Shown here: in pieces, positions 1 to 64,000 of the stretch
How positions within the stretch are numbered: position 1 is the first letter of the stretch
Layout of the letters: each line of letters opens with the position of its first letter
IMG/VR virus record: IMGVR_UViG_3300021400_001778
Location: 8,923 to 72,922 of that record
DNA length: 64,000 bases
Reading direction: 5' to 3' (one strand)
Source of the DNA: a virus
Lineage: Duplodnaviria; Heunggongvirae; Uroviricota; Caudoviricetes
Made by a program: the position numbers and the translations under genes
The notes under the pieces: generated by a model
Database searches by the model: none
Told to the model about the DNA's origin: nothing
The model's input: the letters and a program-made list of their open reading frames with translations, nothing else

Positions 1-1863
1 CAGGTAATGCGTAAAGCCTTATACCACAATAACTAAGAAATTAAGTTATGAAGGTGCGAAAGCAGAAACAACATAAGGATGGCATATGGCAAAACCTAAG
101 TGCTTTTACAATCGCTGTTCTGTAGCGAAGTACCCTAACGTAATCCTTTCATCAAAAGGTAGTTAAGCCGAGGGTAAACGTTCAACGACTATTCCCATGT
201 AGGGATTCAGACATAGAGAATAATGGTGGAAATCCAGAATATCTGAATCAATAGAAGTACGGCGCAATCGCAAATGGCGTGGGAGAAAACCCCTTAAACG
301 GAAAAGGTGTTACTGCTACTCTAACGAGTGTGGTTAAGAAATAGTCTAATCCCGCATGAAAGTGCGGGTTTTATATCACATTAATAATGTAAATATTGAA
401 AAAGTATAATTATATAGATGCATGTAATGAATTTAAAAAACGAGGATATAAATTACTATCAACGGAAGATGAATATAAAAATGTATCTTCTAAATTAAAA
501 TATATATGTCCAAAACATGAAGAAAAAGGAGTGCAACAAATTTCGTTTGGTCATTTAAAAAGCGGAAAAGGTTGCTATTATTGTGGTAGGGAAAGAACTA
601 TATTATCTAAAAAAATTAAAATTGACAAGAATTATGATTCGCAATTAGCAAAAGAAAAGGGATTCGAATATATAGATTCTATTGATGAGAATGGGATATA
701 TTATATATATTTCATATGCGAAAAACATAGGGAATATGGGATTCAGAAAATGCGTAAAAGTAACATGAAGCGTAAATCTTGTGGCGGTTGTAAATATTGC
801 AATCCCGCTTCTTCTGGAGATTTTAAAAAGAGATATGACATTCAACAATTAAAAATATTAAATCCAAATATTGAGATACTTGAAGACTATGTACATTCTA
901 CAGATAGAGTTCAATGTTTATGTAGAGTACATAATGTTATTCACACAAAAACCATTAACGACATAATATCTGGCAAAGGGTGCATAAAATGTGGTATCGA
1001 AAAGAATTTGGAAAAATTAACGTTGACTAATGAAGAGGTAGAAGCAAGAGTACATATATTAAATAGTCATGTTAGTCTCATAAAATATAAAGGATATTCG
1101 AATTCTGAAAGTGTATGGTATTGTAATAAACATGACGCGACATTTAATAAAACGTTTTCTACGTTATGTAATTGTAAAAGCGGTTGTGCTTTATGTTATT
1201 TCGAAAACGTCTCAAATAGATGTACAATAAATATAAATGAAGCGAATAGAATTATACAAAACAAATTTCCATCTTTGTCTATCATAAACGATGGAAGTTA
1301 TGTAAATTTTTCAACTCACGCTAATTTTTATTGTTCTTTGCATGATTATTATTTTACATTAGCACCAGTTAGCATTGTACATAATAGAGTTTCTTGTTGT
1401 AGAAAAAGCAATGTTACGCATAAATCTGAGTTAATGTGTACGTTTTTAGAATCATTGGGATTAATTATAGAACGTGAAAAAACATTTAAAGATTGCAAAG
1501 ATACTTATACCCTACCTTTTGATTGTTATATACCAGAATATAATATAATAATTGAATATGATGGAGAACAACATTTTAAACCAGTTAGATTTAGTAATAA
1601 AGAATCCTATCAAGAGTCTTTATTAAAATTAGAATATACAAAAAAGCATGATAAAATGAAAAATAATTATTGTAAAAGAAACCAAATAGATATTATAAGA
1701 GTTCCGTATTATGTAGATAATATGGAACTTTTTTTAATACAAAATTTAAAAAATTTAGGAGTTAAAGTGTGATATAAAATGCGGAATTTGCGACTCCGCA
1801 AAATAACAATGTGCTATTATAGAACAAGTCGCGGGCAAGCGTGGTGCTTCATTCTTCTCGTCA
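1..1863 (+). mobile_element. Group I intron, 5' end outside the window, carrying a homing-endonuclease ORF in a peripheral (P9-side) position; 3' splice site lies somewhere in 1807-1863
   Basis: ORF-free structured region 1-395 contains the group I R-like element gttcaacgactat (180-192) and the S-like element aagaaatagtc (337-347), giving P7 pairing gactat/atagtc; stable hairpin cccgcatgaaagtgcggg at 345-372; the downstream tail-gene reading frame is open from 1807, upstream of the first ATG at 1864. Confidence 0.6.
396..1772 (+). CDS. Intron-encoded homing endonuclease: five tandem ~45-aa Cys/His modules (CxxH...GxGCxxCG) plus a C-terminal Vsr/DUF559-like (EDxHD-type) PD-(D/E)xK nuclease domain
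   Basis: Repeats YICPKHEE...GKGCYYCG, FICEKHRE...CGGCKYCN, CLCRVHNV...GKGCIKCG, WYCNKHDA...CKSGCALCY and FYCSLHDY...; C-terminus ...PFDCYIPEYNIIIEYDGEQHF...KKHDK resembles the vvEvDGxxH core of Vsr-like nucleases. Confidence 0.55.
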   Translation: MKKYNYIDACNEFKKRGYKLLSTEDEYKNVSSKLKYICPKHEEKGVQQISFGHLKSGKGCYYCGRERTILSKKIKIDKNYDSQLAKEKGFEYIDSIDENGIYYIYFICEKHREYGIQKMRKSNMKRKSCGGCKYCNPASSGDFKKRYDIQQLKILNPNIEILEDYVHSTDRVQCLCRVHNVIHTKTINDIISGKGCIKCGIEKNLEKLTLTNEEVEARVHILNSHVSLIKYKGYSNSESVWYCNKHDATFNKTFSTLCNCKSGCALCYFENVSNRCTININEANRIIQNKFPSLSIINDGSYVNFSTHANFYCSLHDYYFTLAPVSIVHNRVSCCRKSNVTHKSELMCTFLESLGLIIEREKTFKDCKDTYTLPFDCYIPEYNIIIEYDGEQHFKPVRFSNKESYQESLLKLEYTKKHDKMKNNYCKRNQIDIIRVPYYVDNMELFLIQNLKNLGVKV

Positions 1864-4800
1864 ATGATGACAAACTGGAAGGATGCGGAAGATGCTTACG
1901 CGGCGGCTATGAATTCTGCGGGTTCAGCAGAAAAAGAAAATCAATCGTTCCTTAACTCTATCGCGGGTAAACAGGCACAGTTTAAATCAGCGTTCGAATC
2001 ATTGTCGAATGATGTAATCAATAGTGACCTTGTTAAGTTCGGCGTTGATATGGGAACTATGATGGTTAAAGGACTTGACGGTGTTATTAATGCGACTGGT
2101 GGCGGATTAGGCACTGTTATTCTCGGCGGATTAGGTACAACTGCCATTAAGGGCGCGGGCGTATTTACAAAGAAATTTACAGAAGGACTCGGCAAAGAGA
2201 AGTTCGGCGAAGTAGTTGCGGAATATGGTAAGATTGGAACAGCAAAAATGATGGGAGAATCTTTGCTGTCCGCAACAAAAGGATTGGGAATGTTGCTACC
2301 CGCGATGGGAATAACAGCGGGTGTTGCAACTGCCGCGGCTGTCGCATTTAAATTATGGGACGATAATACTGAGCAATTAACAGAAGCGCAACAAAAATTA
2401 TCTAATAGTTTAACAAATAGTAATGCCGCAAGAAAGCAAGTTGAGGATATCACTTCTCAAATTGCAAAAAATCAAGAAGAAATTAAATCAATCGAGCAAG
2501 GCGGAGTTTCTTCTGTTGGCGAGGCTTCAAGAGTTGAGCAATTAAAAAATGAAAACGCACAACTTGGAACAAAGTTAACTTATCAAAAAACAATAGCAGA
2601 TGTTGAAGCTAAGAGTGCCGCTGAATCAGCAAGACGCGCAATTAGTATGGATAATGCATATATGCGCAATGGTGTTTCAACAAGTACGTTAACTGGTAAA
2701 ATTGGTCTCGCAATAAATACATTAGCAGGTCAAGGACATAGTAAAGGTATTTATATGTCCGAGGCGGAACACTTAGACCAAGTTACTGATAATTATATAA
2801 AAACTCAGGATGAACTCAATGCCGCTATGGAAAGCGGTAATCAAGAAACAGTTTCGAAGCTACAAGATGAATTAGTAGACTTAAATAAGGAATATTCTGA
2901 AGGATTAAGCCAACAATACGAATATCTTGACGCTTTTACGGATAAATCTACAGGTAAAGCATTATCTGGTTTCGAGAAGGAATATCAAAGTGCAAGAAAT
3001 CAGATAAATAAAATGCTTAGACCAACGATGGGTGATGACCAATTCCTCAATACTATCCTCGGTTATGGTGAATACGAGGGTGTCGCAGAAGAACTCACAA
3101 ATATGGCTTTAAATGGTGGGTTCAGCAAAGGGTGGGAAAACTCAACACAAAGTATTAGAGATTTTGTGAATGAAGTCAATGCCTCTGGAATGGATAACGC
3201 CGCTAATAAAATTAAGAATCTTTTCACTGGAATTGCAAACGGTTCAACAGATGGGTCTGTTGCTCTTGCGCTTGTGGAAGATAATTTTGAAAGCGTAACC
3301 GAAAGTATAAATGATTTTGAAAATAGATTTTCTAATACTGCGGCGGCGGCAAAAGGCGGATTTTCTTCAAAGGGATTGTCGTTTGGCGAAAAGGGTATTT
3401 TAGGTAGTAGGTATGATTCTGCTATTCAAACAACCGCGAACGGATTTAGATTGAATTATTCAGAATTTGCTAAAAATAGGGCAAGTTCAATTTCTCGTCA
3501 AAGAGCCGATAATCAAGCTGATATAAAACAACTTCAATCATACGGAGATAGTTTAGCGAAATCATATCAAAACATTCAAGATAAAATTGCAAAAGCAAAT
3601 TCGCGTGATGCAAGGCAAGGCGGTTTAGGTGCTGAAAGTATTAGTGAATTAAAATCACAAGCGGCGCAATATGCGCAAGCTATAAAAACCGTTCAAGCAA
3701 GTATAGGAAACTTAAACGATGCGCAGATAGAATTATCTGGTTTAGGTTCTAAATTAAATACATATCTTGATACAGCAAGCGGTGATTATGAATCAACTAA
3801 GAATCTCGATGCAGTTGCCGCATCGTTCGCAAACTTAAAAGAAGAAGTCGATAGAGGTTGGACGAGCGGCGCTCAGGCAAGAGCGTTTACGGACGCTTGG
3901 ACTTACGCGGATATGACAAAAGCAAGTAATCAAGAGATTGCGGATTCTTATGCCGAAGCAGAAGCTAACTACAAAAAGTTCTATGATGTAACACAAAACG
4001 AACGCAGCGGAAAATGGGAATCTGAAATAAATGGCACTAAAATTCTTTCTGAACTTAACAGCGCGGGAGAATCTTTAGGAAAAACTTTTGTTGGTGCTAA
4101 TAAAGATATTAAAATGTCCTCGGAAGATATTGCTAATGTTGCTAAAGTTTGGGGTGTATCAGAATCAATGGCATCTGAACTTGTCGGAGCATTAGATGGA
4201 TTCGAAGGGCATTCTGTAGAAATATCGAGAGTTGGCAAATCCTATGACCAATTAATGCAGTCTATCGGCGGTGCAGATGAAGCGTTACAGAAATATGGTG
4301 ACGGCATCGAAACCGTTGATAAAATATCTAAATCCACAGAAAGTCTGGCGAACCATCTTAATGATGTGCAAGAAGCCCGACATGCGGCATCTCAATCAGA
4401 TGATATTGATAGTTTCAACGCTTTAAACGCCGAACTTGCAAAAACCGCGAAACTCGCGGCACGAGTTGAAGAGCGCAATGGGTTTGAGAATAATCTTATG
4501 AACTTCAATGCTTCTGATTCTTCTTCAATGGATTTTAAGAATAGAATTGAATTACTTAAAGATGCGCAAGAAGCTGTTGAGGACTTAAATTATACTAAAA
4601 CCGTAGATAAATATGCCCCCGGAATGCTTGGCGTAGATGCTGTTAGCACGGCAGAAGGAGCTGTTGATAGCGCAAATCATGCTATCGCGCAATATATTTC
4701 AGAAAATGGATTAGCTTCAGACCTCGAAGGGTTAAGCCCAGACGCCACGCAAGAGGAAATAGCTGATTATATATCTGGTATGGAAATCAGCGACTTAGCA

Positions 4801-7800
4801 CCGAAATTAGGTATAGATTTAAGTAATGCGGAAGTTTCTGGTACTGATAACATGGCGGCAACAATAGCCGAACAAGCTAACGCTTCTGTCGCGTCAATGA
4901 TAGAAAACGCTAATGCGGTTACCGAAGCATTACAAAGCAACGGTGGATTAGAAGGTCAAAACTATTCTCTTATGATGAATAGTGATGGTAGTTTTGGAAT
5001 TCAGATTACGCCGCATGTAGACGAAGCGGCACTTGCAGAAAGTACATCAAGAGGTATTTCGCAAGGCGCAAACAGTGAAGAAGTAACTGAATCTGTTGGC
5101 AAAGGTATTTCAAGTGGTGTCGATAAAGGAACGGAACAATACGGCAAGAAACTTGGAGAGATTCACGCTGACGAACAGTTCAGTATGGGCGGTAGACCAG
5201 AACTCGGAGAAGCCGTAACTGTCGAAGCCGATGTTAAAGCAAAGGGTGATATAGACACATCTGGCATAAATCCAGAAATTGAAGCTAATGTTACGGCAAA
5301 TGAAGTGGAAATGCCAGAGGATAGCGAAGCACAAGTAAATGTAAATGCCGTTGCCGATAACGTAGAAGTTCCGCAAGGTGACGCGGGTACAGTAAACGTG
5401 AATGCTGTAGCAGATAATGTTGAAGTTCCGCAAGGTGACGCGGGTACGGTTAATGTTGACGCTGTTGCGGATAACGTAGAAGTGCCAGACGAAGCGGGTT
5501 CTGTAAGTGTTTCTGTTGAAGCGGAAGAACCGCCAGAATATCCAGACCAAAATCCGAAAGTCACATACGGTATTAATGCACCGCCCGCACCAGTGTATCC
5601 AGACCAAAATCCATCTGTTAATTATCATATTAACGCTCCTTCTCCGCCCTCTTATCCCAATATTAGTAGGACGGTAACGTATCATATAAATACTGTTGGT
5701 TCAGCACCAAAGTATAATGGAACTGCTAATTATAACGGTACTGCACATTTTGGCGGCACAGCTTATGCAAGCGGAAATTGGGGGACAAAGAAAAAAGAAA
5801 CTGCTCTTGTTGGCGAGTTAGGAATGGAAACCGTTGTTTACGGCGGTAAGTTCTGGACTGTTGGCGATAAAGGCGCGGAATTTACGAGTATCCCTAAAGG
5901 TGCGATAGTATTCAACCATAAACAAACAGAAGAATTATTCAAGAACGGAAAAGTTCTTTCTGGTGGCGGAAGGGGTAATATAGCACATGCGAATGGCACA
6001 GCTTACGCTTCTGGTACTGCTCTCGCGTCTGGAAATACTGATTACGATTTTGCCGCAATAAAAATTGACCGTCTTAATGACGAAATTAGCTTACTCGCTG
6101 ATACTATGGAACTCTTTGAAAAGTATACGGAATCTAATGCATATGCTCAAAAAGAGTTGGCAAAAGTACATGAAGCAATTCTTGCGAATGAGCAAGCGTA
6201 TGCTTATTACCTTGATAAAGCTAATCAAGTTGGGCTTGACGAGGGGCATGTTGAAAAAGTCAAAAATGGCACAATAGAAATTGAATCTATTGGCGATGAA
6301 GATTTAAAAAAGAAAGTTGATGATTATAAGAAGTGGTATGAGGCGGCTCAAAATACTCAAAGTGCAATTGTAAAACTTAAAAAGGAATTGCAAGAAATAT
6401 CAAAAATAAAACTTGATAATATAGAGAAGCAATTCCAGTGGTGGGAAGATTGGCGCGAAGCAGTACAAGAAAGAAATCAAACAGCTAATGATTTATATAA
6501 AGAATTAAATAGCCGCGACAATTTAGATAGAGTAACTACCGATATAGACCATTATGTAAGTTTAATTGCTGAGAATGAACAAAGAATAAAAACAATAGGG
6601 AAAGAACGCGACGCGCAAGTTGCGAACGGTGAAATTTTAAAATATTCTCAAGCATGGTATGAAGCATCTCAACGTTGTGTTGAAGCGCAAATAGAAATTA
6701 ATGAAGCTAAATTAAAAATAGAAGAACTTAATAATACCATAAAGGAAACTAATTGGAAGAATTTTGATAATTTATTATCAAAGTATGATTCGCTCAGAAA
6801 CGAAATTGATACTACTTACGACTTGGTTAGTGATATGAATCCATTTAGGGATGATGCTACCATGAACACAAATGGTAAAGGACAACTTGCCATGTTGCAA
6901 AGTTCTATGCAAATAGCTAAACAAGAAGTTAAAAACTACGAAATAGCTTATTCCGCTTTAAATAAAGAATTGAAAAAAGGAATAATTTCGCAAGACGAAT
7001 ATAATGAACAATTATATGATTTGCGAAAAGACCAGTTAGATGCGGTGCAATCTGTAAAGAAATACCGCGATGCAATTCTTGATTTAGTTAAAGATGGTAT
7101 AGAAAAGGAAACTGAGGCTTTTGAAAAACTTGTTACTGCCCGTCAAGATAATCTCCAAAAGCAAAAGGAAGCTGACGATTACGCGCGGAATATTCGAGAT
7201 AAAACAAAGGATATTAACGCTATCGAGGCTCAAATTGCCGCTTTATCTGGCGATGAATCTCTTGCAACTCGCGCTCAAATTAGAGATTTAGAAGCAAAAC
7301 TTCAAGAGGCACAACAGGATTTAGACGATACGCGGCGAGACCACGAGTATGACACAATGTCTAAAGCGTATGATAAAGAACTTGAAGATTTTAAAAAGAT
7401 TCAAGACGAAAAGATAAATGATTTAGAAACATATCTTGCATCACAAAAGACAGCTATCAATGACGCATTAACATTCATACGTGACGATTATAAAAATACT
7501 TATGACAGAATGAGTAGTATCGCTAAATCGTATGGAATAACACTTAATAATAGCATCTTAAATCCGTGGACTTCTGCGGCTAAAGCGGTAAAGGCTTACA
7601 ATAATGCTATATCAAATATTAAATCTGCTAATGTAAAAATTAAAACAAATAATTTCAAAGGTCAAGCAAAGAGCAAAAAGGCTCGCGGTACTTTTAATGC
7701 TTCTCAAGGATTAACGCTTACAGACGAAGAAGGTTTAGAGGCAATTTTAACCAAGGACGGTGTGTTGAGACAGCTTGATTCTGGCGATACAGTATTTAAT

Positions 7801-8055
7801 GCGCAACAACGCGAAATGCTTTGGAAAATAAGTAAAATGTCGCCATCGACATTAATTAGAAAGCCTAATATCGCGGCAAATATTAATTCTGGTAAGGGAA
7901 TGAACGGAGATATTAATATTAATTACGATATCACTGTAGAAGGTAATGCGGATAATAACACGGTTGCTGATATTGAAGATATTTGTAAACGTGCGGCGGA
8001 ATACACAAAGAGCGATATGATTAAATCATTTAGAAAAATTGGTATTGCAATGTAA
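1864..8055 (+). CDS. Tail tape-measure protein, 2063 aa from the first ATG; the frame is open from 1807, so this may be exon 2 of an intron-split gene
   Basis: Very long coiled-coil and Gly/Ala-rich ORF located before the distal-tail and tail-fibre genes; internal tandem peptide repeats; in-frame open region 1807-1863. Confidence 0.7.
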   Translation: MMTNWKDAEDAYAAAMNSAGSAEKENQSFLNSIAGKQAQFKSAFESLSNDVINSDLVKFGVDMGTMMVKGLDGVINATGGGLGTVILGGLGTTAIKGAGVFTKKFTEGLGKEKFGEVVAEYGKIGTAKMMGESLLSATKGLGMLLPAMGITAGVATAAAVAFKLWDDNTEQLTEAQQKLSNSLTNSNAARKQVEDITSQIAKNQEEIKSIEQGGVSSVGEASRVEQLKNENAQLGTKLTYQKTIADVEAKSAAESARRAISMDNAYMRNGVSTSTLTGKIGLAINTLAGQGHSKGIYMSEAEHLDQVTDNYIKTQDELNAAMESGNQETVSKLQDELVDLNKEYSEGLSQQYEYLDAFTDKSTGKALSGFEKEYQSARNQINKMLRPTMGDDQFLNTILGYGEYEGVAEELTNMALNGGFSKGWENSTQSIRDFVNEVNASGMDNAANKIKNLFTGIANGSTDGSVALALVEDNFESVTESINDFENRFSNTAAAAKGGFSSKGLSFGEKGILGSRYDSAIQTTANGFRLNYSEFAKNRASSISRQRADNQADIKQLQSYGDSLAKSYQNIQDKIAKANSRDARQGGLGAESISELKSQAAQYAQAIKTVQASIGNLNDAQIELSGLGSKLNTYLDTASGDYESTKNLDAVAASFANLKEEVDRGWTSGAQARAFTDAWTYADMTKASNQEIADSYAEAEANYKKFYDVTQNERSGKWESEINGTKILSELNSAGESLGKTFVGANKDIKMSSEDIANVAKVWGVSESMASELVGALDGFEGHSVEISRVGKSYDQLMQSIGGADEALQKYGDGIETVDKISKSTESLANHLNDVQEARHAASQSDDIDSFNALNAELAKTAKLAARVEERNGFENNLMNFNASDSSSMDFKNRIELLKDAQEAVEDLNYTKTVDKYAPGMLGVDAVSTAEGAVDSANHAIAQYISENGLASDLEGLSPDATQEEIADYISGMEISDLAPKLGIDLSNAEVSGTDNMAATIAEQANASVASMIENANAVTEALQSNGGLEGQNYSLMMNSDGSFGIQITPHVDEAALAESTSRGISQGANSEEVTESVGKGISSGVDKGTEQYGKKLGEIHADEQFSMGGRPELGEAVTVEADVKAKGDIDTSGINPEIEANVTANEVEMPEDSEAQVNVNAVADNVEVPQGDAGTVNVNAVADNVEVPQGDAGTVNVDAVADNVEVPDEAGSVSVSVEAEEPPEYPDQNPKVTYGINAPPAPVYPDQNPSVNYHINAPSPPSYPNISRTVTYHINTVGSAPKYNGTANYNGTAHFGGTAYASGNWGTKKKETALVGELGMETVVYGGKFWTVGDKGAEFTSIPKGAIVFNHKQTEELFKNGKVLSGGGRGNIAHANGTAYASGTALASGNTDYDFAAIKIDRLNDEISLLADTMELFEKYTESNAYAQKELAKVHEAILANEQAYAYYLDKANQVGLDEGHVEKVKNGTIEIESIGDEDLKKKVDDYKKWYEAAQNTQSAIVKLKKELQEISKIKLDNIEKQFQWWEDWREAVQERNQTANDLYKELNSRDNLDRVTTDIDHYVSLIAENEQRIKTIGKERDAQVANGEILKYSQAWYEASQRCVEAQIEINEAKLKIEELNNTIKETNWKNFDNLLSKYDSLRNEIDTTYDLVSDMNPFRDDATMNTNGKGQLAMLQSSMQIAKQEVKNYEIAYSALNKELKKGIISQDEYNEQLYDLRKDQLDAVQSVKKYRDAILDLVKDGIEKETEAFEKLVTARQDNLQKQKEADDYARNIRDKTKDINAIEAQIAALSGDESLATRAQIRDLEAKLQEAQQDLDDTRRDHEYDTMSKAYDKELEDFKKIQDEKINDLETYLASQKTAINDALTFIRDDYKNTYDRMSSIAKSYGITLNNSILNPWTSAAKAVKAYNNAISNIKSANVKIKTNNFKGQAKSKKARGTFNASQGLTLTDEEGLEAILTKDGVLRQLDSGDTVFNAQQREMLWKISKMSPSTLIRKPNIAANINSGKGMNGDININYDITVEGNADNNTVADIEDICKRAAEYTKSDMIKSFRKIGIAM
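5330..5650 (+). repeat. In-frame tandem repeats inside the tape-measure gene: 3 x 57 nt (NVNAVADNVEVPQGDAGTV) followed by 2-3 x YPDQNPxVxYxINAP units
   Basis: Direct repetition visible in both DNA and the translated protein. Confidence 0.7.
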
Positions 8056-8062
8056 ATATATT

Positions 8063-8092
8063 TGGGGAGGGTTACTACTCTCCCCTTTTTAT
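8063..8092 (+). terminator. Hairpin followed by a T-run directly after the tape-measure stop (possible partial terminator or attenuator inside the tail operon)
   Basis: ggggagggttactactctcccc followed by ttttt. Confidence 0.4.
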
Positions 8093-8109
8093 TATGGAGG
8101 AAAATAATA

Positions 8110-8934
8110 ATGACGGTGCAAGCTAAAGATTTTATGTTTAACGGTGTATTGTTATCAAGTTTAAATAATGATTATGAACTTGTTTCATTCGATACTTCAC
8201 CGTCAGACACAAGTGTGGGCTTTATGGATAATAAAGTCGAAATGAGCGATATAAATTATAATTCACCAGTCGTTCATTTTTATCATTCAACTGCAAAAGA
8301 TACGTTGCAATTCGATATTATGATATCGAAAAGGAATGGTAAATATTTAACACAATCAGAAATCCGCGAATTATCTGGTTGGTTAACAAGTCCTATCTCT
8401 CCTAAAGTTTTATCGTTTGTTAAATATAAAAGAGATGATGGGACGGCGGTTTATGAAGATTTAGAATATATAGGCGTGTTTAATAAAGCAGAATATTCTG
8501 AAATGGGACAAGTACAAAAAATGGGTGTAGGTTTTAGCTTCACGAATATATCTGCATTTGCTTTTACGAAAGAAAGTGAAGTGAATGTAAATAATACGTT
8601 GGAAGATAAAACTATTATTATATCAAGCGATGGAACTGCAACTGGATTACCAATATATCCCGTTATAGAGATAATGCCGACAGAAGATGGTACAGTTTTT
8701 ATTACGAATCTTTCTAATAAAAATGATACTGGTTTTGGAGTAAACGTCAAAAATGGGGAAAAAATAGTAATTAAAGATTTTAATGTATTTTCTGATGATG
8801 GCAGTTTATACAGCTTTGACAATTTAACAAGTTTAATGTTCCCATACTTAATTGACGGAGATAATGAAATTAAAATACAAGGCAGATGTACTTGTAAATT
8901 TATTTATAGATTTTTAGAAAATATAGGTGTTTAA
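8110..8934 (+). CDS. Distal tail protein (Dit)-like structural protein; the ATG at 8110 is preferred over the longer ORF starting at 8062
   Basis: Position immediately after the tape-measure gene; ggagg ribosome-binding site at 8095-8099 precedes the ATG at 8110. Confidence 0.45.
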   Translation: MTVQAKDFMFNGVLLSSLNNDYELVSFDTSPSDTSVGFMDNKVEMSDINYNSPVVHFYHSTAKDTLQFDIMISKRNGKYLTQSEIRELSGWLTSPISPKVLSFVKYKRDDGTAVYEDLEYIGVFNKAEYSEMGQVQKMGVGFSFTNISAFAFTKESEVNVNNTLEDKTIIISSDGTATGLPIYPVIEIMPTEDGTVFITNLSNKNDTGFGVNVKNGEKIVIKDFNVFSDDGSLYSFDNLTSLMFPYLIDGDNEIKIQGRCTCKFIYRFLENIGV

Positions 8935-8949
8935 GGAGGTGTTTTATAA

Positions 8950-11900
8950 TTGGCAAATAATTTACTGTCGATTATAGATGGCAAGATACAAATCAAAAAT
9001 GATGCTTACGGCAAAGTAGATACTTTTACTCCATTTATATGCCGCGCTGATAAAAAAATTATATGCTCTCTTACGGGTGTTACAAAGTTTGATGTTGCAT
9101 TAAAACTTACCGACATCTCCGAGATAGATTTTACAGTATCGAAATATATAACAAATTCTTCTACTTTCGAGCAAGAATTAAACCCCGCTTACAAATATCT
9201 CAATTCGTTTTACGGAATTTTAATACCAGAATTAGGGCAATATGGGTATTTCCGAATCAATGAAGAGCCAACAATAAAGGCGGAAAATACGAGATATGAA
9301 ATGAAGTCGTTTACTGCTTATTCTGGCGAAAGTGTTATGCAATATGAACATATTACTGGTTTCTTTGTAAATCAAGGAACTACACAAAGTCTTGAAATGT
9401 TTACAGAAAATCTCACACCGACAGGATTACCAGAGAAAAAAATTCAGTTATATAATCCTGATGATTCAAAATTAAGTTTGCTTGATTTGGTTCTTTCGGA
9501 TGATTATTATGGTTGGACTATAGGACACGTTGATAGGTCTATTCAAACATTGATGCGGGCGTTTTCAATATCGAATAGCCAGAATGTATATTCATTTTTA
9601 ACAAAAGATGTCGCACAAGCATTTAGATGTATTTTTGATTTTGATACAATTCATAATGTAATTAATGTTTATTCTATAGATGATTACGGCAAGAATACAA
9701 ATATTTATCTTTCTTTCGAAAGATTTGTTCAAGAGATAAAAGTTAAGCAAAGTAATGACGAAATTTATACAGTATTTAATGTTCGCGGTGATAATGATTT
9801 AGATATATCTTATGTAAATTTTGGTAGCAATAAAATTACAAATGTTGATTATCCTCTTTATATGATGGATAAAGAAATTTATAATACATACAAATTATAT
9901 GAATCTTATCGCGATTCATTAAGACAAAGTTATAAAGATTTAATGATTGATTATAGTCATCAGCAACAGTTACTTTCGGCTTTAATGGATAGACAACCAC
10001 AAGATTCTATTAATAACAATTGGTCTTCTACTGTATATTATTCTCTTGATGATTTACAAACCGATTTAGCAATGTTTAAGGCGGCGGTGGAATTAATAGA
10101 GCAAATATATACAGATGAAAGCGGTGTTATTGATTATGAAGAGTTAAATAAATCGGCTGACGCGGCATTATATTACTCTTATAAATCTGTGAATATTCCA
10201 GATATAGAAAATGAAATTAAATATAGAAGTGGTGAAATCGGAAAACGTGAAGATAAAGTTAATAGTGATATAGTTTGGGAAATGTATGGTTTAAACGACC
10301 TTATACTAAAACGTGAAACGTATTTGGAACTTATTAATACTCTTGCTGAGTCTGGATATACAGAACCGTGGGATAACACTAAAACTATATCGCGAGAAAC
10401 GTGGAATGCACATTATCAAGAATGGCAAGATTATCAGGTATACGTAGAAGAACTTGACGAATTAATTGACAAGAAAACAGAACAAGTAAATGATATTAAA
10501 GAAAGAATTGATGATGATTTATCACAATTAAAGGATATAGCGGAAAAATCATCTCTTGAATATTATTATAATACATTTGGCGAAAACTTTTCTGAGGATG
10601 CAGTTAATTATCCACAAATTATAAAATCACTTTATAAAGAAAGTGATTATGTAGATTCTAATTATTTGATAACTTCTACAGATGATACGCTTGCTATTAT
10701 TGCGGAATCAGAAGAATTATATCAAGCGGCAAAGAAAAGACTTGATATCGAATCAAGACCGCAACTTGTATGGAGCGTAGATACTGATAATTTATACGCA
10801 ACAAAAGACTTTGAATCTCTCAGAAACCATTTACAGCTTGGAGATTTTATAAATCTCATTTTCGACACTGAACGATTCGCACATCAATATAATGACTCGA
10901 ACATCAATATGGAATTAGAAGATAGTTTTGATGTAGAGGATGATACTATTGGTAGAAATATTTTATTAAATACTAAAAATGCACGCACAAGTGCCGCCGC
11001 CGAAAATAATTCAGCGTATACAACTTATTATTACGCGACAGATTTCGGTGAAAATTATTTTGACGAGGAAGGTTGTGTTTTAACGATTACTGCGGATTAT
11101 GAAGTAATCGGAGAAGTTACGGACAACTCTCATTTATATGTCCAGTTAAACGGTACTGCGATTGTTCCGACAGAAGGTCAGCGTGTTCAACAGTATGTTG
11201 CGAACAATAAAATTGGTGTATATGAAAGAACATTTAAACTTACGGCAAATCAACTTAGTTCTGAATATACACGTTTAAGATTTAGATTATACGGAAATGG
11301 AACATTAGATGGCGCGAAAGTTAAAATTAGTAATGTTAAGTTAGAAATTGGAAATAAAGCTACTGCATATTCTCCCGCACCAGAAGACGGCGATTTAGTG
11401 GTAAATATAGCTGATAATATTAACATAGAAAATAACACTTTTATAGGAAAAAATTGCCGTTTTAGGGTATCTGAAATCAATTTTAATGCATTAGATTACT
11501 CCGATTTTTCAATAACATTTGCAGATATTATTAAAAGTAGGGCGGGCAGTTCTGATATAGAGTCAATTTTAGATTCATATATTTCATCACGCTCTAACCA
11601 AATTAGGATTGATGCGTCAAATAATGCTTCTGCTGTTGCTTCTGAGGTGGCGGCTTCGTTAATAAAGCCATATTTGCAAGTAACCAATACCGCAATAGAG
11701 AATGCACAGATTACAAATGCACAAATTGAAGATTTGGAAGCGGTCAACGCAACTATAAGAACTTTAATGACAAATTATCTCGAAGCGGACTCCGCTACAA
11801 TTTTCGATTTAGTTACTGAAAATATTACAGTAAACAAGTATCTTGAAATTGTTAGCGATATAAACGGTTCTGTCGCGTTTGATAATTCGCGCATGAAATT

Positions 11901-13620
11901 CTTTGACGCTAATAGCGACCTTCGTATGCTAATCGGCGCGGATACCAACAATGTTTATGACATTAAGATTTATAGCGCGGCTGACAGCAACGGAAACCAA
12001 AAGCTGTTATGGAATACTCAAAGCGGTATTCAGAGGGACGCTATAGCAGATAGCTTGATAAGTACAAATATGCTTGGCGATAACTCTGTTACAAAGAATA
12101 AGATTAATTGGACAGGAATCTCAGATAGCGTTGATGCAAGTGGAACGCCAATATTCAATTCAAATCAAATCACACTTAACGGCAGTAGCTTAACGACACA
12201 ATGGGGTGCGATGCAAACGACAACAAACGGAATTATTTCGGACGTTGCTGATGTATCTATGTCCGCCGATAAACTTTTAATGGTGGTTTCGCAGTCTGTT
12301 AATGATACACAAACTTCTGGCGCAGATGGTGTTTATGACAATACAAAGTCTTATAGCGCGGGTGATATAGTTGTATATAACGGCAAGTTCTACAAAGCGT
12401 TAGTTTCTACAACTGGTAATCTCCCAACGGACGCGAATTATTGGGATGATGTGTCGAGTGATTATTCTGATTCTATTGTTAAAACTGCGTTTAGTGAGAT
12501 TGCCGCTTTGCGCGATAGCATTACTCTCGCTGTTAGTGGCACTAACGGTTCTTCAACGCTGAATCTTAAAGACGGTACTTTGTCGCTAACGGTAACAGAT
12601 GTCGCCAACATTTTAGCTAATAAGCAACTAAACTTAACGTCACAGAACGGCGTAATTAATATTTACGGCGGCGGAGGCGTTAATATCGGAACTGACACTC
12701 TTGGTTCTTTAACGGTACATAGCCCAAATTTTAAACTAACCAATAGCGGATATATGGTTGCTTCACGCGGGACTATAGGTAATTGGGAAATTAAAGAAAA
12801 TGAATTAAGTAGTTTTAAAATATTTGACACCAATAATGATGAATATACATTTAATAATCCATGGATTTCTGGATATTATTACAGAGTTGGCGACCAAGTT
12901 AATTTATATGAATTGTCAAATAATTATTCATCATACACCCGTACACATATGACATGTGTCCAAGACCATATTTCATCAAGTAACAAATTAGGAAGAGATT
13001 ATTGGAGTAGCGGTACTATTGATGAAGTTACTATAGAAGGTGTTTTATACAATACTATTATAGATTCTTATAATTCTAAAATTGATTTAATTAGACGTAA
13101 TGTTACTGGTGATATAGACGGACAATCCTATGACGAAACAATTTTAAATGCTAACGGATTAGAAGTTGATTCTCTTACTGGCAAATCTATATTTCATAGT
13201 AATGGTATAAATCATACAAAACTTGATAATGACGATTTTTCAATTTCATCTACTGGTGACATTGTTTTAAATAATATCAGTTTGGGTAATACGTCTATAT
13301 CAAGCATAGGTGACGGAAGTATAACGGGAGCAATATCAAATCTAAATAGTAGTAAATCAAACTTGTTATCTAAAACGACATACACTACATCCGACGAATC
13401 AATAGCCGCGTCAGCAATAAATGAAATTTCTATTAATGTTGCGACGAATGATAAAACACCAATAGGAATAATTGAGTGCGCCGCTTTTGGTTCTGCGAGT
13501 GCATGTTTAACGGCTTTTTGGTTTGACAACAGTACAACAGTCAAAGTGCGCATAAAAAATTTATCAACAGGTAGTATACAGTGTCATGCAAGAGTAACTA
13601 TTTTATATGTTAATAATTGA
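8950..13620 (+). CDS. Tail-associated protein / tail fibre (Tal-like, 1556 aa) with a TTG start
   Basis: aaggaggtg ribosome-binding site at 8933-8941; follows the Dit-like gene; large multi-domain protein typical of a siphovirus-type Tal or receptor-binding protein. Confidence 0.55.
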   Translation: MANNLLSIIDGKIQIKNDAYGKVDTFTPFICRADKKIICSLTGVTKFDVALKLTDISEIDFTVSKYITNSSTFEQELNPAYKYLNSFYGILIPELGQYGYFRINEEPTIKAENTRYEMKSFTAYSGESVMQYEHITGFFVNQGTTQSLEMFTENLTPTGLPEKKIQLYNPDDSKLSLLDLVLSDDYYGWTIGHVDRSIQTLMRAFSISNSQNVYSFLTKDVAQAFRCIFDFDTIHNVINVYSIDDYGKNTNIYLSFERFVQEIKVKQSNDEIYTVFNVRGDNDLDISYVNFGSNKITNVDYPLYMMDKEIYNTYKLYESYRDSLRQSYKDLMIDYSHQQQLLSALMDRQPQDSINNNWSSTVYYSLDDLQTDLAMFKAAVELIEQIYTDESGVIDYEELNKSADAALYYSYKSVNIPDIENEIKYRSGEIGKREDKVNSDIVWEMYGLNDLILKRETYLELINTLAESGYTEPWDNTKTISRETWNAHYQEWQDYQVYVEELDELIDKKTEQVNDIKERIDDDLSQLKDIAEKSSLEYYYNTFGENFSEDAVNYPQIIKSLYKESDYVDSNYLITSTDDTLAIIAESEELYQAAKKRLDIESRPQLVWSVDTDNLYATKDFESLRNHLQLGDFINLIFDTERFAHQYNDSNINMELEDSFDVEDDTIGRNILLNTKNARTSAAAENNSAYTTYYYATDFGENYFDEEGCVLTITADYEVIGEVTDNSHLYVQLNGTAIVPTEGQRVQQYVANNKIGVYERTFKLTANQLSSEYTRLRFRLYGNGTLDGAKVKISNVKLEIGNKATAYSPAPEDGDLVVNIADNINIENNTFIGKNCRFRVSEINFNALDYSDFSITFADIIKSRAGSSDIESILDSYISSRSNQIRIDASNNASAVASEVAASLIKPYLQVTNTAIENAQITNAQIEDLEAVNATIRTLMTNYLEADSATIFDLVTENITVNKYLEIVSDINGSVAFDNSRMKFFDANSDLRMLIGADTNNVYDIKIYSAADSNGNQKLLWNTQSGIQRDAIADSLISTNMLGDNSVTKNKINWTGISDSVDASGTPIFNSNQITLNGSSLTTQWGAMQTTTNGIISDVADVSMSADKLLMVVSQSVNDTQTSGADGVYDNTKSYSAGDIVVYNGKFYKALVSTTGNLPTDANYWDDVSSDYSDSIVKTAFSEIAALRDSITLAVSGTNGSSTLNLKDGTLSLTVTDVANILANKQLNLTSQNGVINIYGGGGVNIGTDTLGSLTVHSPNFKLTNSGYMVASRGTIGNWEIKENELSSFKIFDTNNDEYTFNNPWISGYYYRVGDQVNLYELSNNYSSYTRTHMTCVQDHISSSNKLGRDYWSSGTIDEVTIEGVLYNTIIDSYNSKIDLIRRNVTGDIDGQSYDETILNANGLEVDSLTGKSIFHSNGINHTKLDNDDFSISSTGDIVLNNISLGNTSISSIGDGSITGAISNLNSSKSNLLSKTTYTTSDESIAASAINEISINVATNDKTPIGIIECAAFGSASACLTAFWFDNSTTVKVRIKNLSTGSIQCHARVTILYVNN

Positions 13621-13641
13621 TTGAATTAAAGGAGAAATACG

Positions 13642-13968
13642 ATGAAGTTATCTAACAAAGATATGCAATATTATATCAATGAGTATGTTAGGGCGGCACA
13701 AAGTAATTTGCCTGATATCAACATACTTATCTTATACAAAATTCGTAAAAACTTTTCGCGAATCGAAGATGCACTAAAACCTTACTGTAGTTTATTAAAA
13801 GAAATAGTTGCAAGAAATAAAAATGCTGAGGATATAAAACAAGATATCGCAGAATTAGGTGAGCAAGAAGTTGATGTTGATATAGAGAAAATATCAATTG
13901 CAGACTTCGGAGATATCAAAACGTCCTCGGCTTTCATTAACTCAATCTTCTTTATGTTGGAGGATTGA
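13642..13968 (+). CDS. Hypothetical protein (108 aa)
   Basis: ORF preceded by an aaggag ribosome-binding site. Confidence 0.4.
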   Translation: MKLSNKDMQYYINEYVRAAQSNLPDINILILYKIRKNFSRIEDALKPYCSLLKEIVARNKNAEDIKQDIAELGEQEVDVDIEKISIADFGDIKTSSAFINSIFFMLED

Positions 13969-13998
13969 GTCTTATTTTTTTATAAAGGAGGATTTTAT

Positions 13999-14505
13999 AT
14001 GAGTTCAGAAGCAGTAGAAATAATATCACAAACAAGTCCGTGGGTGATATTCCTTATAGTATTTGGATTGTTATCAATAATTCTTCAATGTATTAATGTA
14101 TTAAAGAATTTACGTGACGCTTTCGGTATAGAGTTAAAAGACGATGTTGAAAAACGGGAAATTAAGGAATCTATATCTGGACTATCATCGGAATTTAAAA
14201 CGTCTATAAATTCTTTAGAATCACAAATTAAAAATTTGAGAGAACAATATGATGGATTTAAGGTGGAAATAAACAATATCACCGTTGCTACTCGCGAAGA
14301 ACTTGGGGATAAAATCAATCTTAAATTTAAAAGGTACTTTGAGTTGGGTTATATACCATCAGATGAATTTGATGAATTTGTGAATTTACATAATGCTTAC
14401 AATCTTGTTGGCGGAAATCACAGCGGAGACGCTAAATATAACAAATGCATCACTTCGCTCAAGGTTATAGATGACTCAACACCAGAGTCCAAAATAAATA
14501 TTTAA
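13999..14505 (+). CDS. Membrane-anchored hypothetical protein (one N-terminal transmembrane helix) in the lysis region
   Basis: aaggagg ribosome-binding site; hydrophobic stretch WVIFLIVFGLLSIILQCI. Confidence 0.4.
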   Translation: MSSEAVEIISQTSPWVIFLIVFGLLSIILQCINVLKNLRDAFGIELKDDVEKREIKESISGLSSEFKTSINSLESQIKNLREQYDGFKVEINNITVATREELGDKINLKFKRYFELGYIPSDEFDEFVNLHNAYNLVGGNHSGDAKYNKCITSLKVIDDSTPESKINI

Positions 14506-14524
14506 AATTTAGGAGGTATACATT

Positions 14525-14788
14525 ATGGAAACTTTCGGAATTGCTACTGTCGCGGCTATCACTCTTATTTGTTATTGTATCGGTATGATTATTAAAACTA
14601 CTGAATTTATTGATAACAAATTTATTCCCGCAATTGTGCTTGTTGTTGGCGCAGTTCTTGGAGGAATCGGGATGTATGTTATTCCAGAATATCCCGCAAG
14701 CGACATTATTACGGCAATCGCTGTAGGTTTCGCATCTGGCGGAACTGCAACAGCAGTCAACGAAACAATTAAACAACTTGGACAGTAA
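14525..14788 (+). CDS. Putative holin (87 aa, two transmembrane segments)
   Basis: Small protein with two hydrophobic helices and a charged C-terminus, sited just before the cell-wall hydrolases; aggagg ribosome-binding site. Confidence 0.55.
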   Translation: METFGIATVAAITLICYCIGMIIKTTEFIDNKFIPAIVLVVGAVLGGIGMYVIPEYPASDIITAIAVGFASGGTATAVNETIKQLGQ

Positions 14789-14796
14789 TTAAATCA

Positions 14797-14826
14797 AGGG
14801 GAGTGCGGAAAGCACTCTCCTACTTT
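14797..14826 (+). terminator. Rho-independent terminator-like hairpin after the holin gene
   Basis: ggagtgcggaaagcactcc followed by tacttttt. Confidence 0.4.
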
Positions 14827-14843
14827 TTAATAAGGAGTTTTGA

Positions 14844-15761
14844 ATGAGAATAAGTGATTTTACAGAAATATTAAAAGCGGGCAAGGATTCTATTATACCT
14901 ATAGTCACGGGCAAAATTAATCGAAAAATAACGATTGATAACTTAAAGAAAAGTATGGAGTTATCAAGCGATGATATATCTTATAGCAACCAAAATAATT
15001 TAGACGGCGGTAATACAGTGCAAGATGCAATAGCGAGTATAGCAAACGCTGTAAATCAACTTGCGCGTGACGGTGTTGCTTTAGCCGATATTCAAGCAGA
15101 GATTACTAATTATTTCAATGAGCATCCTATAGCTTCTTATTCATATACATTAGTAAGAGATGGTAGCACTGGCGCATATAATCTTAATGATATAAATGGA
15201 AATTCTTGTGGAAATCTTTCGCCAGTACATACGATAAGTGATGATAGTGAATCAATCGAAATTCCTACTTCTGGCGCGGTTAAAACTCTTGTTGATAGCG
15301 CGACAACTTTAGGGAAAAAGAATAATGTCGTTGTTACTGACGCAAATTTCAAACCTGTTTCATCAGATATTTCTACAACAGTTTTAAATAAAATAGTTAC
15401 AGATACAGGTTGGAAAGCTGTAACAACATTAAGTAAGAAATTTGAATTGTATTATAACGGTAGCACCGTTCAATATAGAAAAGTTGGTCAAACAGTATTC
15501 ATTCGCGGCGTTGTAAGTCCTTTAAAAAATTTAACTGCGGCGGCTGTCAATGAAAATGCGGAAGTAATTTTTACACTCCCAAGCGGTTTTATGCCAACGA
15601 GAAATTGTCAATTTGTTTGTCAAGGTTCTGGCGCAAATCGTTGGCTATTAAGTGTTTATAATACTGGTGAAGTAACGTTGAGTAGATACGGCGCATCGTC
15701 TTTTATAGATTGTCCTATAGGGGCATATTTACCATTTAATGTTTCATTTTTAATTAATTAA
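14844..15761 (+). CDS. Hypothetical protein (305 aa), possibly virion- or cell-wall-associated
   Basis: ORF with an aaggag ribosome-binding site; no recognisable motif. Confidence 0.35.
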   Translation: MRISDFTEILKAGKDSIIPIVTGKINRKITIDNLKKSMELSSDDISYSNQNNLDGGNTVQDAIASIANAVNQLARDGVALADIQAEITNYFNEHPIASYSYTLVRDGSTGAYNLNDINGNSCGNLSPVHTISDDSESIEIPTSGAVKTLVDSATTLGKKNNVVVTDANFKPVSSDISTTVLNKIVTDTGWKAVTTLSKKFELYYNGSTVQYRKVGQTVFIRGVVSPLKNLTAAAVNENAEVIFTLPSGFMPTRNCQFVCQGSGANRWLLSVYNTGEVTLSRYGASSFIDCPIGAYLPFNVSFLIN

Positions 15762-15773
15762 TGGAGGAAATAT

Positions 15774-17564
15774 ATGAACGAACACAATAAGTTAGTTATG
15801 GCTAACATAATCTCAGGTGTAGAAACTGGCGGTCAAAGATACGGATATGGTCGTTGGGATGATTATACGAGACCATATAAAAATACAAGTGGAGAGCATA
15901 CTTGTACATTGGGCGCGTTTCAATTTTACGGCGGCGAGGCAAATGAATTATGCAATATGATTTTTAAAGCCGATAAAAATTTATTTCGCAGACTTGATAC
16001 TTGTTCGCCAAGTATAGAATCTATGTTAAATAAGGATTGGGTTGGTATGCGTTGGAATCCGTCTTCTTCACAGGCGGCTACTTTGTCTGCGCTTATCTCA
16101 ACCGAAACTGGTATTAAATGCCAGAAAGAACTTTTCGCGGTAAAACAGTTAAATGCTTACGAAAAACGCGCCACAGAATACGGCGTAAAGGATGTAAAAG
16201 CACGAATGATGTGGATAGAAATTCAACATTTAGGCGGCGGTAATGCCCCTAAGAGAATATTTGCGCGTTGTAATGGTAACTATTCTGTTGATAACATTCT
16301 CGATTGTTTAAATCCGAGATATGCGGATTATAATAAATACAATGAGCCAGTTGAAGCAAAAATATTTTGGACGCGCCATGTGTGCTGTGCAACTTGGATT
16401 AAACAATATGCAGAAGACGAGGGTGAAACACAAACTGCAACGAAAACATATCTTACAACAGGTTCTTCTGGCGAAAAGGTTAAAGAATTACAATCTAATT
16501 TGATGCTTGTCGGATTATGCGATTGTGGATATTACAGTAGTCCGCAACGCTTCATTGATGGCGACTTTGGAGATAATACAAGAAAATCTGTTGTCGCACT
16601 TCAAGAAATTAGCGGTATTGAAACAGACGGGATTTATGGCGAACAGTCAGAAAAAGCACTTACCGCATTAGTTAAATCAGCAAATGAATCTAAATTTAAT
16701 TTAACCGTTGGCGAATTTTTAAATAACGCAAAGAAAGTTGCTGATTTTGTACGCGAGAAAAACTTTAAGTATGGTAATGCCGCGTTCATTCCGTCTGTAT
16801 ATTATCCGCACGAGAAATATGTATCTTGCGATAGATTTGTTGATATGGTTCTTTTTGAATCTGGTTTAAAAAATGTCGGAAATAGAAATGTAGGTTCTTT
16901 AGAGTTATATCTTGCCGCAAATGGTTGCAAAAAGATAACTAATAAATCGGAAGTTAAGGCGGGCGATATTATCTACTTTAAAGGACATGTTTTTATTCTT
17001 GGTGAGAAAAGAAATAACGGGTTGTATGAAAGATATGATTGTGGCTCAAACGCGCGTATTCAAGGCATACAACCGTTCGTAGAAAACATCGACGGTTTTA
17101 TTTACGCTTATAGATTACCGTTTAAGGCGAATGTAAGTAATGATGATACTAAGACGCGACTCGTTAAAAGCGGTCAAGTTCATCTTAATAACTACGTAGG
17201 GGCTGGTTTAAGCGTTGATGGTGATTATGGCACAGATACTCGCCATGCGTTTATAAAGGCTCTGCAAAGGGCAGTAAATAGGGATTACGGGTATAGTATG
17301 CATACTGTCCTACTCGAAAATGGCGAGTGGAATAATTCCCTTGAAAAAGTTATAAAGGAACACCCTGTTACGATATACACGGAGCAACCCAACATAACAC
17401 TCGTATTAGCGATAGGACTTTATATAAATGGGATTGAGCCATACGGTTTAACGATGAGTGAAAAACTGATAAATGCGTTAAAGAAATATCAAAAGAAAAA
17501 CAGTCTTGAAGTAGACGGCGCGGCGGGCGTTAAAACATTCAAATCTTTGGCTACAATTAAATAA
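15774..17564 (+). CDS. Cell-wall hydrolase with PG_binding_1 repeats and an NlpC/P60- or CHAP-like C-terminal domain (endolysin candidate 1)
   Basis: PG_binding_1-like repeats (GSSGEKVKELQSNLMLVGL...DGDFGDNTRKSVVALQ...DGIYGEQSEKAL); C-terminal Cys/His region (...GDIIYFKGHVFIL...). Confidence 0.6.
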   Translation: MNEHNKLVMANIISGVETGGQRYGYGRWDDYTRPYKNTSGEHTCTLGAFQFYGGEANELCNMIFKADKNLFRRLDTCSPSIESMLNKDWVGMRWNPSSSQAATLSALISTETGIKCQKELFAVKQLNAYEKRATEYGVKDVKARMMWIEIQHLGGGNAPKRIFARCNGNYSVDNILDCLNPRYADYNKYNEPVEAKIFWTRHVCCATWIKQYAEDEGETQTATKTYLTTGSSGEKVKELQSNLMLVGLCDCGYYSSPQRFIDGDFGDNTRKSVVALQEISGIETDGIYGEQSEKALTALVKSANESKFNLTVGEFLNNAKKVADFVREKNFKYGNAAFIPSVYYPHEKYVSCDRFVDMVLFESGLKNVGNRNVGSLELYLAANGCKKITNKSEVKAGDIIYFKGHVFILGEKRNNGLYERYDCGSNARIQGIQPFVENIDGFIYAYRLPFKANVSNDDTKTRLVKSGQVHLNNYVGAGLSVDGDYGTDTRHAFIKALQRAVNRDYGYSMHTVLLENGEWNNSLEKVIKEHPVTIYTEQPNITLVLAIGLYINGIEPYGLTMSEKLINALKKYQKKNSLEVDGAAGVKTFKSLATIK

Positions 17565-17573
17565 GGAGGAATT

Positions 17574-18773
17574 ATGGGAAGTATTTTTAATATAATCGCG
17601 AAGGAAAGACACTACGCTTCTATTCCTTATACCGAAGTGGGAAGTTCTAATTATCAAAAATTTAGCACAATTGTCGATAATGCAGGACTTATGGGATGCC
17701 AAGGTCAGCCGTGGTGTGCAACATATCAATTCGCTTTAGAAATAGAAGAATTCGGCAAGTTACAAGCATTGAAGAACTGGAATATGACATCGAGTAATTA
17801 TTGCGGCTATAGCGTTTTCGAAACCCGTGATAAGTTTGAGGCGGCGGGCAAAACTGGAAAAGTACCGAAGATTGGTGCGCTTGTAATTTTTAGTCAGTCT
17901 CATATCGGGCGCGTTTTATCTATTAATGAAAGAAATAGAACCTTTGAATGTGGCGAGGGAAATACGTCAAATATTCAATATGATAGAAACGGTAACGCTT
18001 GTGCAGTAAAAACATATAGTTGGAATAATAGAAGAATTTTATGTTTCTGCTATATTGACTATGACGTTAATAAAGAATATCTCTCTATTGGCGATGTTGG
18101 CGATGATGTGAAGCGTATGCAAGAAAAACTTATTGCATGTGGATTCTCTTGCGGAAGTTATGGTGCAGATGGCGATTTTGGAAGTGGAACTGATAAAGCG
18201 GTTAAAGCGTTTCAAACGAGCGTTGGCATTAAAGTTGACGGTTGTTTTGGAAAGGAATCAAGTGCGAAACTCGAAGAACTTTACAAATCCGCTATCGGCA
18301 AAACAGACAATATCGACAATAAGTTTGTTAAGGTTGACGCGAAGGAAAATGTAAAAAAGGGACAGGAATATCTTAATAACACATATTCAACAACTATCAT
18401 TGCGGCGAATAGACGTAGGATTTCCGTTGATGGTATTTATGGCGGCGAATCAAGAAATGCCGCTGTTGCCGTATGGAAGCAAATTGCAAACAATAAGTTT
18501 GACGCTAATCTTACTATATCAAACATAAACTTTTTAGATACTTGTAAAATTTATGCGGCTAAGATGTTTATTAAGATTGGCGACACTAAAGACGAAGTAT
18601 ATCTTTTAAAATTTGTTTTGTCTGGATTTGGATATTTTAATGGCGCGATGAATCGCACATTTGATAAAGATTTAGAGAAAGCAGTTAAGGCATGGCAAAC
18701 CGCGCATAAACTTGAAGTAGATGGTATATGTGGCGCAGAAACATGGTATTCTATCTTTAATGACTTAGATTAA
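17574..18773 (+). CDS. Endolysin candidate 2: N-terminal CHAP-like amidase/peptidase plus PG_binding_1 repeats
   Basis: GCQGQPWCATY...SHIGRV (Cys...His pattern); repeats VKRMQEKLIACGF...DGDFGSGTDKAVKAFQ and LEKAVKAWQTAHKLEVDGICGAETW. Confidence 0.6.
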   Translation: MGSIFNIIAKERHYASIPYTEVGSSNYQKFSTIVDNAGLMGCQGQPWCATYQFALEIEEFGKLQALKNWNMTSSNYCGYSVFETRDKFEAAGKTGKVPKIGALVIFSQSHIGRVLSINERNRTFECGEGNTSNIQYDRNGNACAVKTYSWNNRRILCFCYIDYDVNKEYLSIGDVGDDVKRMQEKLIACGFSCGSYGADGDFGSGTDKAVKAFQTSVGIKVDGCFGKESSAKLEELYKSAIGKTDNIDNKFVKVDAKENVKKGQEYLNNTYSTTIIAANRRRISVDGIYGGESRNAAVAVWKQIANNKFDANLTISNINFLDTCKIYAAKMFIKIGDTKDEVYLLKFVLSGFGYFNGAMNRTFDKDLEKAVKAWQTAHKLEVDGICGAETWYSIFNDLD

Positions 18774-18782
18774 AAATAAAAA

Positions 18783-18812
18783 GGCTATGAGAAAATCTCG
18801 TAGCCTTACTTT
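18783..18812. terminator. Bidirectional rho-independent terminator at the switch between the plus-strand late block and the minus-strand block
   Basis: Hairpin aaaaaggctatgagaaaatctcgtagccttacttttt flanked by A and T runs, between convergent genes. Confidence 0.55.
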
Positions 18813-18820
18813 TTGCGCAT

Positions 18821-20143
18821 TCATTCTTCAAACTTATCTTTGAGTTTTAAATAAAGTTCGTATAATTCTTTTTCTCTGTCGCGCGACAAATTATTTTTAT
18901 AATCGTCAAGAACGGCTTTAGATGGTGTTGTAATAGCACTTAAACTTTCTTTTGTTGCATGGGTATATACATTTTCTGTATTAATCGCCCTGTGTCCTAC
19001 CATAAGTGCTGTACTAACTACATTCGCCCCTTTCGCATTATTAGCGATAGATATAGCTGTATGTCTTAAAGAGTTAATTGATAATCCTTTCATTCTCCCT
19101 GTTTTAGTTAAATGTACATCTCTATCAATCCCCATCTTATCGCAAACTAAATTAAAGCCAACGCGCATAGTTGCGTTACTTCTTCTTTTGCCGTTTCGGA
19201 ACGTGGGATAGAGTAAATCATCTGGATTATTCAGACAATGCAACTTAGTTTGTTCTTGCATATACTCAACACATTCTCGGCATAAATCGGACATAACAAC
19301 AAACCTACTTTCGCCGTTCTTCGGTACTTTCACATATTCTTCTATGCCGTTATTCTTCTCATTGTTTATGAATCTCGTTGAACGTGTTTCAACAATGTTA
19401 ATTATATTCTGTCTAAAGTCAATGTTACTATTTCGCAAAGATGCAAACTCGCTTTCTCGCATACCCGTTTCTAAAAGGAATAGTATTACAACTGGATACT
19501 CGCTAATATTTTTCTTATAAGCGTAATAGAATTTTTGTATGTCCTCGGCGGTAAATACTTCTTTGCGATTTTTTAATTCTTGTTCGCGTTTGTGGTCGTA
19601 TTCGTCTGCTACTTCTCGCGGTACTCTTGCAATTTTCGCGTAATTCTCATCTAACAAACTTCTGTTTACAAGGTATTCGCAACACCTTCTGCATAGTTGA
19701 ATAGGCAAAGAGCATGTTTTTCTTGATTTCTTTTCAAGGATTGAGTTGTAATAACTTTCAAATTCTGTCGATGTAAGCAAATGAAGCTGATAATTTGCAA
19801 TCGGGAATGGATAGAAATTAACCTTCATATTTGAGCAGTAAGTTTTATAACCACTTGCAGTTATATTCGGCTTAATCTCGTTATCTATAAACTCGCTCAT
19901 ATATTCGCCAAATGTTTTACCTTTTGGAATTTTCGCATCCTTTCCTTTCTCTATCTCTTTCTCCCAAGCACGTTTAGCCATTAGCGCGTTTTTCTGCGCT
20001 TCTTCCTTTGTGCTTCCCCTTCTTTTAATTCTTTTTGCATTACCTGTTTTGGGATTTGGATATTTCGCAACCATAACGCATTCATATTTACCGTCCGTTA
20101 ATTTTCTTACGCTACCCTCTCCGTTTTGTGCCTTATTTCTCAT
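18821..20143 (-). CDS. int: Tyrosine-type integrase (site-specific recombinase, 440 aa) with an N-terminal arm-binding domain
   Basis: C-terminal catalytic motifs ...LRHTAISIA...MVGHRAINTENVYTHAT (R...HxxR...Y); N-terminal AP2-like segment SVRKLTDGKYECVMV. Confidence 0.85.
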   Translation of the reverse strand: MRNKAQNGEGSVRKLTDGKYECVMVAKYPNPKTGNAKRIKRRGSTKEEAQKNALMAKRAWEKEIEKGKDAKIPKGKTFGEYMSEFIDNEIKPNITASGYKTYCSNMKVNFYPFPIANYQLHLLTSTEFESYYNSILEKKSRKTCSLPIQLCRRCCEYLVNRSLLDENYAKIARVPREVADEYDHKREQELKNRKEVFTAEDIQKFYYAYKKNISEYPVVILFLLETGMRESEFASLRNSNIDFRQNIINIVETRSTRFINNEKNNGIEEYVKVPKNGESRFVVMSDLCRECVEYMQEQTKLHCLNNPDDLLYPTFRNGKRRSNATMRVGFNLVCDKMGIDRDVHLTKTGRMKGLSINSLRHTAISIANNAKGANVVSTALMVGHRAINTENVYTHATKESLSAITTPSKAVLDDYKNNLSRDREKELYELYLKLKDKFEE

Positions 20144-20449
20144 TTTGCCTCCGTTATCACATTTTTAAAAATTGTATGCGAGAGTGATAATTTTTTGTGA
20201 TAATGGAAACATTATAAAACGCCCCGAAACATAATTCAATTAGTAATTTCTACCAATCCGAATCACGTTTTGAGGCGTTTCGTCATGTTTTATTTGGTTT
20301 AGATGAACAATTTTTAATTACTTAGCATAATGAATAACTATAACAAAGTTATTCACTATTTGTTGGATTTATGCGTCTTTTCATAATGATAGATTGTAAA
20401 TGTGATAATTATTTGTGATAATTAAAAAGCGGCGAAACATTACAAAACA
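20144..20449. promoter_or_regulatory. Intergenic region upstream of int with repeated TGTGATAAT motifs: candidate int promoter and arm-type or operator sites (possible attP vicinity)
   Basis: tttttgtgataatgg (~20190) and aatgtgataattatttgtgataatt (~20399-20425); no ORF. Confidence 0.3.
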
Positions 20450-20644
20450 TTATATTATTACGTTCTTACCTTTATACAATTCAAAAAATTTCGCGTTGTA
20501 CTCGGCGGTTGTGTAATACTGTTTGCCAACTTTGAATGCATATTTTATATTATACATTAATTTTAAAATCCGTAAAGCCTTATCACTTTCACAATCATAC
20601 ATATGCATAATATCCTTTTTGCTTATGTAATCTTGTTTGTCCAT
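20450..20644 (-). CDS. Small DNA-binding protein, excisionase (Xis)-like
   Basis: 64-aa basic protein immediately upstream of int. Confidence 0.4.
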   Translation of the reverse strand: MDKQDYISKKDIMHMYDCESDKALRILKLMYNIKYAFKVGKQYYTTAEYNAKFFELYKGKNVII

Positions 20645-20655
20645 CTATTCCGTTG

Positions 20656-21009
20656 TTATGCCTCCTTGCTCGGTATATCTACATAATCGCAAGGATTAGC
20701 GATAATATAATTGTCCAACACAGCGTCAATTAACATCTGGCTGAACAATGCTCTTATATCTTTTACATATCTCCTTGTGTATCCAATTCCTGTCTTACTT
20801 CGTTTATTTGGTGCTTCAAATAGTAAGTAATTATAAAAATCTTTGATATCTTCGCGAGTAACATCTTCTAAATTCTTACGCTTATCGCTAAAATAATTTC
20901 TGATTAATTTATATCTGTAATGGTATCCTTCTTGTGTTTTGCCGTTAATTATTTTATTTTTATTCTTAATCCAGTTATCACAGTATTTTGTAAATAAAAT
21001 ATTTTTCAA
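20656..21009 (-). CDS. Stand-alone integrase N-terminal SAM-like domain (truncated second integrase or remnant; no catalytic domain follows)
   Basis: ...REDIKDFYNYLLFEAPNKRSKTGIGYTRRYVKDIRALFSQMLIDAVLDNYIIANPCDYVDIP resembles the Phage_int_SAM N-terminal domain that normally ends in the ANP motif. Confidence 0.5.
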   Translation of the reverse strand: MKNILFTKYCDNWIKNKNKIINGKTQEGYHYRYKLIRNYFSDKRKNLEDVTREDIKDFYNYLLFEAPNKRSKTGIGYTRRYVKDIRALFSQMLIDAVLDNYIIANPCDYVDIPSKEA

Positions 21010-21026
21010 AATTTCACCCCGCTCTC

Positions 21027-21812
21027 TTAGAATAATTTTTCGATATATTCTCGCCCTTCTTTCTTAAATGCGGGAATTTCTAAGTCAATATACCACTTGT
21101 CTCTTGCGAAAACGCTCTGTTCTAATGTCGGCGCAGTTTTGATAAGGGGAACTTTTTTCTTTATACAGCAACTACCCAAAAGATGATGCGATTCGTAATT
21201 AGACAGATAGTCGTTCTTTTCGTGGAGCATACCAATAACTTCATCTCTTGATTTGTTTTTTAATTGCTTATCAGAATAATGCGTCCTTGCAATCATATTT
21301 ACTGCATTCCTAAAAGCATCAGATTGCCGCCAGTAAAAATAATTCGTAACTTCTTCTTTAGGAATATTAAACGTTCGGCAATCAAATGTGACATATTTAT
21401 GGTCATAATATCGTTCAAAAAGTTCATCGAATTCATTTTCGTAATCTTCTACATTTGCTTCGTATCTATTCAAGAAAGCCGCAGTTGCCATACTTGCGAT
21501 AACGGAGCAAAGTTTCTGAACTCTATACCCGAAAAACGGTTCTGCTCTTTCATTTAAATAGTTCGCAAGAAGCAGAGATATTTCGTCCGACTGTGTATAT
21601 CCTAATACGCAACCTTGCACATTTTCACAAAGATACTGCATAGTATCGCGCATTGTTCTTGAAAGAACATCATCAAATGGCTTTTGAAAATTCTTTGTGA
21701 ATGTATGAAAACATCTGCCATCGACCCTAACAATGACTGGCTCGTATGGGTCGAGAGCGACATTAAACTGCCGCTCATAACCCTTCATTCTCTTATCAAA
21801 TTCTGTATACAT
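21027..21812 (-). CDS. Thg1-like protein (tRNA-His guanylyltransferase family 3'-5' nucleotidyltransferase)
   Basis: PYEPVIVRVDGRCFHTFTKNFQKPFDDV and LGYTQSDEISLLL match the Thg1 motifs VVRxDGRxFHxF...KPxD and GYGQSDEYSF; size 261 aa. Confidence 0.7.
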   Translation of the reverse strand: MYTEFDKRMKGYERQFNVALDPYEPVIVRVDGRCFHTFTKNFQKPFDDVLSRTMRDTMQYLCENVQGCVLGYTQSDEISLLLANYLNERAEPFFGYRVQKLCSVIASMATAAFLNRYEANVEDYENEFDELFERYYDHKYVTFDCRTFNIPKEEVTNYFYWRQSDAFRNAVNMIARTHYSDKQLKNKSRDEVIGMLHEKNDYLSNYESHHLLGSCCIKKKVPLIKTAPTLEQSVFARDKWYIDLEIPAFKKEGREYIEKLF

Positions 21813-22027
21813 TAAAAACTTCTCGCTTTCATAGAATTAAAATACTCTTCAAGATATTCCATTGCTTTATCGTCTTCTATGTAGAAAATGTCTACAATAC
21901 CTTTTTCTGAAAACACCCATCTTTTGAAGTTTTCAATTAATTGGCAAAATCGCCAATCTGGAACAAAATCTTTGTGATATTCTGCTAATGTCATATAAAA
22001 CGGTTTAATTCTTTCTGGATTTCTCAT
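21812..22027 (-). CDS. Hypothetical protein (71 aa)
   Basis: ORF whose stop is coupled (ATGA overlap) to the Thg1-like gene start. Confidence 0.3.
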   Translation of the reverse strand: MRNPERIKPFYMTLAEYHKDFVPDWRFCQLIENFKRWVFSEKGIVDIFYIEDDKAMEYLEEYFNSMKARSF

Positions 22028-22043
22028 TTAAATTCTCCTTTAT

Positions 22044-22292
22044 TTATAATTCTTCAAATTCAAAACAATTCCAAAATACTCTGCTTACTGTTGTGCAAAA
22101 GAATTCGTGATATTCCTCTCTATTGTCATCCATTGAAACGTCAAGTGTTTCTGCATACCCCGCCAATTTTGTTTGGCGAATATTATATGTTATATAAATA
22201 ATATCTCCGACTTTCAAATCTTTAAAAAATTTCGCGTTTGTTTTCTTTAACACTTTTGTTACTTTGAAACGTCCTGATAATTTCGAATTCAC
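22044..22292 (-). CDS. Hypothetical protein (82 aa)
   Basis: ORF only. Confidence 0.3.
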   Translation of the reverse strand: MNSKLSGRFKVTKVLKKTNAKFFKDLKVGDIIYITYNIRQTKLAGYAETLDVSMDDNREEYHEFFCTTVSRVFWNCFEFEEL

Positions 22293-22313
22293 TACTTATA
22301 TACTCCTTTTTAT

Positions 22314-22904
22314 TTAAAATTCTCGCGCTATATAATGTTTAAACTCTGAATATGTATTAAATTTGCTCCTAAAACTCGATTGAATATCTTCGAGATGCAA
22401 TCCGAATTTTTCTGTTACAAAATTAATATACTCAAAATCATATACCTTTTTTCTACGTTTATTTTTCTTTTTGATAATATCGAAAACTTCACTTTTAGGA
22501 ACTTTATATTCTGCGAAAAGATAATTAGCCATATCCCGCGAAGAATATTCTTCAAATTGACAAATGGGACAAAATTCTTCTGGCATTTCATAGCACCATT
22601 CTGATAGAATGTTTTCAATAAGTTCACCGTCACTCATCTCGGTAATCTCATCTTCCGAAAGTCTATAAAATTCACTCATTCTATAAACTTTCCTCATACT
22701 ATTGTTGATTTGAGTTATAAATTCTAACAACTTATCTCTCGATGGAATTAACATATGTTCATCACAAATAACGTGTCCATTCATACATTCAAACATATCC
22801 CCATCTCGTACTGAACAATCCCATCCTGATACTTCGTTGCCGCATATATCACACACATATGATGACGAACTTGAATTTGTTACAAAATCTTTTCTGTATT
22901 TCAT
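22314..22904 (-). CDS. Paralog family member 1 (MKYRKDFVTNSSSSSYV N-terminus; Cys-rich, Zn-binding-like C-terminal part)
   Basis: Shares the N-terminal ~16 aa with four neighbouring ORFs; the remainder is unrelated. Confidence 0.6.
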   Translation of the reverse strand: MKYRKDFVTNSSSSSYVCDICGNEVSGWDCSVRDGDMFECMNGHVICDEHMLIPSRDKLLEFITQINNSMRKVYRMSEFYRLSEDEITEMSDGELIENILSEWCYEMPEEFCPICQFEEYSSRDMANYLFAEYKVPKSEVFDIIKKKNKRRKKVYDFEYINFVTEKFGLHLEDIQSSFRSKFNTYSEFKHYIAREF

Positions 22905-22916
22905 TTTTACCTCCGC

Positions 22917-23396
22917 TTAATGATGACTAAAACGCTTGATAGTACAATCGAGATATGGCATAATATCATGCTCAAGGTCTCCGTCAGTGTGGTCACAATA
23001 TTCGACTTCTGCCAAATATTCACAATCATCAATTTTTTCTTTGAAACGCTTATATAACTCATCTATCTTTGAATTTACAGCATCATCAAATTCTTTTTTA
23101 TTTTCTTCCTTCTCAATCCATTTTTCAAAATTTGTATAACCACCCAATTTATCCTCGTAACTATCTTCTAAATAAAATTTCACATTCCATCGAACTTCAT
23201 CTTTAAATATTTCAAGCGCATATTCTTTTGTTATTCTGTGTTTTTTTATATCACGCAAAACTTCATCATATTTATAAATACTGTCACATTTAACCATTGA
23301 TTCTTTTAATTGTGAATCTATATCATTTTCGCTTTTAAAACCAACTATAAAACTACTTGAACTACTATTTGTTACGTAATCGCATCTTATTTTCAT
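22917..23396 (-). CDS. Paralog family member 2 (MKIRCDYVTNSSSSSFIV...)
   Basis: Conserved N-terminal motif; acidic, divergent C-terminus. Confidence 0.6.
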   Translation of the reverse strand: MKIRCDYVTNSSSSSFIVGFKSENDIDSQLKESMVKCDSIYKYDEVLRDIKKHRITKEYALEIFKDEVRWNVKFYLEDSYEDKLGGYTNFEKWIEKEENKKEFDDAVNSKIDELYKRFKEKIDDCEYLAEVEYCDHTDGDLEHDIMPYLDCTIKRFSHH

Positions 23397-23408
23397 AATA
23401 AATTCTCC

Positions 23409-23909
23409 TTATCCTACATCGTGTTGTATTAATAAGTGTTTGCGGCATGTCTGTTTTAAAAACCCGTTTCTTATAGCCCATTCAAGTAATCCACCATTTG
23501 TATCCCAAATTGTAGAAAACACAATCTTTTCAGAATTATCTATTTTGTTTATAGATTCAATATAATTATTATCGTTTTTTATTTTATCATCTATTAAATC
23601 TTTACACTCTTTAGATTTTAGATACACGAATAATTTGATTAATGATAAATTTTCAGTTTCATTTTTTATGTTGTTTTTTACTTCTTTTTCATATTTTGCA
23701 TAATATACATTATATAAAAACTCTTTCGCCCGTTTTTTCAATTCTTCTTGTGATGCTCTGTGTAATTGCGACTTAATAAATGTCAGTAATTCGTTATAGT
23801 CATACCAATCCATTTCTTCTACAAATTCTGCATAATCATCATTTGTGCTAAATGTTAAAATAAAACTACTTGAACTACTGTTTGTAACATAATCGTTTCT
23901 AATTTTCAT
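23409..23909 (-). CDS. Paralog family member 3 (MKIRNDYVTNSSSSSFIL...)
   Basis: Conserved N-terminal motif; divergent C-terminus. Confidence 0.6.
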   Translation of the reverse strand: MKIRNDYVTNSSSSSFILTFSTNDDYAEFVEEMDWYDYNELLTFIKSQLHRASQEELKKRAKEFLYNVYYAKYEKEVKNNIKNETENLSLIKLFVYLKSKECKDLIDDKIKNDNNYIESINKIDNSEKIVFSTIWDTNGGLLEWAIRNGFLKQTCRKHLLIQHDVG

Positions 23910-23911
23910 AA

Positions 23912-24350
23912 TTATTCCTCTATTAAAACTATGAAATCTTCTGACTCCGCGGCGGCGATAACCTCTTTAAATTTATCCGATTCATCGTAATCAACATGTT
24001 TTTCAAATATAGAATACCCTTTACTTATATACTCTTTACCTTTTTCATAAAAAAATCTGGTGCAGTAATCATCTTCAAGAATTTCATCTAATGTGTTACA
24101 TTTCGACCAAGGGTAAGAGTACTGTTCTATAATATAGTTTTCAAGTTCTTTGACACTATTAATTATATAAGCGTCCTCCGTGTAATTATTATCATTACCG
24201 TATAATATAAAAATCATCAAACATTCTTTGTAAACAATCAATAAATGGGTATTTCTCTCGTGTCTCGCAATCAACTTCTGGGAATTTTTTATAAGCGACT
24301 ACAAAACTACTACTGCTTGAGTTAGTTACAAAATCTTTTCTAATTTTCAT
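23912..24350 (-). pseudogene. Paralog family member 4, frameshifted: MKIRKDFVTNSSSSSFVV... starts at 24350 and stops after 50 codons; the 120-aa ORF 23912-24274 continues in another frame
   Basis: Manual translation from the ATG at 24350 reaches a stop near 24198; overlapping ORF in a different frame. Confidence 0.45.
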
Positions 24351-24903
24351 TTTCGCCCTTTCTAATTTTATTATAAGTATATAAATAAAACATGTTATCT
24401 ATCGCGTTACCAATTGTCGCAACCCAAAGCATAAAAACAAAACCAGAGTTGGCAATCATAGAAATTAAAGAGCCAATTATAGTCGCGATGGCGTAACATG
24501 ATGATTCGTTATTATCATATTTCGCGCGTTCATCATCACTATATATCAGCGTTTTTAGTTTATTACTACCACAAATGATATTACGAGACACTATTGCGAA
24601 AATCAAAGTATCCGCTATATAGTAGGCGCGAATATCATTCGTAGTAATAACATAAATTGTTAAGCTAAAAGTTAATACTATTTCACAAAAACAAAAGACA
24701 GGAAAGTATCTAAAAAGTATTTTTTGTCTATTCCATATAAATCCAAAAAATACAATTGATAGGCAGTTCGTTATCTGGCTAAGAGCAATTAACTTATTAC
24801 TTACATTCTCCATGATTACTTTATGTATACATGGATATGACGCTGAATAAAATATAGTTGCAAATAACGCGCCAAGCAACATACTATCAAGTTTAATCTT
24901 CAT
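24340..24903 (-). CDS. Polytopic membrane protein (187 aa, about 5-6 transmembrane helices)
   Basis: Multiple hydrophobic segments; embedded within the paralog cluster. Confidence 0.45.
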   Translation of the reverse strand: MKIKLDSMLLGALFATIFYSASYPCIHKVIMENVSNKLIALSQITNCLSIVFFGFIWNRQKILFRYFPVFCFCEIVLTFSLTIYVITTNDIRAYYIADTLIFAIVSRNIICGSNKLKTLIYSDDERAKYDNNESSCYAIATIIGSLISMIANSGFVFMLWVATIGNAIDNMFYLYTYNKIRKGENEN

Positions 24904-25174
24904 TTGTCATATACTCGCGCTCCATGTCTTTACACTTATCGGCTCGTTTTTTATCTCCGTGTTTATAATTACCTTTACCGCACCAGTCGCTATTTGTTTT
25001 ATAACAATCTTCATGGTCGTGGATTTTACCGTCAATATACTTTCCTAAAATTCCGTCATTATAATCTTCCGCGTCGCCCCATATTTCATTGCAAAGTCTA
25101 TATTTCCTTATTGCTTTGCGATACTTGTCTTTTCTTCTTTTGCCGCGCTTTTCCTTTTCGTAATTTCTACTCAT
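24893..25174 (-). CDS. Small highly basic Lys/Arg-rich protein (93 aa)
   Basis: ORF; an overlapping plus-strand ORF 24904-25197 is judged spurious. Confidence 0.3.
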   Translation of the reverse strand: MSRNYEKEKRGKRRKDKYRKAIRKYRLCNEIWGDAEDYNDGILGKYIDGKIHDHEDCYKTNSDWCGKGNYKHGDKKRADKCKDMEREYMTNED

Positions 25175-25177
25175 ATA

Positions 25178-25528
25178 TTATTCAGAACCCTTCTTAAAAT
25201 ATTCGCTATCGTAGTCAAGAGAATTATAAAGAAATCTGTCAATATACCCGTCATCGCTATCAGCAGTACCGCTGAAAATCTTCCAATCTCCAAGCGTTAA
25301 TAAAGGCGTAGTGTGTAATTCGCATGAAATATATCTTTGTATATCTTTTTCTTTCTTTTCCTGTGTAACACCGCAACCCCACTTCTTTTCATAATCTGTA
25401 ACTTCGCTTGCCTCTTTATTTGCTAATACAAATTTCTTAACTTCATCTTCAATGTTAGCATCTTTATGAATGGCAATGACGTAAGAACTCGAACTGCTAT
25501 TTGTCACAAAGTCTTTTCTTATCTTCAT
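25178..25528 (-). CDS. Paralog family member 5 (MKIRKDFVTNSSSSSYVI...)
   Basis: Conserved N-terminal motif; divergent C-terminus. Confidence 0.6.
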   Translation of the reverse strand: MKIRKDFVTNSSSSSYVIAIHKDANIEDEVKKFVLANKEASEVTDYEKKWGCGVTQEKKEKDIQRYISCELHTTPLLTLGDWKIFSGTADSDDGYIDRFLYNSLDYDSEYFKKGSE

Positions 25529-25530
25529 TA

Positions 25531-25713
25531 TTATTCATCCTTCTTAATATATCCCGCTTTTTCAAGAACATTAAAAAAATCTTCTACCATATGTTTGCCC
25601 ATTGTTGGCGTAATATGCGAGAAATCAATATTGTAATCTAAAAGAATAGATGCTAAACATCCCCATTCTGTTAATACAAATTTTTTATCATCATTAATTT
25701 CATTATTTTTCAT
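25531..25713 (-). CDS. Hypothetical protein (60 aa)
   Basis: ORF only. Confidence 0.25.
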   Translation of the reverse strand: MKNNEINDDKKFVLTEWGCLASILLDYNIDFSHITPTMGKHMVEDFFNVLEKAGYIKKDE

Positions 25714-25730
25714 TATTTGTTATCCTCTAA

Positions 25731-26033
25731 TTAATCACCGTTTATATAAAAAGCATTATTGTCGCATTCAACGAAAATAACATCTTTACCTCTACCATAA
25801 TGATTTCCCGCATAACATTCACCCATTATTTGATTATGAATATTTTTAAAGTATTCAATATTTAACTTAATGTATTCAATCGCGCCCTCTTTTGTTTCAA
25901 AATCCTGTTCTGTTTCCCAAAAGAACGCCCGTTGATTTGTTACAAAAAACGTGTCTATATCAGGACAAAAGGCTATAACATAAGTATCATGTTCTCTCAT
26001 TGCGTCATCTGGTATTTCTTCATAAATTATCAT
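25731..26033 (-). CDS. Hypothetical protein (100 aa)
   Basis: ORF whose start is coupled to the stop of the upstream gene. Confidence 0.3.
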   Translation of the reverse strand: MIIYEEIPDDAMREHDTYVIAFCPDIDTFFVTNQRAFFWETEQDFETKEGAIEYIKLNIEYFKNIHNQIMGECYAGNHYGRGKDVIFVECDNNAFYINGD

Positions 26034-28390
26034 TTATTTCTCCATATCACTAAATGTCTATCTACATTATTGCACAAAGTAATTTCATTCCTAATGGGAC
26101 ACCCGCCCATGCATTCATTTCTTCTTTTACAGTTTGGACATGAGTTTCTAAAAATATTTCTAAAGTTTTCAAAAACATTACTATCCCATGCGTTTTGAAT
26201 CGTATCATTAGAAATGTCATAAGCCCACTTCATATCCTGATTATCAAAGCTACAAGGTAACGCTTTCATATCAGAAGTAATATACATACTCCATCTTCCG
26301 CCCTCGCAAGTATCAAAGCTATCTGGATTTACTTTTGTAGTGTAATTAATAAGCGCGGGAACTGTGCAACTATCAAATCCAATCTTAAAATTGTGGTCTA
26401 CATTTTCGATAGCTTCAAAAAATCTCTTTACTCGCGGGTCATCTGTGTGTAATACTTTTTCCTGTGTACCTAATCCAACTGGCTTATAAAGCAGAAAAAT
26501 TACAGCGTTGATACCTTTCGGAAAATCATTATTCTCAATTCTTGTAATAGCTTCATCAATGGAATTATTACTAAGAACGTAATGAATATTTGTTTTAACT
26601 CCCGCATTTAGTAGTAAATTTACCGCTCTCTTTGTGTATGGTGCATGATGCTCGGATACAGCCACCGCTCCACAATATTTTTTACATAATTCAGCCTTTT
26701 CTTTTGTCATCATTATTCCACTTGTAGTAAAATTTGGAACAATATTGTATTTTTTACAAATTTTAAGTAAATCTTCAAAATTTTCATGGGTATCAACGTC
26801 ACCCGCCCCACCCATTGCGCAATTATGAGAAACAATAAAATGTGTTGTCACAAACAAGTGTTCTTTTGAATTTATATTTATATCAATAACTCTTCTTTTA
26901 CCGACATTTTTTATTGAATTTACAATGTATCCTTTTCTATGTCTCAAATAATTCTCATTATGTTCTACATTTATAATTGTATTTAAAAAATTGTCGTAAT
27001 CTATGTGTTCAGAAATTACTTTATAAATTTTTCTAATCTCTAATAAATTTGATATTATAATTCTATAGCGTTTCTTTCTATTTATAATCCTTTTATCATT
27101 TTTTGAAAATTCGAATTGTCCGCCATTTTCTGTATTTACGGAATAATCAACATTTATTTTTGATAAAAGCATTGTTAAATCTTTGAACAATTTTTCGCTT
27201 GAAGTATTAAAAATAATTTCGCCATAATTACCATCATGTGTTTTAATATCTATATTGCCATCGCAAAAATAACCTTCAAGAAAATACAAAATCATTTCAT
27301 CGCTTACGCTATATATGAAAATCGGTAACTGTTTTTCTCGATTAGGAGTTCTACATCCAAAAATATTGTCAAATAATTCTTCATGGAGCATGTTACTACT
27401 TAATTCAATTATACAAGCACCTTGCGAATATCTTGTTGTATATGAGAAATCATCAAAACAATTCTGTAGACATTTTTTTATTGAATCAATCATTTTTGTT
27501 TGTTTTTCATTTACAACATATCTCCTTCGCGAACCATTACCAATATAATGACCAAGTAATATCATAAAATCTTTCGTTATTGGATATATCGTTTTAAGCC
27601 TATAGGGAGAACGAGCTTTTGATATTTTTGCGTCTCTATAATTTATTTCCTCTAAATGATTTTTAATTTTTGATATTAATACAGTTTTATTCCTATTCCT
27701 TTTAATGTTATATTTATTGCATACTTCCATTAAACCTTCACAGTCTGATAAGAAAAAATAATCGTCTAATCCGCGGGAAATAATTAATTTAACAACATCA
27801 ACTTCATTGATTGATTGTATATTCTTTTTGTTTTTAGCAGTTACGAATTCGTCCCCTACTTTTAATTCTTCAACAGTTTTTAGACCATCCACTGTAAGAA
27901 ATTTATGTTCTTTTGTTGCTTTAATTGTTTTGCCGTATCCGATATTTATTTCATATACATCGTCATATTTTTCGCGTTTTTCATATACATCGTGAAAACC
28001 GTCTCCGCAATAAATATTATCTCCGACTCTAATATTTTTAATGTATACACTACTTATATAGTTACCAGATTTGCGTAAAACAACTTCATCTTCGTGTAAA
28101 CATTGAAACATTTTACCAGACGATTCTTTCATTATTTTTTCGAAGTTTTCGACGCTCATATTTTTGCCTTTGCGCTCTATTGCTTTTTGATAACAATCAA
28201 CATTACAATATTTTGCACAAACACACGTTTCCATAACCCCAACGTCAATAAGTTCTGGAAATGAAGACATAAATGGGTCTACGCCAGTATCAACACCATT
28301 CTCAATAATCCCTGTTCTCGCGTAAAATCCAGTTTCCGTATTAAAGGTTGAAATATATTTATATTTAGCATCGTGTTTAGTGATAATCAT
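26030..28390 (-). CDS. Radical-SAM/SPASM-like Fe-S enzyme (exteins ~359 aa) interrupted by a LAGLIDADG intein
   Basis: N-extein Cys cluster TCVCAKYCNVDC; C-terminal SPASM-like CPNCKRRNECMGGCPIRNEITLC (Cx2Cx5Cx3C); inserted 427-aa element begins CLHEDEVVL and ends FIVSHN followed by C. Confidence 0.55.
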   Translation of the reverse strand: MIITKHDAKYKYISTFNTETGFYARTGIIENGVDTGVDPFMSSFPELIDVGVMETCVCAKYCNVDCYQKAIERKGKNMSVENFEKIMKESSGKMFQCLHEDEVVLRKSGNYISSVYIKNIRVGDNIYCGDGFHDVYEKREKYDDVYEINIGYGKTIKATKEHKFLTVDGLKTVEELKVGDEFVTAKNKKNIQSINEVDVVKLIISRGLDDYFFLSDCEGLMEVCNKYNIKRNRNKTVLISKIKNHLEEINYRDAKISKARSPYRLKTIYPITKDFMILLGHYIGNGSRRRYVVNEKQTKMIDSIKKCLQNCFDDFSYTTRYSQGACIIELSSNMLHEELFDNIFGCRTPNREKQLPIFIYSVSDEMILYFLEGYFCDGNIDIKTHDGNYGEIIFNTSSEKLFKDLTMLLSKINVDYSVNTENGGQFEFSKNDKRIINRKKRYRIIISNLLEIRKIYKVISEHIDYDNFLNTIINVEHNENYLRHRKGYIVNSIKNVGKRRVIDININSKEHLFVTTHFIVSHNCAMGGAGDVDTHENFEDLLKICKKYNIVPNFTTSGIMMTKEKAELCKKYCGAVAVSEHHAPYTKRAVNLLLNAGVKTNIHYVLSNNSIDEAITRIENNDFPKGINAVIFLLYKPVGLGTQEKVLHTDDPRVKRFFEAIENVDHNFKIGFDSCTVPALINYTTKVNPDSFDTCEGGRWSMYITSDMKALPCSFDNQDMKWAYDISNDTIQNAWDSNVFENFRNIFRNSCPNCKRRNECMGGCPIRNEITLCNNVDRHLVIWRNK
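26822..28102 (-). mobile_element. Intein (~427 aa) with a LAGLIDADG homing-endonuclease domain inside the radical-SAM-like gene
   Basis: Intein block A CLHEDEVVL; LAGLIDADG-like MILLGHYIGNGS and LYFLEGYFCDGNI; terminal blocks ...KRRVIDININSKEHLFVTTHFIVSHN with +1 Cys. Confidence 0.6.
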
Positions 28391-28392
28391 AT

Positions 28393-29550
28393 TTAATATT
28401 TATAACCTCCCGTTTCACTACAAGATAAATATAGATGCTTTGCTGCTCTCTGTAATTCTAATAATTCTCTATATGTTTTAATAGGAACTTCGTTTGTGTG
28501 CGTAACAAAAATTGAAAAATCCCTGTTTGCATCGTTCCTAATTCGTGTTATTAATTCATCAAAATCTAATGTGCCGTATCTCAAACTTCCTTGGTGCGGG
28601 TTAGGAATGTTCGTTCTATCAACTCTGATATTACCTATATTCTCTTTTGCGCATTCTGTTTTAAATTCACCCGCGCCGTGTCTTGTCATGTATGTGCGAG
28701 TGACATAAATTGGTTCAACATAAAAATCGCCAGAGAAAGAGTTTTCAATTTCTACGATATTTTTCATTCCAGTATTACTCGGAGTTGTATGCACATTATC
28801 TTTATCGCTATTTAACAATAAACCTTGTCCATTCTCGAAAATAATAGAATCATAATTTCGTATCACTTCCGCGTCAGATTCAATTGTATTATCAATCATA
28901 AACATTAAGTCATCAATAAAGTGGAATCGTATTTTATAATCCTCGATTAATGGCTTCCAATAATAATAAATTTCGTCTGTTATTGCTCCACTTGTACGGT
29001 ATTTACTAAGTGTATGTCTAAATAGATACGCGCGGATTTCAATTTCTTTCATTGTTTCATATAAGTCGGCTTTCTTAAAATCGCCATATCTCCAACAATA
29101 ATTATTATTATCGTATAATTTAACCGTTTCCCATATTCCTAACCCACAACTGCCATGTTTAGTTTTACGGCTTTGCTCCAACATCTGATTCAAAAAAGAT
29201 TCATAAAACGTAGATATTCTACAATTTTTGTCAATATAGACTTTTGGTTTATAACCTAATTTGACAAGTTCTTCAAATTCTTTTCTAAATACAATCGGAT
29301 TAAGTATAAAATATTCAGATAAATATGTATCTGCTCTTCTAAATGTTCCGCTACCGAAATGGCTAAAAGCGTGTCGCGTACCGTCTTCCAAAACAACAGT
29401 ATGGGAACGTTGCGCTCCTCCGTTGTTACAAATTACGAGACAATTACCGTATGTATTCATCGCTTCATCAGCAAGAGCATCTGTGGCAAGTCCCTTACCT
29501 TCGTCACCATAATTAGCACCAATAACAGATTTTGCGTCAATCGTTCCCAT
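28393..29550 (-). CDS. Adenylosuccinate synthetase (PurA) family protein; a PurZ-type 2-aminopurine pathway enzyme is possible
   Basis: GANYGDEGKGL (compare GTQWGDEGKGK), GGAQRSHT (compare GGHNAGHT), FENGQGLLL (compare FEGAQGTLLD), TRHGAGEF (compare TRVGAGPF). Confidence 0.75.
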   Translation of the reverse strand: MGTIDAKSVIGANYGDEGKGLATDALADEAMNTYGNCLVICNNGGAQRSHTVVLEDGTRHAFSHFGSGTFRRADTYLSEYFILNPIVFRKEFEELVKLGYKPKVYIDKNCRISTFYESFLNQMLEQSRKTKHGSCGLGIWETVKLYDNNNYCWRYGDFKKADLYETMKEIEIRAYLFRHTLSKYRTSGAITDEIYYYWKPLIEDYKIRFHFIDDLMFMIDNTIESDAEVIRNYDSIIFENGQGLLLNSDKDNVHTTPSNTGMKNIVEIENSFSGDFYVEPIYVTRTYMTRHGAGEFKTECAKENIGNIRVDRTNIPNPHQGSLRYGTLDFDELITRIRNDANRDFSIFVTHTNEVPIKTYRELLELQRAAKHLYLSCSETGGYKY

Positions 29551-29570
29551 TTAACAAACTCCTTTTATAT

Positions 29571-30455
29571 TTACCAAGAAATACCGTCTGTTGCTGTAGT
29601 ATTACCCGTTGCGATTACTATGCCGTCATTGTTATTATTATTTGTCGCGGAGATAATAATTTCTGTAATTATATCCGCCACATTGTTGAGATTTGCTTCA
29701 TAATAATTATTTTTACCGATAACATCTTTAAAGGACTTCGGAATATCATCGTATGAATAATAACTATGTGTCACATTAATGTGATAGATGTCAAATTTAT
29801 CAGACGCAAGTTTAAATAAATTCTTTGTATCAACATCGGACTGTAAATTATCGCCAACAAATTCTTTAATTTTATCTTTTTGCAAATAAGGATTAAGTGT
29901 TTCATCGCCAAGTGTAATAATAATTCCCTTCTTGCCGCGTTTCCAACAATCGAGTTTTGTATGGTATAATCCCATATACCAAGCGGCTGTATATGACTCG
30001 TAATTATTAGCACCGCCGCCGAACTCGAAATATACCTTGTCAAGATGTTCGGCAATTCTTACATCGGATTCAAACTGTGACATCTGAATTGGTGCGTGGT
30101 CGCAATACAAATCACCAATACCCATAATACAGAACTCAACATCGGTAATTTCATCATAGAGTTTTGTCATAATAACATTTAAACTCTTTGCGACTTCTAC
30201 TGCGGCACTTCCCATAGAACCAGTTACATCGAGCGCAAGAATCACTGGAATCGTATTCGGATGCTCTTCTGTGTCGCAACATTCGCGCATAATGTTTTTC
30301 GGGAACAAATCTGCGTGTATCTGTCGCTGTTTGTAAATAGCTTGATTCGATGATACGCCAGACCCAGTAAGTCTACCCAAACTATCAAGTGTTGCGCTTT
30401 TTGTCGCGGAACTATAACTTGCATAACTATCTCTACTCCAACTTCCAGAACCCAT
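29571..30455 (-). CDS. von Willebrand factor A (vWA) domain protein
   Basis: MIDAS-type motif VILALDVTGSMG. Confidence 0.6.
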   Translation of the reverse strand: MGSGSWSRDSYASYSSATKSATLDSLGRLTGSGVSSNQAIYKQRQIHADLFPKNIMRECCDTEEHPNTIPVILALDVTGSMGSAAVEVAKSLNVIMTKLYDEITDVEFCIMGIGDLYCDHAPIQMSQFESDVRIAEHLDKVYFEFGGGANNYESYTAAWYMGLYHTKLDCWKRGKKGIIITLGDETLNPYLQKDKIKEFVGDNLQSDVDTKNLFKLASDKFDIYHINVTHSYYSYDDIPKSFKDVIGKNNYYEANLNNVADIITEIIISATNNNNNDGIVIATGNTTATDGISW

Positions 30456-30474
30456 TACTCACAAACTCCTTTCT

Positions 30475-31113
30475 TTATTCGCCCAACAACGGCTCGGCTG
30501 TTTCAATATCTGCAAGACACAAATCAAAAGCATCATCTTCATCGGTGTCATCGTCAAAGTTAAACATATCACCAAAAGTTTTACCAAAGTCGCCGCCAAA
30601 CATCATCATTGGCATCATCATGGACATATTACCCATCATATTATTAGTGCCGTTATTATCGGTGTTCCCGCCGCTGAACATTTGCATCATAGCCATATAC
30701 TTAAAAATCTTGCCAACTTTACCTTTGACGTTATCGCCAAACATGGAAATGATTTTACCGTAGAAATATGTTTTACCCATGAATACATGGCGTTCTGGAA
30801 TGAGTGTCTTCACTTCTCCGCTCTCATAGTCGATAGCAGTAATCTGATTCTCGTCTGCTTTAATGACGCATTTAGGAGTACCACCGATAAGAACGATATC
30901 GCCCTTCTTTACTCTGTTTGTCGGGAAAACAAAGAAGAATTCCTCGCCAATGTTAAAAACGAAATTTGCCTGATTAACAAGTCTGCCAGTCTTGACATTA
31001 TATGTCTTATATCCGTTGCTTGTCTTTACGGCAATATCGCCGTTCATGGAAAGTCTGCACATTCCAGAGGCAAGTTTACCGTACATTTTGCCGAACATAT
31101 TATTAAAATCCAT
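30475..31113 (-). CDS. Hypothetical protein with a Met/Gly-rich low-complexity region and an acidic tail
   Basis: ORF only. Confidence 0.35.
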   Translation of the reverse strand: MDFNNMFGKMYGKLASGMCRLSMNGDIAVKTSNGYKTYNVKTGRLVNQANFVFNIGEEFFFVFPTNRVKKGDIVLIGGTPKCVIKADENQITAIDYESGEVKTLIPERHVFMGKTYFYGKIISMFGDNVKGKVGKIFKYMAMMQMFSGGNTDNNGTNNMMGNMSMMMPMMMFGGDFGKTFGDMFNFDDDTDEDDAFDLCLADIETAEPLLGE

Positions 31114-31218
31114 ACCTTATTACCTCCTTAAAAATAATATCCAATCGTGTATCCTACGACCAAAGCTATAAGCGAAATTAGCAACCACGCTACAGCAATT
31201 TCAGAATTGATGTATTTA

Positions 31219-31533
31219 TTAATTAAAGTATTCAATTTTACCACCCGTATTATGATTATTGATAATGTAATTCAAAGCATTTGAGTTTGTGTTGTCTATA
31301 CTTTGATTATCGAACAAACATGTATCCCATTTCTGACTAAGTTTAGCGCGGTACATGTAGGGCTTATAGCAAGCCCATACAGTACCATCATTAAACTCAA
31401 TAACACATTCATTAATAAGATTTTCGCGGCTAACAACAGTTATACCAGAGGAAGCCTTATCGTTTTCTACTGCGCGAATAATTGTTTCGCCAAGCGGAAA
31501 ATCAAATGTATAAATTAAGTTAAGACTCGCCAT
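31219..31533 (-). CDS. Hypothetical protein (104 aa)
   Basis: ORF only. Confidence 0.3.
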   Translation of the reverse strand: MASLNLIYTFDFPLGETIIRAVENDKASSGITVVSRENLINECVIEFNDGTVWACYKPYMYRAKLSQKWDTCLFDNQSIDNTNSNALNYIINNHNTGGKIEYFN

Positions 31534-32464
31534 TATCTTTATTCTGTGCCTCCGCTAATTCCTTAGCAACCTGTTCTGCAACCTTCTTTGCGTATTCTTC
31601 ATCGTTTCTTTCGTCCGCGATTACTGATTCAGCACCTTGAATAGTTACCCATCCATGTTGCAGTCTTGCCTCAGCCTCTTTCATACGAATAAGATTTTCG
31701 GTGATAGATTCTGAAATAACTCTATTTGCTTCCGCTTCCGCTTCTGCTTCGGTAACTTTAATTTCGGCTTCTTTCTTAGCTTGAATAAGTTCGGTTTCAG
31801 CCTTAACTTTAATTGCATCCTGTTCGGCTTTCGCTTGTGCCTTGGACTGCTGTGCCTGTACTCTTGCCTCAATAGTCTTTTTCAGATTTTCGTCTGGATG
31901 CGAGTTAATAATTGATGCATCAATAACTTCGATACCGTAAAAATCTCTCAATTCTTTATTAAGATAATCTGTAAGTTCATCATTAATCTGTTTACGATTA
32001 CCAGAATAAATGTCCATTAGCGAGTAATTAGTTGTAATCTCAGAAACTTTTGATTTCAAGACAGTACGGACGCGATTTTGCACAATATCGTTTCCATCCA
32101 TACCCTTAAACTTCTTATAAGTTTCAACAAGTTTCTCAGGAATAAATCTATAGGACATCTGAAAGTCGATGCTAATGCTTGCATCATCAGATGTGGCTAC
32201 CTTAAAAGATTCGTCCGTTTCTGAACCCTCGCGGCTGTCCTTTGTTAAGACAAGCTGTTCATTTGAAATTGTAAACTCCTTAACCCTAATGGTTGGAGAT
32301 ACGAGATGCCATCCCTGACCAAGTGTTTCATCCTTTACACCGCCAGAAACAGAATACTGAACACCTTCATATCCAACAGGAATCTTTTCGATACAACTAA
32401 TACCGCCAACAAGTAAAACAACAATCACTAATGCCGTAACAATACTACCAATAAATCCTTTCAT
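31520..32464 (-). CDS. SPFH/band-7 (prohibitin/HflC-like) membrane protein
   Basis: N-terminal transmembrane helix followed by an SPFH-like core and a long AEAEAE/KAQAKA coiled-coil tail. Confidence 0.6.
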   Translation of the reverse strand: MKGFIGSIVTALVIVVLLVGGISCIEKIPVGYEGVQYSVSGGVKDETLGQGWHLVSPTIRVKEFTISNEQLVLTKDSREGSETDESFKVATSDDASISIDFQMSYRFIPEKLVETYKKFKGMDGNDIVQNRVRTVLKSKVSEITTNYSLMDIYSGNRKQINDELTDYLNKELRDFYGIEVIDASIINSHPDENLKKTIEARVQAQQSKAQAKAEQDAIKVKAETELIQAKKEAEIKVTEAEAEAEANRVISESITENLIRMKEAEARLQHGWVTIQGAESVIADERNDEEYAKKVAEQVAKELAEAQNKDNGES

Positions 32465-32479
32465 TCTTACATTCTCCTT

Positions 32480-32710
32480 TTATTTTAAATATTTGTTCAT
32501 GTATATTTCAAACTGCTCTTTAGCAGATTCGAAATCAATATCGTCTTTAATAATTGGTTCTGGCTCTTTTTCATCTTCATCGTGCATAATTCTATTTAAT
32601 CCATTCGCTCTTTTTATTACAGAACCGCCGATGAATTGAAAAATTCTTCTTAGGATATACCAGACGAGCGCGGCAATTATAATTATTGCAAACCAAAATA
32701 CCCAATTCAT
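32480..32710 (-). CDS. Small membrane protein (76 aa)
   Basis: N-terminal hydrophobic helix; start coupled to the HD gene stop. Confidence 0.35.
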   Translation of the reverse strand: MNWVFWFAIIIIAALVWYILRRIFQFIGGSVIKRANGLNRIMHDEDEKEPEPIIKDDIDFESAKEQFEIYMNKYLK

Positions 32711-32711
32711 A

Positions 32712-33380
32712 TCATTTTACCTCTAATAAATGTGTAGCTTCCATATCAGCTTCATGTAAAGCTAACGCAAGCGGGAATTTCTCGAAAGCATTTCCTAACG
32801 AATTCCAGATATTTTGACTTTCATACGCGCCCATATGGAATCTGATTGCTACAGCTTCTTCGTCCGTAAGCGTGATATATTTATTTACAAGATATACGCT
32901 CTTATCGCCATGCCCGAACGGGAATTGTTCATCAGGTTTGTAATACGGTACTGTTTCCCATATAAAGTTACCGTTACTGTCTGACTTAATTTGCCAACGT
33001 GCGGCGGCGTTCACCTTATCTTCATCGTATGTTTTCTGGTTTCTATAATCCACTTTATAGAAATTTGCTTTACATACATCATGGAGTAAGGCGGCGAGAG
33101 CAAGTGATTCATCTGGCGTATCTCTCAAATATTTACTCCATAACTCATTCTTTTTCTTTTTCAAGATACAAGTGTAAACATTCAAGCTGTGAGCGACAAG
33201 TCCGCCCTCGTAATCACAGTGGAATCTTGATGACGCGGGTGCTGTGTAAAAATCAGTAGATTCAAGATACTTAATCAACTCTTCAATGCCATCGCGCTTA
33301 GTGTCTCGCAGAATCATATTAAATATTTCACTATTAGATAAATTTGATTCATTGAGAAGTGATTCATTGTTACCTTCCAT
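32712..33380 (-). CDS. HD-domain phosphohydrolase
   Basis: VAHSLNV...ALLHDVCK matches the H...HD metal-binding signature. Confidence 0.6.
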   Translation of the reverse strand: MEGNNESLLNESNLSNSEIFNMILRDTKRDGIEELIKYLESTDFYTAPASSRFHCDYEGGLVAHSLNVYTCILKKKKNELWSKYLRDTPDESLALAALLHDVCKANFYKVDYRNQKTYDEDKVNAAARWQIKSDSNGNFIWETVPYYKPDEQFPFGHGDKSVYLVNKYITLTDEEAVAIRFHMGAYESQNIWNSLGNAFEKFPLALALHEADMEATHLLEVK

Positions 33381-33525
33381 TAAATCCTCCTTTTAAAAAT
33401 AAATTCATAATCAAGCCAATAAATCAAATATACATCTGGACAAATGTATAATCGCGGCTTAATTCGCCATAGAAAGTTTTTGATTTGTTTCATCACTTTG
33501 TTGTATCACCTCCAATCTACGGTCA

Positions 33526-33554
33526 ATTATACTACTTACGTTCCCCTTTGTCAA
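33526..33554 (-). promoter_or_regulatory. Sigma-70-type promoter TTGACA-17-TATAAT on the minus strand driving the HD / SPFH / vWA / PurA-like operon; a 37-codon leader ORF with a GGAGGTG ribosome-binding site lies between the promoter and the HD gene
   Basis: Reverse complement reads TTGACAaaggggaacgtaagtagTATAAT, 29 of 30 positions identical to the promoter at 54484-54512. Confidence 0.5.
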
Positions 33555-33569
33555 GCGGAAATTTAACGA

Positions 33570-34181
33570 TTAATCCCAACCATATCTCTCTCCATCTGCT
33601 AAGAAACTTTTGTAGCCAGAAATATAACTATCATTATCTAAAGATTTCCACATATCCACAAATTGCGTAATGGTATCTTTATAATTGGAAAAATCATATT
33701 TAATAGTTATTTGTTCGCCAAAACAGTAACCCTTTATATCTTTATGGTGACCACGAATCTGTATGCCGCCCGCATGAACATCGCAAAAATCTATCCCTTT
33801 AAAATTAGGATACGATTTTAGATTTTTACCAATCTCCTTTTCTATATAGCGCAATTGTCCTTTATGCTTCTCTAATATTTCTATATTTACATATGGTTTC
33901 GCGAAAAACCCGCTGTATAATTTCTTTACATGTTTATCATATTTTGCCGCTTCTTGATAAGATTCAAATAATAATTCCCACGACACCATAGATGTCCACT
34001 CTGATAGAATCCATTCAATATTAAAAAATCGCACACCAACGAATATAGAATCACAATAACCATTACTTATGATACATGGTCGAATGCTATTATTATTAAT
34101 GCTGTAATGATAAAAAACTCGGTTCAAAAAATTCCGATTAAATTGCTCTTTTGTCGTACCTTTCTTCGGCGGATTAACCAA
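33570..34181 (-). CDS. Hypothetical protein (203 aa)
   Basis: ORF only. Confidence 0.35.
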   Translation of the reverse strand: MVNPPKKGTTKEQFNRNFLNRVFYHYSINNNSIRPCIISNGYCDSIFVGVRFFNIEWILSEWTSMVSWELLFESYQEAAKYDKHVKKLYSGFFAKPYVNIEILEKHKGQLRYIEKEIGKNLKSYPNFKGIDFCDVHAGGIQIRGHHKDIKGYCFGEQITIKYDFSNYKDTITQFVDMWKSLDNDSYISGYKSFLADGERYGWD

Positions 34182-34244
34182 TATTATACCTCGCTATTTA
34201 CTTTCTTTGTGCATATTGCATAAAATATTTATGGCTATTTTATT

Positions 34245-34811
34245 TTATTTTATTTCATTAATAAGTACATTATAATATTTTGATTTTTCGCCACTATTTA
34301 CATATATTTCGAAGAAGTTTTCGCGTGAAAGTTCTTCTACAGTATTATCATCATCACCAACGACAATCACGCTAATACTGTTCTCTTTTACTCCAACAAT
34401 GAGCGCCCTTACGCCAGTAATAGGCTTTTGCCAAATTTCGCCAACTTTCGGATTAGTATCAAATTCATTAATTAGTTTTATAATTTCTCTATATTTAAAA
34501 AAATTAACAACTTTATAAAGTGTATCTACACCGAATATGACATCTAACTGGCGGGTTGATAAAGACACGAGACGCTTCATAATGCTTTCGAAAGTTTCAA
34601 TTCGCGCAAGGCTTTCTGCAACTTCATAATCTTCTATTATGTCATCATTCGGAATACTTAAAATAACACCACCATCATCCCAAACAGGAATCACACTACT
34701 ATCATCCCATATTTCCACATCGTCTGATGCAATAGTTGTTCTCCCCGCTTTTGCTGACGGCATATTTTCGTCATTTTCGTACATGTACATTGGAATATAA
34801 ACTTTTTTCAT
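34245..34811 (-). CDS. Hypothetical protein with a PKVGEIW-motif domain (paralog of 42889-43266 and 44614-45123)
   Basis: Shared segment NPKVGEIWQKPITGVRALIVGVKEN. Confidence 0.4.
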   Translation of the reverse strand: MKKVYIPMYMYENDENMPSAKAGRTTIASDDVEIWDDSSVIPVWDDGGVILSIPNDDIIEDYEVAESLARIETFESIMKRLVSLSTRQLDVIFGVDTLYKVVNFFKYREIIKLINEFDTNPKVGEIWQKPITGVRALIVGVKENSISVIVVGDDDNTVEELSRENFFEIYVNSGEKSKYYNVLINEIK

Positions 34812-35253
34812 AACTCTCCTTTTTTCGATAACTAATATTATGTTATTGATTAAAAAATTATTGATTATTAATCATCAATTGTCATCGTCGCGAGTATAAA
34901 GCGAAACAGTAACTTCAACATCTTTTTCGAAATTTGAAAAAATTGTACTCAACAATGACGATAAATCTTCTTCTGCGGCGTAAGCCTTTAATTCATTATA
35001 ATTGTTCTTTTGCTTGATTTTTAAAACATATTTTGTGAGTTTGATATCATCAAATCCGCTCATTATTATTCTCCTTCTTCATTATAGTTATTATTATACG
35101 TTGACAAATATGTATATCCGCCACATCCCGCAGTATCCAACGCTCTCACCCACTTTTCGTGATAGTCGCAAAACCCATAACCATCATCATCGTACTGGTC
35201 GAAATATAAACAACCTTCACAACCTTTGCCTTCTCCCACGCTCTAATACCCCC

Positions 35254-35898
35254 TTAAATGAAATCGCAAACCTTGATTTTTGTAATAATTCTGTTGTGCT
35301 GTCTGTCATAAAGGTCTATTATTGGCTTACCGACCACACCCTCCATTTCGTGATTCGGGTTAATAAGTGAACGAGGTTGAGTCTTGATAAATTCAATAGC
35401 ATCATTAATCGTTCCAATCATAACTAATGGCACGGTTTTAATGCCGAATGCCTTTGCGATATCTTGAATATCCTGATATTTAAGCCAAGTATCTGAACCA
35501 ACCATATACACATCGAACAAGATAAAATCACAGCCATCTGGAATATAATTACCGCCGCCTTTCTGAATTTTCGCGCCGTAACCTTCGCCAAACAGAACAA
35601 CTTCTTTCTCGCCAAACAGTTGTTCAAACATCTCTTCGGCTTCATTCGTACCGAAAATCTCAATCAATCTATTCGTAAGATGTGCGGGAATCTGCGCTCT
35701 CTCCGTTCTTCCCTGATAGTTTACTTTGTGTCCGTTCCAGTATATGCCCGTATTTGTTCCGTCCACTTTTTCACTAAAGAACCAGAGATTATTAGATAAA
35801 AATTTGACTGCATCGTTTCTATATTCTCCCTCAATAAGTTTCTTAGTGCCTTCAATATCTCTAACAAATGGTGTTTCAATTTTTGTGTAAGTATACAT
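35254..35898 (-). CDS. ATP-dependent RNA ligase (Rnl2-like nucleotidyltransferase domain)
   Basis: Motif I EKVDGTN (KxDGxN), motif IV FGEGYGAKIQ, motif V ILFDVY, C-terminal ...KIKV lysine motif. Confidence 0.65.
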   Translation of the reverse strand: MYTYTKIETPFVRDIEGTKKLIEGEYRNDAVKFLSNNLWFFSEKVDGTNTGIYWNGHKVNYQGRTERAQIPAHLTNRLIEIFGTNEAEEMFEQLFGEKEVVLFGEGYGAKIQKGGGNYIPDGCDFILFDVYMVGSDTWLKYQDIQDIAKAFGIKTVPLVMIGTINDAIEFIKTQPRSLINPNHEMEGVVGKPIIDLYDRQHNRIITKIKVCDFI

Positions 35899-35911
35899 AT
35901 TTTCTCCTCAT

Positions 35912-36578
35912 TTATCCCCACTGTGAAGCCATAGCATTAGCAATTCCAATGAAAGTTTTGCTTCTCGTTCTACTATCTCGAAATGTCACACCGCCATTTT
36001 CTTTGCGTTGTCTGCAATTTACCCATGAAGCAATCGGCTCTATTATATTTGTCGGCTCTAATTTCGGTAATCCTTTTAACCACAAACAGGTTCTTTTTAA
36101 ATAAGGTTCGCCAAACTCATAAGGTTGTATAGCTTGTGTGTATTTCGGTAATCTATATATTCCAGAAGGTGTTGGATTCTCTATCGCTATCTTTTCACAG
36201 TCACAATTATAAAAGTTCATAAAAAATTCTTTCGCATCTAAACCGAGTTCAAATCTGCTCTTTTTTATATAGGACTCACCATCTATTCTCTTAAATAAGT
36301 GGTTTGCTCCCGCGTTCGACAGATAAGTGCAAGGTGGATGCGCGATAATCATATCCCACTTCTCAATAAAATGAGTAGTGCCATCCATTGTTACGAATTG
36401 CCCCCCGTAGTATCGGAAGAACATCACCTAAAATGTGCCATTCTGGATGACCGCCAGACGGCTCTTGAATATCGCAAGAGTAGGCTTCATGCCCTTTTGC
36501 GCGGAACGCTCCGCATACTCTCTGAGATTCTTCGCAAGCAATTAACACGTTCAACTTACATTCTCCTTTCTTCAACAA
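35912..36578 (-). pseudogene. C5-cytosine DNA methyltransferase-like gene lacking a canonical motif I and split by a frameshift (ORFs 36363-36578 and 35912-36427 overlap)
   Basis: Motif IV-like DMIIAHPPCTYLSNAG (compare ILCAGFPCQAFSISG) and ENP (compare ENV); IACEESQ sits where FxGxGG would be; frame change near the CCCCCC run at ~36403-36408. Confidence 0.45.
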
Positions 36579-36876
36579 CTTTATTTATTTTCTCCGCGCC
36601 TTTAATATTCCAATTTTTCATTTTTCTCCTGTGAATCTCGCAAACAATCTCGCTTACATCTATTGATGTTAAAAATACGTCAAGTTCTTTGCTATCTTCA
36701 TCCTTATAGAATCTTTTCTCAATCCAGTCGATTAATTCGTTTGCGTTAATATATTCCTTTAATACGTTGCGATAATATTTGCTATCGCTATCTATGGTTA
36801 AAACTATACCTATAATCCATCCAAATGGAATACCTATAAAGAATGCCACTACAAAAACAACTACTGATGTTGGCAA
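36556..36876 (-). CDS. Hypothetical membrane protein (106 aa)
   Basis: ORF with an N-terminal hydrophobic segment. Confidence 0.3.
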   Translation of the reverse strand: MPTSVVVFVVAFFIGIPFGWIIGIVLTIDSDSKYYRNVLKEYINANELIDWIEKRFYKDEDSKELDVFLTSIDVSEIVCEIHRRKMKNWNIKGAEKINKVVEERRM

Positions 36877-36879
36877 TTT

Positions 36880-37299
36880 TTATCCTCCTTTTAAATTTTT
36901 TAATACTGGATTTAAATTTACAGTTTCGCCGCTAAAACTAAAAAACTCTCTTAAAGTAGTTCTTGACCAACTGTGAACACCAGTATCATCTAATAGCCCA
37001 TATTTTGCGCCATCATAATAATATATAATATATCTTTTACCATCTGCTGTATGTATATATACATCGCCAATTTGAGGTTCATGTATACTATCGCACGATT
37101 TTATAATTTCGTCAGTTGTCAAATCATCAAACATATCTAAAAAAAATCCGCATTTTTTATTAAACAACTGGTTAAACAACTGGTATCGTTCATCAAATGA
37201 TAGTTCTTTTAATTTCTTTAATGCACCAAATAAATCATCTGCCGAAAATTCACTTAATGCATCTTTTTCTACCCAAAAAAAATAGCGTATTATTTTCAT
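36880..37299 (-). CDS. Hypothetical protein (139 aa)
   Basis: ORF only. Confidence 0.3.
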   Translation of the reverse strand: MKIIRYFFWVEKDALSEFSADDLFGALKKLKELSFDERYQLFNQLFNKKCGFFLDMFDDLTTDEIIKSCDSIHEPQIGDVYIHTADGKRYIIYYYDGAKYGLLDDTGVHSWSRTTLREFFSFSGETVNLNPVLKNLKGG

Positions 37300-37730
37300 A
37301 ATCTACATATTTAAGTCTTACATAATTGCCAGTAGTATCTTCATTTTCTTCTAAAAATTCTACTGGCAAATATACAATATCACCACTCTTCATTTAAACC
37401 AATACCTCCAAGCAAAATAAAGTACAACGATAATTAATATTATTGAAACGATAAGATAAATGCCATACACAATAGCACATTTAATACTAATATCTAAAAT
37501 CTTTTGTATAATTTCTTCTGTTATCATATTGCCCTCTTAAAATATACTTAAAACATCATTAAGTTTTTCTTCTACATCTGGCGAATCGAGATTCGGTACT
37601 TCGAACGTGTGTACTTCATTACCTTTCAACGCCATAATTCTACATGAATTTTCGCGGTAAAGCATATCGTATGATATATATACCGTTGGATTTATTCTCT
37701 TCGCCAATTCTCTGATATCGTGTATCGTTC

Positions 37731-38012
37731 TCATTCGAATGAATATTTATTAATCCTTTCTACTTTTTCGATATATCTTGTTTTTCTGCTTCCGCAAATT
37801 GGACAATAATAATATAGTTTATTAGCGTCTGGCTCTCTACAAATTGGACAATAATATAGTCCATTAGCGTCTGGATCTCTGCCAATTGGCGAGCCGTTAA
37901 TGCCCTTATCACATCTATATCTAAAACCGCAACTACATTTAGCATATATAGCCGCATCGCCTAAATACTTAACAAATCTCCATATATGGTCTTTTCTTCT
38001 ACCCTTTTTCAT
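37731..38012 (-). CDS. Small Zn-finger protein (93 aa) with repeated CPIC motifs
   Basis: CSCG...YYCPICRE...YYYCPICGS. Confidence 0.35.
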   Translation of the reverse strand: MKKGRRKDHIWRFVKYLGDAAIYAKCSCGFRYRCDKGINGSPIGRDPDANGLYYCPICREPDANKLYYYCPICGSRKTRYIEKVERINKYSFE

Positions 38013-38016
38013 AAAA

Positions 38017-39297
38017 TTATGCTGTTTGGATACTCGCGACTTTAGCCGTGAGAGGAAAACAACTTCTCCTTTCTATAAGATATCCATTAACATGTTCTAA
38101 TAATTTTAACTTCTTATAACTAATATTTCCTTTATTCACTTTATCTCCACTTAAATTTCTTATATCAAAATACCCAGTTTTTCTTCTTGCGAAGATAAAA
38201 TACTGTTTCCCTTGATACATTACTCTATCGTATAAATGAAACCCATGTATATCATAATCTGTCTGATTTCTTTTCTTTACGCCACCTTTGCAGATATTGA
38301 ATTTATGAATTTGGCGATTATGTCTTCTAACTTTCCTATAATAGTAAATACAATCATCGTCTTTTGCTAATGTATTTCCGCTAATACATCGCGCGTCTAT
38401 ATAATGTTCTTTCGGCAAACCATGAAGAATCCTACTGTTCTTTGTAATATATCCGAATGTCATAGATACATCTTTATATCTACTTTTTAATTCGTTGTAG
38501 AACGCCCATCGCATAATCCCCATAAACGTTGCGTCTCTAAAAGACATGCCACGTTTGATTGTATTAGGAAGTTTTACCGTCCCATTGTGATATCCTTTGT
38601 GGCAAGTTTCGCAAAGTGTAATTAAATTGTTTGGCGCATCACCACCCGTCTTTCTACTTTCGATATGATGAACATTTAAAATCTTATCTTTTGACTTACC
38701 TTTACAGCATTGGCAAGTGTGACCATCTCTGAACAATACATATTCACGCACGTTCCAAAATCCAAGCTGTTCACCCTCTTGATACATTTCGTTATGTATA
38801 TCAGGGTTTTTAATCTTCTGTATATCAAAAGACGCTGTTTCAACCACAATCTTTGATATAGGAAGAATATTATAAATCTTATCAACCACAGATAAATGCG
38901 TTTCAATTTTGTGTCTGATGCTTGGCGATAACCATTTCTCGCATCGCTTTCGGTTGTTGAAACGTGCTTTGCGATATCTTGTTTTGCGATTTCTTCGTTC
39001 TTTTCTTGCTCCGCGCCTTGTAGATAACTTCTCTACAATATCGTTTCGGAGTTCTACTTCCGATTCAAATAAAACTTGATTACTTGTAGTTGCTGATAAT
39101 CCTATAGTTTTACTTCCACTATCAACTCCAAGAGAGATATCTTGAATAACATTTCCAGTTTCGTATAATAATTGAATCGTGAACGGATTTTTATTAATTA
39201 CCTTTGCTTTATTGTCTCGCAAAAGTCTTCTTACTTTCCCAAAACGCTTCGTTGGCATTAAAGGTTTTCCGTCTCGATTTATCACATAAACAAACAT
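38017..39297 (-). CDS. iscB: IscB (OMEGA-system RNA-guided nuclease, IS200/IS605-associated ancestor of Cas9)
   Basis: N-terminal PLMP domain (INRDGKPLMPTKRFGKVRRLL), RuvC-I (ISLGVDSGSKTIG), Arg-rich bridge helix, HNH (CQCCKG...NVHHIESRKTGGDAPNNLITLCETCHKGYHN), RuvC-III (KEHYIDARC); 426 aa. Confidence 0.85.
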   Translation of the reverse strand: MFVYVINRDGKPLMPTKRFGKVRRLLRDNKAKVINKNPFTIQLLYETGNVIQDISLGVDSGSKTIGLSATTSNQVLFESEVELRNDIVEKLSTRRGARKERRNRKTRYRKARFNNRKRCEKWLSPSIRHKIETHLSVVDKIYNILPISKIVVETASFDIQKIKNPDIHNEMYQEGEQLGFWNVREYVLFRDGHTCQCCKGKSKDKILNVHHIESRKTGGDAPNNLITLCETCHKGYHNGTVKLPNTIKRGMSFRDATFMGIMRWAFYNELKSRYKDVSMTFGYITKNSRILHGLPKEHYIDARCISGNTLAKDDDCIYYYRKVRRHNRQIHKFNICKGGVKKRNQTDYDIHGFHLYDRVMYQGKQYFIFARRKTGYFDIRNLSGDKVNKGNISYKKLKLLEHVNGYLIERRSCFPLTAKVASIQTA

Positions 39298-39620
39298 AAT
39301 ACTCCTATGATATGTTTTGTTGTTGTAAACCAGTACATATCAACTGTAAGATAACCATCGTCAATGTTATGGAAAGGTTTACATATGCACAACACTGTTC
39401 CTACCCATTAGAACTGTTTAATCATGCGTCGTAGAGTTACAGACTTGGTTATACATCCGTAAGTACCTATACATTCTTTCCTAACGTAGTGTCCGAAACA
39501 CTTAGACTAATCAATAACGAACTTTCGCAAGTCCGTGACTTTAGTCATGGGTTATTGACGCTCTTTCCACTATTTCAAGAGCATCACTTAATATTGAATT
39601 TACCATAAATATGCCTCCTA
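39298..39620 (-). ncRNA. Candidate omega-RNA (HEARO-type) for IscB: ORF-free, higher-GC region immediately 5' of iscB
   Basis: About 320 nt with no ORF and many inverted repeats, in the position expected for an IscB omega-RNA; a promoter lies just upstream at 39627-39655. Confidence 0.5.
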
Positions 39621-39626
39621 CTTTTC

Positions 39627-39655
39627 AGTATACTACTTATATTCTCCTATGTCAA
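39627..39655 (-). promoter_or_regulatory. Minus-strand promoter TTGACA-17-TATACT positioned to transcribe the omega-RNA and iscB; followed by AGGAGG plus a 21-codon mini-ORF
   Basis: Reverse complement of 39627-39655 reads TTGACAtaggagaatataagtagTATACT; the taagtagTATA part is shared with the two other promoters. Confidence 0.45.
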
Positions 39656-39658
39656 TAG

Positions 39659-39937
39659 TTATTTCTCAACCATTTTTGCCCCGCAATAAGGACAGAAATT
39701 ACTTTCGAAAGCTACATGTATAAAATTTCCGTCTACTTCGTCAAGAGCATATCTGCCACATTCAGAACAGCAATAACCGCCACCTTTCTGACTCACCCAA
39801 CGTCCTGTCTTGCGCTCTGGCTGTGCAGTTGGAATTTTTCTAAAAATATCTTTTGCATATTCCAAATCTGCGTAAGTATCAACGCTCCCAATGCGTTCAA
39901 CCGCGTCTATCGCCGCTTCCCTTTCAATTAAACTCAA
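39659..39937 (-). CDS. AQPE / C-terminal CPxCGAKM zinc-ribbon family member 1
   Basis: ...IPTAQPERKTGRW...CSECG...NFCPYCGAKMVEK. Confidence 0.5.
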   Translation of the reverse strand: MSLIEREAAIDAVERIGSVDTYADLEYAKDIFRKIPTAQPERKTGRWVSQKGGGYCCSECGRYALDEVDGNFIHVAFESNFCPYCGAKMVEK

Positions 39938-39940
39938 TTT

Positions 39941-40306
39941 TTACCACCCCTTATCTTCCATTTTCGCGCCACAGTTCGGACAGTAGTTATATGTCGGTTC
40001 ATCATCTTCAAAAACACATCCACACTCCGAACATTTCCACTCGTAGTAAACAGGACTTCCGTCTGCGTACCCATCAAATTCAGTTCCAATGAAATACCCC
40101 GTCCTCTGCTCTGGCTGTGCGGGTGGTAAACCTTCAAGTAATTGTTTAACTGTGCCAATAAACCCCTCTGCCGTACCTTCCTCAACATACCAATCACCAT
40201 ACGCATCAATCGCCGTTTGTCTGCTTATCAGGTCATCATTCTGGCTCATACAAATCCCTCTCCCTTCTAAGACAGTTGCGGCATCCCGCATATTCGTAAT
40301 AATCAT
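39941..40306 (-). CDS. AQPE / CPNCGAKM zinc-ribbon family member 2
   Basis: ...LPPAQPEQRTGYF...CSECG...YCPNCGAKMEDKGW. Confidence 0.5.
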   Translation of the reverse strand: MIITNMRDAATVLEGRGICMSQNDDLISRQTAIDAYGDWYVEEGTAEGFIGTVKQLLEGLPPAQPEQRTGYFIGTEFDGYADGSPVYYEWKCSECGCVFEDDEPTYNYCPNCGAKMEDKGW

Positions 40307-40487
40307 ATTTGCACCCTTTGCAAGTCAATACTGGCTGTGCGGATTCAAGCATGTCCTTTATTTCGGTTAATGCTTGCGCGTAGTGCCACAAATCACTGTG
40401 TTCTGCCTTGCCAATATCTGCTAAAATATTGATTAACCAATTAACGGCTTCTCTGTTATCCATCAGTTCTCCTTTCATGACTTTCAA
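40236..40487 (-). CDS. Hypothetical protein (83 aa)
   Basis: ORF only. Confidence 0.3.
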   Translation of the reverse strand: MKVMKGELMDNREAVNWLINILADIGKAEHSDLWHYAQALTEIKDMLESAQPVLTCKGCKYDYYEYAGCRNCLRRERDLYEPE

Positions 40488-40694
40488 TACTTGTAGAAAA
40501 CCATCTGACCTGTCTCAGCGGTATATGCCGATTTGAACCATTTGAAAGCCTCAACCAAAGCAAGTCACATCCAAAGCGCACCTCTGTGCATTCAAACTCT
40601 TCCAGATATCCGTCCCACCATCTTACAGTTACTATGTTATTCATCAGTTCTCCTTTCCGTTAAAACCAGTTGCTTTATAATTTCCTTTTACACC

Positions 40695-41000
40695 TCATTT
40701 CACAAGCAAATCTCTTCCACACATCGGGCAGTATCTAATTTTTGCGCTTCCATGCCATCCATTTGCTTTTAAACTCAGTTCCCACCCGTTTATGCCAAAT
40801 CGTATAAATGCGTGTCCGTTCTTCTCAATTGGCTTTACATAACCATCAGAATCTTTATTACAGTATTCGCAAACTCCCAAACGTGCGCGAAGTTTGTTTT
40901 CATCCCTTCCATGTCTGCACAATGCATAATATTCACACGGTTCTGGCTGTGCAGGCGATAACTTTTTTTCAAGTTGCTCAATGTCGATTAAATCACTCAT
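40695..41000 (-). CDS. AQPE / zinc-ribbon family member 3
   Basis: ...LSPAQPEPCEYY...RYCPMCGRDLLVK. Confidence 0.45.
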   Translation of the reverse strand: MSDLIDIEQLEKKLSPAQPEPCEYYALCRHGRDENKLRARLGVCEYCNKDSDGYVKPIEKNGHAFIRFGINGWELSLKANGWHGSAKIRYCPMCGRDLLVK

Positions 41001-41181
41001 TTCTTCCCCTCATCTTCGCGCCGCAATTCGGGCAAAAATTAAATATTACATTATCTCCTACATATGGAACAAGTATATCCGCCCCACATTCAGAGCATTT
41101 GCATATCATATATCGTGGAATACTTGTGTATGTTAACCATACACCAGTTTCGCATTCTGTTTTTGTCTTATATTTATTCAT
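40993..41181 (-). CDS. Zinc-ribbon family member 4 (short form)
   Basis: ...CKCSECGADI...NFCPNCGAKMRGRNE. Confidence 0.45.
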   Translation of the reverse strand: MNKYKTKTECETGVWLTYTSIPRYMICKCSECGADILVPYVGDNVIFNFCPNCGAKMRGRNE

Positions 41182-41374
41182 TATTCTCCCGTTTTAAAAG
41201 TTCCTCATAATATTTCCGTATGTGTTCGGCGCAATATCTCTCTGTACAGTCGCCAAAACAACACCAACTTTTTATACATAATACACACATCTCTTTTGAG
41301 ATAAGTTGCGCGAGTTCGTCAATTGTGAACAATGATTTTATATTTTTTATAAATTCACTATTTAAACTTTTCAT
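41174..41374 (-). CDS. Hypothetical protein (66 aa)
   Basis: ORF only. Confidence 0.3.
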   Translation of the reverse strand: MKSLNSEFIKNIKSLFTIDELAQLISKEMCVLCIKSWCCFGDCTERYCAEHIRKYYEELLKRENNE

Positions 41375-41406
41375 TTTTTTATGTATATATTAATTACATT
41401 CCCCTT

Positions 41407-41979
41407 TTATTTTTTCATTTTAGCCCCGCAATTCGGACAATAATCTGCCATTTCGCCATTTTGCGGTTCTGTCATGCAAGCGGAACAATATGGATAATAA
41501 CCATCCGAATTAATAATCCACCGAGCCTCGCGCGTTTTATTTTTTTTATTATCAACCACATCATCATCACTTCTATAATTCCATGATTTTATAACATGTT
41601 CTTTGTTATCACGCCATCCGAATTGTGCATCACACTCCGCAGTACCGCCCCCTCCGTATTCATCGAAATAGTTTTCAATATCTTCTTTGAGACAGCTTCC
41701 GTCACAATCCACTTCATCGTAATGTACGGCAATACTCAAGGCATTAAGCACATATGGACTCTTCCATGCAGTTTCAAGCAATTCATGTGTTGATTTCAAG
41801 AGCGTCCTTGCTCTCGACAGTTCCTTTAGCCATTCCGCTTGTTGATGATAATTTGTGGCTATTTGCAAACATACCTTTTTCGCTTCTTCACTCGTCAAAC
41901 GGTGCAACCTATCTCTATAACTTAGTTCTAAATATTCATTCGACTTGATAGCCTCTTCGATTGTCATTCCATTAATCAC
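41407..41979 (-). CDS. Zinc-ribbon family member 5 (long N-terminal extension)
   Basis: ...YCSACMTE...DYCPNCGAKMKK. Confidence 0.45.
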   Translation of the reverse strand: MINGMTIEEAIKSNEYLELSYRDRLHRLTSEEAKKVCLQIATNYHQQAEWLKELSRARTLLKSTHELLETAWKSPYVLNALSIAVHYDEVDCDGSCLKEDIENYFDEYGGGGTAECDAQFGWRDNKEHVIKSWNYRSDDDVVDNKKNKTREARWIINSDGYYPYCSACMTEPQNGEMADYCPNCGAKMKK

Positions 41980-42114
41980 CTCCTGCTAACGCTCCTGCGA
42001 CCACAATAGCTATGCTTATCAGTGAAGCATCATCAGATATAACCACTCCGCTTATTCTCATGCATGTGATTACTGCTGATGTAATAGTTAGAGCGGCAAA
42101 TGCATATACAAATC

Positions 42115-42396
42115 TCATTCCTCATCACCGTCCTCTGCTTCGATTACTGTCGGTTGCATATTAACCGCATCAATATTTAACGGTATCCACCGTTCTGCAC
42201 AAAATTCTATTAGTGCATTTCTGTCAATCAAATCGCCGTGTGGAACAGAAACTTCGAAAATCGGACACGGTTTTTCGCAATCCCAAAAATCTCTATCAAT
42301 CGCTCCGTGGGTAATTTTACAATAACAATCATACATGTTAAAATCACAACCAAAGCAATTCTTTGGTTTATCCATACCTTTTATAACAACGCTCAT
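42115..42396 (-). CDS. MSVxIKxM...PHGDLID paralog A (Cys-rich)
   Basis: Pairwise similarity to the adjacent ORF: MSVVIKGMDKPKNCFGCDF...CPIFEVSVPHGDLID. Confidence 0.45.
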   Translation of the reverse strand: MSVVIKGMDKPKNCFGCDFNMYDCYCKITHGAIDRDFWDCEKPCPIFEVSVPHGDLIDRNALIEFCAERWIPLNIDAVNMQPTVIEAEDGDEE

Positions 42397-42728
42397 TTTG
42401 TCTCCTCCGCTTCAATTACTATCTTTGGAAGTCTCACCGCCTTATCGTTCAGCAAATCCTTTACCGTTGTTACCTTCAATCCGTCTTTGATTCCAATGGT
42501 TATTTTACTGTCAATGTCAATCAAATCACCGTGCGGAGCGGAAACTTCCACAAGAGGACAGAAGTCTGCTCGTTTCTCATAAAATTCTCTACTATTGTCT
42601 TCAAAACATGGTTTAAAATAGTAATTTCCGCAATTGCAAGCCTTTGTCTGATGGAGATTCGACCATTCGCTAAACTCGCATCCGTAACAGCGGCTCGGCA
42701 TCTCCATATCTTTTATAAATACGCTCAT
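42393..42728 (-). CDS. MSVxIKxM...PHGDLID paralog B
   Basis: MSVFIKDMEMPSRCYGCEF...CPLVEVSAPHGDLID. Confidence 0.45.
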   Translation of the reverse strand: MSVFIKDMEMPSRCYGCEFSEWSNLHQTKACNCGNYYFKPCFEDNSREFYEKRADFCPLVEVSAPHGDLIDIDSKITIGIKDGLKVTTVKDLLNDKAVRLPKIVIEAEETK

Positions 42729-42888
42729 TCCGTATCACCGTCCTTCTTTTCCGTTATGAAGTCTGCTATCACCGCAAGACTGCCCGCAATCTCCGCAAGA
42801 AAAATAACTATTGCATCATCATTGCTTAAATGAGAATTATCATTAAGCGTGTCTACTGCGTCAGTGTATGACTTTGTTCTTGTTTCGG

Positions 42889-43266
42889 TCATCCAGACAC
42901 CTCTTCCATTTCGCTAAGAAAATCATCAAGATACTTCGACCTATACTCAGTTTTCGTGAATCTGTTCACAAAATATTTAATTGAATAAACGTCATAACCA
43001 TCACGGTAGCAAATCCATATCGTATCTCCTTCAACGTCAACACACCAAACAACCGCAACTTCACCATTTCTTTTCCAATACTCGCCAACCTTCGGCAAAT
43101 CATTGTATGCACGGTACTTCTCGATTAAATCTGATGCTGAAAAATCCTTTACATAACTACCAACAATCGTACTTACACCAAAAGCGTTTTTTCGCTCGTC
43201 TCCGTCCATATTAGGAATCGCTCTTAGCACTTCACGATATTCCTCTGCTGTATAATTTTCACACAT
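42889..43266 (-). CDS. PKVGEYW-motif protein (paralog trio member)
   Basis: NDLPKVGEYWKRNGEVAVVWCVDVEG. Confidence 0.4.
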   Translation of the reverse strand: MCENYTAEEYREVLRAIPNMDGDERKNAFGVSTIVGSYVKDFSASDLIEKYRAYNDLPKVGEYWKRNGEVAVVWCVDVEGDTIWICYRDGYDVYSIKYFVNRFTKTEYRSKYLDDFLSEMEEVSG

Positions 43267-43448
43267 AATTAAATTCCCCTTTCTTCTTTATCATTCGCCC
43301 AATGTCTGCACCAATGCACCATCACGGTTATATGCGGTAAATATTTTCCGTCCACTTCGCAATGACAACGTGTGTAAATATCTTCTTCGTCTCTTTCCCG
43401 TATACAGTGACGGCAGTTGCAACAGATTTTTCCGTTTTCAACACTCAT

Positions 43449-43694
43449 TCAACATCCCCCTTTATTTTCATCGCGCCCAATAATAATATTTATATTAATA
43501 TTATGATTAGGATATGACCGACCCAACCCTAAATATGTGTTTATGACCTCAGTCAGACCAATCCTACAATTATCGCAAAGGTCGAGTGGCGTGTGAATTG
43601 TATTGTAATTATTCAGCGTTATTTCAGTTTCAGTGTTTTTTAAAGATATTTCAGCACCGCATTTATCGCAGTAATATTTCAAAGTGTATGCCAT
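43449..43694 (-). CDS. Small zinc-ribbon protein (81 aa)
   Basis: CDKCGAEI...CDNC. Confidence 0.35.
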   Translation of the reverse strand: MAYTLKYYCDKCGAEISLKNTETEITLNNYNTIHTPLDLCDNCRIGLTEVINTYLGLGRSYPNHNININIIIGRDENKGGC

Positions 43695-43755
43695 CTATTT
43701 CACCATAATCTATTTTGTATTTAAAAATATTTACGAATTACCATTTTTATTATAA

Positions 43756-44046
43756 TTATCCTATTAATTTATATTTAACAATTTTATAACCATCGCCAAG
43801 TTTACGTAATTTTATTTTCGCTTCATCAATGTGTCTGTAGCAACCGCCGCGAGCATTAAAGATTATTTCGCCAGTTGTGATGTCTTCTATAGCATACAAT
43901 TCTGTTGGTCGCTTTACCTGTAAAGCCTTGAGTTGTCTATACTCTTCAAGCCATTTGATAAGCTGTGCATTTTTATATTCCGATTCTAAATCACATAAAT
44001 TCCCGTTTAATGATTTAAGTTCGTTTATTCTTTCATCAAGAGTCAT
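43756..44046 (-). CDS. Hypothetical protein (96 aa)
   Basis: ORF only. Confidence 0.3.
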   Translation of the reverse strand: MTLDERINELKSLNGNLCDLESEYKNAQLIKWLEEYRQLKALQVKRPTELYAIEDITTGEIIFNARGGCYRHIDEAKIKLRKLGDGYKIVKYKLIG

Positions 44047-44096
44047 TTTATGTTCTCCACTTTATTTCTCGAAAAGTTTAAGTTGTTAAAACTCAA

Positions 44097-44588
44097 TTAT
44101 TCATTTGACTGCTCGATAATTTCTACATTGTTTGCAAGCATTATAGCTGTATTATTAACGGCTTTTTGAAGTATATCTGTACTTATTTCTATTTGTCTTA
44201 TTTCGCCAGTTCGCGCCATTCCCGCGCAGACACAATCACAAATCATCTCAATAATGTCGATTAGATTTACATCATCTGGACAATATTTATTCAAATGATG
44301 TCGTTCAGTTTCACAATGCATCTTATACCATTCGCCGTCTTCGAAATTTATTTTGCCACTGATGGCATCGCATAAATCTCTGTAAAAAATGCTTTTATAA
44401 GGCTCTATTACCTTAGTATCATCATGTTTCGTTCTTCGCTCTCTAATTCTCTCGTTAATAAAATGCATTGCGTCACTTACTTCTTCCCTATGACTTCTAT
44501 TGGCTATTCCAAATTCATTGATTGTCGGAATGTGTTTCGCGGTTCGCGAATCTCCGTTTGTGTTTCTCATTATTTTAATAACTTCCAT
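44097..44588 (-). CDS. Hypothetical protein (163 aa)
   Basis: ORF only. Confidence 0.35.
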   Translation of the reverse strand: MEVIKIMRNTNGDSRTAKHIPTINEFGIANRSHREEVSDAMHFINERIRERRTKHDDTKVIEPYKSIFYRDLCDAISGKINFEDGEWYKMHCETERHHLNKYCPDDVNLIDIIEMICDCVCAGMARTGEIRQIEISTDILQKAVNNTAIMLANNVEIIEQSNE

Positions 44589-44613
44589 TTATTAACCTAC
44601 TCTCTTTCAAGTT

Positions 44614-45123
44614 TTAAAATTTATCTAACCCAGACTTATCTTTAAATTCCTTTATAAATGTACTTAAACTTCCACATAATACATCAGTGTTTTTATATAG
44701 ATGTACAAATTTATCAATATGTTCCTCGCCTTTCCAAAATCCATTACAAGTCCAATATTCAACAATTTTATCACCGCCGAATTCTTCAATACCGATAATA
44801 ATAACTTTGTAACCATCCTCATTCATCCAAATTTCGCCAACTTTAGGAGCGTTTTTATATTCCTTATATTTATTTACCAACTCTTCTGGCGACATATTTA
44901 AAACTTCTCTTAGAGAATAAGTTCCCCAAATGTTCTTACTTTCCTGATACAGAAGGTCACTGTATACATGCAAAGTATCAACATAATCTTGTACTTCTTT
45001 TATTTCAAATGGCGATTTGAGCAATTCATTTGCACAATTAAACTCACTACCTACTGCGGAAACCAATGATGAACTTGTACCCTCTTTGATAACATTCACT
45101 GGTAAATATTTAATTTCGTTCAT
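44614..45123 (-). CDS. PKVGEIW-motif protein (paralog trio member)
   Basis: KNAPKVGEIWMNEDGYKVIIIGIEEFGG. Confidence 0.4.
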   Translation of the reverse strand: MNEIKYLPVNVIKEGTSSSLVSAVGSEFNCANELLKSPFEIKEVQDYVDTLHVYSDLLYQESKNIWGTYSLREVLNMSPEELVNKYKEYKNAPKVGEIWMNEDGYKVIIIGIEEFGGDKIVEYWTCNGFWKGEEHIDKFVHLYKNTDVLCGSLSTFIKEFKDKSGLDKF

Positions 45124-45139
45124 TTGATAATCTCCTTAT

Positions 45140-45667
45140 TTAGTAATAATAATTTGTTTGTTCAAATGTAAAATAACCCCAACCGCCAATCGTCATACAA
45201 ATATTATTTTTACAAGGTAAACGCCATACATTTTTAAAAGTTTTACCGCCGCAAGTACCAGACGCTTTCCACGTAAATTTGAATAATTGCGTATCTTTTA
45301 TAACTTCCATTCCGTATTTATCTGTTTTTGGTTCGGCAAGTTTGAAACAGCTTTTTGTATATGTAATGTAACGCTGAGTATAACTACCGTTATTAAATTC
45401 GCGAAAACCATAATATCCCGCATGACCAGTAGGGATAATTGTGAATATCTGGCTACTTTTATTAGCAACTGGTTTAGCCCACGATAATGTCCCATTTGAT
45501 TTTGCTTCGAGTACCCAATTATATACTGGATGATGTATAATTATTGTCGGGGAATAACCTTCGTATTCGAATTTCTTTTCAATATATTTGCTTTCCGCGT
45601 TAACTGGAATTGCTGATAATGCCAAAATTGAAATAAAAATAATTACTGTTTTAATAAAATTTTTCAT
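45140..45667 (-). CDS. Secreted protein (signal peptide), 175 aa
   Basis: N-terminus MKNFIKTVIIFISILALSAIPVNAES. Confidence 0.4.
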   Translation of the reverse strand: MKNFIKTVIIFISILALSAIPVNAESKYIEKKFEYEGYSPTIIIHHPVYNWVLEAKSNGTLSWAKPVANKSSQIFTIIPTGHAGYYGFREFNNGSYTQRYITYTKSCFKLAEPKTDKYGMEVIKDTQLFKFTWKASGTCGGKTFKNVWRLPCKNNICMTIGGWGYFTFEQTNYYY

Positions 45668-45679
45668 CTACTTTTCTCC

Positions 45680-46189
45680 TTAATTTTTTGTTATATTTAC
45701 AAGTTCTGAAATATTTATATTTTTGCCAAGGAACTGAAATTTGTCGTAAAAATCGTTTTCCTCGATGTTTGATATATAACCCTTACCAATGAAACGAACA
45801 GTGTGTTCTCCTAAATTTTCATCGTAACAATAATCAATAACAACGACATTTGCACCAGAAAGTCTTGATACATATACATCGCCCTGTTTCGGAATACGAC
45901 TATTCATTTTTTCTACGCGGTAAATAATATCTTTCGATGTAAAATAATTAAGTATATCAATAATTAAAAAGTATCCGTTGAAATGTCTTCTTATAATATC
46001 TATCCAATCTTTATTTGTTTCTTTAATATGTACAATACAGTCAAGAGCCTGATGTAACTTTATCGCGCCCGCCATTTCAGCACCTTCTAATGATATTAAA
46101 TCATCAATATCGTATGATTTTGGAACAATAATTTCGCGGACATCGCCTTCTTTCTTTACAATAACTTTAAGGTACATTTCCTTTTCCAT
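45680..46189 (-). CDS. Hypothetical protein (169 aa)
   Basis: ORF only. Confidence 0.3.
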   Translation of the reverse strand: MEKEMYLKVIVKKEGDVREIIVPKSYDIDDLISLEGAEMAGAIKLHQALDCIVHIKETNKDWIDIIRRHFNGYFLIIDILNYFTSKDIIYRVEKMNSRIPKQGDVYVSRLSGANVVVIDYCYDENLGEHTVRFIGKGYISNIEENDFYDKFQFLGKNINISELVNITKN

Positions 46190-46551
46190 TACTTATTTTC
46201 TCCTTGCTCAATAATTTCGTACACTCTTCCGCGATACCAGAACGGCATTGTTTTTGGTTCGCCGTTCTTATCTAATGGAATAAGCATTTTCTTTTTGCCT
46301 AAATCTGCACTCCTATATTTAACATTCGATAGTTCGAACATTTCGATTAATGACAAGAATAATTCCGCATCATTAAAGTCATGCGCGTAAACCACATAAG
46401 TTTTATTGTTTTCAAGTTTTACTCCATACGGCTGAACTGTTAGCGCACCTTCCAGAATCCATTTATATTCTAAATCTTTTCGCCGCTTATACTTATTTTC
46501 CATTCGTACCTTCCTTTTCTTTGATTGTAAATTGCAAATCATATTTTTCAT
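46189..46551 (-). CDS. Hypothetical protein (120 aa)
   Basis: ORF whose stop is coupled to the downstream gene start. Confidence 0.3.
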   Translation of the reverse strand: MKNMICNLQSKKRKVRMENKYKRRKDLEYKWILEGALTVQPYGVKLENNKTYVVYAHDFNDAELFLSLIEMFELSNVKYRSADLGKKKMLIPLDKNGEPKTMPFWYRGRVYEIIEQGENK

Positions 46552-46771
46552 AATCTGAAACGCCTAAAACGCGAAGTAATTTAACACCGTTAATTTCATG
46601 TATATAGTGTTCGACCCCGCGCCACACATCAAACTTATAGCGTTCATCTTTTTGCATTGCCTCCTCTTTCGAAGAAGCAATAACAAAAATTTCTCTCAAA
46701 CCGAGCAAATCATCATATGTTCTCAAGCAATATAATTTCATTTTTATCCTTTCTATCGCCAGAAGAAACAT
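46493..46771 (-). CDS. Hypothetical protein (92 aa)
   Basis: ORF only. Confidence 0.3.
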   Translation of the reverse strand: MFLLAIERIKMKLYCLRTYDDLLGLREIFVIASSKEEAMQKDERYKFDVWRGVEHYIHEINGVKLLRVLGVSDYEKYDLQFTIKEKEGTNGK

Positions 46772-46813
46772 TCAATAACTACTCTATCATTTTACACTAC
46801 TTACATTCTCCTG

Positions 46814-47617
46814 TCAAGGATTATATTTCAACATATTTGACTCCATAACCTTATTATATTGTGCTTTGCCAACTTCAAAACCATAGCTGTGACGACCTAA
46901 TTCAAGCGCGGCGCGAAGTGTAGACCCGCTACCCGCAACTGGGTCAATAACAACATCACCTTCATCAGTAAAAGTTTTAATCAGCGTTTTAAGCAAACTC
47001 ACTGGCTTTTGCGTTGGGTGTAGTTTCGGGATACTCTTATCGTCCTTTGTATATTCAAACCAGTTAAACACCATTCTGCCATGTTCTACACCATTCTTGT
47101 CAATCCATTTTTCGTTGCGGAACTTCGGCAGATATCCGCGATAAAGTAACATGCCGTACTCTGTCGCGCCAACAACTCTCATGTTCGCTTTGAGTGCTTG
47201 CGGAGAATAATTCTTAATAAATACAAGTGGAATACAATTCACGAAACCATGCTTCTGCGCGTATTTCAGAACTGTAAACTGCTGAGTCCATGAGCAAAAT
47301 ACAAGCATACACGGAGCATCCGAACTTCTTCCTCTCTCGCCGCCCTTGTTTGGCTCTTTCTTCAACAGTCTATTGCAGAAATGAAAGTATTCCGCAATAT
47401 TAAAATTAAAGTCCGTGTTAAAAGCCGCCTTACCCGCGAGTTTACTTTCACCATTCTTGTTATCGCCTCCGATGTACCAGTTCGGATTACTACCATAGAA
47501 ATTTGTGCCAATATTAAAAGGGATGTCCGCAATCACCATCTGTGCTTTTGGAATCCCATATCTCTTGTAGTTCTGAAAATTGTCGTTATATAATTCACAT
47601 TTAATTTCTTTCGCCAT
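46814..47617 (-). CDS. DNA methyltransferase (N6-adenine / N4-cytosine, beta-class) 1
   Basis: C-terminal SAM motif VVIDPVAGSGSTLRAALELGR; N-terminal ADIPFN in the position of the DPPY motif. Confidence 0.6.
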   Translation of the reverse strand: MAKEIKCELYNDNFQNYKRYGIPKAQMVIADIPFNIGTNFYGSNPNWYIGGDNKNGESKLAGKAAFNTDFNFNIAEYFHFCNRLLKKEPNKGGERGRSSDAPCMLVFCSWTQQFTVLKYAQKHGFVNCIPLVFIKNYSPQALKANMRVVGATEYGMLLYRGYLPKFRNEKWIDKNGVEHGRMVFNWFEYTKDDKSIPKLHPTQKPVSLLKTLIKTFTDEGDVVIDPVAGSGSTLRAALELGRHSYGFEVGKAQYNKVMESNMLKYNP

Positions 47618-48279
47618 TATACCACCTGTTTATTAAAATCGTTAAGTCGTTTTGTTGCTATGTCGTAATACTTTTTTTGGATTTCTACGCCAATATATTT
47701 TCTGTTTTCTTCCGCCGCAACGAGACAATGTGTACCACTACCACAACAAGGGTCAAAAACAATATCGCCAACATTACTATTATCAAGAATTAACTCGCGT
47801 ATTAAGTCGTGATTCTTTTCTGTCGGATGTAGTTTACTTCTGCCGTTCGGGAATTTGAAAACTGTATTTTTACATCTTGCGTTAAAGACTCCGCCGCGCT
47901 TCTTGTACCATACGGCATTTTCGATACCAGAAAGATACACATACTCGCCGTTCATTGGCGAAGGATTAGATTTTTGCCATATCAACTGTCTGGTAGTTCC
48001 TTGCTTTGCCGCGAAAAATTTATATATTTGTGATAGCTGTTCTTTTGCGCAAAAAATAATTACAGTGCCAGTAGTAATTTCATACACAAGATTAAGAAAT
48101 TCATCTAATTCGAAATTAATATTATCGGCATCGCCTTTATCAATCACGCGCAATCCATTACTTTTCTTGTTTACTACCCCGAAGGGGATATCTGTAAGCG
48201 TAATGTTTACAGTACCCCCCCCGTTCTTATACTGCTTCATAAAATTAATACAGTCGGCATTAATAATTTTGTTAATCAA
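47617..48279 (-). CDS. DNA methyltransferase (N6/N4, beta-class) 2, in tandem with the previous gene
   Basis: IVFDPCCGSGTHCLVAAEENRKYIGVEI and N-terminal TLTDIPFGV. Confidence 0.6.
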   Translation of the reverse strand: MINKIINADCINFMKQYKNGGGTVNITLTDIPFGVVNKKSNGLRVIDKGDADNINFELDEFLNLVYEITTGTVIIFCAKEQLSQIYKFFAAKQGTTRQLIWQKSNPSPMNGEYVYLSGIENAVWYKKRGGVFNARCKNTVFKFPNGRSKLHPTEKNHDLIRELILDNSNVGDIVFDPCCGSGTHCLVAAEENRKYIGVEIQKKYYDIATKRLNDFNKQVV

Positions 48280-48664
48280 CTTCGCCTAACTCCTGCAATT
48301 TCTTCAAAAGTTCCTCTTCGGAAAGATTCTCAAGTGCTTCCTCTCTCTTCTTTGCGAGAACATCAAGCAACTTCTGTCTATCACGACTTCTTTCAGCCGC
48401 CGCCTTGCGACTCTTGATAATAGAGTCTTTATAGTTGTAAATACTCGACACAATATCAATCTTCTCGTCAAGTTCTACATCGCCAACTTCTCGCGGTGAA
48501 AGCAAACTCTTCTTAGGTTTAGCGTCTTTCTGCTCGCAAAGCGTTCCGTAAATCTTATCGAGAGTTTTTAAATCAACATCGAAAAGCTGTTCAACTGTAA
48601 GAAAGCCGCGCTCTGACGGGAATCTGTATTTGTTTTTTACTGCATTAAAGAATAAATCTGCCAT
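48272..48664 (-). CDS. Hypothetical protein (130 aa, charged or coiled-coil)
   Basis: ORF only. Confidence 0.3.
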   Translation of the reverse strand: MADLFFNAVKNKYRFPSERGFLTVEQLFDVDLKTLDKIYGTLCEQKDAKPKKSLLSPREVGDVELDEKIDIVSSIYNYKDSIIKSRKAAAERSRDRQKLLDVLAKKREEALENLSEEELLKKLQELGEVD

Positions 48665-48683
48665 TACTTATAATCTCCTTTCG

Positions 48684-50732
48684 TCAAAACTTCACATTAT
48701 ATACTCTATATCCGTTGTTATTTTTAACTCTAATAACAACATTATTTCTTTGCGTTTCTGAGAAACCTACACCAGAAAGCTGATTGTCGCTTTCGGCAAC
48801 TTTCGCTCTATTGCCGAGTGCTTCAAAAACTCTCTTATGATTAGTTACTAAATCCGCGCTAAGATACTCGTTATACCAACCGTTAGGAGTATCAGGATTT
48901 TTGCAACCATCAAGCATAAAGAAATAATGTTTATTACCTATTGCGTTATCATCCCAATAATTAGGACTTAACATGACGGTAGTAACTGGAATGAATGTAT
49001 TGGTTTTAATTCCCCAAATATCGCCAGAAGAAAAATGTGTGTCAACTGGTTCAATGAAATGTTTGATATTTGTAATATTCCCTTTACCATCGCATGTGAC
49101 TTCTGCGACATTAATATGTCTTTCTCCGCGAACAGACCCGTAGTTGTAGTTGTACACCTCGCCATTTATTTCAATTTCTGCTTTAAATCCGCCGATGCCA
49201 CCTCTATAAGAATATACATCTACAAAGAATGAGTATGTACCCTTTTTCATAGTCTTCGCGTCTTTGTACACAATGTTTTCAACTGCGGGAATTCCATTGT
49301 CGGGAGTAATAATATCGACATCGAGTTTGCCGCCGTTCGGTGACTTTCTCTCTCTGTTGCCGAAATATATTTCATAATTTGGTTCTTTGCAATGCGCATC
49401 AAGGTCATTCCCGTCATATCTCTCGCCGTCATTCCACTGGATACTAAAACGCACATCGCCTTCCGTATCGCCGCCCGCTTTCTTTACATTCTGCTTAATA
49501 TCGGAATCGGCTATATTCCCGTTGTACGCCCATGAAAATGCGTTACCCCATTTAAACATTGTCGGCGCGTCACCATTAATCGGCGCGATAAGTGACATAA
49601 GGTTTTTGCCGTGTCTTCCTTCCATCAATACTTCGACAGAACTTGAATTTGGCAATATATTGTCAACAAATTCCTTAATTGAAATATCAGTTGCTCTAAT
49701 TTTTTTAGGATTAACAACCGCTTCCTTTTCCAGTTCCCCAAATAAGTCAACTGTGCAAGTGTTTGTAGAGGCATCCATGTTTGTAAATAAAACATTATTA
49801 ACATTGATATCGTCAAGAGTTGCGAAACGGCGACCGAGTGATTCAGTATAGCCGAGTTTTTCTACAGTCTTTTTGGCATCTTCTAACATTTTCTTTGTGA
49901 AAATTGCTTTCGGACGCTTATAATTATACGGAGCAACAATTTCTTCATACTTTCTAACCGCCGTTTCAATGTCTACTCCGTTATTAATATCTTTAAGAAG
50001 TGTTCCAATAGAACTATTTCTTAAATGGCGCAGAATTGAAATATCAAAATTTTCCCATGCGAAAAGCATCTTGTCATATTCAATCTTATCGAACTTAACC
50101 TTTGTTTTTCTAAGCGTTTCAAGCGCAAGTTTATGTTCATTGCCACGATAAAGCGAATCATCTGAAATAAGTTCAAGTATTACATCAATAGATTCTAAAG
50201 AGAATTCGGTTAATGTTTTATACATGTTATCTGCGGCATCTCTGCAATTTGCGCGTTTTGTTTCAAGTAAATCCTTCTGATAGATATAAGCGGCGGGAAT
50301 ATCTGCATAAAAATGCTTCCATACAAATACTTTGCCACTCTCGTCAAGTTCTTTATTAGATTCTACGCCTACTCTACTCTGGCGATACATATAAACATTA
50401 TTGATTACAGCGTGGCTATATACATATTCAGCAAGTTTATCAGCAACAACTTGATACACATCATTATCGCCAACTTTGAAATCCCAAATTGACTTAAATT
50501 TGCCGTCTTTAAGGGCAACAACAAGACCAATGTCTTTTATAAATCTGCGGCATTCTGAACAATCATGTTCCGTTCTCGTTCTGAAAATCTCGTTACTGCC
50601 TGACGGATAACTGTCAAGATAATACTGATAAAACTCGTCTTTATCAGCGTCAATTTCATAAAGATGCGGATAATCCTTGAACATTTTATCAATATTGTTT
50701 TTTAATTTTTCTCTAAACTCCAAAAAATTCAT
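48684..50732 (-). CDS. Large hypothetical protein (682 aa)
   Basis: Long ORF with no recognisable motif. Confidence 0.4.
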   Translation of the reverse strand: MNFLEFREKLKNNIDKMFKDYPHLYEIDADKDEFYQYYLDSYPSGSNEIFRTRTEHDCSECRRFIKDIGLVVALKDGKFKSIWDFKVGDNDVYQVVADKLAEYVYSHAVINNVYMYRQSRVGVESNKELDESGKVFVWKHFYADIPAAYIYQKDLLETKRANCRDAADNMYKTLTEFSLESIDVILELISDDSLYRGNEHKLALETLRKTKVKFDKIEYDKMLFAWENFDISILRHLRNSSIGTLLKDINNGVDIETAVRKYEEIVAPYNYKRPKAIFTKKMLEDAKKTVEKLGYTESLGRRFATLDDINVNNVLFTNMDASTNTCTVDLFGELEKEAVVNPKKIRATDISIKEFVDNILPNSSSVEVLMEGRHGKNLMSLIAPINGDAPTMFKWGNAFSWAYNGNIADSDIKQNVKKAGGDTEGDVRFSIQWNDGERYDGNDLDAHCKEPNYEIYFGNRERKSPNGGKLDVDIITPDNGIPAVENIVYKDAKTMKKGTYSFFVDVYSYRGGIGGFKAEIEINGEVYNYNYGSVRGERHINVAEVTCDGKGNITNIKHFIEPVDTHFSSGDIWGIKTNTFIPVTTVMLSPNYWDDNAIGNKHYFFMLDGCKNPDTPNGWYNEYLSADLVTNHKRVFEALGNRAKVAESDNQLSGVGFSETQRNNVVIRVKNNNGYRVYNVKF

Positions 50733-50756
50733 ATTTTAACTCCTTTGTAGTGCCAC

Positions 50757-51002
50757 TTAGTTTCTCTTTACTTCATACTTTTCGCGCATTTCATCAATGA
50801 ATCTATTAAGTTCATTGGGATTATGACTTGTCATTTCTACTTCAAGAGTATGACCCGCCGCGTAAGCATATACCCCCATCGCGCTTTTTGCGTCAACAAT
50901 ATAATGATTATCAACAATCAGGTCAATTGGCGAATCATAACCGTTGCATGTTTTTACAAATTCCTCTGCCCTTGTGATACTGTCGTTAAATGTAATTTTC
51001 AT
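50757..51002 (-). CDS. HPr-like (phosphocarrier-fold) small protein; start taken at MKITFND (AGGAGG ribosome-binding site at 51012-51017)
   Basis: ...DLIVDNHYIVDAKSAMGVYAYAAGHTLEVEM resembles the HPr core VNLKSIMGVMSLGVAKGAEITI. Confidence 0.4.
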   Translation of the reverse strand: MKITFNDSITRAEEFVKTCNGYDSPIDLIVDNHYIVDAKSAMGVYAYAAGHTLEVEMTSHNPNELNRFIDEMREKYEVKRN

Positions 51003-51104
51003 TTTAAATATTCCTCCTTTTAATTTTATATAAATTAAGCCACTACTCAATAAAGGATTATGCATAACCAATTCTTATATAAGATTATTATGAATAAATT
51101 ATTA

Positions 51105-51165
51105 CGTTGCCGCCAAGCTAATTGCTACTAAGCTAATTGCTATTAAGCTAATTGCCACCAAGCTA
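51105..51165. repeat. Tandem array of about four 15-bp repeats (consensus AAGCTAATTGCYAYY) in a 440-bp AT-rich intergenic region
   Basis: ccaagctaattgctactaagctaattgctattaagctaattgccaccaagctaacaat. Confidence 0.6.
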
Positions 51166-51513
51166 ACAATAATATTTATTCTAATCTTTTATAAATTAAA
51201 AGAATAATGTCGTTTATTGTATTTATGTTTTTAATGTTAATCGTATTATCGTAATATAGACTTTGCCGTTTACGGATTGAAGAATCTGCATACTGGATAA
51301 CGGTTATCAATTCTTGTGCAATATATTCTCTTGTTATATAAGCCTATGTAAAATAAATTAAAGTATGATTTTATCACTTATTTCTACAGCTTTTGAAATA
51401 GGTTTTCATACTGCCATTTTAGAGTATGGCTACTCCGCAATATCATATTTCATTTGCGATGAAACGGTTAAAACATAATCCTTAATTGAATAGTGGCTTT
51501 AAACACCACTTAA

Positions 51514-52176
51514 TTATTCATTATTTTCTTCGATGGAATTAACGTATCTCTCATATGCCTCTTCGAAACTCTCGCCAATCTCAAATATCGTTTCGAAATC
51601 AACAGTGTTTGGCATAACGGCAATTTCATCAATCTTTTCAGATACGGCGTTGCATTTTGCGCGAATTGATGCGGCTAAAGATTTTGTATAATTTCTATTA
51701 AAGTCAATAGTTGAAACTTCTTTAGTATCATATACATATTCTACCTGTTCGCCATCATTATTAAATTTTCTTCCGTATGCTGATGACTGCTTTTCCTTAC
51801 TCTTAAAAGTATTTACATAGCAGAGAACCGAAAGAAGTTCTCTATTAATGATATTTTGCGAAGTTAAAGCATCATAATCTTTTATATAAGTTTTGGTTTT
51901 TGCGTTTACGATTGCGTCGTCCAAACGTGTTATTGTATCTCTAATAAAAACTGTAAACGAAATTAAACCGTTCGGACTAATATAGCTATACGAACTTCTA
52001 ATTATGCTATCGTTTTCTTCCACTTTATCTTCTTCTTCTTTGTTTACTCGATTAATATAGTGGTAAACTTTCGTTTTTGTCATAAACGACTCGTTTCGTA
52101 ATAAACTAACAGCATTGTTAAAAAGCTCTTTGAGATAATTTTTATACTCAAAACTTTTCTTTAAAGAGCATCCCAT
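51514..52176 (-). CDS. Hypothetical protein (220 aa)
   Basis: ORF only. Confidence 0.35.
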   Translation of the reverse strand: MGCSLKKSFEYKNYLKELFNNAVSLLRNESFMTKTKVYHYINRVNKEEEDKVEENDSIIRSSYSYISPNGLISFTVFIRDTITRLDDAIVNAKTKTYIKDYDALTSQNIINRELLSVLCYVNTFKSKEKQSSAYGRKFNNDGEQVEYVYDTKEVSTIDFNRNYTKSLAASIRAKCNAVSEKIDEIAVMPNTVDFETIFEIGESFEEAYERYVNSIEENNE

Positions 52177-52326
52177 TTCTTATAATCTCCTTTCATTTTT
52201 ACTATTCGCGCAGTCAAACAATCCCTAAAATCCTATCATTCAACTGCGCTTTGCATTTACAGATTGGTTATTTTGCCTACTTAGACCTTTCACGGATTCG
52301 CACCGCACCTCTTCTCACCAGACCTC

Positions 52327-52354
52327 AACCACCGAGCGGGAATCGAACCCGCCT
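52327..52354 (-). other. Orphan tRNA 3'-half-like fragment (T-arm plus acceptor 3' strand) without a matching 5' half
   Basis: Reverse complement reads GCGGGTTCGATTCCCGCTCGGTGG; no complementary acceptor strand can be found within tRNA distance. Confidence 0.3.
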
Positions 52355-52358
52355 TAAT

Positions 52359-52430
52359 TGTGAGTTCGGGACTCGAACCCGAAACCTACCGCTTATAAGG
52401 CGGGTGCGCTCACCAGTTGCGCTAACTCAC
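52359..52430 (-). tRNA. tRNA, anticodon read as UAU (Ile); possibly a different identity if the anticodon stem is mis-drawn
   Basis: Reverse complement GTGAGTTAGCGCAACTGGTGAGCGCACCCGCCTTATAAGCGGTAGGTTTCGGGTTCGAGTCCCGAACTCACA; 7-bp acceptor, TCGGG/CCCGA T-stem, GTTCGAG T-loop; anticodon loop CTTATAA. Confidence 0.45.
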
Positions 52431-52439
52431 ATTATTTAA

Positions 52440-52512
52440 CAGGGGTAGTTGGATTCGAACCAACGAAATGCAGCAGTCAAAGTGCTGTGCCTTACCTCTT
52501 GGCGATACCCCT
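52440..52512 (-). tRNA. tRNA-Gln (anticodon UUG)
   Basis: Reverse complement AGGGGTATCGCCAAGAGGTAAGGCACAGCACTTTGACTGCTGCATTTCGTTGGTTCGAATCCAACTACCCCTG closely resembles E. coli tRNA-Gln (3-bp D-stem; anticodon loop CTTTGAC). Confidence 0.7.
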
Positions 52513-52627
52513 ATTTTTATTATACTGTGCCTTTCGCAATAAAGGATTTCGCGACGCGTCACTACTTTCCACACTTCCGTAAAAGCTGTCTTTCACCGTC
52601 AATCCGCAAATTTCGGAGGGCATTTAT

Positions 52628-53446
52628 TTATTCTTCTACCAATTTAATAAATTTTGCTGTACCTCTATTTAAATCTTCGAGAGAATTAAATTTACTTACG
52701 CCACCCGTCGGTCGTACATCTCCATCATCATCTATAAGTTTACCATCGGAAATTTCATAAACCTTTCCAAGTGTGTATCCTTCGTACTCTTTTGTACAAA
52801 CAACTTTCATATTAAACTTTTTATTGTAAATTTCATCCTTTGATTCAGTGTATAAATCGAAGCAACTACAATCTACCCACCAGTAGTCGCTATTATTACC
52901 TTCTTTATGCACCTTCATTCGGAATTTAAGTTCTGGTGTCATTCTAATATTTATTTCTGAAACAACACCAATCCAACCTTTATTTGTCAAAGCGTAATGG
53001 TTCTTGTCATTACCTATAACTTTATCACCAACAGTAAATCCTAAAATAAGGCGACTGAAAGCGAGAATTGCACCAGTTTTAAAATCATACTTATCCTTCG
53101 GATTGCACTTTGCTGTACACTTTTCTTTGGTGTTTTTGTTAAGAGCGGTGACAACGCTCCCATTATTGTAAATCACAATAGATTCCTTAGATGGCAATTC
53201 TTTTTCAACCTTCTCTAAGCCGCGTTCATCCCAAATATACGGTGGGATATCAGATAATATATAATAAATCATACCATCTTTATTTGATGATACTGATTCA
53301 ATAGTATGTTCTTCGCCAATATACTCATTCATTCCCTCTTCACCAACCGACCAATTACCAGTGTAATTTTCGATTTTTGAGCCATCCATGATTCTTACTT
53401 TATCGCCAACTTTGAACTTACCAGTAATTTTTTCTTCTTTCATTTC
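52628..53446 (-). CDS. Hypothetical protein (start taken at MKEEKITGKF; the longer ORF would overlap a tRNA-like gene)
   Basis: ORF lying between tRNA genes. Confidence 0.4.
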   Translation of the reverse strand, partial: EMKEEKITGKFKVGDKVRIMDGSKIENYTGNWSVGEEGMNEYIGEEHTIESVSSNKDGMIYYILSDIPPYIWDERGLEKVEKELPSKESIVIYNNGSVVTALNKNTKEKCTAKCNPKDKYDFKTGAILAFSRLILGFTVGDKVIGNDKNHYALTNKGWIGVVSEINIRMTPELKFRMKVHKEGNNSDYWWVDCSCFDLYTESKDEIYNKKFNMKVVCTKEYEGYTLGKVYEISDGKLIDDDGDVRPTGGVSKFNSLEDLNRGTAKFIKLVEE

Positions 53447-53474
53447 AAAAACCCTTTCTTTTTTATTTTTAATA

Positions 53475-53543
53475 TTGGAGTGGCGGGATTCGAACCCGCA
53501 CTCCGTTGTACAAACGTACTCTTCCACTAAGCTACACTCCGAA
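53475..53543 (-). tRNA. tRNA-like gene of atypical length (~68 nt) with canonical D- and T-arms and a C1:A72 mismatch; anticodon uncertain (GUA, Tyr-like, if a 3-bp anticodon stem is assumed)
   Basis: Reverse complement CGGAGTGTAGCTTAGTGGAAGAGTACGTTTGTACAACGGAGTGCGGGTTCGAATCCCGCCACTCCAA; T-arm GCGGG-TTCGAAT-CCCGC. Confidence 0.35.
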
Positions 53544-53544
53544 C

Positions 53545-54230
53545 TGGCGACCCCTTGTACTTCGGTGGTACTTTAATGCTCATTAACACACCAGTTTTAT
53601 GTACGTTCGATTTGGTTACGGCTACTCTCGACAAAGTAACTATTGCGCACTGGTCACTTCCGTACAAAATACACTTACAAGCTACCGAAAGCCCGCCCCT
53701 TTGCCTTTACTCTTATTACGCTACGTGAGGGTTTTAAGTGCCACTTGTCGCCAAGCACAACCTGTCGTTTTACGCGCATATGCGGTATATTTCACTTGTA
53801 AGATGGCAGAAAAGAGATATTTATCAGCTAATATCACTTTATACGCTACCTATTTTCTCCTTATAACCACCCCCAACACACCATTCGCTGATAAATACGT
53901 GATTATAAGGTAAAAAATTCTTACGCATCTGCCTATTGTTCTGATAAGGATTTGCACCTTACATGCAAGAGTTTTTAAACCACGCGTGCTAACTATTGTA
54001 TGCATCCAATCCCTTGCACAGCACGCTTTACGTCTACCTATTCCGCCACAGAACATGTTATTTTGTCTCCACAAAGGTTACAAACCTAAGAATCGAAATC
54101 ACGCTTTCGCTTCTCATTTTGAACGGGTTCGCGCGACCCGCCCGCGCCGATTTTAAGTTATATTATATCGGGAACTTAGGCAGTCTAAAGGAAACTTACC
54201 ATCCCTCTGCTGTTTGAGTATACAGCATAA
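53545..54230 (-). ncRNA. About 690-nt ORF-free, GC-enriched region flanked by tRNAs and downstream of a strong promoter: candidate large structured ncRNA (ROOL/GOLLD-like); strand assumed from co-orientation with the tRNAs
   Basis: No ORF of 60 aa or more apart from two short overlapping ones on both strands; GC-rich helices such as cgggttcgcgcgacccgcccgcgccg; ROOL and GOLLD RNAs are typically found next to tRNAs in phages. Confidence 0.45.
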
Positions 54231-54314
54231 TGCGGATAATGGGATTCGAACCCACATGGTTAAATAACCGAGGGATTTTAAGTCCCTTGCGTCTGCCAAT
54301 TTCGCCATATCCGC
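54231..54314 (-). tRNA. tRNA-Leu (anticodon UAA), long variable arm
   Basis: Reverse complement GCGGATATGGCGAAATTGGCAGACGCAAGGGACTTAAAATCCCTCGGTTATTTAACCATGTGGGTTCGAATCCCATTATCCGCA resembles bacterial tRNA-Leu(UAA). Confidence 0.7.
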
Positions 54315-54483
54315 TTATTTGGCGGCGGTTACAGTGTGAAAACCGTACATTGAAAAAGAAAGGAAGGATAATAGCCAAAGAACTAACTATAACCACCGCC
54401 ATTAAAGGAAGAAAAAATATGAAAAACTGTGCCGAATGCACATGTATTTGTTTTTTTCGTGTTATCTCCTAACCACTGTAGCC

Positions 54484-54512
54484 ATTATACTACTTATGTT
54501 CCCCTTTGTCAA
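54484..54512 (-). promoter_or_regulatory. Sigma-70-type promoter TTGACA-17-TATAAT on the minus strand driving tRNA-Leu, the large RNA and the tRNA cluster
   Basis: Reverse complement TTGACAaaggggaacataagtagTATAAT, near-identical to the promoter at 33526-33554. Confidence 0.5.
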
Positions 54513-54534
54513 CAACAATTTTCAATAATTTTCA

Positions 54535-55050
54535 TTAATTCTCGTCTGTTGAACCGATTCCGCCTTTTCTTTCACCGGACGCCGAATCATCGCTTGTTAT
54601 AAGATACTTCATAAAAATACCTTGAGCATATCCTTTACCACGTTGAAGTGTTAAATCTTTATTTCCATTATTAACTATCTTAATAAAGATATGACCTTCA
54701 TTTAATTCATTATTATAATAATCTTCATCAATAATACCAACAGTATTATATAATCCAAGTTTATATTTAAAACCAAGTCCACTTCGCGGCAAAATAGATA
54801 AAAACACATCGTCACTCATTTGCGCTTTAATGCCAGTAGGAACAACTATACTATCTCCGCTCTTTAATACTGTATCTTTAAACTGCCAAAAGAAATCATA
54901 ACCCGCAGAATGCGCAGTTCCACGCCTCGGAATGATTATATTTTCGTAACTTTTCTCTGCTTCAAATCTTTTAAAAGAACTATTTAATCCGAATAAATTA
55001 TCGCAAGATTCTATATAATTATCATAAGATACCTTTTCAAACTTAATCAA
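54535..55050 (-). CDS. dut: dUTPase (trimeric dUTP pyrophosphatase)
   Basis: Motifs ...PRSGLG..., GIIDEDYYN, ...RKGGIGSTD. Confidence 0.7.
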   Translation of the reverse strand: MIKFEKVSYDNYIESCDNLFGLNSSFKRFEAEKSYENIIIPRRGTAHSAGYDFFWQFKDTVLKSGDSIVVPTGIKAQMSDDVFLSILPRSGLGFKYKLGLYNTVGIIDEDYYNNELNEGHIFIKIVNNGNKDLTLQRGKGYAQGIFMKYLITSDDSASGERKGGIGSTDEN

Positions 55051-55064
55051 AATTCTTTTACTCC

Positions 55065-55877
55065 TTAATCTGTTTGTATTTTCATAACCAATTCTCTGTT
55101 AAACCACGGCATCATATCTTCTAATTGGCTCTGTATTTCTTCTACGCATTCTTTAAGTTCTGGATGTGCCGTTCCGTTCATATTTCGCTCTCTATAAACG
55201 TGTGCCCATTCTGTAAGGTTGATTTTAAAAATAAACGCACTCGGTATGCTTTCCATATACAATCCGCGCTTTACATCGCGCTTGTCTTTTAAATCTTCTC
55301 TGATGTAGCCATTAACCGCTTTGAGAAATGTTTCGCTATCAACTGTAATCATTTCTGGAAGTTCTATGTTAAGTTGTTCACATGCAACATCTGTCGGAAT
55401 AATTTTATCTTTGTAATAATCTGACATTTCGCCAGACGAAAAATCTCCTAATCTTGTACTCGCGCGAATGATTCTGTTATCCATTCTTTTTGCATGACTG
55501 TCTAAGTCATCCTGACCGCCGCGATGTAACCCATCAACTGTAACAGATAAATCAATAAAGCGTAGCATTGTTGCATGTCTTGTGCCCCACTTGCATAACT
55601 TATTCATATAGTCTACGAATTTATCATTATTATTACCGTACATATCATAACTACCATCTAAATGTGTAGAATCAAAAACGACATTTCTTATCGTCTCTTC
55701 CTTTTCTCTTGTCCATGAACGCTTGGAAAAATACATCGTGGTTATAGCATCGTCAATACCTGTAATTTTATTTAAATATACCTTCACTCTTTCAACCCAC
55801 TTTCTATAATATTTATCTGACAATTTCTCATTGTTGTAATCGCCGCATCGTGATTCTCTTTGGTAGTACCCGCGCAT
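55065..55877 (-). CDS. thyX: Flavin-dependent thymidylate synthase (ThyX)-like
   Basis: C-terminal EWAHVYRERNMNGTAHPELKECVEEIQ resembles the ThyX signature W.HF..LR...HAQ.EIR; 270 aa. Confidence 0.5.
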   Translation of the reverse strand: MRGYYQRESRCGDYNNEKLSDKYYRKWVERVKVYLNKITGIDDAITTMYFSKRSWTREKEETIRNVVFDSTHLDGSYDMYGNNNDKFVDYMNKLCKWGTRHATMLRFIDLSVTVDGLHRGGQDDLDSHAKRMDNRIIRASTRLGDFSSGEMSDYYKDKIIPTDVACEQLNIELPEMITVDSETFLKAVNGYIREDLKDKRDVKRGLYMESIPSAFIFKINLTEWAHVYRERNMNGTAHPELKECVEEIQSQLEDMMPWFNRELVMKIQTD

Positions 55878-56314
55878 AAATCTTCTACTACGTAAATCTC
55901 ATTTTCTGGATAATGTGCTTTGAGTAGTAACGCATTTGAAACAACACAAATATCCGTACATACTCCGCAAAAATACACATCATTTTTCTCGTATCTAAGA
56001 TATGAAATCAGCGACAGACAAGCAAACTGATTCTTTAAGAATCGAATACCTTTTGATTCTAATATACCTTTCACTTCTCCCGTTAATTCGCTACCTACTG
56101 TGCCAACAATACAATGCTTGACTGGTAGTTTACGCCCTTCCTGCGTATTTAAATATTCATTGTCTAAATGGATATCGCATGTATAGAATATATCGCCGTT
56201 AAAATTTTTAATATATTCCGCAACCTTCGGCGCGATTCTTTTTGCTTCTGGTGTACCCAAAACGCCGCCAACAAAATCATTTTGCATATCAACAACAACT
56301 AATACTTTTTTCAT
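55784..56314 (-). CDS. Isochorismatase-family cysteine hydrolase (nicotinamidase/PncA-like); start taken at MKKVLVVVDMQNDF
   Basis: VLVVVDMQNDF; Cys in CGVCTDICV; ctcct ribosome-binding site upstream of 56314. Confidence 0.55.
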   Translation of the reverse strand: MKKVLVVVDMQNDFVGGVLGTPEAKRIAPKVAEYIKNFNGDIFYTCDIHLDNEYLNTQEGRKLPVKHCIVGTVGSELTGEVKGILESKGIRFLKNQFACLSLISYLRYEKNDVYFCGVCTDICVVSNALLLKAHYPENEIYVVEDLCAGTTKENHDAAITTMRNCQINIIESGLKE

Positions 56315-56894
56315 AGAACTCCTTATTAATACTCTCGATATTTTTATGTGGCAAACTTGCCATTTCTTCAACAATTCTATCTATTTCGTAATCGTGCATA
56401 AAGAATCTATACGTTATATCTGCCAAAAATAACTTTGTGTTATTATCATCGTATATAACTTCATACATTCTTTGATTTGTATTACGACTATTAAGCCCGC
56501 CGCAAGATTCTATATAATTCCCAATCTTAATATAGTCGAGGCAAGCCGTGTCGTAAAATACACTAAACACTTTTGTGCTTCTACTACCGCTATATATACA
56601 AACTTTGTAGCCGCGCTTCTTAACTCTTTTGCATAAATCATATAATTCGTTTAAATTTTGGTCGCCACCCATAAAACATACACAAGTTATGAGCGAATTA
56701 TATTTATCTATAAGTTTGTCTAAGTCGTCGGAAATATAATTACCAGTGTACTCCCAAAGATATTGGGAGTGGCAACCCTTACATCTGTAAGGGCAACCAC
56801 TAATATTAATAGCAAGCGATATCTCGTCAGGGACTTCTTCGCAAACTACAGCATAACTAACATATTTAAGTTTCTGTCGTTTCTGCATCACCAC
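56289..56894 (-). CDS. nrdG: Anaerobic ribonucleotide reductase activating protein (radical SAM)
   Basis: CPYRCKGC (Cx3Cx2C) near the N-terminus; adjacent to nrdD. Confidence 0.7.
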   Translation of the reverse strand: MVMQKRQKLKYVSYAVVCEEVPDEISLAINISGCPYRCKGCHSQYLWEYTGNYISDDLDKLIDKYNSLITCVCFMGGDQNLNELYDLCKRVKKRGYKVCIYSGSRSTKVFSVFYDTACLDYIKIGNYIESCGGLNSRNTNQRMYEVIYDDNNTKLFLADITYRFFMHDYEIDRIVEEMASLPHKNIESINKEFYEKSISCC

Positions 56895-57342
56895 TCCAAT
56901 AATAACGCTTATGTTCTTCTTCCTGTCTCTTTTCGGAGAACTTCGATACGCGCTTTAAATAACCGATAACTCTTGTTGCATAATCAATATTCTCAGAGCC
57001 GCAAACAGGACACTCAGAGTATCTATGCTTGCTAATATTACCGCAATCATTACAGATTGTATTCGGTACATTAAACGTAAAATATGAACAGCCAGTCTTA
57101 ATAGCTACGTTCATTAAATGACGATACTGCTCTTTGCTCAAGTGTTCTTGCAGATTCGCATGAAGCGCAGAACCGCCATCAAGCCACTTAGTTGTCTTAT
57201 CGCCATGAAGAATAAACTTATCCAATAGTGAACAGGTTTCATCTTCTGGTTTATAAAAATACGAATTATAGCAATCGCGAGGTGAGAAGTATCCGTCTTC
57301 CTTGTCCCACTTTGCATTTTTTACGCCGAGATTTTCAGCCAA
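56866..57342 (-). CDS. nrdD: Anaerobic ribonucleoside-triphosphate reductase NrdD, C-terminal exon (Zn ribbon plus glycyl-radical motif)
   Basis: CNDCG...CPVCGS...ATRVIGYL (RVxGY glycyl radical site); separated from the N-terminal ORF by a 218-nt ORF-free gap. Confidence 0.65.
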   Translation of the reverse strand: MAENLGVKNAKWDKEDGYFSPRDCYNSYFYKPEDETCSLLDKFILHGDKTTKWLDGGSALHANLQEHLSKEQYRHLMNVAIKTGCSYFTFNVPNTICNDCGNISKHRYSECPVCGSENIDYATRVIGYLKRVSKFSEKRQEEEHKRYYWSGDAETTET

Positions 57343-57560
57343 TCTGTTACTTTTATGACCAGTTATAACTGGCGGTCAAGGTTCTTCGACCTCAACTCAT
57401 GCATTTTATTTAAGGTTATCGTGCATGTTCAGACTATCACATCCCCATCATAAATGGAGTCCTCTTATTTAGTCGTTCACGGTGTATTTAAACTTCCGCC
57501 CTGTTGTCCACCTCTGGATTTCCAAGTCAATTAAAGAGGATTGCTATAGCGGATTATGTA
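57343..57560 (-). mobile_element. ORF-less group I intron splitting nrdD (exact boundaries uncertain)
   Basis: On the minus strand an R-like gtgaacgactaaa (reverse complement of ~57470-57482) and an S-like gatagtctgaac (reverse complement of 57427-57438) give P7 gacta/tagtc; nrdD introns are known in T4-like and Bacillus phages. Confidence 0.55.
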
Positions 57561-59738
57561 TTATGCCGCTAAATGCCCACGTAGTTTAGGCACGTACTCA
57601 GTATTAAACATATAATGCTCAGTTTTTGCCGCTTTATTCTCTTCGTAAATTGGTTTTAAGCAACGTGTACAGTATTCGAAATACTCTTCGTTTGGCGAGA
57701 TATCAATACCTAAGAATTCCGCGCCCTCGACAAGTCCGTTAATACCAACTGTCAAGAATTGCTTATCCATATTGATGAATCCCGCGTCATAAATCGGAAG
57801 CATCTTTGCTTTCAAGAAATCACGCAGATTATCATCATAAGCGATTTGATACTTGTGTACTAATCTCACCTGTTCTCTGATTTTGCTGTCTAAATAGTTA
57901 TAAAACTCTTCTTTATCTCTCCACTCCTTATACTTATATGCGTCTTGCACAAGTCGATTGAAGTTAATTGTGATAACACTCTTGCTACCTGTTGATACGC
58001 CGCCCGCTCCGAGAGTATACGAGAATGTATTGTCTTGTAGTTCGTTGCGCAAACGACAGTTGTAATTATGGATACCATTCGCGAGAGTAAACATATCATC
58101 AGTCTTATCATCCATTTCAAAACAGTACACTTCATCATCGTAATCATATTTTTCTATGGATTTGATTCTGAAATAATATTTACCATTATCACAGATATTA
58201 TCTTCTGATTCTTCTAATTCGTTCGAGTTATATCTACTCAAGCAGTAGAATTTTAAACCATCTTTTTCAAAAGTATATCTGCGCGTTATACACCCATCAA
58301 TAGTACATATAGCATCTAAACTATCCGTAAATCTTTCGCATAAGCTACTATACACATTCGTATCTGAGAATACACCGTCTAATAATCCTCGTCTGAATTC
58401 GTTATCTATAAACGCCCACCTTAAATTAACTTCTAATAAACGATGATTCCGTATTAACGCTCCGTAATTATGACCCATTCTGTATAAATCCAAATCATTA
58501 TCATCGAGGAATGTGTCATAAGGTGTCGAATTAACCATTAAATAATCATTGGTTGTAAGGTCTTTTGTTAATTTCATACCACCGAAAACATTATTTCTAT
58601 GGTTGTCGGTTGCTATCATCTCCTTGTTATTTGTTAAAGTAACCTTATACATCTGTCTATTCGGTAATTTAACAAGTTTACCTTTACACCAACGTCCATT
58701 ATTGAATATCTCGTATCCATTATCATCAAATTTCATTGACTCAATATCTTCAAATTTTACTCTATAAACACTTTTTGAGTCTTTAATTAAAACATAGGTA
58801 TCTTTTGAGTAACAACATGAAGCTAACGAATCAACTGAATTACTGCGGTACATAAAGAACGAATGTCCTTTAGCCCACATTTCAGCAACAAAATCGGCAA
58901 ATTCTTTATCTACATAATCAACTCCATCATCTAAAAGATTTACTGTTTCAACAGGGAAAGTGAGAATTGTTCTCAGACGTTCTCTATTGAACCAATTCAT
59001 AAACTTTTTCTGTAACCACAGCACTGATTCATACTGTGGTTCTGTGCCATCGGGGAATACAAAATCCTCGAAGATACTTTCAAAGTACGGTCTGTCAAAA
59101 TAAGCGATATTCCAAAATACGCTCTGGTAGTTTCTCGCCGCCGCAGGTTGATTTAAACTGTAAACAACTTCTTGAAAGCACTGACTAATTACACTGTCAA
59201 TATCTCTGCGTCTTTTTGACAAATCAACAACTTCATTGCTTCTTAAATAATAGTCATCTCCGTATTCTTTGCGGATAAAGTAATCCATATAAGTTAAAAA
59301 CTCAGGTGTACTTACCGCGCCCGCAAACTGCGATGCAACAGCAAAAACAAGATTCACAAATGACCCGCAAAATGACTGTAAATTCTTCGGCGGTTCTGAA
59401 ATACCGCCAATATTTTTCATCCCTTTAAATAAATACGGATACATTGTAATGCTAACGCAGTACGGATAAATACTTGTTTCATCATGTTTATAGATTTGAT
59501 GTTTATCTAACTGCTCAATGTATTTTTCTGCTACTGCTTCGCCAAATAATTCTTTCTGTTTGTCGTACATCATTGTACGGTTAATTCCAATCATTAATTT
59601 TTTTGGAATCTCACCAGTTAAGGTTGTAATATTTTTGTTTTCTACATTAGCGTTCGAATCTACCGCACTACCAGTTGCGGCGTTCGATGCTCTCGTATAC
59701 TTCTTAATGAATTTTATTTCGCTATCATATCTCTTCAA
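57561..59738 (-). CDS. nrdD: NrdD N-terminal exon (725-aa ORF) containing an approximately 250-aa intein
   Basis: ...RLRNELQDNTFSYTLGAGGVSTGSKSVITINFNRL... is typical of class III RNR; the segment between SLASC and CRLRNEL is an insertion. Confidence 0.7.
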   Translation of the reverse strand: MKRYDSEIKFIKKYTRASNAATGSAVDSNANVENKNITTLTGEIPKKLMIGINRTMMYDKQKELFGEAVAEKYIEQLDKHQIYKHDETSIYPYCVSITMYPYLFKGMKNIGGISEPPKNLQSFCGSFVNLVFAVASQFAGAVSTPEFLTYMDYFIRKEYGDDYYLRSNEVVDLSKRRRDIDSVISQCFQEVVYSLNQPAAARNYQSVFWNIAYFDRPYFESIFEDFVFPDGTEPQYESVLWLQKKFMNWFNRERLRTILTFPVETVNLLDDGVDYVDKEFADFVAEMWAKGHSFFMYRSNSVDSLASCCYSKDTYVLIKDSKSVYRVKFEDIESMKFDDNGYEIFNNGRWCKGKLVKLPNRQMYKVTLTNNKEMIATDNHRNNVFGGMKLTKDLTTNDYLMVNSTPYDTFLDDNDLDLYRMGHNYGALIRNHRLLEVNLRWAFIDNEFRRGLLDGVFSDTNVYSSLCERFTDSLDAICTIDGCITRRYTFEKDGLKFYCLSRYNSNELEESEDNICDNGKYYFRIKSIEKYDYDDEVYCFEMDDKTDDMFTLANGIHNYNCRLRNELQDNTFSYTLGAGGVSTGSKSVITINFNRLVQDAYKYKEWRDKEEFYNYLDSKIREQVRLVHKYQIAYDDNLRDFLKAKMLPIYDAGFINMDKQFLTVGINGLVEGAEFLGIDISPNEEYFEYCTRCLKPIYEENKAAKTEHYMFNTEYVPKLRGHLAA
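58059..58814 (-). mobile_element. Intein in NrdD (about residues 309-560), with a degenerate LAGLIDADG-like region
   Basis: Begins CYSKDTYVLIKD (block A-like), has TDNH (block B-like TxxH), ends ...VYCFEMDDKTDDMFTLANGIHNYN followed by Cys; RRGLLDGVFSD is LAGLIDADG-like. Confidence 0.5.
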
Positions 59739-59739
59739 A

Positions 59740-59952
59740 TCAATTTTTTACCCCCACATTATTCAGCCATTTAACCGCTTCGGGAAATGTCATTACTTTG
59801 TCGTCTACTTCTAACAACGGTACTGTTTGGAATCCAAGTTTCCGCGCTTCTTCAACATCAATAGTTGACTCGTAATCAAGTCCGAGACTATCCATTTTAC
59901 TTTTTAAAAACTCACATTTGGGACAGCCAACATTAGAATAAAGTTTAATCAA
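59740..59952 (-). CDS. nrdH: Glutaredoxin-like protein (NrdH-like)
   Basis: CPKC redox motif near the N-terminus; 70 aa; adjacent to nrdD. Confidence 0.55.
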   Translation of the reverse strand: MIKLYSNVGCPKCEFLKSKMDSLGLDYESTIDVEEARKLGFQTVPLLEVDDKVMTFPEAVKWLNNVGVKN

Positions 59953-60028
59953 TCAATTCACATCCTCTCCTTAAATTTTATTAAACAACTATTTGAAATT
60001 CGGCAATTAATATAACTGCCGAAAATCG

Positions 60029-60424
60029 TCAAAACTCAACTGTGTACTGCGCTAATCCGTACTTTTCAGCGTTTTCAATCATATTCTTAGTGCCGCGAGA
60101 CTTACCATCCCAAAATGCTACAAGAATACCCTCGTCATCTTCATCTTCATATTCTGCGGCGTATTTAGCCATCTCTTCATTTCTGATAACACCCGCCGCC
60201 TTGCCATACTTATCCCAATCTGCGGGAAAATACTTTATCGCATAATTATTTTCCTTTGCGAAACGTTCGCCAAGCATATCAGCACCACGGCACATTCCGC
60301 ATATAATTTCAATTTGCTCCTTCTCTTTATCAATCCCGAACAAATTAAATAATACATCCATGTTTGACTTCAAAAAATCATAATTGTCAAATTCTCTACT
60401 GCCCGCGATAATAATTTTTACCAT
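60029..60424 (-). CDS. SLOG-superfamily (YspA/DprA-LOG-like) protein
   Basis: KIIIAGSREF...ICGMCRGADMLGERFA pattern. Confidence 0.45.
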   Translation of the reverse strand: MVKIIIAGSREFDNYDFLKSNMDVLFNLFGIDKEKEQIEIICGMCRGADMLGERFAKENNYAIKYFPADWDKYGKAAGVIRNEEMAKYAAEYEDEDDEGILVAFWDGKSRGTKNMIENAEKYGLAQYTVEF

Positions 60425-60433
60425 AAATCACCT

Positions 60434-61192
60434 TTACACTATTCTTACTATTTTTTCATATAAAATATTAAATTTGCCAAATATTTGTTTCTCGCAATGA
60501 TAATGACCGCAATACCATTTGTTAAATTTTAAACCGTTGATTAGTAGTAAATCATTGAAATATTGTGTTAAGTAATCTCCGTCCATACATCCTATGCAAA
60601 CAGAAACGTCTTGTGGAAGACAATGTGTTATAACATAATCCACTTCGTAATTAACGTCTTCAAGCGATTGTATACCGCGCTTCATTTCTTCCTCTGATGG
60701 AAGTTCTTCTTCCCACCACGAAACGCCTTTAACACGGAACATTTTATTATGTTTTCGCCACGAATTATAAACTCTTTTAAATTCTTCTTTGGTTTCAAAT
60801 TCATTTGGGTCTAAAATTCCATCTTGAATATCATGCGAACTTGCGCCACCGAACGCGAAAAACTTTTTACCGACAAGATTGAAAACATATCCGCGCATCA
60901 GGTGATAAATATTATCAGCTATCTTGTGCGCTTTCCCGCCGCAAAAATCTACAACAGGGAATGTATATAACATGTTGAAACATTCGTGATTACCATCGAC
61001 AAATAATGTCGTAAACGGCTTATCATTTAGCCAATCAAGCCAGTATTTTTCTTCTTTTGAGTTAGACCAAATTCCACTAAAATCGCCTAATATAATAACA
61101 AAATCATTTCTTGTCATTTCTTTTTGCTCTGGAAATTTTGAAGTAGAAAATCTCCTAAAATCCCCGTGGCAATCTCCTGTAATGTATACCAT
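60434..61192 (-). CDS. Calcineurin-like metallophosphoesterase
   Basis: YITGDCHGDF, VIILGDFSG and VDGNHE motifs. Confidence 0.65.
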   Translation of the reverse strand: MVYITGDCHGDFRRFSTSKFPEQKEMTRNDFVIILGDFSGIWSNSKEEKYWLDWLNDKPFTTLFVDGNHECFNMLYTFPVVDFCGGKAHKIADNIYHLMRGYVFNLVGKKFFAFGGASSHDIQDGILDPNEFETKEEFKRVYNSWRKHNKMFRVKGVSWWEEELPSEEEMKRGIQSLEDVNYEVDYVITHCLPQDVSVCIGCMDGDYLTQYFNDLLLINGLKFNKWYCGHYHCEKQIFGKFNILYEKIVRIV

Positions 61193-61204
61193 ATAAAACC
61201 CTCG

Positions 61205-61801
61205 CTATATATATCGAAACCTATATCCGCCATGAGATTTCTTTTTCCCATTCAAAACAGCCCATATATTTTTGTAATTCAATGACATTTTTCTTGCACA
61301 TTCATGTATATTATTCCAAATCACTTCAGTTTCTACACAAATAAACTCTTTATTTCTTGTCGTGTTGAGCATCTGTTCTGCTATAGAAACAAACCTACAA
61401 TTTGATGGTTCATAATTCCCATTAACATCTATCCTGTCTAATGTACATTCTCCGTATTTTGCGCCATCGTCATATCCGTTTTTGTAAGCCCAATTTCTAA
61501 AAGACTCATAACTATTTTTCCAATCATCACAGACTTTAATGTTGCGTTCACCGTAATTTTTATATTTATTATTGTTTTTGTTATAACACCTTTCTTTCAT
61601 GCCTGCCCAAACAGAATATAGCCTTTCACCATAATGCCCATGATAGCTATAAACATCCCGATGACCCAAACATCCACAACTCTTTTTATGTCCACTTAAT
61701 AATGCCGATGTCGATACATCGCACTCGTTTCCGCATTCGCAAATACAATGCCACTGTACTGCTCCCCAACTATTTCTTCCGTTTTCATATAATACTTTCA
61801 A
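61205..61801 (-). CDS. Free-standing HNH homing endonuclease (HNH_3 type)
   Basis: ...LDRIDVNGNYEPSNCRFVSIAEQ... plus a Cys-rich N-terminal region. Confidence 0.6.
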   Translation of the reverse strand: MKVLYENGRNSWGAVQWHCICECGNECDVSTSALLSGHKKSCGCLGHRDVYSYHGHYGERLYSVWAGMKERCYNKNNNKYKNYGERNIKVCDDWKNSYESFRNWAYKNGYDDGAKYGECTLDRIDVNGNYEPSNCRFVSIAEQMLNTTRNKEFICVETEVIWNNIHECARKMSLNYKNIWAVLNGKKKSHGGYRFRYI

Positions 61802-61848
61802 CTTATTAAAAGTTTTACCTGTTAAATCTGCTTTTATTCTATTACTCG

Positions 61849-62469
61849 TTATTCATACCTCTTTAGTTTCTGTCCTTTAGTTCTTAAAATAAACTCACGA
61901 TATTCTTCATAGTCTTTAAACTTGATATACTTTCCATTAATTACATCGAAACATTTTTCGTTTCTGGCAAATTCATATGCATTTGCACTGATAACAAAAT
62001 AAATATCTTTGTTTTTCTCAGTTTCTATAACCAATGGAATTAGACTTTCTTTTATATCAATTACATTATCAATACTTAATCCACTATCAACACCGTCAAA
62101 CAAGAACCATAATTCTTTAGCATTTGGATTATCTTGCGACATGCGCCCCATTTTTCTGACTATATCTTCAAGGACATTTATAATATTTTCTCCTTCACTG
62201 TTTATGACTGTTCTTGATAGCGTGGAAAAGTCGCCAGTCCAAAGTGATTTCTCTCTTAATGCTCTCACACCGTTTGTTAAGTTGTTATGATACAGCACAG
62301 GTATATTATTCTTGTTTAAATTATTTTCTATTTGTTTTAACAATGTTGTTTTTCCTGCACCATTACACCCGACCAATACCGTTAGACCTTCTTCTAATAC
62401 GATATTTTTCTTTTTAAACATTTCAAAATTACCACCATACCAAGTATTTGATAATGTAAATTTTCTCAT
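61849..62469 (-). CDS. P-loop ATPase (small AAA/ABC-like)
   Basis: Walker A VLVGCNGAGKTTLLK; Walker B-like LWFLFDGVDSGL. Confidence 0.55.
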   Translation of the reverse strand: MRKFTLSNTWYGGNFEMFKKKNIVLEEGLTVLVGCNGAGKTTLLKQIENNLNKNNIPVLYHNNLTNGVRALREKSLWTGDFSTLSRTVINSEGENIINVLEDIVRKMGRMSQDNPNAKELWFLFDGVDSGLSIDNVIDIKESLIPLVIETEKNKDIYFVISANAYEFARNEKCFDVINGKYIKFKDYEEYREFILRTKGQKLKRYE

Positions 62470-62490
62470 TACTTATATTCCCTTTCGAAA

Positions 62491-62949
62491 TCAAAACAAA
62501 AATATGTACTTTTTAAGATATTTAATCAAATCTTTCTTTTCATCTGCACAAAATATCTTATCGGACATATGCAATACAAACGGATGAATATCGAAAAAAT
62601 CCACATCATTACTGTTGGTATCGTAAAGATAGAGAATTATCGGTACATTATTAGCATAGGCATATGTTATTTCCGCCATAGTGCCAAGAGAATCTTGTTC
62701 TTTATTCCATCCAACAACAATTACCTTGCAATTTTTCGCTTGTCTTAATTCCCATCTCACATATTCTTTATCCGTATCATATGTATGAGAATCTATTGTA
62801 TTATAATAATCAACGGGATTTACTATTCTTGCATACCTATATAGTTCTCTTTCAATCTTGTCAGACAAGTCAGACCGCCAAGAATCCATATCATGTTTTG
62901 TAAGTCCAGTCATTTTACCAGAGATATAAATTGTGTCTATCATTCCCAT
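62491..62949 (-). CDS. Nucleoside 2-deoxyribosyltransferase-like Rossmann protein
   Basis: IYISGKMTG N-terminus and overall size. Confidence 0.3.
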   Translation of the reverse strand: MGMIDTIYISGKMTGLTKHDMDSWRSDLSDKIERELYRYARIVNPVDYYNTIDSHTYDTDKEYVRWELRQAKNCKVIVVGWNKEQDSLGTMAEITYAYANNVPIILYLYDTNSNDVDFFDIHPFVLHMSDKIFCADEKKDLIKYLKKYIFLF

Positions 62950-63236
62950 ATATCATACACTCTTTCAAAATAGTAAATTGAATTTTCTGTGTAAATTCTA
63001 ATATAACCCAAATCTTTACCAATGCAATAACTTATAACCTTAGATGTAATTACCGACTTTAAATAGCTTGGCTTTACGCATTCAAGAAAAATGGAATATC
63101 CTACGCTTCTTTTAATATAATCCATGTGAATATCAAAAACTCTTCCCACTCTATCTCTTGCGTAAGTATCTTTCTTTTCTCTGTATCTTTTATCTTCTAT
63201 TTTATACAATTTAAAGTATGTAATATAATTATTCAT
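62940..63236 (-). CDS. Hypothetical protein (98 aa)
   Basis: ORF only. Confidence 0.3.
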   Translation of the reverse strand: MNNYITYFKLYKIEDKRYREKKDTYARDRVGRVFDIHMDYIKRSVGYSIFLECVKPSYLKSVITSKVISYCIGKDLGYIRIYTENSIYYFERVYDIWE

Positions 63237-63455
63237 TTATGTCAAAGCCTCATTTAAAATATCAATAAACTCATAATTTATCGCTTCTTTTGTTTCTTTA
63301 CAATGCTCAAGGTATAAATTTATAATTAATAAAACATTATCAGCGCGTATTAAACTGTCATATGTTGATTGATTTATTTCAATTGTATTATTCGTAATAT
63401 CCATCACACTCCCCCTTTTTATCTGGCGACCAATTATATGTATTAATAGGGACAT
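63237..63455 (-). CDS. Hypothetical protein (72 aa)
   Basis: ORF only. Confidence 0.3.
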   Translation of the reverse strand: MSLLIHIIGRQIKRGSVMDITNNTIEINQSTYDSLIRADNVLLIINLYLEHCKETKEAINYEFIDILNEALT

Positions 63456-63579
63456 TCCAAGGTTGTTTTAAATGGTGTCTCCCACATTCATATTTTGTGC
63501 ATTTCCAATTTCCACAATATACATAATTTTCGCAATTAATTTTATCGCATTTAAAATTGCAACATGTAACTTTTATCAT
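63388..63579 (-). CDS. Cys-rich small protein (63 aa)
   Basis: CCNFKCDKINCENYVYCGNWKCTKYECGRHH. Confidence 0.3.
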   Translation of the reverse strand: MIKVTCCNFKCDKINCENYVYCGNWKCTKYECGRHHLKQPWNVPINTYNWSPDKKGECDGYYE

Positions 63580-63590
63580 TATTTTATCCC

Positions 63591-63866
63591 TTATTCATTA
63601 ATAAGCATCACATCGCGCATATTTTGCGGTAAATCATCCAGAATATCATCTGCGTTTTCATTTAACAACCTTTTAAATTCCGCAATATACCATTTAGCTT
63701 TATCAATATCTTCGTCCCCATTTTTATCTTCAAATCTCCAAAGATACTTGAAAGCATTACAGACACAAAAATCAGCTACAGGAATATCTCCGAAAATATA
63801 ACGCATAGCATCAATACATTGTATTTTTTCTTGTCGATAATGCGCGGGATTTATAGCATCACTCAT
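63591..63866 (-). CDS. DUF3310-family phage protein
   Basis: MSDAINPAHYRQEKIQCIDAM...FCVCNAFKYLWRFEDKNGDEDIDKAKWYI matches the PxHY...ECID...GNxxKYLxR...KxGxEDLxKAxxY pattern. Confidence 0.5.
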   Translation of the reverse strand: MSDAINPAHYRQEKIQCIDAMRYIFGDIPVADFCVCNAFKYLWRFEDKNGDEDIDKAKWYIAEFKRLLNENADDILDDLPQNMRDVMLINE

Positions 63867-64000
63867 ATAATAAAACCTCCATATATGTCACTAAAATTTA
63901 AATTATGATTATGGCATAATTTTATAAACTCATTTTTAAAATCAACGCATTCTGTAGCGTCATATAAATCGAACAGAATATTCGCCAATTCCACTAATTC

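Follow-up and report, generated by a model that had tools for sequence, protein, structure and literature searches.

A probable group I intron carrying a homing-endonuclease gene interrupts a phage tape-measure gene

Introduction

The introns of Staphylococcus phage Twort orf142 and the td intron of phage T4 belong to subgroup IA2 and self-splice experimentally. A U·G pair at the 5′ splice site is near-universal among group I introns. Tape-measure protein (TMP) genes are also known to contain such elements: Tourasse and Kolsto (2008) described the group I introns TMP-IVS1, TMP-IVS2 and TMP-IVS3 in the tape-measure genes of Bacillus cereus-group prophages, stressed insertion after U, and held that the choice of 5′ splice site depends critically on the U·G pair (PMC2504315). 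The phage-intron-encoded enzymes of the I-Bth0305I/EDxHD type combine a C-terminal Vsr-like domain with N-terminal DNA-binding modules (PMC3239194).

Here we analyzed a 64,000-nt stretch of viral DNA (hereafter, the window), for which an original prediction, made from the sequence alone, suggested three things: a group I intron, a homing-endonuclease ORF and the splitting of a tape-measure gene. Each of the three is borne out. Its remark that introns are uncommon in phage tail genes needs tempering, since TMP group I introns at three prophage sites were already published in 2008; the present family adds a new member to those known. The two sets, the TMP-IVS introns being compared by description, are alike in belonging to subgroup IA, in occupying several sites per phage TMP gene, in fitting related introns to different sites via P1, and in occurring with and without homing-endonuclease genes (HEGs). 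They differ in that the present family is found in gut Clostridia-type phages, has extra hairpins between P7.2 and the P3 3′ strand together with a kissing loop to P9.1, and lacks a splice-site U·G pair. The Twort and td introns share with it the core order P7, P7.1, P7.2, P3′, P8, P7′, an apparently near-identical R segment (CAACGACUAU followed by a CCC/GGG hairpin), and the occurrence of multiple introns within a single phage gene, whereas the present family has a much larger P5 domain, two added hairpins, an ORF between P9 and P9.1, and a different cleavage-site pair.

Results

Extent of the intron and colinearity of the tape-measure exons

All window features described below are on the + strand. 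The missing 5′ end of the intron and the upstream TMP exons were recovered from contigs encoding an identical nuclease, which were found by exact-protein look-up. The order in these contigs was TMP exon 1 (L002 6672-9053), which carries PF10145, an ORF-less intron, the 194-nt exon 2 (L002 9362-9555), and then the HEG-bearing intron, so that the upstream tape-measure exon for which the original prediction had proposed a search was found, in the form of exons 1 and 2. The intron is 1,861 nt long, and positions 1-1811 of the window correspond to its nt 51-1861, i.e., the 3′ 97%. The first 50 nt, including P1, P2 and the 5′ strand of P3, lie outside the window, a minor correction to the original description.

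TMP exon 3 extends from 1812 to 8055. It is in phase 2, its first codon combining “gc” of exon 2 with the “t” at 1812, and the ORF annotated at 1864-8055 covers only the portion that begins with an ATG. As had been noted, the tail-gene frame is open from 1807, following a TAA at 1804-1806, and its first ATG is at 1864. The first 159 aa of the ORF align to positions 849-1021 of a 2,625-position TMP profile; therefore, the ORF starts mid-TMP, in agreement with the internal-looking N-terminus that had been remarked upon. Exons 1 and 2 together comprise 858 2/3 codons, and the profile match of exon 3 begins at position 849. The residues encoded by 1812-1863, upstream of the ATG, are conserved TMP sequence. 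Conceptual splicing after the omega-G at 1811 yields ...SDMNRA-A-IIEQVAGKRG... and a TMP of 2,939 aa (junction peptide ...DMNRAAIIEQVAGK..., stretch NRAAIIEQVAGK). The predicted ligated exon junction, i.e., the intronless allele, reads ...gatatgaatcgggc/tgctattatagaac... (...cgggc/tgctatta...). Fifteen intronless PF10145 TMP homologues aligned gap-free across the junction with the conceptual splice product, and the PF10145 core region was continuous across the exons, as expected of a TP901-type TMP.

At least three assemblies, derived from different samples, contain this same sequence of the intron, and in these both the exons and the HEG are intact. In the source gene the element is the second of two introns, and in some strains the third of three; one strain, L003, has an additional intron at a site that is otherwise identical in L002, which is without that intron. 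No second copy of the intron was found within the 64-kb window. L002 carries a 1-nt indel at 1805/1806, and this stretch is therefore non-coding; its differences at 1821 and 1837, in contrast, leave the encoded residues unchanged.

A covarying fold of subgroup-IA architecture

Positions 1-395 contain no ORF of 40 aa or more, as originally described. The claim that 1773-1863 is also ORF-free stands as far as major ORFs are concerned, although a negligible ORF of 58 aa, read in a different frame, runs from 1779 to 1955. A structure model of 21 helices and 99 pairs was counted on 15 distinct related introns from at least four insertion sites. The model paired 96.0% of cells, as against 32-46% in slid controls, and 61 of the 99 pairs showed compensatory (double) changes; these values were reached by none of 500 shuffles. 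The RNA contains each core helix from P2 to P9; P3-P9 occur in canonical order with a P3/P7 pseudoknot, and all helices were 84-100% paired in the 15 introns.

The P4-P5 domain occupies 1-125, with the 5′ strand of P4 (CTACAG) at window positions −2 to 3 and its 3′ strand (CTGTAG) at 120-125. It contains P5 (9-11/113-115), with compensatory changes in all three pairs, P5a (17-22/73-78), P5b (29-33/45-49), P5c (55-57/62-64, GAAA loop) and P5d (81-84/101-104), the loop of which is invariant across the family; its six helices were paired in 84-100% of cells. P6 (131-136 TACCCT/171-176 AGGGTA) was 95.6% paired with three pairs changed on both sides, and encloses P6a (145-149/155-159; 100% paired, four pairs changed on both sides), whereas P6 is a plain hairpin in I1-type relatives. 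The P and Q consensus elements were visible in the alignment (AATTGCAGGTAA and TTCATGCAGC in relatives). The predicted R element, gttcaacgactat at 180-192, comprises J6/7 and the 5′ strand of P7 (GACTA, 187-191), and the homologous segment of a compact relative, L056, was aligned to the R consensus by the Rfam model RF00028. The predicted S element, aagaaatagtc at 337-347, forms part of J8/7 plus the 3′ strand of P7 (331-347; TAGTC, 342-346), an assignment made by the covariation model and by the RF00028 alignment of L056. The P7 pairing proposed from these elements was present in 100% of cells in the 15 introns, with two of five pairs compensatory, and exceeds chance.

The P7.1/P7.2 domain (192-256), a hallmark of subgroup IA, sits between P7 and the 3′ strand of P3. 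It consists of a closing helix (192-194/254-256; 3/3 pairs compensatory), P7.1 (195-196/202-203), assigned by the covariation model, and P7.2 (205-211/242-248; 7/7 pairs compensatory) with an inner hairpin at 225-226/234-235. Two peripheral hairpins, K (262-265/277-280; loop TCGCAA, 268-273) and M (281-283/291-293), are both 100% paired, together span 262-293, and are extra to the subgroup-IA pattern. The 3′ strand of P3 (GGTGT, 306-310) pairs with ACATT at L002 9595-9599, which is 6-10 nt upstream of where the window begins. P3 was 100% paired across the 15 introns with UA/CG/AU variation at one pair, L056 having ACGCC/GGCGT, and P3 and P7 together form the group I pseudoknot. P8 (317-321/326-330) was 100% paired with four of five pairs compensatory, and the P9 hairpin (351-368, GAAA loop) 91% paired with six of seven. 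P9 and the TTTTAT that follows it also score as terminator-like. These features, with the P/Q/R/S elements, a P1 and P10 guide and a terminal guanosine, characterize a group I intron, and the position of P7.1 and P7.2 places it in subgroup IA (IA2-like).

Several alternative pairings were rejected. A cgct/agcg hairpin at 113-126 clashes with the covarying P4 and P5; P4 as AGG/CCT, using the invariant P5d loop, was discarded; and neither ttctgt/atagaa nor gcga/tcgc is P3, the true P3 being ACATT/GGTGT and the TCGCAA loop kissing the P9.1 loop instead.

The ORF is an optional insert that encodes a predicted Vsr-like nuclease

The nuclease ORF lies after S, as predicted, at 396-1772 (458 aa, TTG start), and matches PHROG 559, 9084 and 7140. 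ORF-less relatives differ solely by the absence of an insert between P9 and P9.1, where they have 4-40 nt and the other members 966-1,674 nt. A closing helix of approximately 14 bp joins 369-382 to 1766-1779, its 3′ strand overlapping the HEG stop codon (1770-1772). Helices of 12-16 bp, of lineage-specific sequence and abutting P9 and P9.1, were present in all nine ORF-bearing members. Thus, the homing-endonuclease ORF is an optional insert looped out from a long helix between P9 and P9.1. The P9.1 hairpin follows at 1781-1799 (GCGGA-ATTTGCGAC-TCCGC; 5/5 pairs compensatory), and its loop, TTGCGA (1788-1793), forms a kissing contact with the K loop (268-273) that was 98.9% paired and covaried among relatives (TCGCAA/TTGCGA, TCGCTA/TAGCGA and TCACAA/TTGTGA). 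This loop-loop contact links the core before the ORF to the hairpin after it.

The N-terminal part of the nuclease contains five zinc-ribbon-like C-x2-H...C-x2-C repeats, with weak matches to DUF723 and CapR; homologues also carry DUF4379. Searches of PDB with the single sequence and with a profile gave no significant match to any solved structure, including 3R3P, and an NCBIfam sequence search returned nothing meaningful. One of the 669 homologues is named very-short-patch-repair endonuclease. An AF2 model (pLDDT 89.8) gave the Vsr structures 1CW0 and 1VSR as best Foldseek matches (probability 1.00, TM 0.58-0.61, E-values of only ~1e-3), and the C-terminal domain is accordingly predicted from its fold to be Vsr-like, of the EDxHD type. 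Its invariant or near-invariant residues E29, D61, E72, H78 and D104 appear, as judged by alignment, in the order of the EDxHD motif. In these respects the enzyme resembles I-Bth0305I: both are intron-encoded in phage, with a C-terminal Vsr-like domain, N-terminal DNA-binding modules and what seems to be the same E-D-x-H-D order of invariant residues. It differs in that five zinc-ribbon-like repeats replace the NUMOD/HTH modules, and in the model its long helix appears more Vsr-like than I-Bth0305I-like.

Splice sites and guide pairing

The splice junctions were inferred from colinearity, omega-G and P10. The 3′ tail of the intron (1800-1811) ends with the candidate omega-G at 1811, placing the 3′ splice site between 1811 and 1812; every 3′ end that was mapped (14 listed) has G here. 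The first 8 nt of the 3′ exon (1812-1819, TGCTATTA) can pair with a guide in the P1 loop (TAATAGTA, L002 9556-9563), giving a P10 of 8 bp in the window's genome; analogous pairings in relatives are aatttc/gaaatt (I1) and aagttt/aaactt (I2). A site-specific P1 hairpin directly precedes the conserved core in 29 distinct introns, and homology among family members begins exactly after it.

The inferred 5′ splice site lacks the U·G wobble and has C(−1) opposite A. This C/A mismatch is unique to the window's lineage within the family; about 28 of the 29 distinct members have a Watson-Crick pair (C-G or U-A) at the cleavage site. In the RF00028 alignment of L056, too, a C stands at the position of the model's conserved U. 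The U·G pair is retained by introns of another type that the same gene contains. Splice-site combinations with U(−1) were out of frame or added 4-6 residues absent from all homologues, and shifting both junctions by +1 gave an identical mRNA but lost omega-G. Natural exceptions with C-G at the cleavage site were reportedly described by Hur and Waring in 1995.

Database scans and distribution

The original prediction had proposed a scan with Rfam group I models, a lack of any match to count against the intron. Rfam scans of the window and of its source contig, L003, at the gathering threshold and permissively (E≤10 or E≤1), gave no group I match, which formally is the refuting outcome. We do not judge it decisive, because RF00028 does match the compact relative L056 (E=1e-5), in a full-length alignment scoring 35.4 bits, below the gathering score of 50, with the same element assignments as the covariation model. 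Another relative, L018, had no group I match in Rfam. Megablast and blastn searches of the phage collection detected a single match, the unannotated faecal phage MT835469, and no DNA similarity beyond it. A scan of genome contigs yielded 120 loci, mostly chance matches; the eight real ones include metagenome-assembled genomes labelled Ruminococcus, Dysosmobacter, Lachnospiraceae, Clostridia and Bacilli. In IMG/VR the family comprises 29 distinct introns, and a TMP gene can be divided into as many as five exon blocks. These introns are common in the TMP genes of gut phages, and a single gene frequently has several of them.

Discussion

We consider positions 1-1811 to be part of a mobile, self-splicing, HEG-bearing group I intron of subgroup-IA architecture in a TP901-type TMP gene, with a probability of roughly 90%. 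The transcript would self-splice by two transesterifications: an exogenous G would attack after C(−1), 50 nt upstream of the window, and the freed exon would then attack after omega-G 1811, joining exon 2 to exon 3 so that one 2,939-aa TMP could be translated. The nuclease may bind DNA through its five zinc-ribbon-like repeats and use the Vsr-like domain for catalysis. It would cut intronless TMP alleles of co-infecting phages, and repair would copy the intron in, completing homing. The Rfam misses, the score of L056 below gathering and the terminator-like P9 with its T-run count against this explanation, as do the missing U·G pair and the lack of a significant sequence match between the nuclease and any solved structure.

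Phage genes split by free-standing HEGs are known, and it could be argued that such a gene with non-coding flanks divides the TMP into separately translated pieces that assemble without splicing, the downstream ORF having an in-frame ATG at 1864 and the window no Rfam match. We find this barely credible, because the flanks form a conserved, covarying group I fold, the two intron halves are tied across the ORF by the kissing loops and the closing helix, and ORF-less versions of the element still interrupt TMP genes. Moreover, conserved TMP residues are encoded upstream of ATG 1864, and no purine-rich ribosome-binding sequence precedes that codon, where the original prediction had looked to a complete TMP start with a ribosome-binding site as grounds for rejecting the intron.

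The C opposite A could instead mean that splicing is poor or helper-dependent. The element would then be a group I intron by descent that is crippled here or reliant on a helper protein, with TMP made inefficiently or its gene decaying; the mismatch is, after all, confined to this lineage, and the U·G pair has been called critical for 5′ splice-site choice (PMC2504315). However, every other helix is intact, identical copies with intact exons and HEG recur across samples, and the family as a whole, despite having no U·G, is maintained at many sites of an essential gene. A protonated C·A pair, furthermore, has the same geometry as G·U. We therefore regard a crippled or dependent intron as highly unlikely, and favor active self-splicing. 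More tentatively, and at somewhat less than even odds, we propose that this lineage of IA-type introns, which is widespread in gut phages, does not rely on the canonical U·G wobble to select the 5′ splice site. Efficient splicing of its members would imply that they mark the scissile bond in some other way. The family-wide absence of U·G provides a natural test set for 5′ splice-site definition by group I ribozymes.

The sole group I model of Rfam misses this family, so that virome surveys systematically under-count such introns; a new covariance model could be seeded with the alignment and structure obtained in this work. The nuclease is an uncharacterised homing enzyme that couples a Vsr-like domain to modular zinc-ribbon repeats, and may be of interest as a tool. 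For the phage itself, the TMP would be a single 2,939-aa protein from three or four exons, which gene callers report as unrelated fragments and “hypothetical” ORFs, and the same annotation error is to be expected across many gut-phage genomes.

The element lies inside a split tape-measure gene

The original prediction described positions 1-395 of the window as ORF-free, a 458-aa ORF after them, an R-like string at 180-192 and an S-like string at 337-347. No ORF of 40 aa or longer was found in positions 1-395, the 458-aa ORF is present at 396-1772, and both strings occur in the sequence. The frame of the downstream tail gene is, as had been read, already open before its first ATG at 1864, the preceding stop codon being 1804-1806. 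The 2,063-aa ORF in this frame matched tail tape-measure protein (TMP) profiles, and its residues 1-159 corresponded to profile positions 849-1021 of 2,625, indicating that the ORF starts in the middle of TMP and that its N-terminus is internal tape-measure sequence, as proposed.

Because the window begins inside the element, contigs encoding an exactly identical 458-aa protein were looked up. In a 136-kb contig, L002, where nucleotide 9606 corresponds to window position 1, a TMP gene fragment with PF10145 (the TP901-type TMP family) is located upstream of the element at 6672-9053, followed by an ORF-less stretch of ~308 nt (9054-9361) and by exon 2 in a short open frame (9362-9555), next to the element. 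A second contig, L003, is the same except for one extra 291-nt ORF-less insertion at a point where the L002 coding sequence is continuous, an intron presence/absence polymorphism. When the three TMP pieces were joined conceptually and used as a protein search query, 15 uninterrupted PF10145 proteins aligned gap-free over both junctions, in the contexts "...ALRIRG-x-KTELADAG..." and "...SDMNRA-x-IIEQVAGKR...". The upstream exons in L002 and the colinear homologues thus bear out the split gene that had been predicted. The conceptually spliced gene (2,382 + 194 + 6,244 nt) has 2,939 codons plus a stop, and a TMP of 2,939 aa implies a very long tail. Exon 3 also contains a 57-nt tandem repeat (window 5334-5483, 2.6 copies) encoding VNVNAVADNVEVPQGDAGT repeats.

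A covarying group I fold missed by the Rfam model

A structure model built from an alignment was tested on 15 distinct introns without the ORF insert ("mini-introns", alignment A4). It comprises P2, P3, P4, P5 with an extended P5a-d domain, P6/P6a and P7; a P7.1/P7.2 domain separates P7 from P3′, as in subgroup IA, and is followed by the extra hairpins K and M and then by P8 and P9, with P9.1 located 3′ of the ORF. Standard pairs made up 96.0% of 1,454 cells in the 15 mini-introns, as against 32-46% in a slid control with the 3′ partners moved by 1-3 columns. Both sides had changed at 61 of 99 pairs, and none of 500 shuffles equalled the observed pairing values. P3 and P7, which together form the group I pseudoknot, were each 100% paired with compensatory changes, and the P, Q, R and S consensus elements were recognisable (AATTGCAGGTAA, TTCATGCAGC, GTTCAACGACTA and AAGAAATAGTC, respectively). 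The assignment to group I is upheld by this covarying fold, pseudoknot included.

A scan with the Rfam group I model, RF00028, had been suggested as a check, and it gave a divided answer. The window had no match, whether it was scanned with the gathering threshold or permissively at E≤10, and L003, with the 5′ part of the intron included, had none either. RF00028 aligned end to end (model 1-253) to positions 1921-2253 of L056, a compact member of the family without P7.2, K and M, at 35.4 bits (E=1e-5), which falls below the gathering score of 50, and the element assignments in that alignment agreed with our structure model. The extra hairpins, together with the size of the P5 domain, are the most likely reason for the miss. 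Therefore, the lack of a model hit, which the original prediction would have taken as refuting the intron, is not a valid refutation in this case.

Inferred splice sites and the missing wobble pair

An invariant G is located 8-14 nt 3′ of P9.1 in all mapped members (14 listed), and in the window this is G1811. L002 and the window differ by a 1-nt indel at 1805/1806, indicating that this stretch is non-coding, and at 1821 and 1837, where the differences are synonymous. P10 is an 8-bp pairing between the first nucleotides of the 3′ exon, TGCTATTA (1812-1819), and the P1-loop sequence TAATAGTA, and analogous pairings occur in relatives. Colinearity with the homologues was obtained only when exon 2 ends in ...cgg gc (L002 9555) and exon 3 starts with t gct att..., giving the inferred junction product ...DMNRA-A-IIEQVAGKRG... 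Of the 1,861 nt of the intron, the window contains nt 51-1861.

According to Tourasse and Kolsto, the nucleotide just 5′ of a group I intron is virtually always a U paired with G (PMC2504315). None of the family members has such a U·G wobble where the 5′ splice site is inferred to lie. Position -1 is a pyrimidine at every inferred junction, pairing as C-G in ~18 distinct introns and as U-A in ~10; in the window's genome a C stands opposite A (L002 9555; cgggC/ta...taAcccg, splice site at the slash), and in the RF00028 alignment of L056 a C falls under the model's conserved U. C-G exceptions were reportedly described in fungal mitochondria by Hur and Waring in 1995. Since intron and 3′ exon begin with the same nucleotide in every member, moving both splice sites by +1 would leave the mRNA unchanged, but it would abolish the intron-terminal omega-G, and the C(-1)/G1811 assignment is therefore preferred.

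The nuclease ORF as an insert within the RNA structure

The folded RNA encloses the ORF, as three independent observations show. The spacing between P9 and P9.1 is 4-40 nt in eight family members and 966-1,674 nt in the others. A closing helix of 12-16 bp, lineage-specific in sequence and adjoining P9 and P9.1, surrounds the insert in all nine ORF-bearing members examined; in the window it pairs 369-382 with 1766-1779 and spans the stop codon (1770-1772). The K-hairpin loop TCGCAA (268-273), before the ORF, is complementary to the P9.1 loop TTGCGA (1788-1793), after it, and the two loops covary, being TCGCTA/TAGCGA and TCACAA/TTGTGA in other lineages. P9 (351-378, plus strand) and P9.1 (1770-1800, minus strand) also resemble intrinsic terminators; they share a TTTTATATCA tail, and the closing helix is made up of the two tails paired with each other.

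PHROG families matching the 458-aa ORF carry the annotations HNH, homing or intron-encoded nuclease, and Pfam returned weak zinc-ribbon-type matches alone (CapR and DUF723); five C-x2-H...C-x2-C repeats can be read from the translation. Of 669 homologues at E≤1e-5, one is named by its source as a very-short-patch-repair endonuclease, and PDB sequence searches gave no significant match. The C-terminal 143 aa were modelled with AlphaFold from a 24-sequence alignment (pLDDT 89.8), and the top structural matches of the model were Vsr endonuclease entries 1CW0 and 1VSR (probability 1.00). The invariant or near-invariant residues of this domain (E29, D61, E72, H78 and D104) come in the same order, E-D-x-H-D, as those by which the I-Bth0305I family is defined (PMC3239194), and may correspond to the EDxHD motif. 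From the structural matches and the residue order, we class the protein, read as a nuclease at the outset, as a predicted Vsr-like, EDxHD-type homing endonuclease, the fold being the supported part.

The intron family and other insertions in TMP genes

Among deposited phages, related DNA was found only in MT835469, an unannotated faecal phage with two copies of the element in its own TMP gene. A 17-nt S-region pattern retrieved 76 viral contigs, of which ~55 are true homologues representing 29 distinct sequences; MAGs labelled Ruminococcus, Dysosmobacter, Lachnospiraceae, Clostridia and Bacilli contain homologues as well. The majority of copies are in TP901-type TMP genes, at no fewer than four sites, and several loci carry multiple introns, with five exon blocks in L066. 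Family homology always starts right after a hairpin preceding the conserved core. The last nucleotides of the upstream exon form the 5′ strand of this hairpin, and its sequence varies with the insertion site. These are the properties of P1 with an internal guide sequence.

The TMP gene shared by L002 and L003 also contains ORF-less introns of a second type, about 290-308 nt long (L002 9054-9361; L003 7846-8136 and 8319-8626), one of those in L003 having no counterpart at that site in L002. They end in ...acagattG, were not detected by Rfam, and in two cases have the canonical U·G at the 5′ splice site (gggT/...Gccc and taggT/...Gccta). L056 has a further RF00028 match, weaker than the first (1583-1793, E=0.093), immediately 5′ of its family member, suggesting another intron type in the same TMP gene. 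In MT835469 the frame is broken again 3′ of TMP exon 3, after ...KMTYAA at 8384, where a long non-coding stretch and more small ORFs come next; the region 8385-9600 may hold further introns of other kinds.

Elsewhere in the window, a HEARO RNA (RF02033, 131.7 bits) was detected on the minus strand at 39346-39559, and downstream of it on that strand is a 426-aa ORF (38017-39297) with the HNH motif HHIESRKTGGDAPNNLITLCETCH. Judged by sequence, 38017-39559 looks like an IscB/OMEGA-like RNA-guided nuclease element in the phage genome. Four tRNA genes are clustered at 52358-54314, also on the minus strand.

Relation to known phage introns

The element is real and well supported as a group I intron that lies inside a TMP gene and encodes a putative homing endonuclease. 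In 2008, the TMP genes of B. cereus-group prophages were reported to carry IA1 and IA2 group I introns at three sites, related introns having P1 adapted to different sites (PMC2504315), and introns are present in other phage structural genes, such as terminase (LL-H and Moonbeam), capsid (Tuc2009), and the capsid and tail genes of Cluster J mycobacteriophages. The element is therefore of a kind already known. Four points go beyond the original prediction and are new: how large the family is in gut phages, the fact that Rfam overlooks it, the peripheral kissing loop across the ORF, and an inferred 5′ splice site with no wobble pair.

Follow-up and report, generated by a model that had tools for sequence, protein, structure and literature searches.

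Genomic context of the Thg1-like protein gene

The stretch of phage DNA analyzed here, in the following called the window, comprises 64,000 nucleotides and encodes a Thg1-like protein (TLP). A first-pass annotation, made from the sequence alone, had placed the corresponding ORF at coordinates that proved to be exact. The TLP gene and the small ORF that overlaps its start are the following:

21027..21812, minus strand: Thg1-like protein (TLP) gene, 261 amino acids, ATG start
21812..22027, minus strand: 71-aa ORF, whose stop overlaps the TLP start (TAATG)

Given the TAATG overlap, the 71-aa ORF and the TLP gene are probably translationally coupled. Homologs of this ORF, for which neither Pfam nor PHROG gives a match, are located directly upstream of the TLP gene in four other loci (L003, L019, L020, and L152) as well. 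The TLP gene comes last in a long leftward array of closely spaced genes, and on its 3' side it is followed by a 117-aa ORF corresponding to an integrase fragment (20656-21009), a 64-aa ORF, and a gene for a tyrosine integrase. The TLP gene is flanked directly by small ORFs lacking an annotation and by the integrase module, and no RNA-repair gene adjoins it. Scans of the window for promoters and terminators gave results that were no better than those for shuffled sequence.

The phage nature of the window is supported by a holin gene, PG-binding lysis genes, and the integrase, as well as by a syntenic viral contig of the IMG/VR collection (L003). The TLP encoded by L003 is 61% identical to that of the window and occupies the same slot beside the integrase, and the integrase-fragment ORF at 20656-21009 is missing from this relative.

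Family assignment, active site, and predicted fold

The translated TLP contains both Thg1 core motifs quoted in the first-pass annotation, VIVRVDGRCFHTFTKNFQKPFDD and LGYTQSDEISLLL. It matches the Pfam family PF04446 (Thg1) with E=2.3e-32 and 112.1 bits (cutoff 29.2) over profile positions 2-130 of 130, and PHROG 4717, described as 'tRNA-His guanylyltransferase', is matched across the whole protein (E=3.9e-74). Among proteins of solved structure, the TLP from Bacillus thuringiensis (BtTLP; 4KGK) is found by phmmer with E=7e-43, aligning with query residues 7-259, whereas a scan of the TLP with NCBIfam gives no match.

Conservation of individual residues was judged in two alignments comprising 27 and 121 homologs, respectively. 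BtTLP, with its residues E12, R28, D30, S74, D75, and E76, served as the reference for residue numbering, and the three carboxylates D30, D75, and E76 of BtTLP correspond to D29, D76, and E77 in the human enzyme hTHG1 (PMC3701042). In the window TLP these three carboxylates are present as D31, D76, and E77, and they are invariant in both alignments. The Glu/Arg network consisting of E13, R29, and R146 is present and invariant as well. The Lys, Ser, and Asn residues of the activation step correspond to K44, S75, and N169, of which K44 is conserved in at least 90% of the sequences and the other two are invariant, and the Lys of the transfer step is the invariant K100. In all, 65 alignment columns, among them those of the entire active site, are invariant across homologs that are 46-64% identical to the query, and one further variant has 97% identity.

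An AlphaFold model of the TLP (pLDDT 82.4, pTM 0.84) predicts the RRM-like palm and the C-terminal domain that are characteristic of the Thg1 fold. When this model is compared with the PDB using Foldseek, the best 32 matches are all Thg1 proteins or TLPs, headed by 4kgm with E=1.8e-21, and TM scores with 4kgm and 4kgk, normalized to the target, amount to 0.82-0.86. Cas10 complexes appear as weak structural matches with E values of about 0.01.

The first-pass annotation had assigned the gene to the Thg1-like 3'-5' nucleotidyltransferases and had named two observations that would speak against this, i.e., the lack of a Thg1 profile match and the loss of the catalytic Asp/Glu residues on alignment. 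Neither is the case, as the PF04446, PHROG 4717, and 4kgk matches go along with an intact set of catalytic residues. Membership of the protein in the Thg1/TLP superfamily is practically certain, and an activity in 3'-5' nucleotide addition is predicted with good confidence from its homology to BtTLP.

A bacterial-type TLP distinct from eukaryotic Thg1

Within the superfamily, sequence scores obtained with phmmer against the PDB rank BtTLP first (7e-43), followed by the archaeal TLP 5axk (1.3e-14) and human Thg1 (1.3e-8); the human, Candida, and yeast Thg1 enzymes all score 1e-8 or worse. Ranking by structural similarity gives the same order, with BtTLP before the archaeal TLP and the latter before eukaryotic Thg1. 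At the site where human Thg1 carries CHINNLYN, the query has AFRNAVNM, and the position of the motif's His is occupied by Phe167. The HINNLYN motif is specific for eukaryotes and its His stacks on the anticodon base G36 (PMC6471195). Since HINNLYN is replaced by FRNAVNM, the window protein is considered a bacterial-type TLP and not a Thg1 proper.

Eukaryotic Thg1 enzymes (human 3OTB, yeast, and Candida 3WBZ) share with the window TLP the superfamily, the fold, and the two-metal active site. However, they are true tRNA-His G-1 guanylyltransferases to which the window TLP is only about 20% identical (E=1e-8), and, as HINNLYN is lacking, neither a selection of tRNA-His by its anticodon nor an untemplated addition of G opposite A73 is expected for the window TLP. 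The resemblance to BtTLP (4KGK/4KGM; Rao et al., 2011; Hyde et al., 2013) is much closer, the two proteins being collinear over their full length with 33-36% identity in the structural alignment. Both are single-domain proteins of about 250 amino acids without HINNLYN, and they are alike in fold, catalytic carboxylates, and NTP-binding residues. In contrast to BtTLP, the window TLP is encoded by a phage and not by a bacterium, an extra helical segment of some 14 residues is inserted in the approximate region 113-140, and its gene is not adjoined by a gene for polynucleotide kinase (PNK), which is reported as the most persistent partner of bacterial TLPs (PMC2904730).

Candidate RNA-repair genes and tRNAs in the window

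Besides the TLP gene, the window contains the following genes with a possible relation to RNA repair and the following tRNA genes:

32712..33380, minus strand: HD-superfamily metal-dependent phosphohydrolase, 222 aa
35254..35898, minus strand: small nucleotidyltransferase of the RNA ligase family, 214 aa, with EKVDGTN (KxDG) as motif I
52358..52431, minus strand: tRNA-Ile(UAU), found by ARAGORN and by Rfam with 68 bits
52440..52512, minus strand: tRNA-Gln(UUG), found by ARAGORN and by Rfam with 59.6 bits
54231..54314, minus strand: tRNA-Leu(UAA), found by ARAGORN and by Rfam with 60 bits
60434..61192, minus strand: calcineurin-like metallophosphoesterase (MPE), 252 aa

An RNA ligase, an HD phosphohydrolase, a metallophosphoesterase, and tRNAs of the phage's own had all been listed in the first-pass annotation, and each of them is indeed carried. 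The RNA ligase matches PF09414 (E=5.5e-20) and PHROG 548 'RNA ligase' (E=2.4e-21), it is also kept in the syntenic relative L003, and no solved relative of it is detected by phmmer; we infer that it is a candidate repair partner of the TLP. The HD protein is well matched by PHROG 28876 (E=4.8e-40) and reaches 20.6 bits with Pfam HD, slightly under the cutoff of 22; it might conceivably act as an end-healing enzyme. A PurA/PurZ-like gene in its vicinity suggested that the HD protein might instead be a DatZ-like dATPase, but sequence searches for this in the PDB gave zero matches, and the product of the PurA/PurZ-like gene matches ordinary PurA entries. The MPE is recognized by PF00149 (E=5e-8) and PHROG 1649 (E=3e-37).

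The acceptor stems of the three tRNAs for Ile, Gln, and Leu are fully paired. The phage's own tRNAs therefore show no obvious need for 5' repair. In addition to these three genes there is one degenerate tRNA-like element, as in the region 53476-53699 Rfam sees just a 67-nt element of this kind. ARAGORN had proposed the same region as a tmRNA, a call that we reject for its implausible tag of 30 amino acids, reported as 'Tag not identified'. Neither ARAGORN nor Rfam finds a tRNA-His gene in the 64-kb window. No PNK-like P-loop protein is encoded in it either, the sole genuine Walker-A protein being an ABC-type ATPase (61849-62469), and neither RlaP nor a second ligase family was found there. The HD, RNA ligase, and MPE genes are located 11, 14, and 39 kb, respectively, from the TLP gene, and the genes in between encode, among others, an adenylosuccinate-synthetase-like protein, an SPFH protein, a DNA methylase, IscB, a dUTPase, ThyX, and NrdD/NrdG.

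Distribution of phage TLPs

Searches with tblastn reveal TLP homologs in 164 of 50,697 GenBank phage records, most of them labeled 'tRNA-His guanylyltransferase'. The hosts and groups represented include Bacillus, Fusobacterium, Caulobacter, Mycobacterium, Prevotella (Lak megaphages), and many jumbo phages. In IMG/VR, a relative of the TLP is encoded on more than 575 viral contigs, and there are at least 8000 matches in the protein database (E≤1e-10) and more than 574 in a collection of species-representative genomes. Among the best matches listed from cellular assemblies, a Ruminococcus MAG (64%) comes first, followed by Blautia, Lachnospiraceae, and Clostridium, i.e., gut Clostridia, and the identical TLP protein is encoded on human-associated metagenome contigs. 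Some homologs reside on contigs of 200-277 kb that might be taken for bacterial; this assignment was rejected, as the contigs look like large phages.

Phages represented in PHROG 4717 include, for example, Fusobacterium phage Fnu1, the Bacillus phages FADO, Bcp1, and G, Caulobacter CbK-like phages, and Lak megaphages. They are tRNA-bearing phages, most with genomes of more than 100 kb, in which the gene is already annotated in GenBank. The window TLP is 36-41% identical to the copies from Fusobacterium, Bacillus, and Staphylococcus phages and about 30% identical to those in the most distant records. In contrast to these phages, the window copy belongs to an uncultured phage lineage of gut Clostridia and is found in a phage with an integrase. 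Phage TLPs are a well-populated and already catalogued family, of which the window gene is a real but ordinary member.

Gene neighborhoods of TLPs in other phages

For comparison, ORFs were called and clustered in 80 viral loci, 80 genome loci, and a few loci from contig look-ups, and these loci were dereplicated at 80% identity to 109 TLP lineages. The neighbor figures given below are raw lineage counts taken without a background set, and the metagenomic loci among them share ancestry.

No neighbor of the TLP gene is universal across the 109 lineages. The commonest one is the MPE family to which the window MPE belongs; it is encoded within 3 kb and on the same strand in 20 lineages, and in 29 of the 109 it is found inside the fetched flank. 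The TLP and MPE genes adjoin each other directly in several loci, the intervals between them being -19, +37, +102, and +275 nt. The pair stays together while other neighbors differ, and the TLPs concerned are mutually 43-61% identical, which argues that TLP and MPE form a selected gene pair. When the same limits of 3 kb and same strand are applied, a second phosphoesterase (PHROG 547) and the RNA-ligase-associated Pol-beta nucleotidyltransferase RlaP (PF10127) occur in 7 of 109 lineages each, an RNA ligase family with a PHA02142 OB domain and PF09414 in six, the HD family of the window type in four, and a CCA-adding enzyme in three. A further ligase family, PHROG 968, is located within 10 kb in 6 of the 41 lineages of a viral-only analysis; one cluster (c15) that looks Rnl2-like by eye and has no Pfam match is classified as RNA ligase by this PHROG. 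Genes for NAD salvage and ADP-ribose metabolism recur as well, encoding NadE, an isochorismatase (nicotinamidase/PncA-like), a PRPP-synthase-like protein, NADAR, PARG, and a protein with a weak Macro match. In five viral loci (L005, L008, L035, L046, and L057), the TLP gene directly follows a tRNA array.

These observations support the view that phage TLPs in general sit in a context of RNA-end maintenance, and they give some indirect backing to the inclusion of the MPE in a repair toolkit. A distributed toolkit for tRNA end repair had been proposed for the window in the first-pass annotation, and this proposal is plausible but only partly supported. Its genes are real, and MPE, RlaP, ligase, HD, and CCA-adding enzymes recur near TLPs in relatives; however, in the window the genes are 11-39 kb apart, PNK and tRNA-His are lacking, and the tRNA 5' ends are intact.

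The metallophosphoesterase as a possible partner

When a profile of the MPE family is compared with the PDB, the best match is the RNA lariat debranching enzyme Dbr1 (E=7e-6), with the similarity confined to the core motifs. The structural model of the MPE (pLDDT 94) has only distant neighbors with TM scores of 0.4-0.5, among them a subunit of the intron-lariat spliceosome, PptH, and Mre11/SbcD. Judging from these matches, the MPE resembles nucleic-acid phosphodiesterases more than protein phosphatases. An assignment of the MPE and the nearby ABC-like ATPase as an SbcCD/Mre11-Rad50 nuclease was discarded, as the family profile matches SbcD with an E value of only about 0.2, compared with 7e-6 for Dbr1, the PHROG description is a generic 'metallo-phosphoesterase', and the similarity to Mre11/SbcD structures is weak (TM about 0.4).

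One might speculate that in uncultured gut phages the TLP and this 250-aa MPE family, with its distant similarity to Dbr1/Mre11-type enzymes, form a conserved two-enzyme module acting on RNA 5' ends that counters a host defense directed at the 5' ends of tRNAs, an idea that we regard as rather doubtful. In such a module, the role of the MPE would be to trim or deprotect 5' ends that are damaged or blocked, or to process a 5'-triphosphate or App intermediate, and the TLP would then refill the 5' end against the 3' strand. The MPE family is nearly missing from cultured phages, with 11 records in total and none in a cultured TLP-bearing phage, and it is thus no obligate partner of the TLP. Both genes are present in the window, where they are unlinked. 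The recurrent TLP-MPE pair in uncultured gut phages constitutes the one lead beyond the catalogued knowledge accessible to us, a tentative lead that the window represents only indirectly.

Possible functions of the phage TLP

The explanation toward which we lean slightly, by analogy with characterized members of the family, is that during infection the TLP would refill 5'-truncated tRNAs by templated 3'-5' addition, as one member of an accessory set of phage genes for RNA maintenance and counter-defense. As a palm-domain enzyme presumed to use two metal ions, it would activate the 5'-monophosphate of an RNA with ATP or GTP, or take a 5'-triphosphate directly, and would then extend the RNA in the 3'-5' direction, with the 3' strand of the tRNA acceptor stem serving as the template for Watson-Crick pairing. 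Its likely substrates would be 5'-truncated tRNAs, either of the host or encoded by the phage, and it would be expressed as the final enzyme gene of a long leftward early/metabolic operon beside the integrase module. We know of no host defense that specifically removes 5' nucleotides from tRNAs, and the damage to be repaired is hypothetical. The tRNA substrate and the counter-defense purpose are what we infer, and for the window TLP itself the chances for and against a role in tRNA repair or counter-defense seem evenly balanced.

In favor of the refilling of truncated tRNAs, BtTLP prefers 5'-truncated tRNAs 5-160-fold over G-1 addition and does not act on tRNA-His alone (PMC3061083), and the fact that 164 phage genomes and more than 575 contigs of viruses have retained a TLP counts for selection. 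This reading has already been published by the Aravind group. A participation of Thg1 homologs in tRNA repair was proposed from bacterial gene neighborhoods that include polynucleotide kinase, Macro domains, and RNA ligase (Anantharaman, Iyer and Aravind, 2010; PMC2904730), and more recently Thg1 was counted among the RNA-repair enzymes of jumbo phages that restore 5' nucleotides (Iyer et al., 2021; PMC7824862). Our literature search found no experimental paper on any phage TLP, and a 2019 review of the Thg1/TLP family does not mention phages or viruses, so that the earlier description of phage Thg1-like genes as poorly characterized is accurate.

A first alternative is that the TLP is a true tRNA-His maturation enzyme, which would add G-1 opposite C73 to the tRNA-His of phage or host and thereby ensure histidylation during infection. 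TLPs are capable of templated G-1 addition opposite C73 (PMC3061083), the database label of most of the 164 phage homologs implies this function, and one TLP locus (L070) contains a tRNA-His with U at position -1 and C73, for which G-1 would have to be added post-transcriptionally. However, in the part of the phage genome covered by the window there is no tRNA-His gene, and a tRNA-His gene lies within 10 kb of the TLP gene in just 4 of 80 viral loci, three of which already encode G-1 opposite C73. Furthermore, the anticodon-reading HINNLYN motif is absent, and BtTLP kinetically favors truncated tRNAs of any identity (PMC3061083). For the window TLP this function seems unlikely; it is possible in some phages, and as a general role of phage TLPs it is not supported.

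A substrate other than tRNA would require that the TLP extends, adenylylates, or guanylylates (in a cap-like manner) the 5' ends of small RNAs or phage transcripts, or that it takes part in nucleotide-signal chemistry. The relationship of the Thg1 palm to GGDEF and CRISPR polymerases (PMC2904730), with which the weak Cas10 matches of the model agree, the occurrence of gut-phage TLPs among NadE, PncA-like, NADAR, PARG, and Macro-like genes in addition to RNA-repair genes, and the 5'-App-RNA intermediate formed in the first Thg1 step (2019 family review) might be taken as indications of such a role. In contrast, the window TLP shares with BtTLP all NTP-binding residues of the nucleotidyl-transfer site and the complete C-terminal domain, all characterized members of the family act on 5' ends of tRNAs or tRNA-like molecules (2019 family review), and nothing points directly to another substrate, which makes this alternative improbable.

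Finally, the TLP gene could be a passenger, i.e., a mobile gene of accessory nature, sitting at a mosaic junction beside the integrase, without an important role in the window phage, as it is situated at the end of an operon next to the integrase and to an integrase-fragment ORF that L003 lacks, and as it has no tightly conserved partner (20 of 109 lineages for the best neighbor), but this is very improbable, because gene and position have been kept with respect to L003 at only 61% identity, which indicates purifying selection, and because 65 columns including the active site are invariant among homologs as diverse as those described above.

If, as in the preferred reading, phage TLPs repair the 5' ends of tRNAs, this would imply host defenses or stresses that damage these ends, of which none has been described to our knowledge. 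Polymerases working in the 3'-5' direction are a biochemical curiosity with so far putative roles in bacteria and phages. Phage TLPs are numerous, with copies in hundreds of genomes and in thousands of sequences from metagenomes, and work on them could reasonably start from any single one. The window gene brings no new principle; its value lies in providing a clean and, as far as its residues tell, apparently active example and in pointing to the recurrent linkage of TLP and MPE in gut phages.

Comparison with known tRNA-repair systems

Phage T4 counters the anticodon nuclease PrrC with Pnkp and Rnl1, which repair tRNA by a heal-and-seal mechanism. The concept of phage enzymes restoring nuclease-damaged tRNAs would be shared, and the window does contain an RNA ligase-family gene. 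However, PNK was not found in the window, the ligase, with its 214 aa, is a minimal enzyme of the PF09414 type and not an Rnl1, and the TLP would mend missing 5' nucleotides and not breaks in the anticodon loop. The slot of the 3'-phosphatase/cyclic phosphodiesterase might be filled from existing genes, i.e., those for the HD protein and for the MPE, the latter having only a distant resemblance to Dbr1, Mre11, and SbcD. In T4-like repair one would also look for genetic linkage; in the window the genes extend over 40 kb, and linkage of repair genes to the TLP gene is seen only in other phages.

A second comparison is offered by the 5'-editing of mitochondrial tRNAs, in which the Dictyostelium enzyme DdiTLP3 refills 5' nucleotides that have been removed by a separate activity (2019 family review). 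Editing substrates are defined by encoded 5' mismatches, whereas the phage tRNAs near TLPs lack them. A mismatch at pairs 1-3 occurs in 4 of 98 tRNAs from TLP loci, two of which are initiator-like, and we therefore rejected phage tRNAs as substrates of the editing type. The gene pair of TLP and phosphodiesterase in gut phages would fit a similar two-step scheme, and the two-enzyme module, if it exists, would be the phage counterpart of mitochondrial tRNA 5'-editing.

Genomic context of the Thg1-like proteins

In gut phages (loci L004 to L168, for example L019, L074, L158, L114, and L010), genes for Thg1-like proteins (TLPs) lie in accessory islands. These islands are rich in genes for NAD salvage and ADP-ribose processing (NadE, isochorismatase/nicotinamidase-like, NAMPT-like, PRPP-synthase-like, NADAR, microbial PARG, and Macro-like). 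The window has an isochorismatase-family gene of its own (55784-56374). This arrangement suggests that TLPs and the NAD-salvage and ADP-ribose-processing genes form a shared counter-defence island.

The TLP gene of the window has the following neighbors:

20656-21009 (-), stand-alone integrase-fragment ORF, 117 aa
22314-23909 (-), three tandem paralogues of 196, 159, and 166 aa with a common N-terminal motif

The 117-aa ORF, flanked by the TLP gene on one side and by a full integrase gene (18821-20143) on the other, resembles phage integrases (PF13102; PHROG 1) in their N-terminal SAM-like domain only. It has no counterpart in the syntenic relative L003 and is probably either what is left of a second integrase or a mosaic junction. 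The three paralogues, which lie immediately upstream of the TLP gene, share the N-terminal motif MK(I/Y)RxD(Y/F)VTNSSSSS(F/Y), and homologs are encoded in L003 as well. Searches of the paralogues against Pfam gave nothing significant, only one weak sub-threshold zinc-finger match, and those against PHROG a weak match to 7397 only.

A further group of genes accompanies TLPs in other viruses:

28393-31113 (-), adenylosuccinate-synthetase-like gene (PF00709; PHROG 1211) with two conserved partners

The partners are a member of PHROG 2971 and a 212-aa protein without annotation, and this trio occurs together with a TLP gene in 14 viral loci. PHROG 1211 carries the PurZ-type label "2-aminooxy adenylosuccinate synthetase"; in the PDB search, all matches were ordinary PurA entries. 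The trio might be a sign of modified-purine DNA.

tRNA genes and tRNA-like elements

Genes for tRNA-His are found near TLP genes in four phage loci:

L005, 4261-4335
L008, 3858-3932
L046, 4239-4312
L070, 19189-19261

Those of L005, L008, and L046 encode G-1, C73, and CCA, and their acceptor stems contain two U-U mismatches (4:69 and 5:68). The tRNA-His gene of L070 has U at position -1 and hence no encoded G-1. The tRNA co-occurring most consistently with TLPs (viral loci L005 to L070 and the window) is tRNA-Gln(UUG). Any tRNA gene within 10 kb is seen in 17 viral loci with a TLP; 16 of them have tRNA-Gln(UUG), and so does the window, at 52440-52512.

The window also contains two tRNA-like elements:

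within 53475-53699 (-), degenerate tRNA-like element of 65-67 nt (Rfam tRNA, 46 bits)
about 52325-52357 (-), tRNA 3'-half-like sequence GGCGGGTTCGATTCCCGCTCGGTGG, T-arm plus acceptor 3' strand

Relaxed ARAGORN settings assign the degenerate element to tRNA-Tyr(GUA); in this fold the D stem and the anticodon stem are both shortened, the acceptor stem has one mismatch, and a long variable arm is missing. A tmRNA called by ARAGORN at 53475-53699 was rejected, its 30-aa tag being implausible and Rfam support absent. The surrounding 700 nt or so (53540-54230) are ORF-free and include T-arm-like pieces. The sequence GGCGGGTTCGATTCCCGCTCGGTGG, which comes straight after tRNA-Ile, may be a tRNA remnant or an attachment-site relic.

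Inteins, homing endonuclease, and an OMEGA-type locus

Four further features were identified in the window:

26030-28390 (-), intein-containing gene (786-aa product); LAGLIDADG domain, weak match to SPASM
57561-59738 (-), intein-split NrdD (anaerobic ribonucleotide reductase)
61205-61801, I-HmuI-like homing endonuclease, between the metallophosphoesterase and the ABC-like ATPase
38017-39559 (-), IscB-like protein and HEARO/omega-RNA

The IscB-like protein possesses an RRXRR domain (PF14239, E=3e-64) and an HNH domain, and directly upstream of its gene the HEARO/omega-RNA is encoded at 39346-39559 (Rfam RF02033, 131.7 bits). Together they make 38017-39559 a phage-borne OMEGA-type RNA-guided nuclease locus.

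What the first reader, a model, noticed from the sequence alone, without database searches (positions are those of the whole stretch)
26030..28390. Intein with a LAGLIDADG endonuclease inside a radical-SAM/SPASM-like Fe-S enzyme of unknown function
The 786-aa ORF resolves into exteins totalling about 359 aa plus a 427-aa intein. The N-extein has the Cys cluster CVCAKYCNVDC. The C-extein has a SPASM-like Cx2Cx5Cx3C...C. The intein starts CLHEDEVVL, carries two LAGLIDADG-like blocks and ends VSHN before Cys. Inteins mark essential, conserved active sites, and the insertion sits just before a Gly-rich CAMGGAGD segment. The Cys spacing of the putative radical-SAM cluster is non-canonical (Cx3Cx3C rather than Cx3Cx2C). 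Either the cluster is unusual or the family assignment needs testing. Its neighbour is a PurA-like enzyme, which suggests nucleotide or nucleic-acid modification chemistry.
Basis: partly seen in the sequence, partly recalled or inferred. Interest (0 to 1): 0.65.

Follow-up and report, generated by a model that had tools for sequence, protein, structure and literature searches.

The report
Intein-split phage radical-SAM protein maturase
A phage gene for an iron-sulfur "radical SAM" enzyme is interrupted by a self-splicing intein, and its conserved partners are not the nucleotide enzyme next door but a set of downstream proteins that all begin with the same serine-rich tag, an enzyme-plus-tag pair I found described nowhere.

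Summary
ORF 26030-28390 (-) encodes 786 aa: a 427-aa class-1 intein (aa 97-523) with a LAGLIDADG domain, inside a 359-aa radical-SAM/SPASM enzyme. A 92-93% identical sister phage lacks precisely these 1281 bp.

The spliced extein models as a SPASM enzyme; its nearest solved structures are anSME, SuiB, CteB and PqqE.

- The conserved cluster cysteines are C56/C62/C66 (Cx5Cx3C), not Cx3Cx3C. This loop varies across the family, which includes canonical Cx3Cx2C members.
- The PurA-like neighbour is present in only 3 of 80 related viral loci, so it says nothing about function.

The conserved partners are genes whose products start MK(I/V)RxDFVTNSSSSS(F/Y). The window has five, just downstream. They occur in 74/80 viral and 76/80 bacterial loci that carry the enzyme, and 70/78 loci anchored on the partner carry the enzyme. 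E. coli phage RB16 has both. No Pfam, NCBIfam, PADLOC or literature entry covers the tag.

Best reading, inferred and not shown: after splicing, an anSME-like maturase modifies the serine tag. The intein is a new member of a known kind; the enzyme-tag pairing appears undescribed.

The parts
26030..28390 (-). Whole 786-aa ORF: radical-SAM/SPASM precursor containing an intein
   Evidence: The identical protein is found on two independent metagenome contigs.
28103..28390 (-). N-extein, aa 1-96. It comprises a family-specific N-terminal beta-rich extension (about aa 1-45) and the first barrel strand with the cluster loop.
   Evidence: AF2 secondary structure.
28193..28225 (-). Cluster-binding loop CVCAKYCNVDC (aa 56-66). 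The invariant cysteines are C56, C62 and C66, giving Cx5Cx3C. C58 is only near-invariant.
   Evidence: Invariant columns. The spacing survey of 150 family representatives found Cx3Cx2C in 25, Cx7Cx6C in 22, Cx5Cx3C in 8, the window type CxCx3Cx3C in 7, and others.
26822..28102 (-). Intein, aa 97-523 (427 aa): class-1 HINT splicing domain plus a LAGLIDADG endonuclease domain
   Evidence: Pfam Intein_splicing 2.7e-10 and LAGLIDADG_3 9.9e-5. PI-PkoII endonuclease domain 1.5e-5 and DnaB inteins. Absent from the 92%-identical homologues and from sister phage L240. GC 26.5% against 34% in the exteins.
27905..27916 (-). Intein block B, TxxH (TKEH, aa 159-162)
   Evidence: It aligns with the DnaB intein block B.
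27530..27562 (-). LAGLIDADG motif 1 (ILLGHYIGNGS). It has Asn where the metal-binding Asp/Glu is expected.
   Evidence: Aligned to LLGYYVSEGY of PI-PkoII. Asn in 4 of 5 same-site inteins and Glu in P0167.
27254..27286 (-). LAGLIDADG motif 2 (YFLEGYFCDGN), acidic residue present
26822..26890 (-). Intein blocks F and G (VIDININSKEHLFVT THFIVSHN), ending His-Asn before Cys+1
26030..26821 (-). C-extein, aa 524-786: the rest of the radical-SAM barrel and the SPASM domain
26798..26812 (-). GGAGD (aa 527-531), the counterpart of the SAM-binding GGE motif. The intein is inserted 3 residues upstream.
   Evidence: Aligned to GGEP of PqqE and anSME. Relative P0167 reads GGGEP.
26099..26140 (-). SPASM motif Cx2Cx5Cx3C (CPNCKRRNECMGGC), followed by C773. 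Further upstream, C675, C695 and C713 are also invariant.
   Evidence: invariant columns; SPASM models; aligned to PqqE and anSME SPASM.
25178..25528 (-). Tagged partner 1 (116 aa), MKIRKDFVTNSSSSSYV...
   Evidence: phrog_7397 over the tag only.
24195..24350 (-). Tagged partner 2, truncated (51 aa), MKIRKDFVTNSSSSSFV.... Probably a decayed paralogue, continued out of frame by ORF 23912..24274.
   Evidence: The same split is seen in L240 and L243.
23409..23909 (-). Tagged partner 3 (166 aa), MKIRNDYVTNSSSSSFI...
22917..23396 (-). Tagged partner 4 (159 aa), MKIRCDYVTNSSSSSFI...
22314..22904 (-). Tagged partner 5 (196 aa), MKYRKDFVTNSSSSSYVCDICG.... This is the Cys/His-rich subfamily that is conserved in most loci.
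   Evidence: AF2 gives pLDDT 88, with residues 1-10 below 50. No PDB fold match.

Best explanation
The ORF encodes a radical-SAM/SPASM enzyme of a temperate siphovirus-like phage, probably of Clostridia, interrupted by a class-1 intein that carries a LAGLIDADG homing-endonuclease domain.

The intein sits three residues before the SAM-binding GG(E/A) motif. It must splice out (Cys97 ... His-Asn523 | Cys524) to give a 359-aa enzyme. The insertion is a presence/absence polymorphism between near-identical phages. It belongs to an old intein lineage that occupies this same site in distant members of the enzyme family.

The enzyme keeps three invariant Cys for the SAM cluster, in an expanded loop (Cx5Cx3C), and eight invariant Cys for two auxiliary clusters.

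Its functional partners are the downstream paralogous proteins that share only an N-terminal tag, MK(I/V)Rx(D/G)FV(T/S)NSSSSS(F/Y).

Inferred mechanism: the spliced enzyme binds this exposed tag and, like its closest structural relative anSME, abstracts a hydrogen atom from a tag residue, most plausibly a Ser C-beta. The result would be a post-translational modification (a formylglycine-type oxidation or a cross-link) on many different cargo proteins.

What is shown: the intein anatomy and boundaries, the enzyme's fold class, and the gene association. What is inferred: that the tag is the substrate, and the chemistry.
For: Intein:
- Boundaries are exact against the 92%-identical intein-free homologues.
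- The insertion is a clean 1281-bp gain relative to sister phage L240.
- Pfam Intein_splicing and LAGLIDADG_3 both hit, as do PI-PkoII and DnaB inteins.
- Blocks A, B, C, E, F and G are conserved in four other inteins at the same site, whose identity (24-45%) tracks extein identity (41-59%).

Enzyme:
- Radical_SAM 6e-6 and SPASM 4e-4, plus NCBIfam SPASM maturases.
- AF2 pTM 0.81.
- Foldseek best hits are anSMEcpe (E 7e-11, TM 0.60), SuiB, CteB, TigE, PqqE and SkfB.
- Family members have canonical Cx3Cx2C and GGGEP motifs.

Partners:
- Five tagged genes lie within 3.2 kb downstream in the window, and none elsewhere in the 64 kb.
- 71/80 viral loci have tagged genes within 5 kb downstream on the same strand. 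In bacterial genomes 74/80 have one adjacent: 50 downstream (median gap 21 nt) and 24 upstream.
- In the reverse direction, 70/78 loci anchored on a partner family carry the enzyme, including enzymes only 26-30% identical.
- E. coli phage RB16 has the enzyme plus two tagged proteins. Across 50,697 phage records, the 171, 174 and 175 records holding them fall in essentially the same genera.
- The tag is kept by selection on the protein: among 314 distinct genes, all six Ser codons are used at each Ser position.
- The bodies behind the tag are unrelated: Zn-ribbon-like, BspA-type LRR, BRCT, TIR.
- AF2 leaves tag residues 1-10 unstructured (pLDDT below 50).
Against: - No biochemical evidence exists for splicing, SAM cleavage or any modification.
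- The window extein scores just below the Pfam and NCBIfam thresholds for Radical_SAM (26.9 against 29.5), SPASM (20.9 against 21.5) and TIGR04085 (26.5 against 27).
- The cluster loop is non-canonical.
- The tag bears no resemblance to the anSME target motif C/S-x-P/A-x-R.
- The second half of the tag (SSSF-V) is predicted to be the first strand of the folded body, so it may be partly structural.
- In RB16 the tagged genes lie about 20 kb from the enzyme, and co-occurrence within that one phage clade may be simple co-inheritance.
- LAGLIDADG motif 1 has Asn at the catalytic acid position, so current homing activity is doubtful.
Confidence: 0.6

Rival explanations
1. The tag is a docking peptide, not the substrate. 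The tagged proteins (LRR, BRCT, Zn-ribbon, TIR bodies) would be exchangeable specificity or adaptor subunits that bring the radical-SAM enzyme to third-party targets such as host proteins or nucleic acids.
For: - The bodies are typical binding modules: LRR_5, BRCT, Zn-ribbon-like.
- The enzyme has a family-specific N-terminal three-stranded extension that could take up a tag strand.
- The same co-occurrence data apply.
Against: - Five near-invariant serines, kept through all six codons, are more than a docking strand would need.
- Many partners are small proteins with no recognisable binding domain.
- The closest structural relatives act directly on the peptide they bind.
Confidence: 0.2
2. 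The tag is a sorting signal (virion packaging, secretion or localisation) that has nothing to do with the radical-SAM enzyme. The linkage would reflect shared residence in a variable accessory region.
For: - Arrays of small proteins with one shared N-terminus and different bodies recall the T4 internal-protein loci with their capsid-targeting sequence (own knowledge).
- In RB16 the tagged genes are 20 kb from the enzyme.
Against: - The pair is a tight two-gene cassette in bacterial chromosomes with no phage structural genes nearby, for example beside a type I-E CRISPR-Cas operon.
- The association holds in both directions and down to 26% enzyme identity.
- The tag has no hydrophobic signal-peptide core.
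Confidence: 0.1
3. One reading: the enzyme works with the adjacent PurA-like protein in nucleotide or nucleic-acid modification.
For: - The genes are adjacent and co-oriented, 2 nt apart.
- The PurA-like protein matches phrog_1211, annotated '2-aminooxy adenylosuccinate synthetase'.
- Viperin-like nucleotide-modifying radical-SAM enzymes appear lower in the fold list.
Against: - A PurA-like gene lies within 10 kb of the enzyme in only 3 of 80 viral loci and in 0 of 80 bacterial loci.
- The top fold matches are protein- and peptide-modifying SPASM enzymes.
- The PurZ model scores 26 bits against a cut-off of 300.
Confidence: 0.04
4. The intein no longer splices, so this allele is an inactivated gene kept only by chance.
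For: - The endonuclease motif 1 has lost its acidic residue.
- The intein has lower GC than its host gene.
Against: - The 2361-nt frame is open.
- Every splice-critical residue is present: Cys1, TxxH, block F, His-Asn and Cys+1.
- The exteins are 92% identical to intein-free alleles with no lesions.
- The identical protein occurs in two independent samples.
Confidence: 0.05

Closest known systems
Anaerobic sulfatase-maturating enzyme (anSME: AtsB, ChuR, anSMEcpe; PDB 4K36-4K39)
   Same: - It is the best structural match to the spliced enzyme (E 7e-11, TM 0.60).
- It has the same size and layout: a radical-SAM barrel plus a full SPASM domain with two auxiliary clusters.
- It acts on a short Ser/Cys-containing motif near the N-terminus of whole proteins (own knowledge).
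   Different: - Sequence similarity is confined to the SPASM domain (E 0.18), and the NCBIfam search of the spliced extein returned no anSME model among its matches.
- The candidate target is NSSSSS(F/Y), not C/S-x-P/A-x-R, and none of the partners scanned matched a sulfatase family.
- The family has an extra N-terminal beta extension and a cluster loop of variable length.
RiPP-type radical-SAM/SPASM maturases with multi-copy precursors (SuiB, CteB, SkfB, PqqE, TigE)
   Same: - They are next in the fold list.
- The genetic logic is the same: one enzyme followed by one to many co-oriented substrate genes that share a short conserved recognition region.
   Different: - The partners here are full-size proteins (median 143 aa, up to 1062 aa) with folded bodies.
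- The conserved element is at the very N-terminus and is 17-18 aa long.
- No protease or exporter was recognised among the neighbouring genes that were examined.
- No PqqD-like RRE was detected in the enzyme.
Inteins in radical-SAM proteins and phage LAGLIDADG inteins (for example NCBIfam NF038136 'intein-containing Rv2578c family radical SAM protein'; PI-PkoII)
   Same: - It is a class-1 intein with a nested LAGLIDADG domain at a catalytic motif of the host protein.
- There are weak hits to NF038136 (E 0.024) and to PI-PkoII (1.5e-5).
   Different: - The host family and the insertion site (before GG(E/A)) are different.
- tblastn found no related intein in 50,697 cultured-phage records.
- Motif 1 lacks the acidic residue.
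T4 internal-protein loci (shared capsid-targeting N-terminus on variable small proteins)
   Same: An array of small, fast-diverging phage proteins that share only their first residues.
   Different: - The tag here is different in sequence.
- It also occurs in bacterial chromosomes, and it is tied to a radical-SAM enzyme.
- The comparison rests on own knowledge and was not tested.

Membership tests
Class-1 intein (HINT domain) | Cys/Ser at position 1 and Cys/Ser/Thr at +1 | tested here: met
   Cys97 and Cys524. All five same-site inteins have C1 and C+1.
Class-1 intein (HINT domain) | Block B TxxH, a block F acidic/aromatic strand, and block G ending His-Asn | tested here: met
   TKEH at aa 159-162, VIDININSKEHLFVT, and ...IVSHN. 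Pfam Intein_splicing scores 40.7 bits against a cut-off of 35.8.
Class-1 intein (HINT domain) | Precise absence from orthologous alleles, with an in-frame insertion | tested here: met
   P0001 and P0002 at protein level. L240 at DNA level, where exactly 1281 bp are missing.
Class-1 intein (HINT domain) | Protein splicing actually occurs | not testable with these tools
   This needs expression and a gel or mass-spectrometry assay.
LAGLIDADG homing endonuclease | Two LAGLIDADG motifs, each ending in a metal-binding Asp/Glu | tested here: inconclusive
   Both motifs are present. Motif 2 has Asp; motif 1 reads IGNGS, with Asn. Asn is found in 4 of 5 related inteins and Glu in P0167. Pfam LAGLIDADG_3 scores 23.0 against 22.5.
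Radical SAM superfamily | Three-Cys motif Cx3Cx2C that binds the SAM cluster | tested here: not met
   The window has Cx5Cx3C (C56, C62, C66) with an extra C58. Three invariant Cys are kept, and 25 of the 82 representatives in which the loop could be scored have the canonical spacing. The canonical form is therefore absent here, but the family as a whole belongs to the superfamily.
Radical SAM superfamily | GGE-type SAM-binding motif after strand 2 | tested here: inconclusive
   The window has GGAGD, which aligns with GGEP of PqqE and anSME. Relative P0167 has GGGEP.
Radical SAM superfamily | Partial TIM-barrel fold / profile match | tested here: met
   All 50 listed Foldseek hits (of 87 with E <= 0.001) are radical-SAM enzymes. 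Pfam Radical_SAM has E 6e-6, but at 26.9 bits it is below the 29.5 cut-off.
Radical SAM superfamily | Reductive cleavage of SAM | not testable with these tools
   Biochemical assay needed.
SPASM domain (two auxiliary 4Fe-4S clusters) | C-terminal Cys pattern: ...C-gap-Cx2Cx5Cx3C-gap-C, plus upstream Cys | tested here: met
   C675, C695, C713, C751, C754, C760, C764 and C773 are all invariant or near-invariant. The region aligns to the PqqE and anSME SPASM domains. The models score just below their cut-offs in the window protein: PF13186 20.9 against 21.5, TIGR04085 26.5 against 27. The PF13186 model is recorded for many homologues.
Anaerobic sulfatase-maturating enzyme | A sulfatase substrate carrying the C/S-x-P/A-x-R motif | tested here: not met
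   None of the partners scanned matched a sulfatase family, and the shared tag lacks the motif.
PurZ / 2-aminoadenine (Z-genome) pathway (the neighbour gene) | Match to the PurZ equivalog model | tested here: not met
   NF038379 scores 26.4 bits against a cut-off of 300. PurA equivalogs score 77 against 402.

The most novel reading that the evidence does not exclude
A widespread protein-tagging system that none of my searches found described. A dedicated radical-SAM/SPASM enzyme would install a covalent modification on an invariant N-terminal serine tag, MK(I/V)Rx(D/G)FV(T/S)NSSSSS(F/Y), carried by dozens of unrelated cargo proteins (Zn-ribbon, LRR, BRCT, TIR and many orphan folds). The system is found in gut Clostridia, in their phages as arrays of up to about ten cargo genes, and in T4-like enterobacterial phages such as RB16 and RB43. 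It possibly acts in phage-host conflict.
Probability: 0.4. Interest if true: 0.8.

Novelty: new variant of a known kind. Interest (0 to 1): 0.6.

Why it matters
The intein by itself is a tidy but ordinary case. It adds a new host family and insertion site, and it marks the SAM-binding motif of the enzyme as important.

The larger point is the enzyme. The family has thousands of members (4385 hits at E <= 1e-5) in gut and rumen phages and in Clostridia, and it is present in about 170 cultured Klebsiella, Enterobacter, Cronobacter and E. coli phages. It has no assigned function.

The family is tied to a protein tag for which I found no curated model or paper. If the tag is its substrate, this would be a radical-SAM modification applied to whole, diverse proteins through a portable N-terminal tag. 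That would interest both enzymologists and phage biologists.

The family also shows natural variation in the length of the cluster-binding loop (Cx3Cx2C, Cx5Cx3C, Cx7Cx6C and others). That makes it a useful test set for asking how much the canonical motif can stretch. RB16 and RB43 make the question testable in E. coli.

Tried and rejected
- **Phage identity:** megablast of the region against cultured phages found no match.
- **Intein relatives in cultured phages:** tblastn of the intein found none.
- **196-aa partner in cultured phages:** tblastn found no match. The RB16 partners were found only by a motif scan.
- **PurA link:** rejected on co-occurrence, 3/80 loci.
- **Thg1-like gene as a third component:** present near the enzyme in only 7/80 viral and 4/80 bacterial loci, so it is not core.
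- **SPFH, HD and vWA-like neighbours:** 12, 1 and 3 of 80 viral loci respectively, so they are not core.
- **Curated models for the tag:** Pfam, NCBIfam and PADLOC hold none. PHROGs has only phrog_7397, 'unknown function'.
- **Fold of the 196-aa partner:** Foldseek against PDB found nothing at E below 1.
- **Literature:** seven full-text searches found nothing relevant. They covered the tag string, SPASM with phage, intein with radical SAM, and RB43 with radical SAM. The Campylobacter phage paper they turned up concerns other inteins.
- **Source annotations:** the collection carries no informative names beyond 'radical SAM protein with 4Fe4S-binding SPASM domain'.
Full report
**1. The observation**

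The ORF at 26030..28390 on the minus strand is 786 aa. Cutting it at CLHEDEVVL and at VSHN|C gives three parts: an N-extein of 96 aa, an intein of 427 aa (aa 97-523; window 26822..28102) and a C-extein of 263 aa.

The insertion is real. A search with the joined exteins found 4385 homologues, almost all 330-380 aa long. The closest (P0001 and P0002, 92% identical) read ...GKIFQ|CAMGGAG with no insert.

A sister phage contig (L240) is 92-93% identical in DNA on both sides and lacks exactly these 1281 bp. Its empty site reads ...AAAATATTTCAA|TGTGCAATGGG.... The intein has 26.5% GC against 34% in the exteins. The identical 786-aa protein occurs on two independent metagenome contigs.

**2. The intein**

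- Pfam Intein_splicing (2.7e-10, above its threshold) and LAGLIDADG_3 (9.9e-5) both match.
- The endonuclease domain aligns with PI-PkoII (1.5e-5), and block B aligns with DnaB inteins.
- All splice-critical features are present: Cys1, TKEH (block B), block F, terminal His-Asn and Cys+1.
- Four other family members (P0129, P0130, P0167, P0236) carry a homologous intein at the same site. Intein identity to the window (24-45%) falls in step with extein identity (41-59%). This is therefore an old resident of the site, not a one-off.
- A tblastn hit in viral locus L075 (50% identity, directly upstream of the C-extein match) points to a further allele, but I did not delimit it.
- One caveat: LAGLIDADG motif 1 reads IGNGS, with Asn where PI-PkoII has Glu. 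Asn is found in four of the five same-site inteins. The nuclease may be impaired or may act as a nickase.
- tblastn found no related intein in 50,697 cultured-phage records.

**3. The host enzyme**

- The spliced extein hits Radical_SAM (6e-6) and SPASM (4e-4), both just below their thresholds. It also hits a string of NCBIfam SPASM maturases and phrog_7293, which has no assigned function.
- An AF2 model of the intein-free homologue P0001 has pTM 0.81. Its best PDB matches are anSMEcpe (E 7e-11, TM 0.60), then SuiB, CteB, TigE, PqqE and SkfB. These are all SPASM enzymes that modify proteins or peptides. Viperin, MoaA and BtrN rank lower.
- Eight C-terminal Cys are invariant, including Cx2Cx5Cx3C...C, which is enough for two auxiliary clusters.
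- The intein sits three residues before GGAGD, which aligns with the GGEP SAM-binding motif of PqqE and anSME.

**4. The odd Cys spacing**

The invariant cysteines are C56, C62 and C66. C58 is missing in several relatives. The cluster triad is therefore Cx5Cx3C, not Cx3Cx3C.

Across 150 representatives of the family, the loop between the anchors D(I/V)G(I/V)Mxx-C and C-YQ could be scored in 82. Its length varies:

| Spacing | Representatives |
|---|---|
| Cx3Cx2C (canonical) | 25 |
| Cx7Cx6C | 22 |
| Cx5Cx3C | 8 |
| CxCx3Cx3C (window type) | 7 |
| Cx4Cx2C, Cx7Cx3C, Cx5Cx2C and others | rest |

RB16 has Cx7Cx2C. The family assignment stands, and the unusual feature is a stretchable cluster loop. 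One relative (P0192) has a mini-intein inside the Cx3Cx2C motif itself. Another (P0168) has lost the cluster cysteines.

**5. The neighbour argument fails**

The PurA-like gene (28393..29550) is a real Adenylsucc_synt homologue (1.5e-29; phrog_1211). It scores far below the PurA and PurZ equivalog cut-offs. A homologue lies within 10 kb of the enzyme in only 3 of 80 related viral loci and in none of 80 bacterial loci.

**6. What is conserved instead**

Downstream of the enzyme, on the same strand, the window has five genes whose products begin MK(I/Y)RxD(F/Y)VTNSSSSS(F/Y): 25178-25528, 24195-24350 (truncated), 23409-23909, 22917-23396 and 22314-22904. The motif occurs nowhere else in the 64 kb.

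The association holds in both directions:

- Of 80 viral loci found through the enzyme, 74 have such genes, 71 of them within 5 kb downstream on the same strand. The median is 3 copies and the maximum 8.
- Of 80 loci from bacterial genome assemblies, 76 have one. Typically a single gene abuts the enzyme: 50 downstream (median gap 21 nt) and 24 upstream. These assemblies are mostly Lachnospiraceae, Oscillospiraceae and Acutalibacteraceae. They include the isolates Acetatifactor muris, Fusicatenibacter faecihominis, Lacrimispora amygdalina and strain NK4A144.
- In the reverse direction, 70 of 78 viral loci found through the 196-aa partner family carry the enzyme upstream. This holds even where the enzyme is only 26-30% identical and the tag reads MKIRxGFVSNSSSSSF.

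**7. Nature of the tag**

- Among 314 distinct tagged genes, positions 10-16 are almost invariant (N, S, S, S, S, S, F/Y). Of these, positions 10-13 were fixed by the search pattern, while positions 14-16 were left free and are still conserved. Each Ser position uses all six codons, so the selection is on the protein, not on the DNA.
- Conservation falls off sharply after about residue 18. Lengths run from about 90 to 1062 aa.
- The larger bacterial partners carry BspA-type LRR, BRCT or TIR domains. The 196-aa subfamily has conserved Cys/His pairs.
- An AF2 model of the 196-aa partner has pLDDT 88. Residues 1-10 are unstructured, and S13-V17 form the first strand. The body has no PDB fold match.
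- Pfam, NCBIfam and PADLOC have no model for the tag. PHROGs has phrog_7397, 'unknown function'.
- Seven full-text literature searches found nothing on it.

**8. Cultured phages**

The only cultured phages with the enzyme are T4-like phages of Enterobacteria such as RB16, RB43, KP15, KP27, Miller and GAP161. There are 171 such records, at 27% identity to the window extein.

RB16 also encodes two tagged proteins, RB16p106 and RB16p111. Both start MKIRSGFVSNSSSSSF and lie about 20 kb from the enzyme gene RB16p156. Their homologues occur in 174 and 175 records with essentially the same genus breakdown as the enzyme. Within one clade this may be co-inheritance. It does show that the pair spans phages of both Firmicutes and Proteobacteria, and it gives a tractable model.

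**9. Context**

The window is a temperate siphovirus-like phage. It has an integrase (18821-20143), a 2063-aa tape measure protein, minor tail proteins, endolysins and several free-standing HNH endonucleases.

In bacterial chromosomes the two-gene cassette sits among conflict-type genes:

- In NK4A144 it lies beside a type I-E CRISPR-Cas operon and an AAA-ATPase/PD-(D/E)xK gene.
- In Fusicatenibacter it lies beside a microbial PARG, a Thg1-like gene and a metallophosphatase.
- In A. muris it lies beside a 1797-aa AAA/M41 protein.

**10. Interpretation**

- Shown: an intact class-1 LAGLIDADG intein at the SAM-binding motif of a radical-SAM/SPASM enzyme, and a strong two-way genomic association of that enzyme with proteins carrying an invariant N-terminal serine tag.
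- Inferred: after splicing, the enzyme acts on the tag. The tag is the only element common to all partners. By analogy with anSME, which oxidises a Ser or Cys in an N-terminal sulfatase motif (own knowledge), the most plausible chemistry is hydrogen abstraction at a tag serine, leading to an aldehyde or a cross-link.
- My confidence by step: about 0.95 for the intein and the enzyme class, about 0.8 for a functional link to the tagged proteins, about 0.5 for the tag being the substrate, and about 0.2 for the specific chemistry.
- The main rival keeps the physical link but makes the tagged proteins adaptors that direct the enzyme to other targets.

**11. Verdict**

The functional hint from the neighbour was wrong, and so was the Cys reading. 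The intein is a new member of a known kind. The enzyme-tag system is a new variant of the maturase-plus-substrate theme and appears undescribed.

Noticed in passing
window 28393-29550 (-) and 29571-30455 (-): A PurA-like gene (Adenylsucc_synt 1.5e-29; phrog_1211, annotated '2-aminooxy adenylosuccinate synthetase') sits next to a vWA-like gene (phrog_2971; DxTGS MIDAS-like motif read by eye). The PurA-like protein scores far below both the PurA and PurZ equivalog cut-offs, so its substrate is open. The pair recurs together in the 3 related loci that have it.
   Followed up: partly
window 21027-21812 (-): A Thg1-like tRNA-His guanylyltransferase (Pfam 2.3e-32; phrog_4717) lies at the end of the tagged-gene array. 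A homologue also sits two genes from the enzyme-tag cassette in Fusicatenibacter faecihominis (L183), but overall in only 7/80 viral and 4/80 bacterial loci.
   Followed up: partly
window 24195-24350 and 23912-24274 (-): A tagged paralogue appears broken: a 51-aa ORF carrying the tag is followed by an overlapping ORF of about 100-120 aa in another frame. The same split is called in the sister contigs L240 and L243, so it is either an old frameshift or a programmed one.
   Followed up: no
P0192 (family representative): A mini-intein of about 130 aa is inserted inside the canonical Cx3Cx2C cluster motif (...CSHACKY|C...VLVHN|CYQNA). This is a second intein site in the same enzyme family.
   Followed up: no
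P0071; also window 396-1772 (+) and 38017-39297 (-): One homologue has a GIY-YIG/NUMOD3 endonuclease fused or abutting at its N-terminus (626 aa). The window phage itself carries at least two free-standing HNH homing endonucleases. This gene and this phage are frequent targets of mobile nucleases.
   Followed up: no
P0123, P0129, P0173 (family representatives): An insert of about 90-100 aa that is not an intein follows the AVAVS strand (about residue 153) in one sub-clade. P0129 has both this insert and the intein.
   Followed up: no
P0168 (family representative): A 494-aa relative has lost all three SAM-cluster cysteines but keeps the SPASM cysteines, and it has gained a C-terminal extension of about 150 aa. 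It may be a pseudo-enzyme.
   Followed up: no
L203 (Lachnospiraceae bacterium NK4A144), 7575-17034: The two-gene cassette (126-aa tagged protein plus enzyme) lies directly upstream of a type I-E CRISPR-Cas operon (Cse1, Cas7, Cas5, Cas1, Cas2-Cas3 HD) and downstream of an AAA-ATPase/PD-(D/E)xK gene.
   Followed up: partly
L242 (phage RB16) 611-5001: The two RB16 tagged genes (RB16p106, RB16p111) flank a 739-aa protein with an N-terminal vWA domain (RB16p109). The window also has a vWA-like gene two genes upstream of its enzyme. Whether a vWA protein is a recurrent third player was not tested.
   Followed up: no
window 52358-54314 (-): ARAGORN finds tRNA-Ile(TAT), tRNA-Gln(TTG) and tRNA-Leu(TAA). 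It also makes a 'tmRNA' call at 53476-53699 whose low end overlaps a listed 299-aa ORF (52628-53527). That call is unverified and may be spurious.
   Followed up: no
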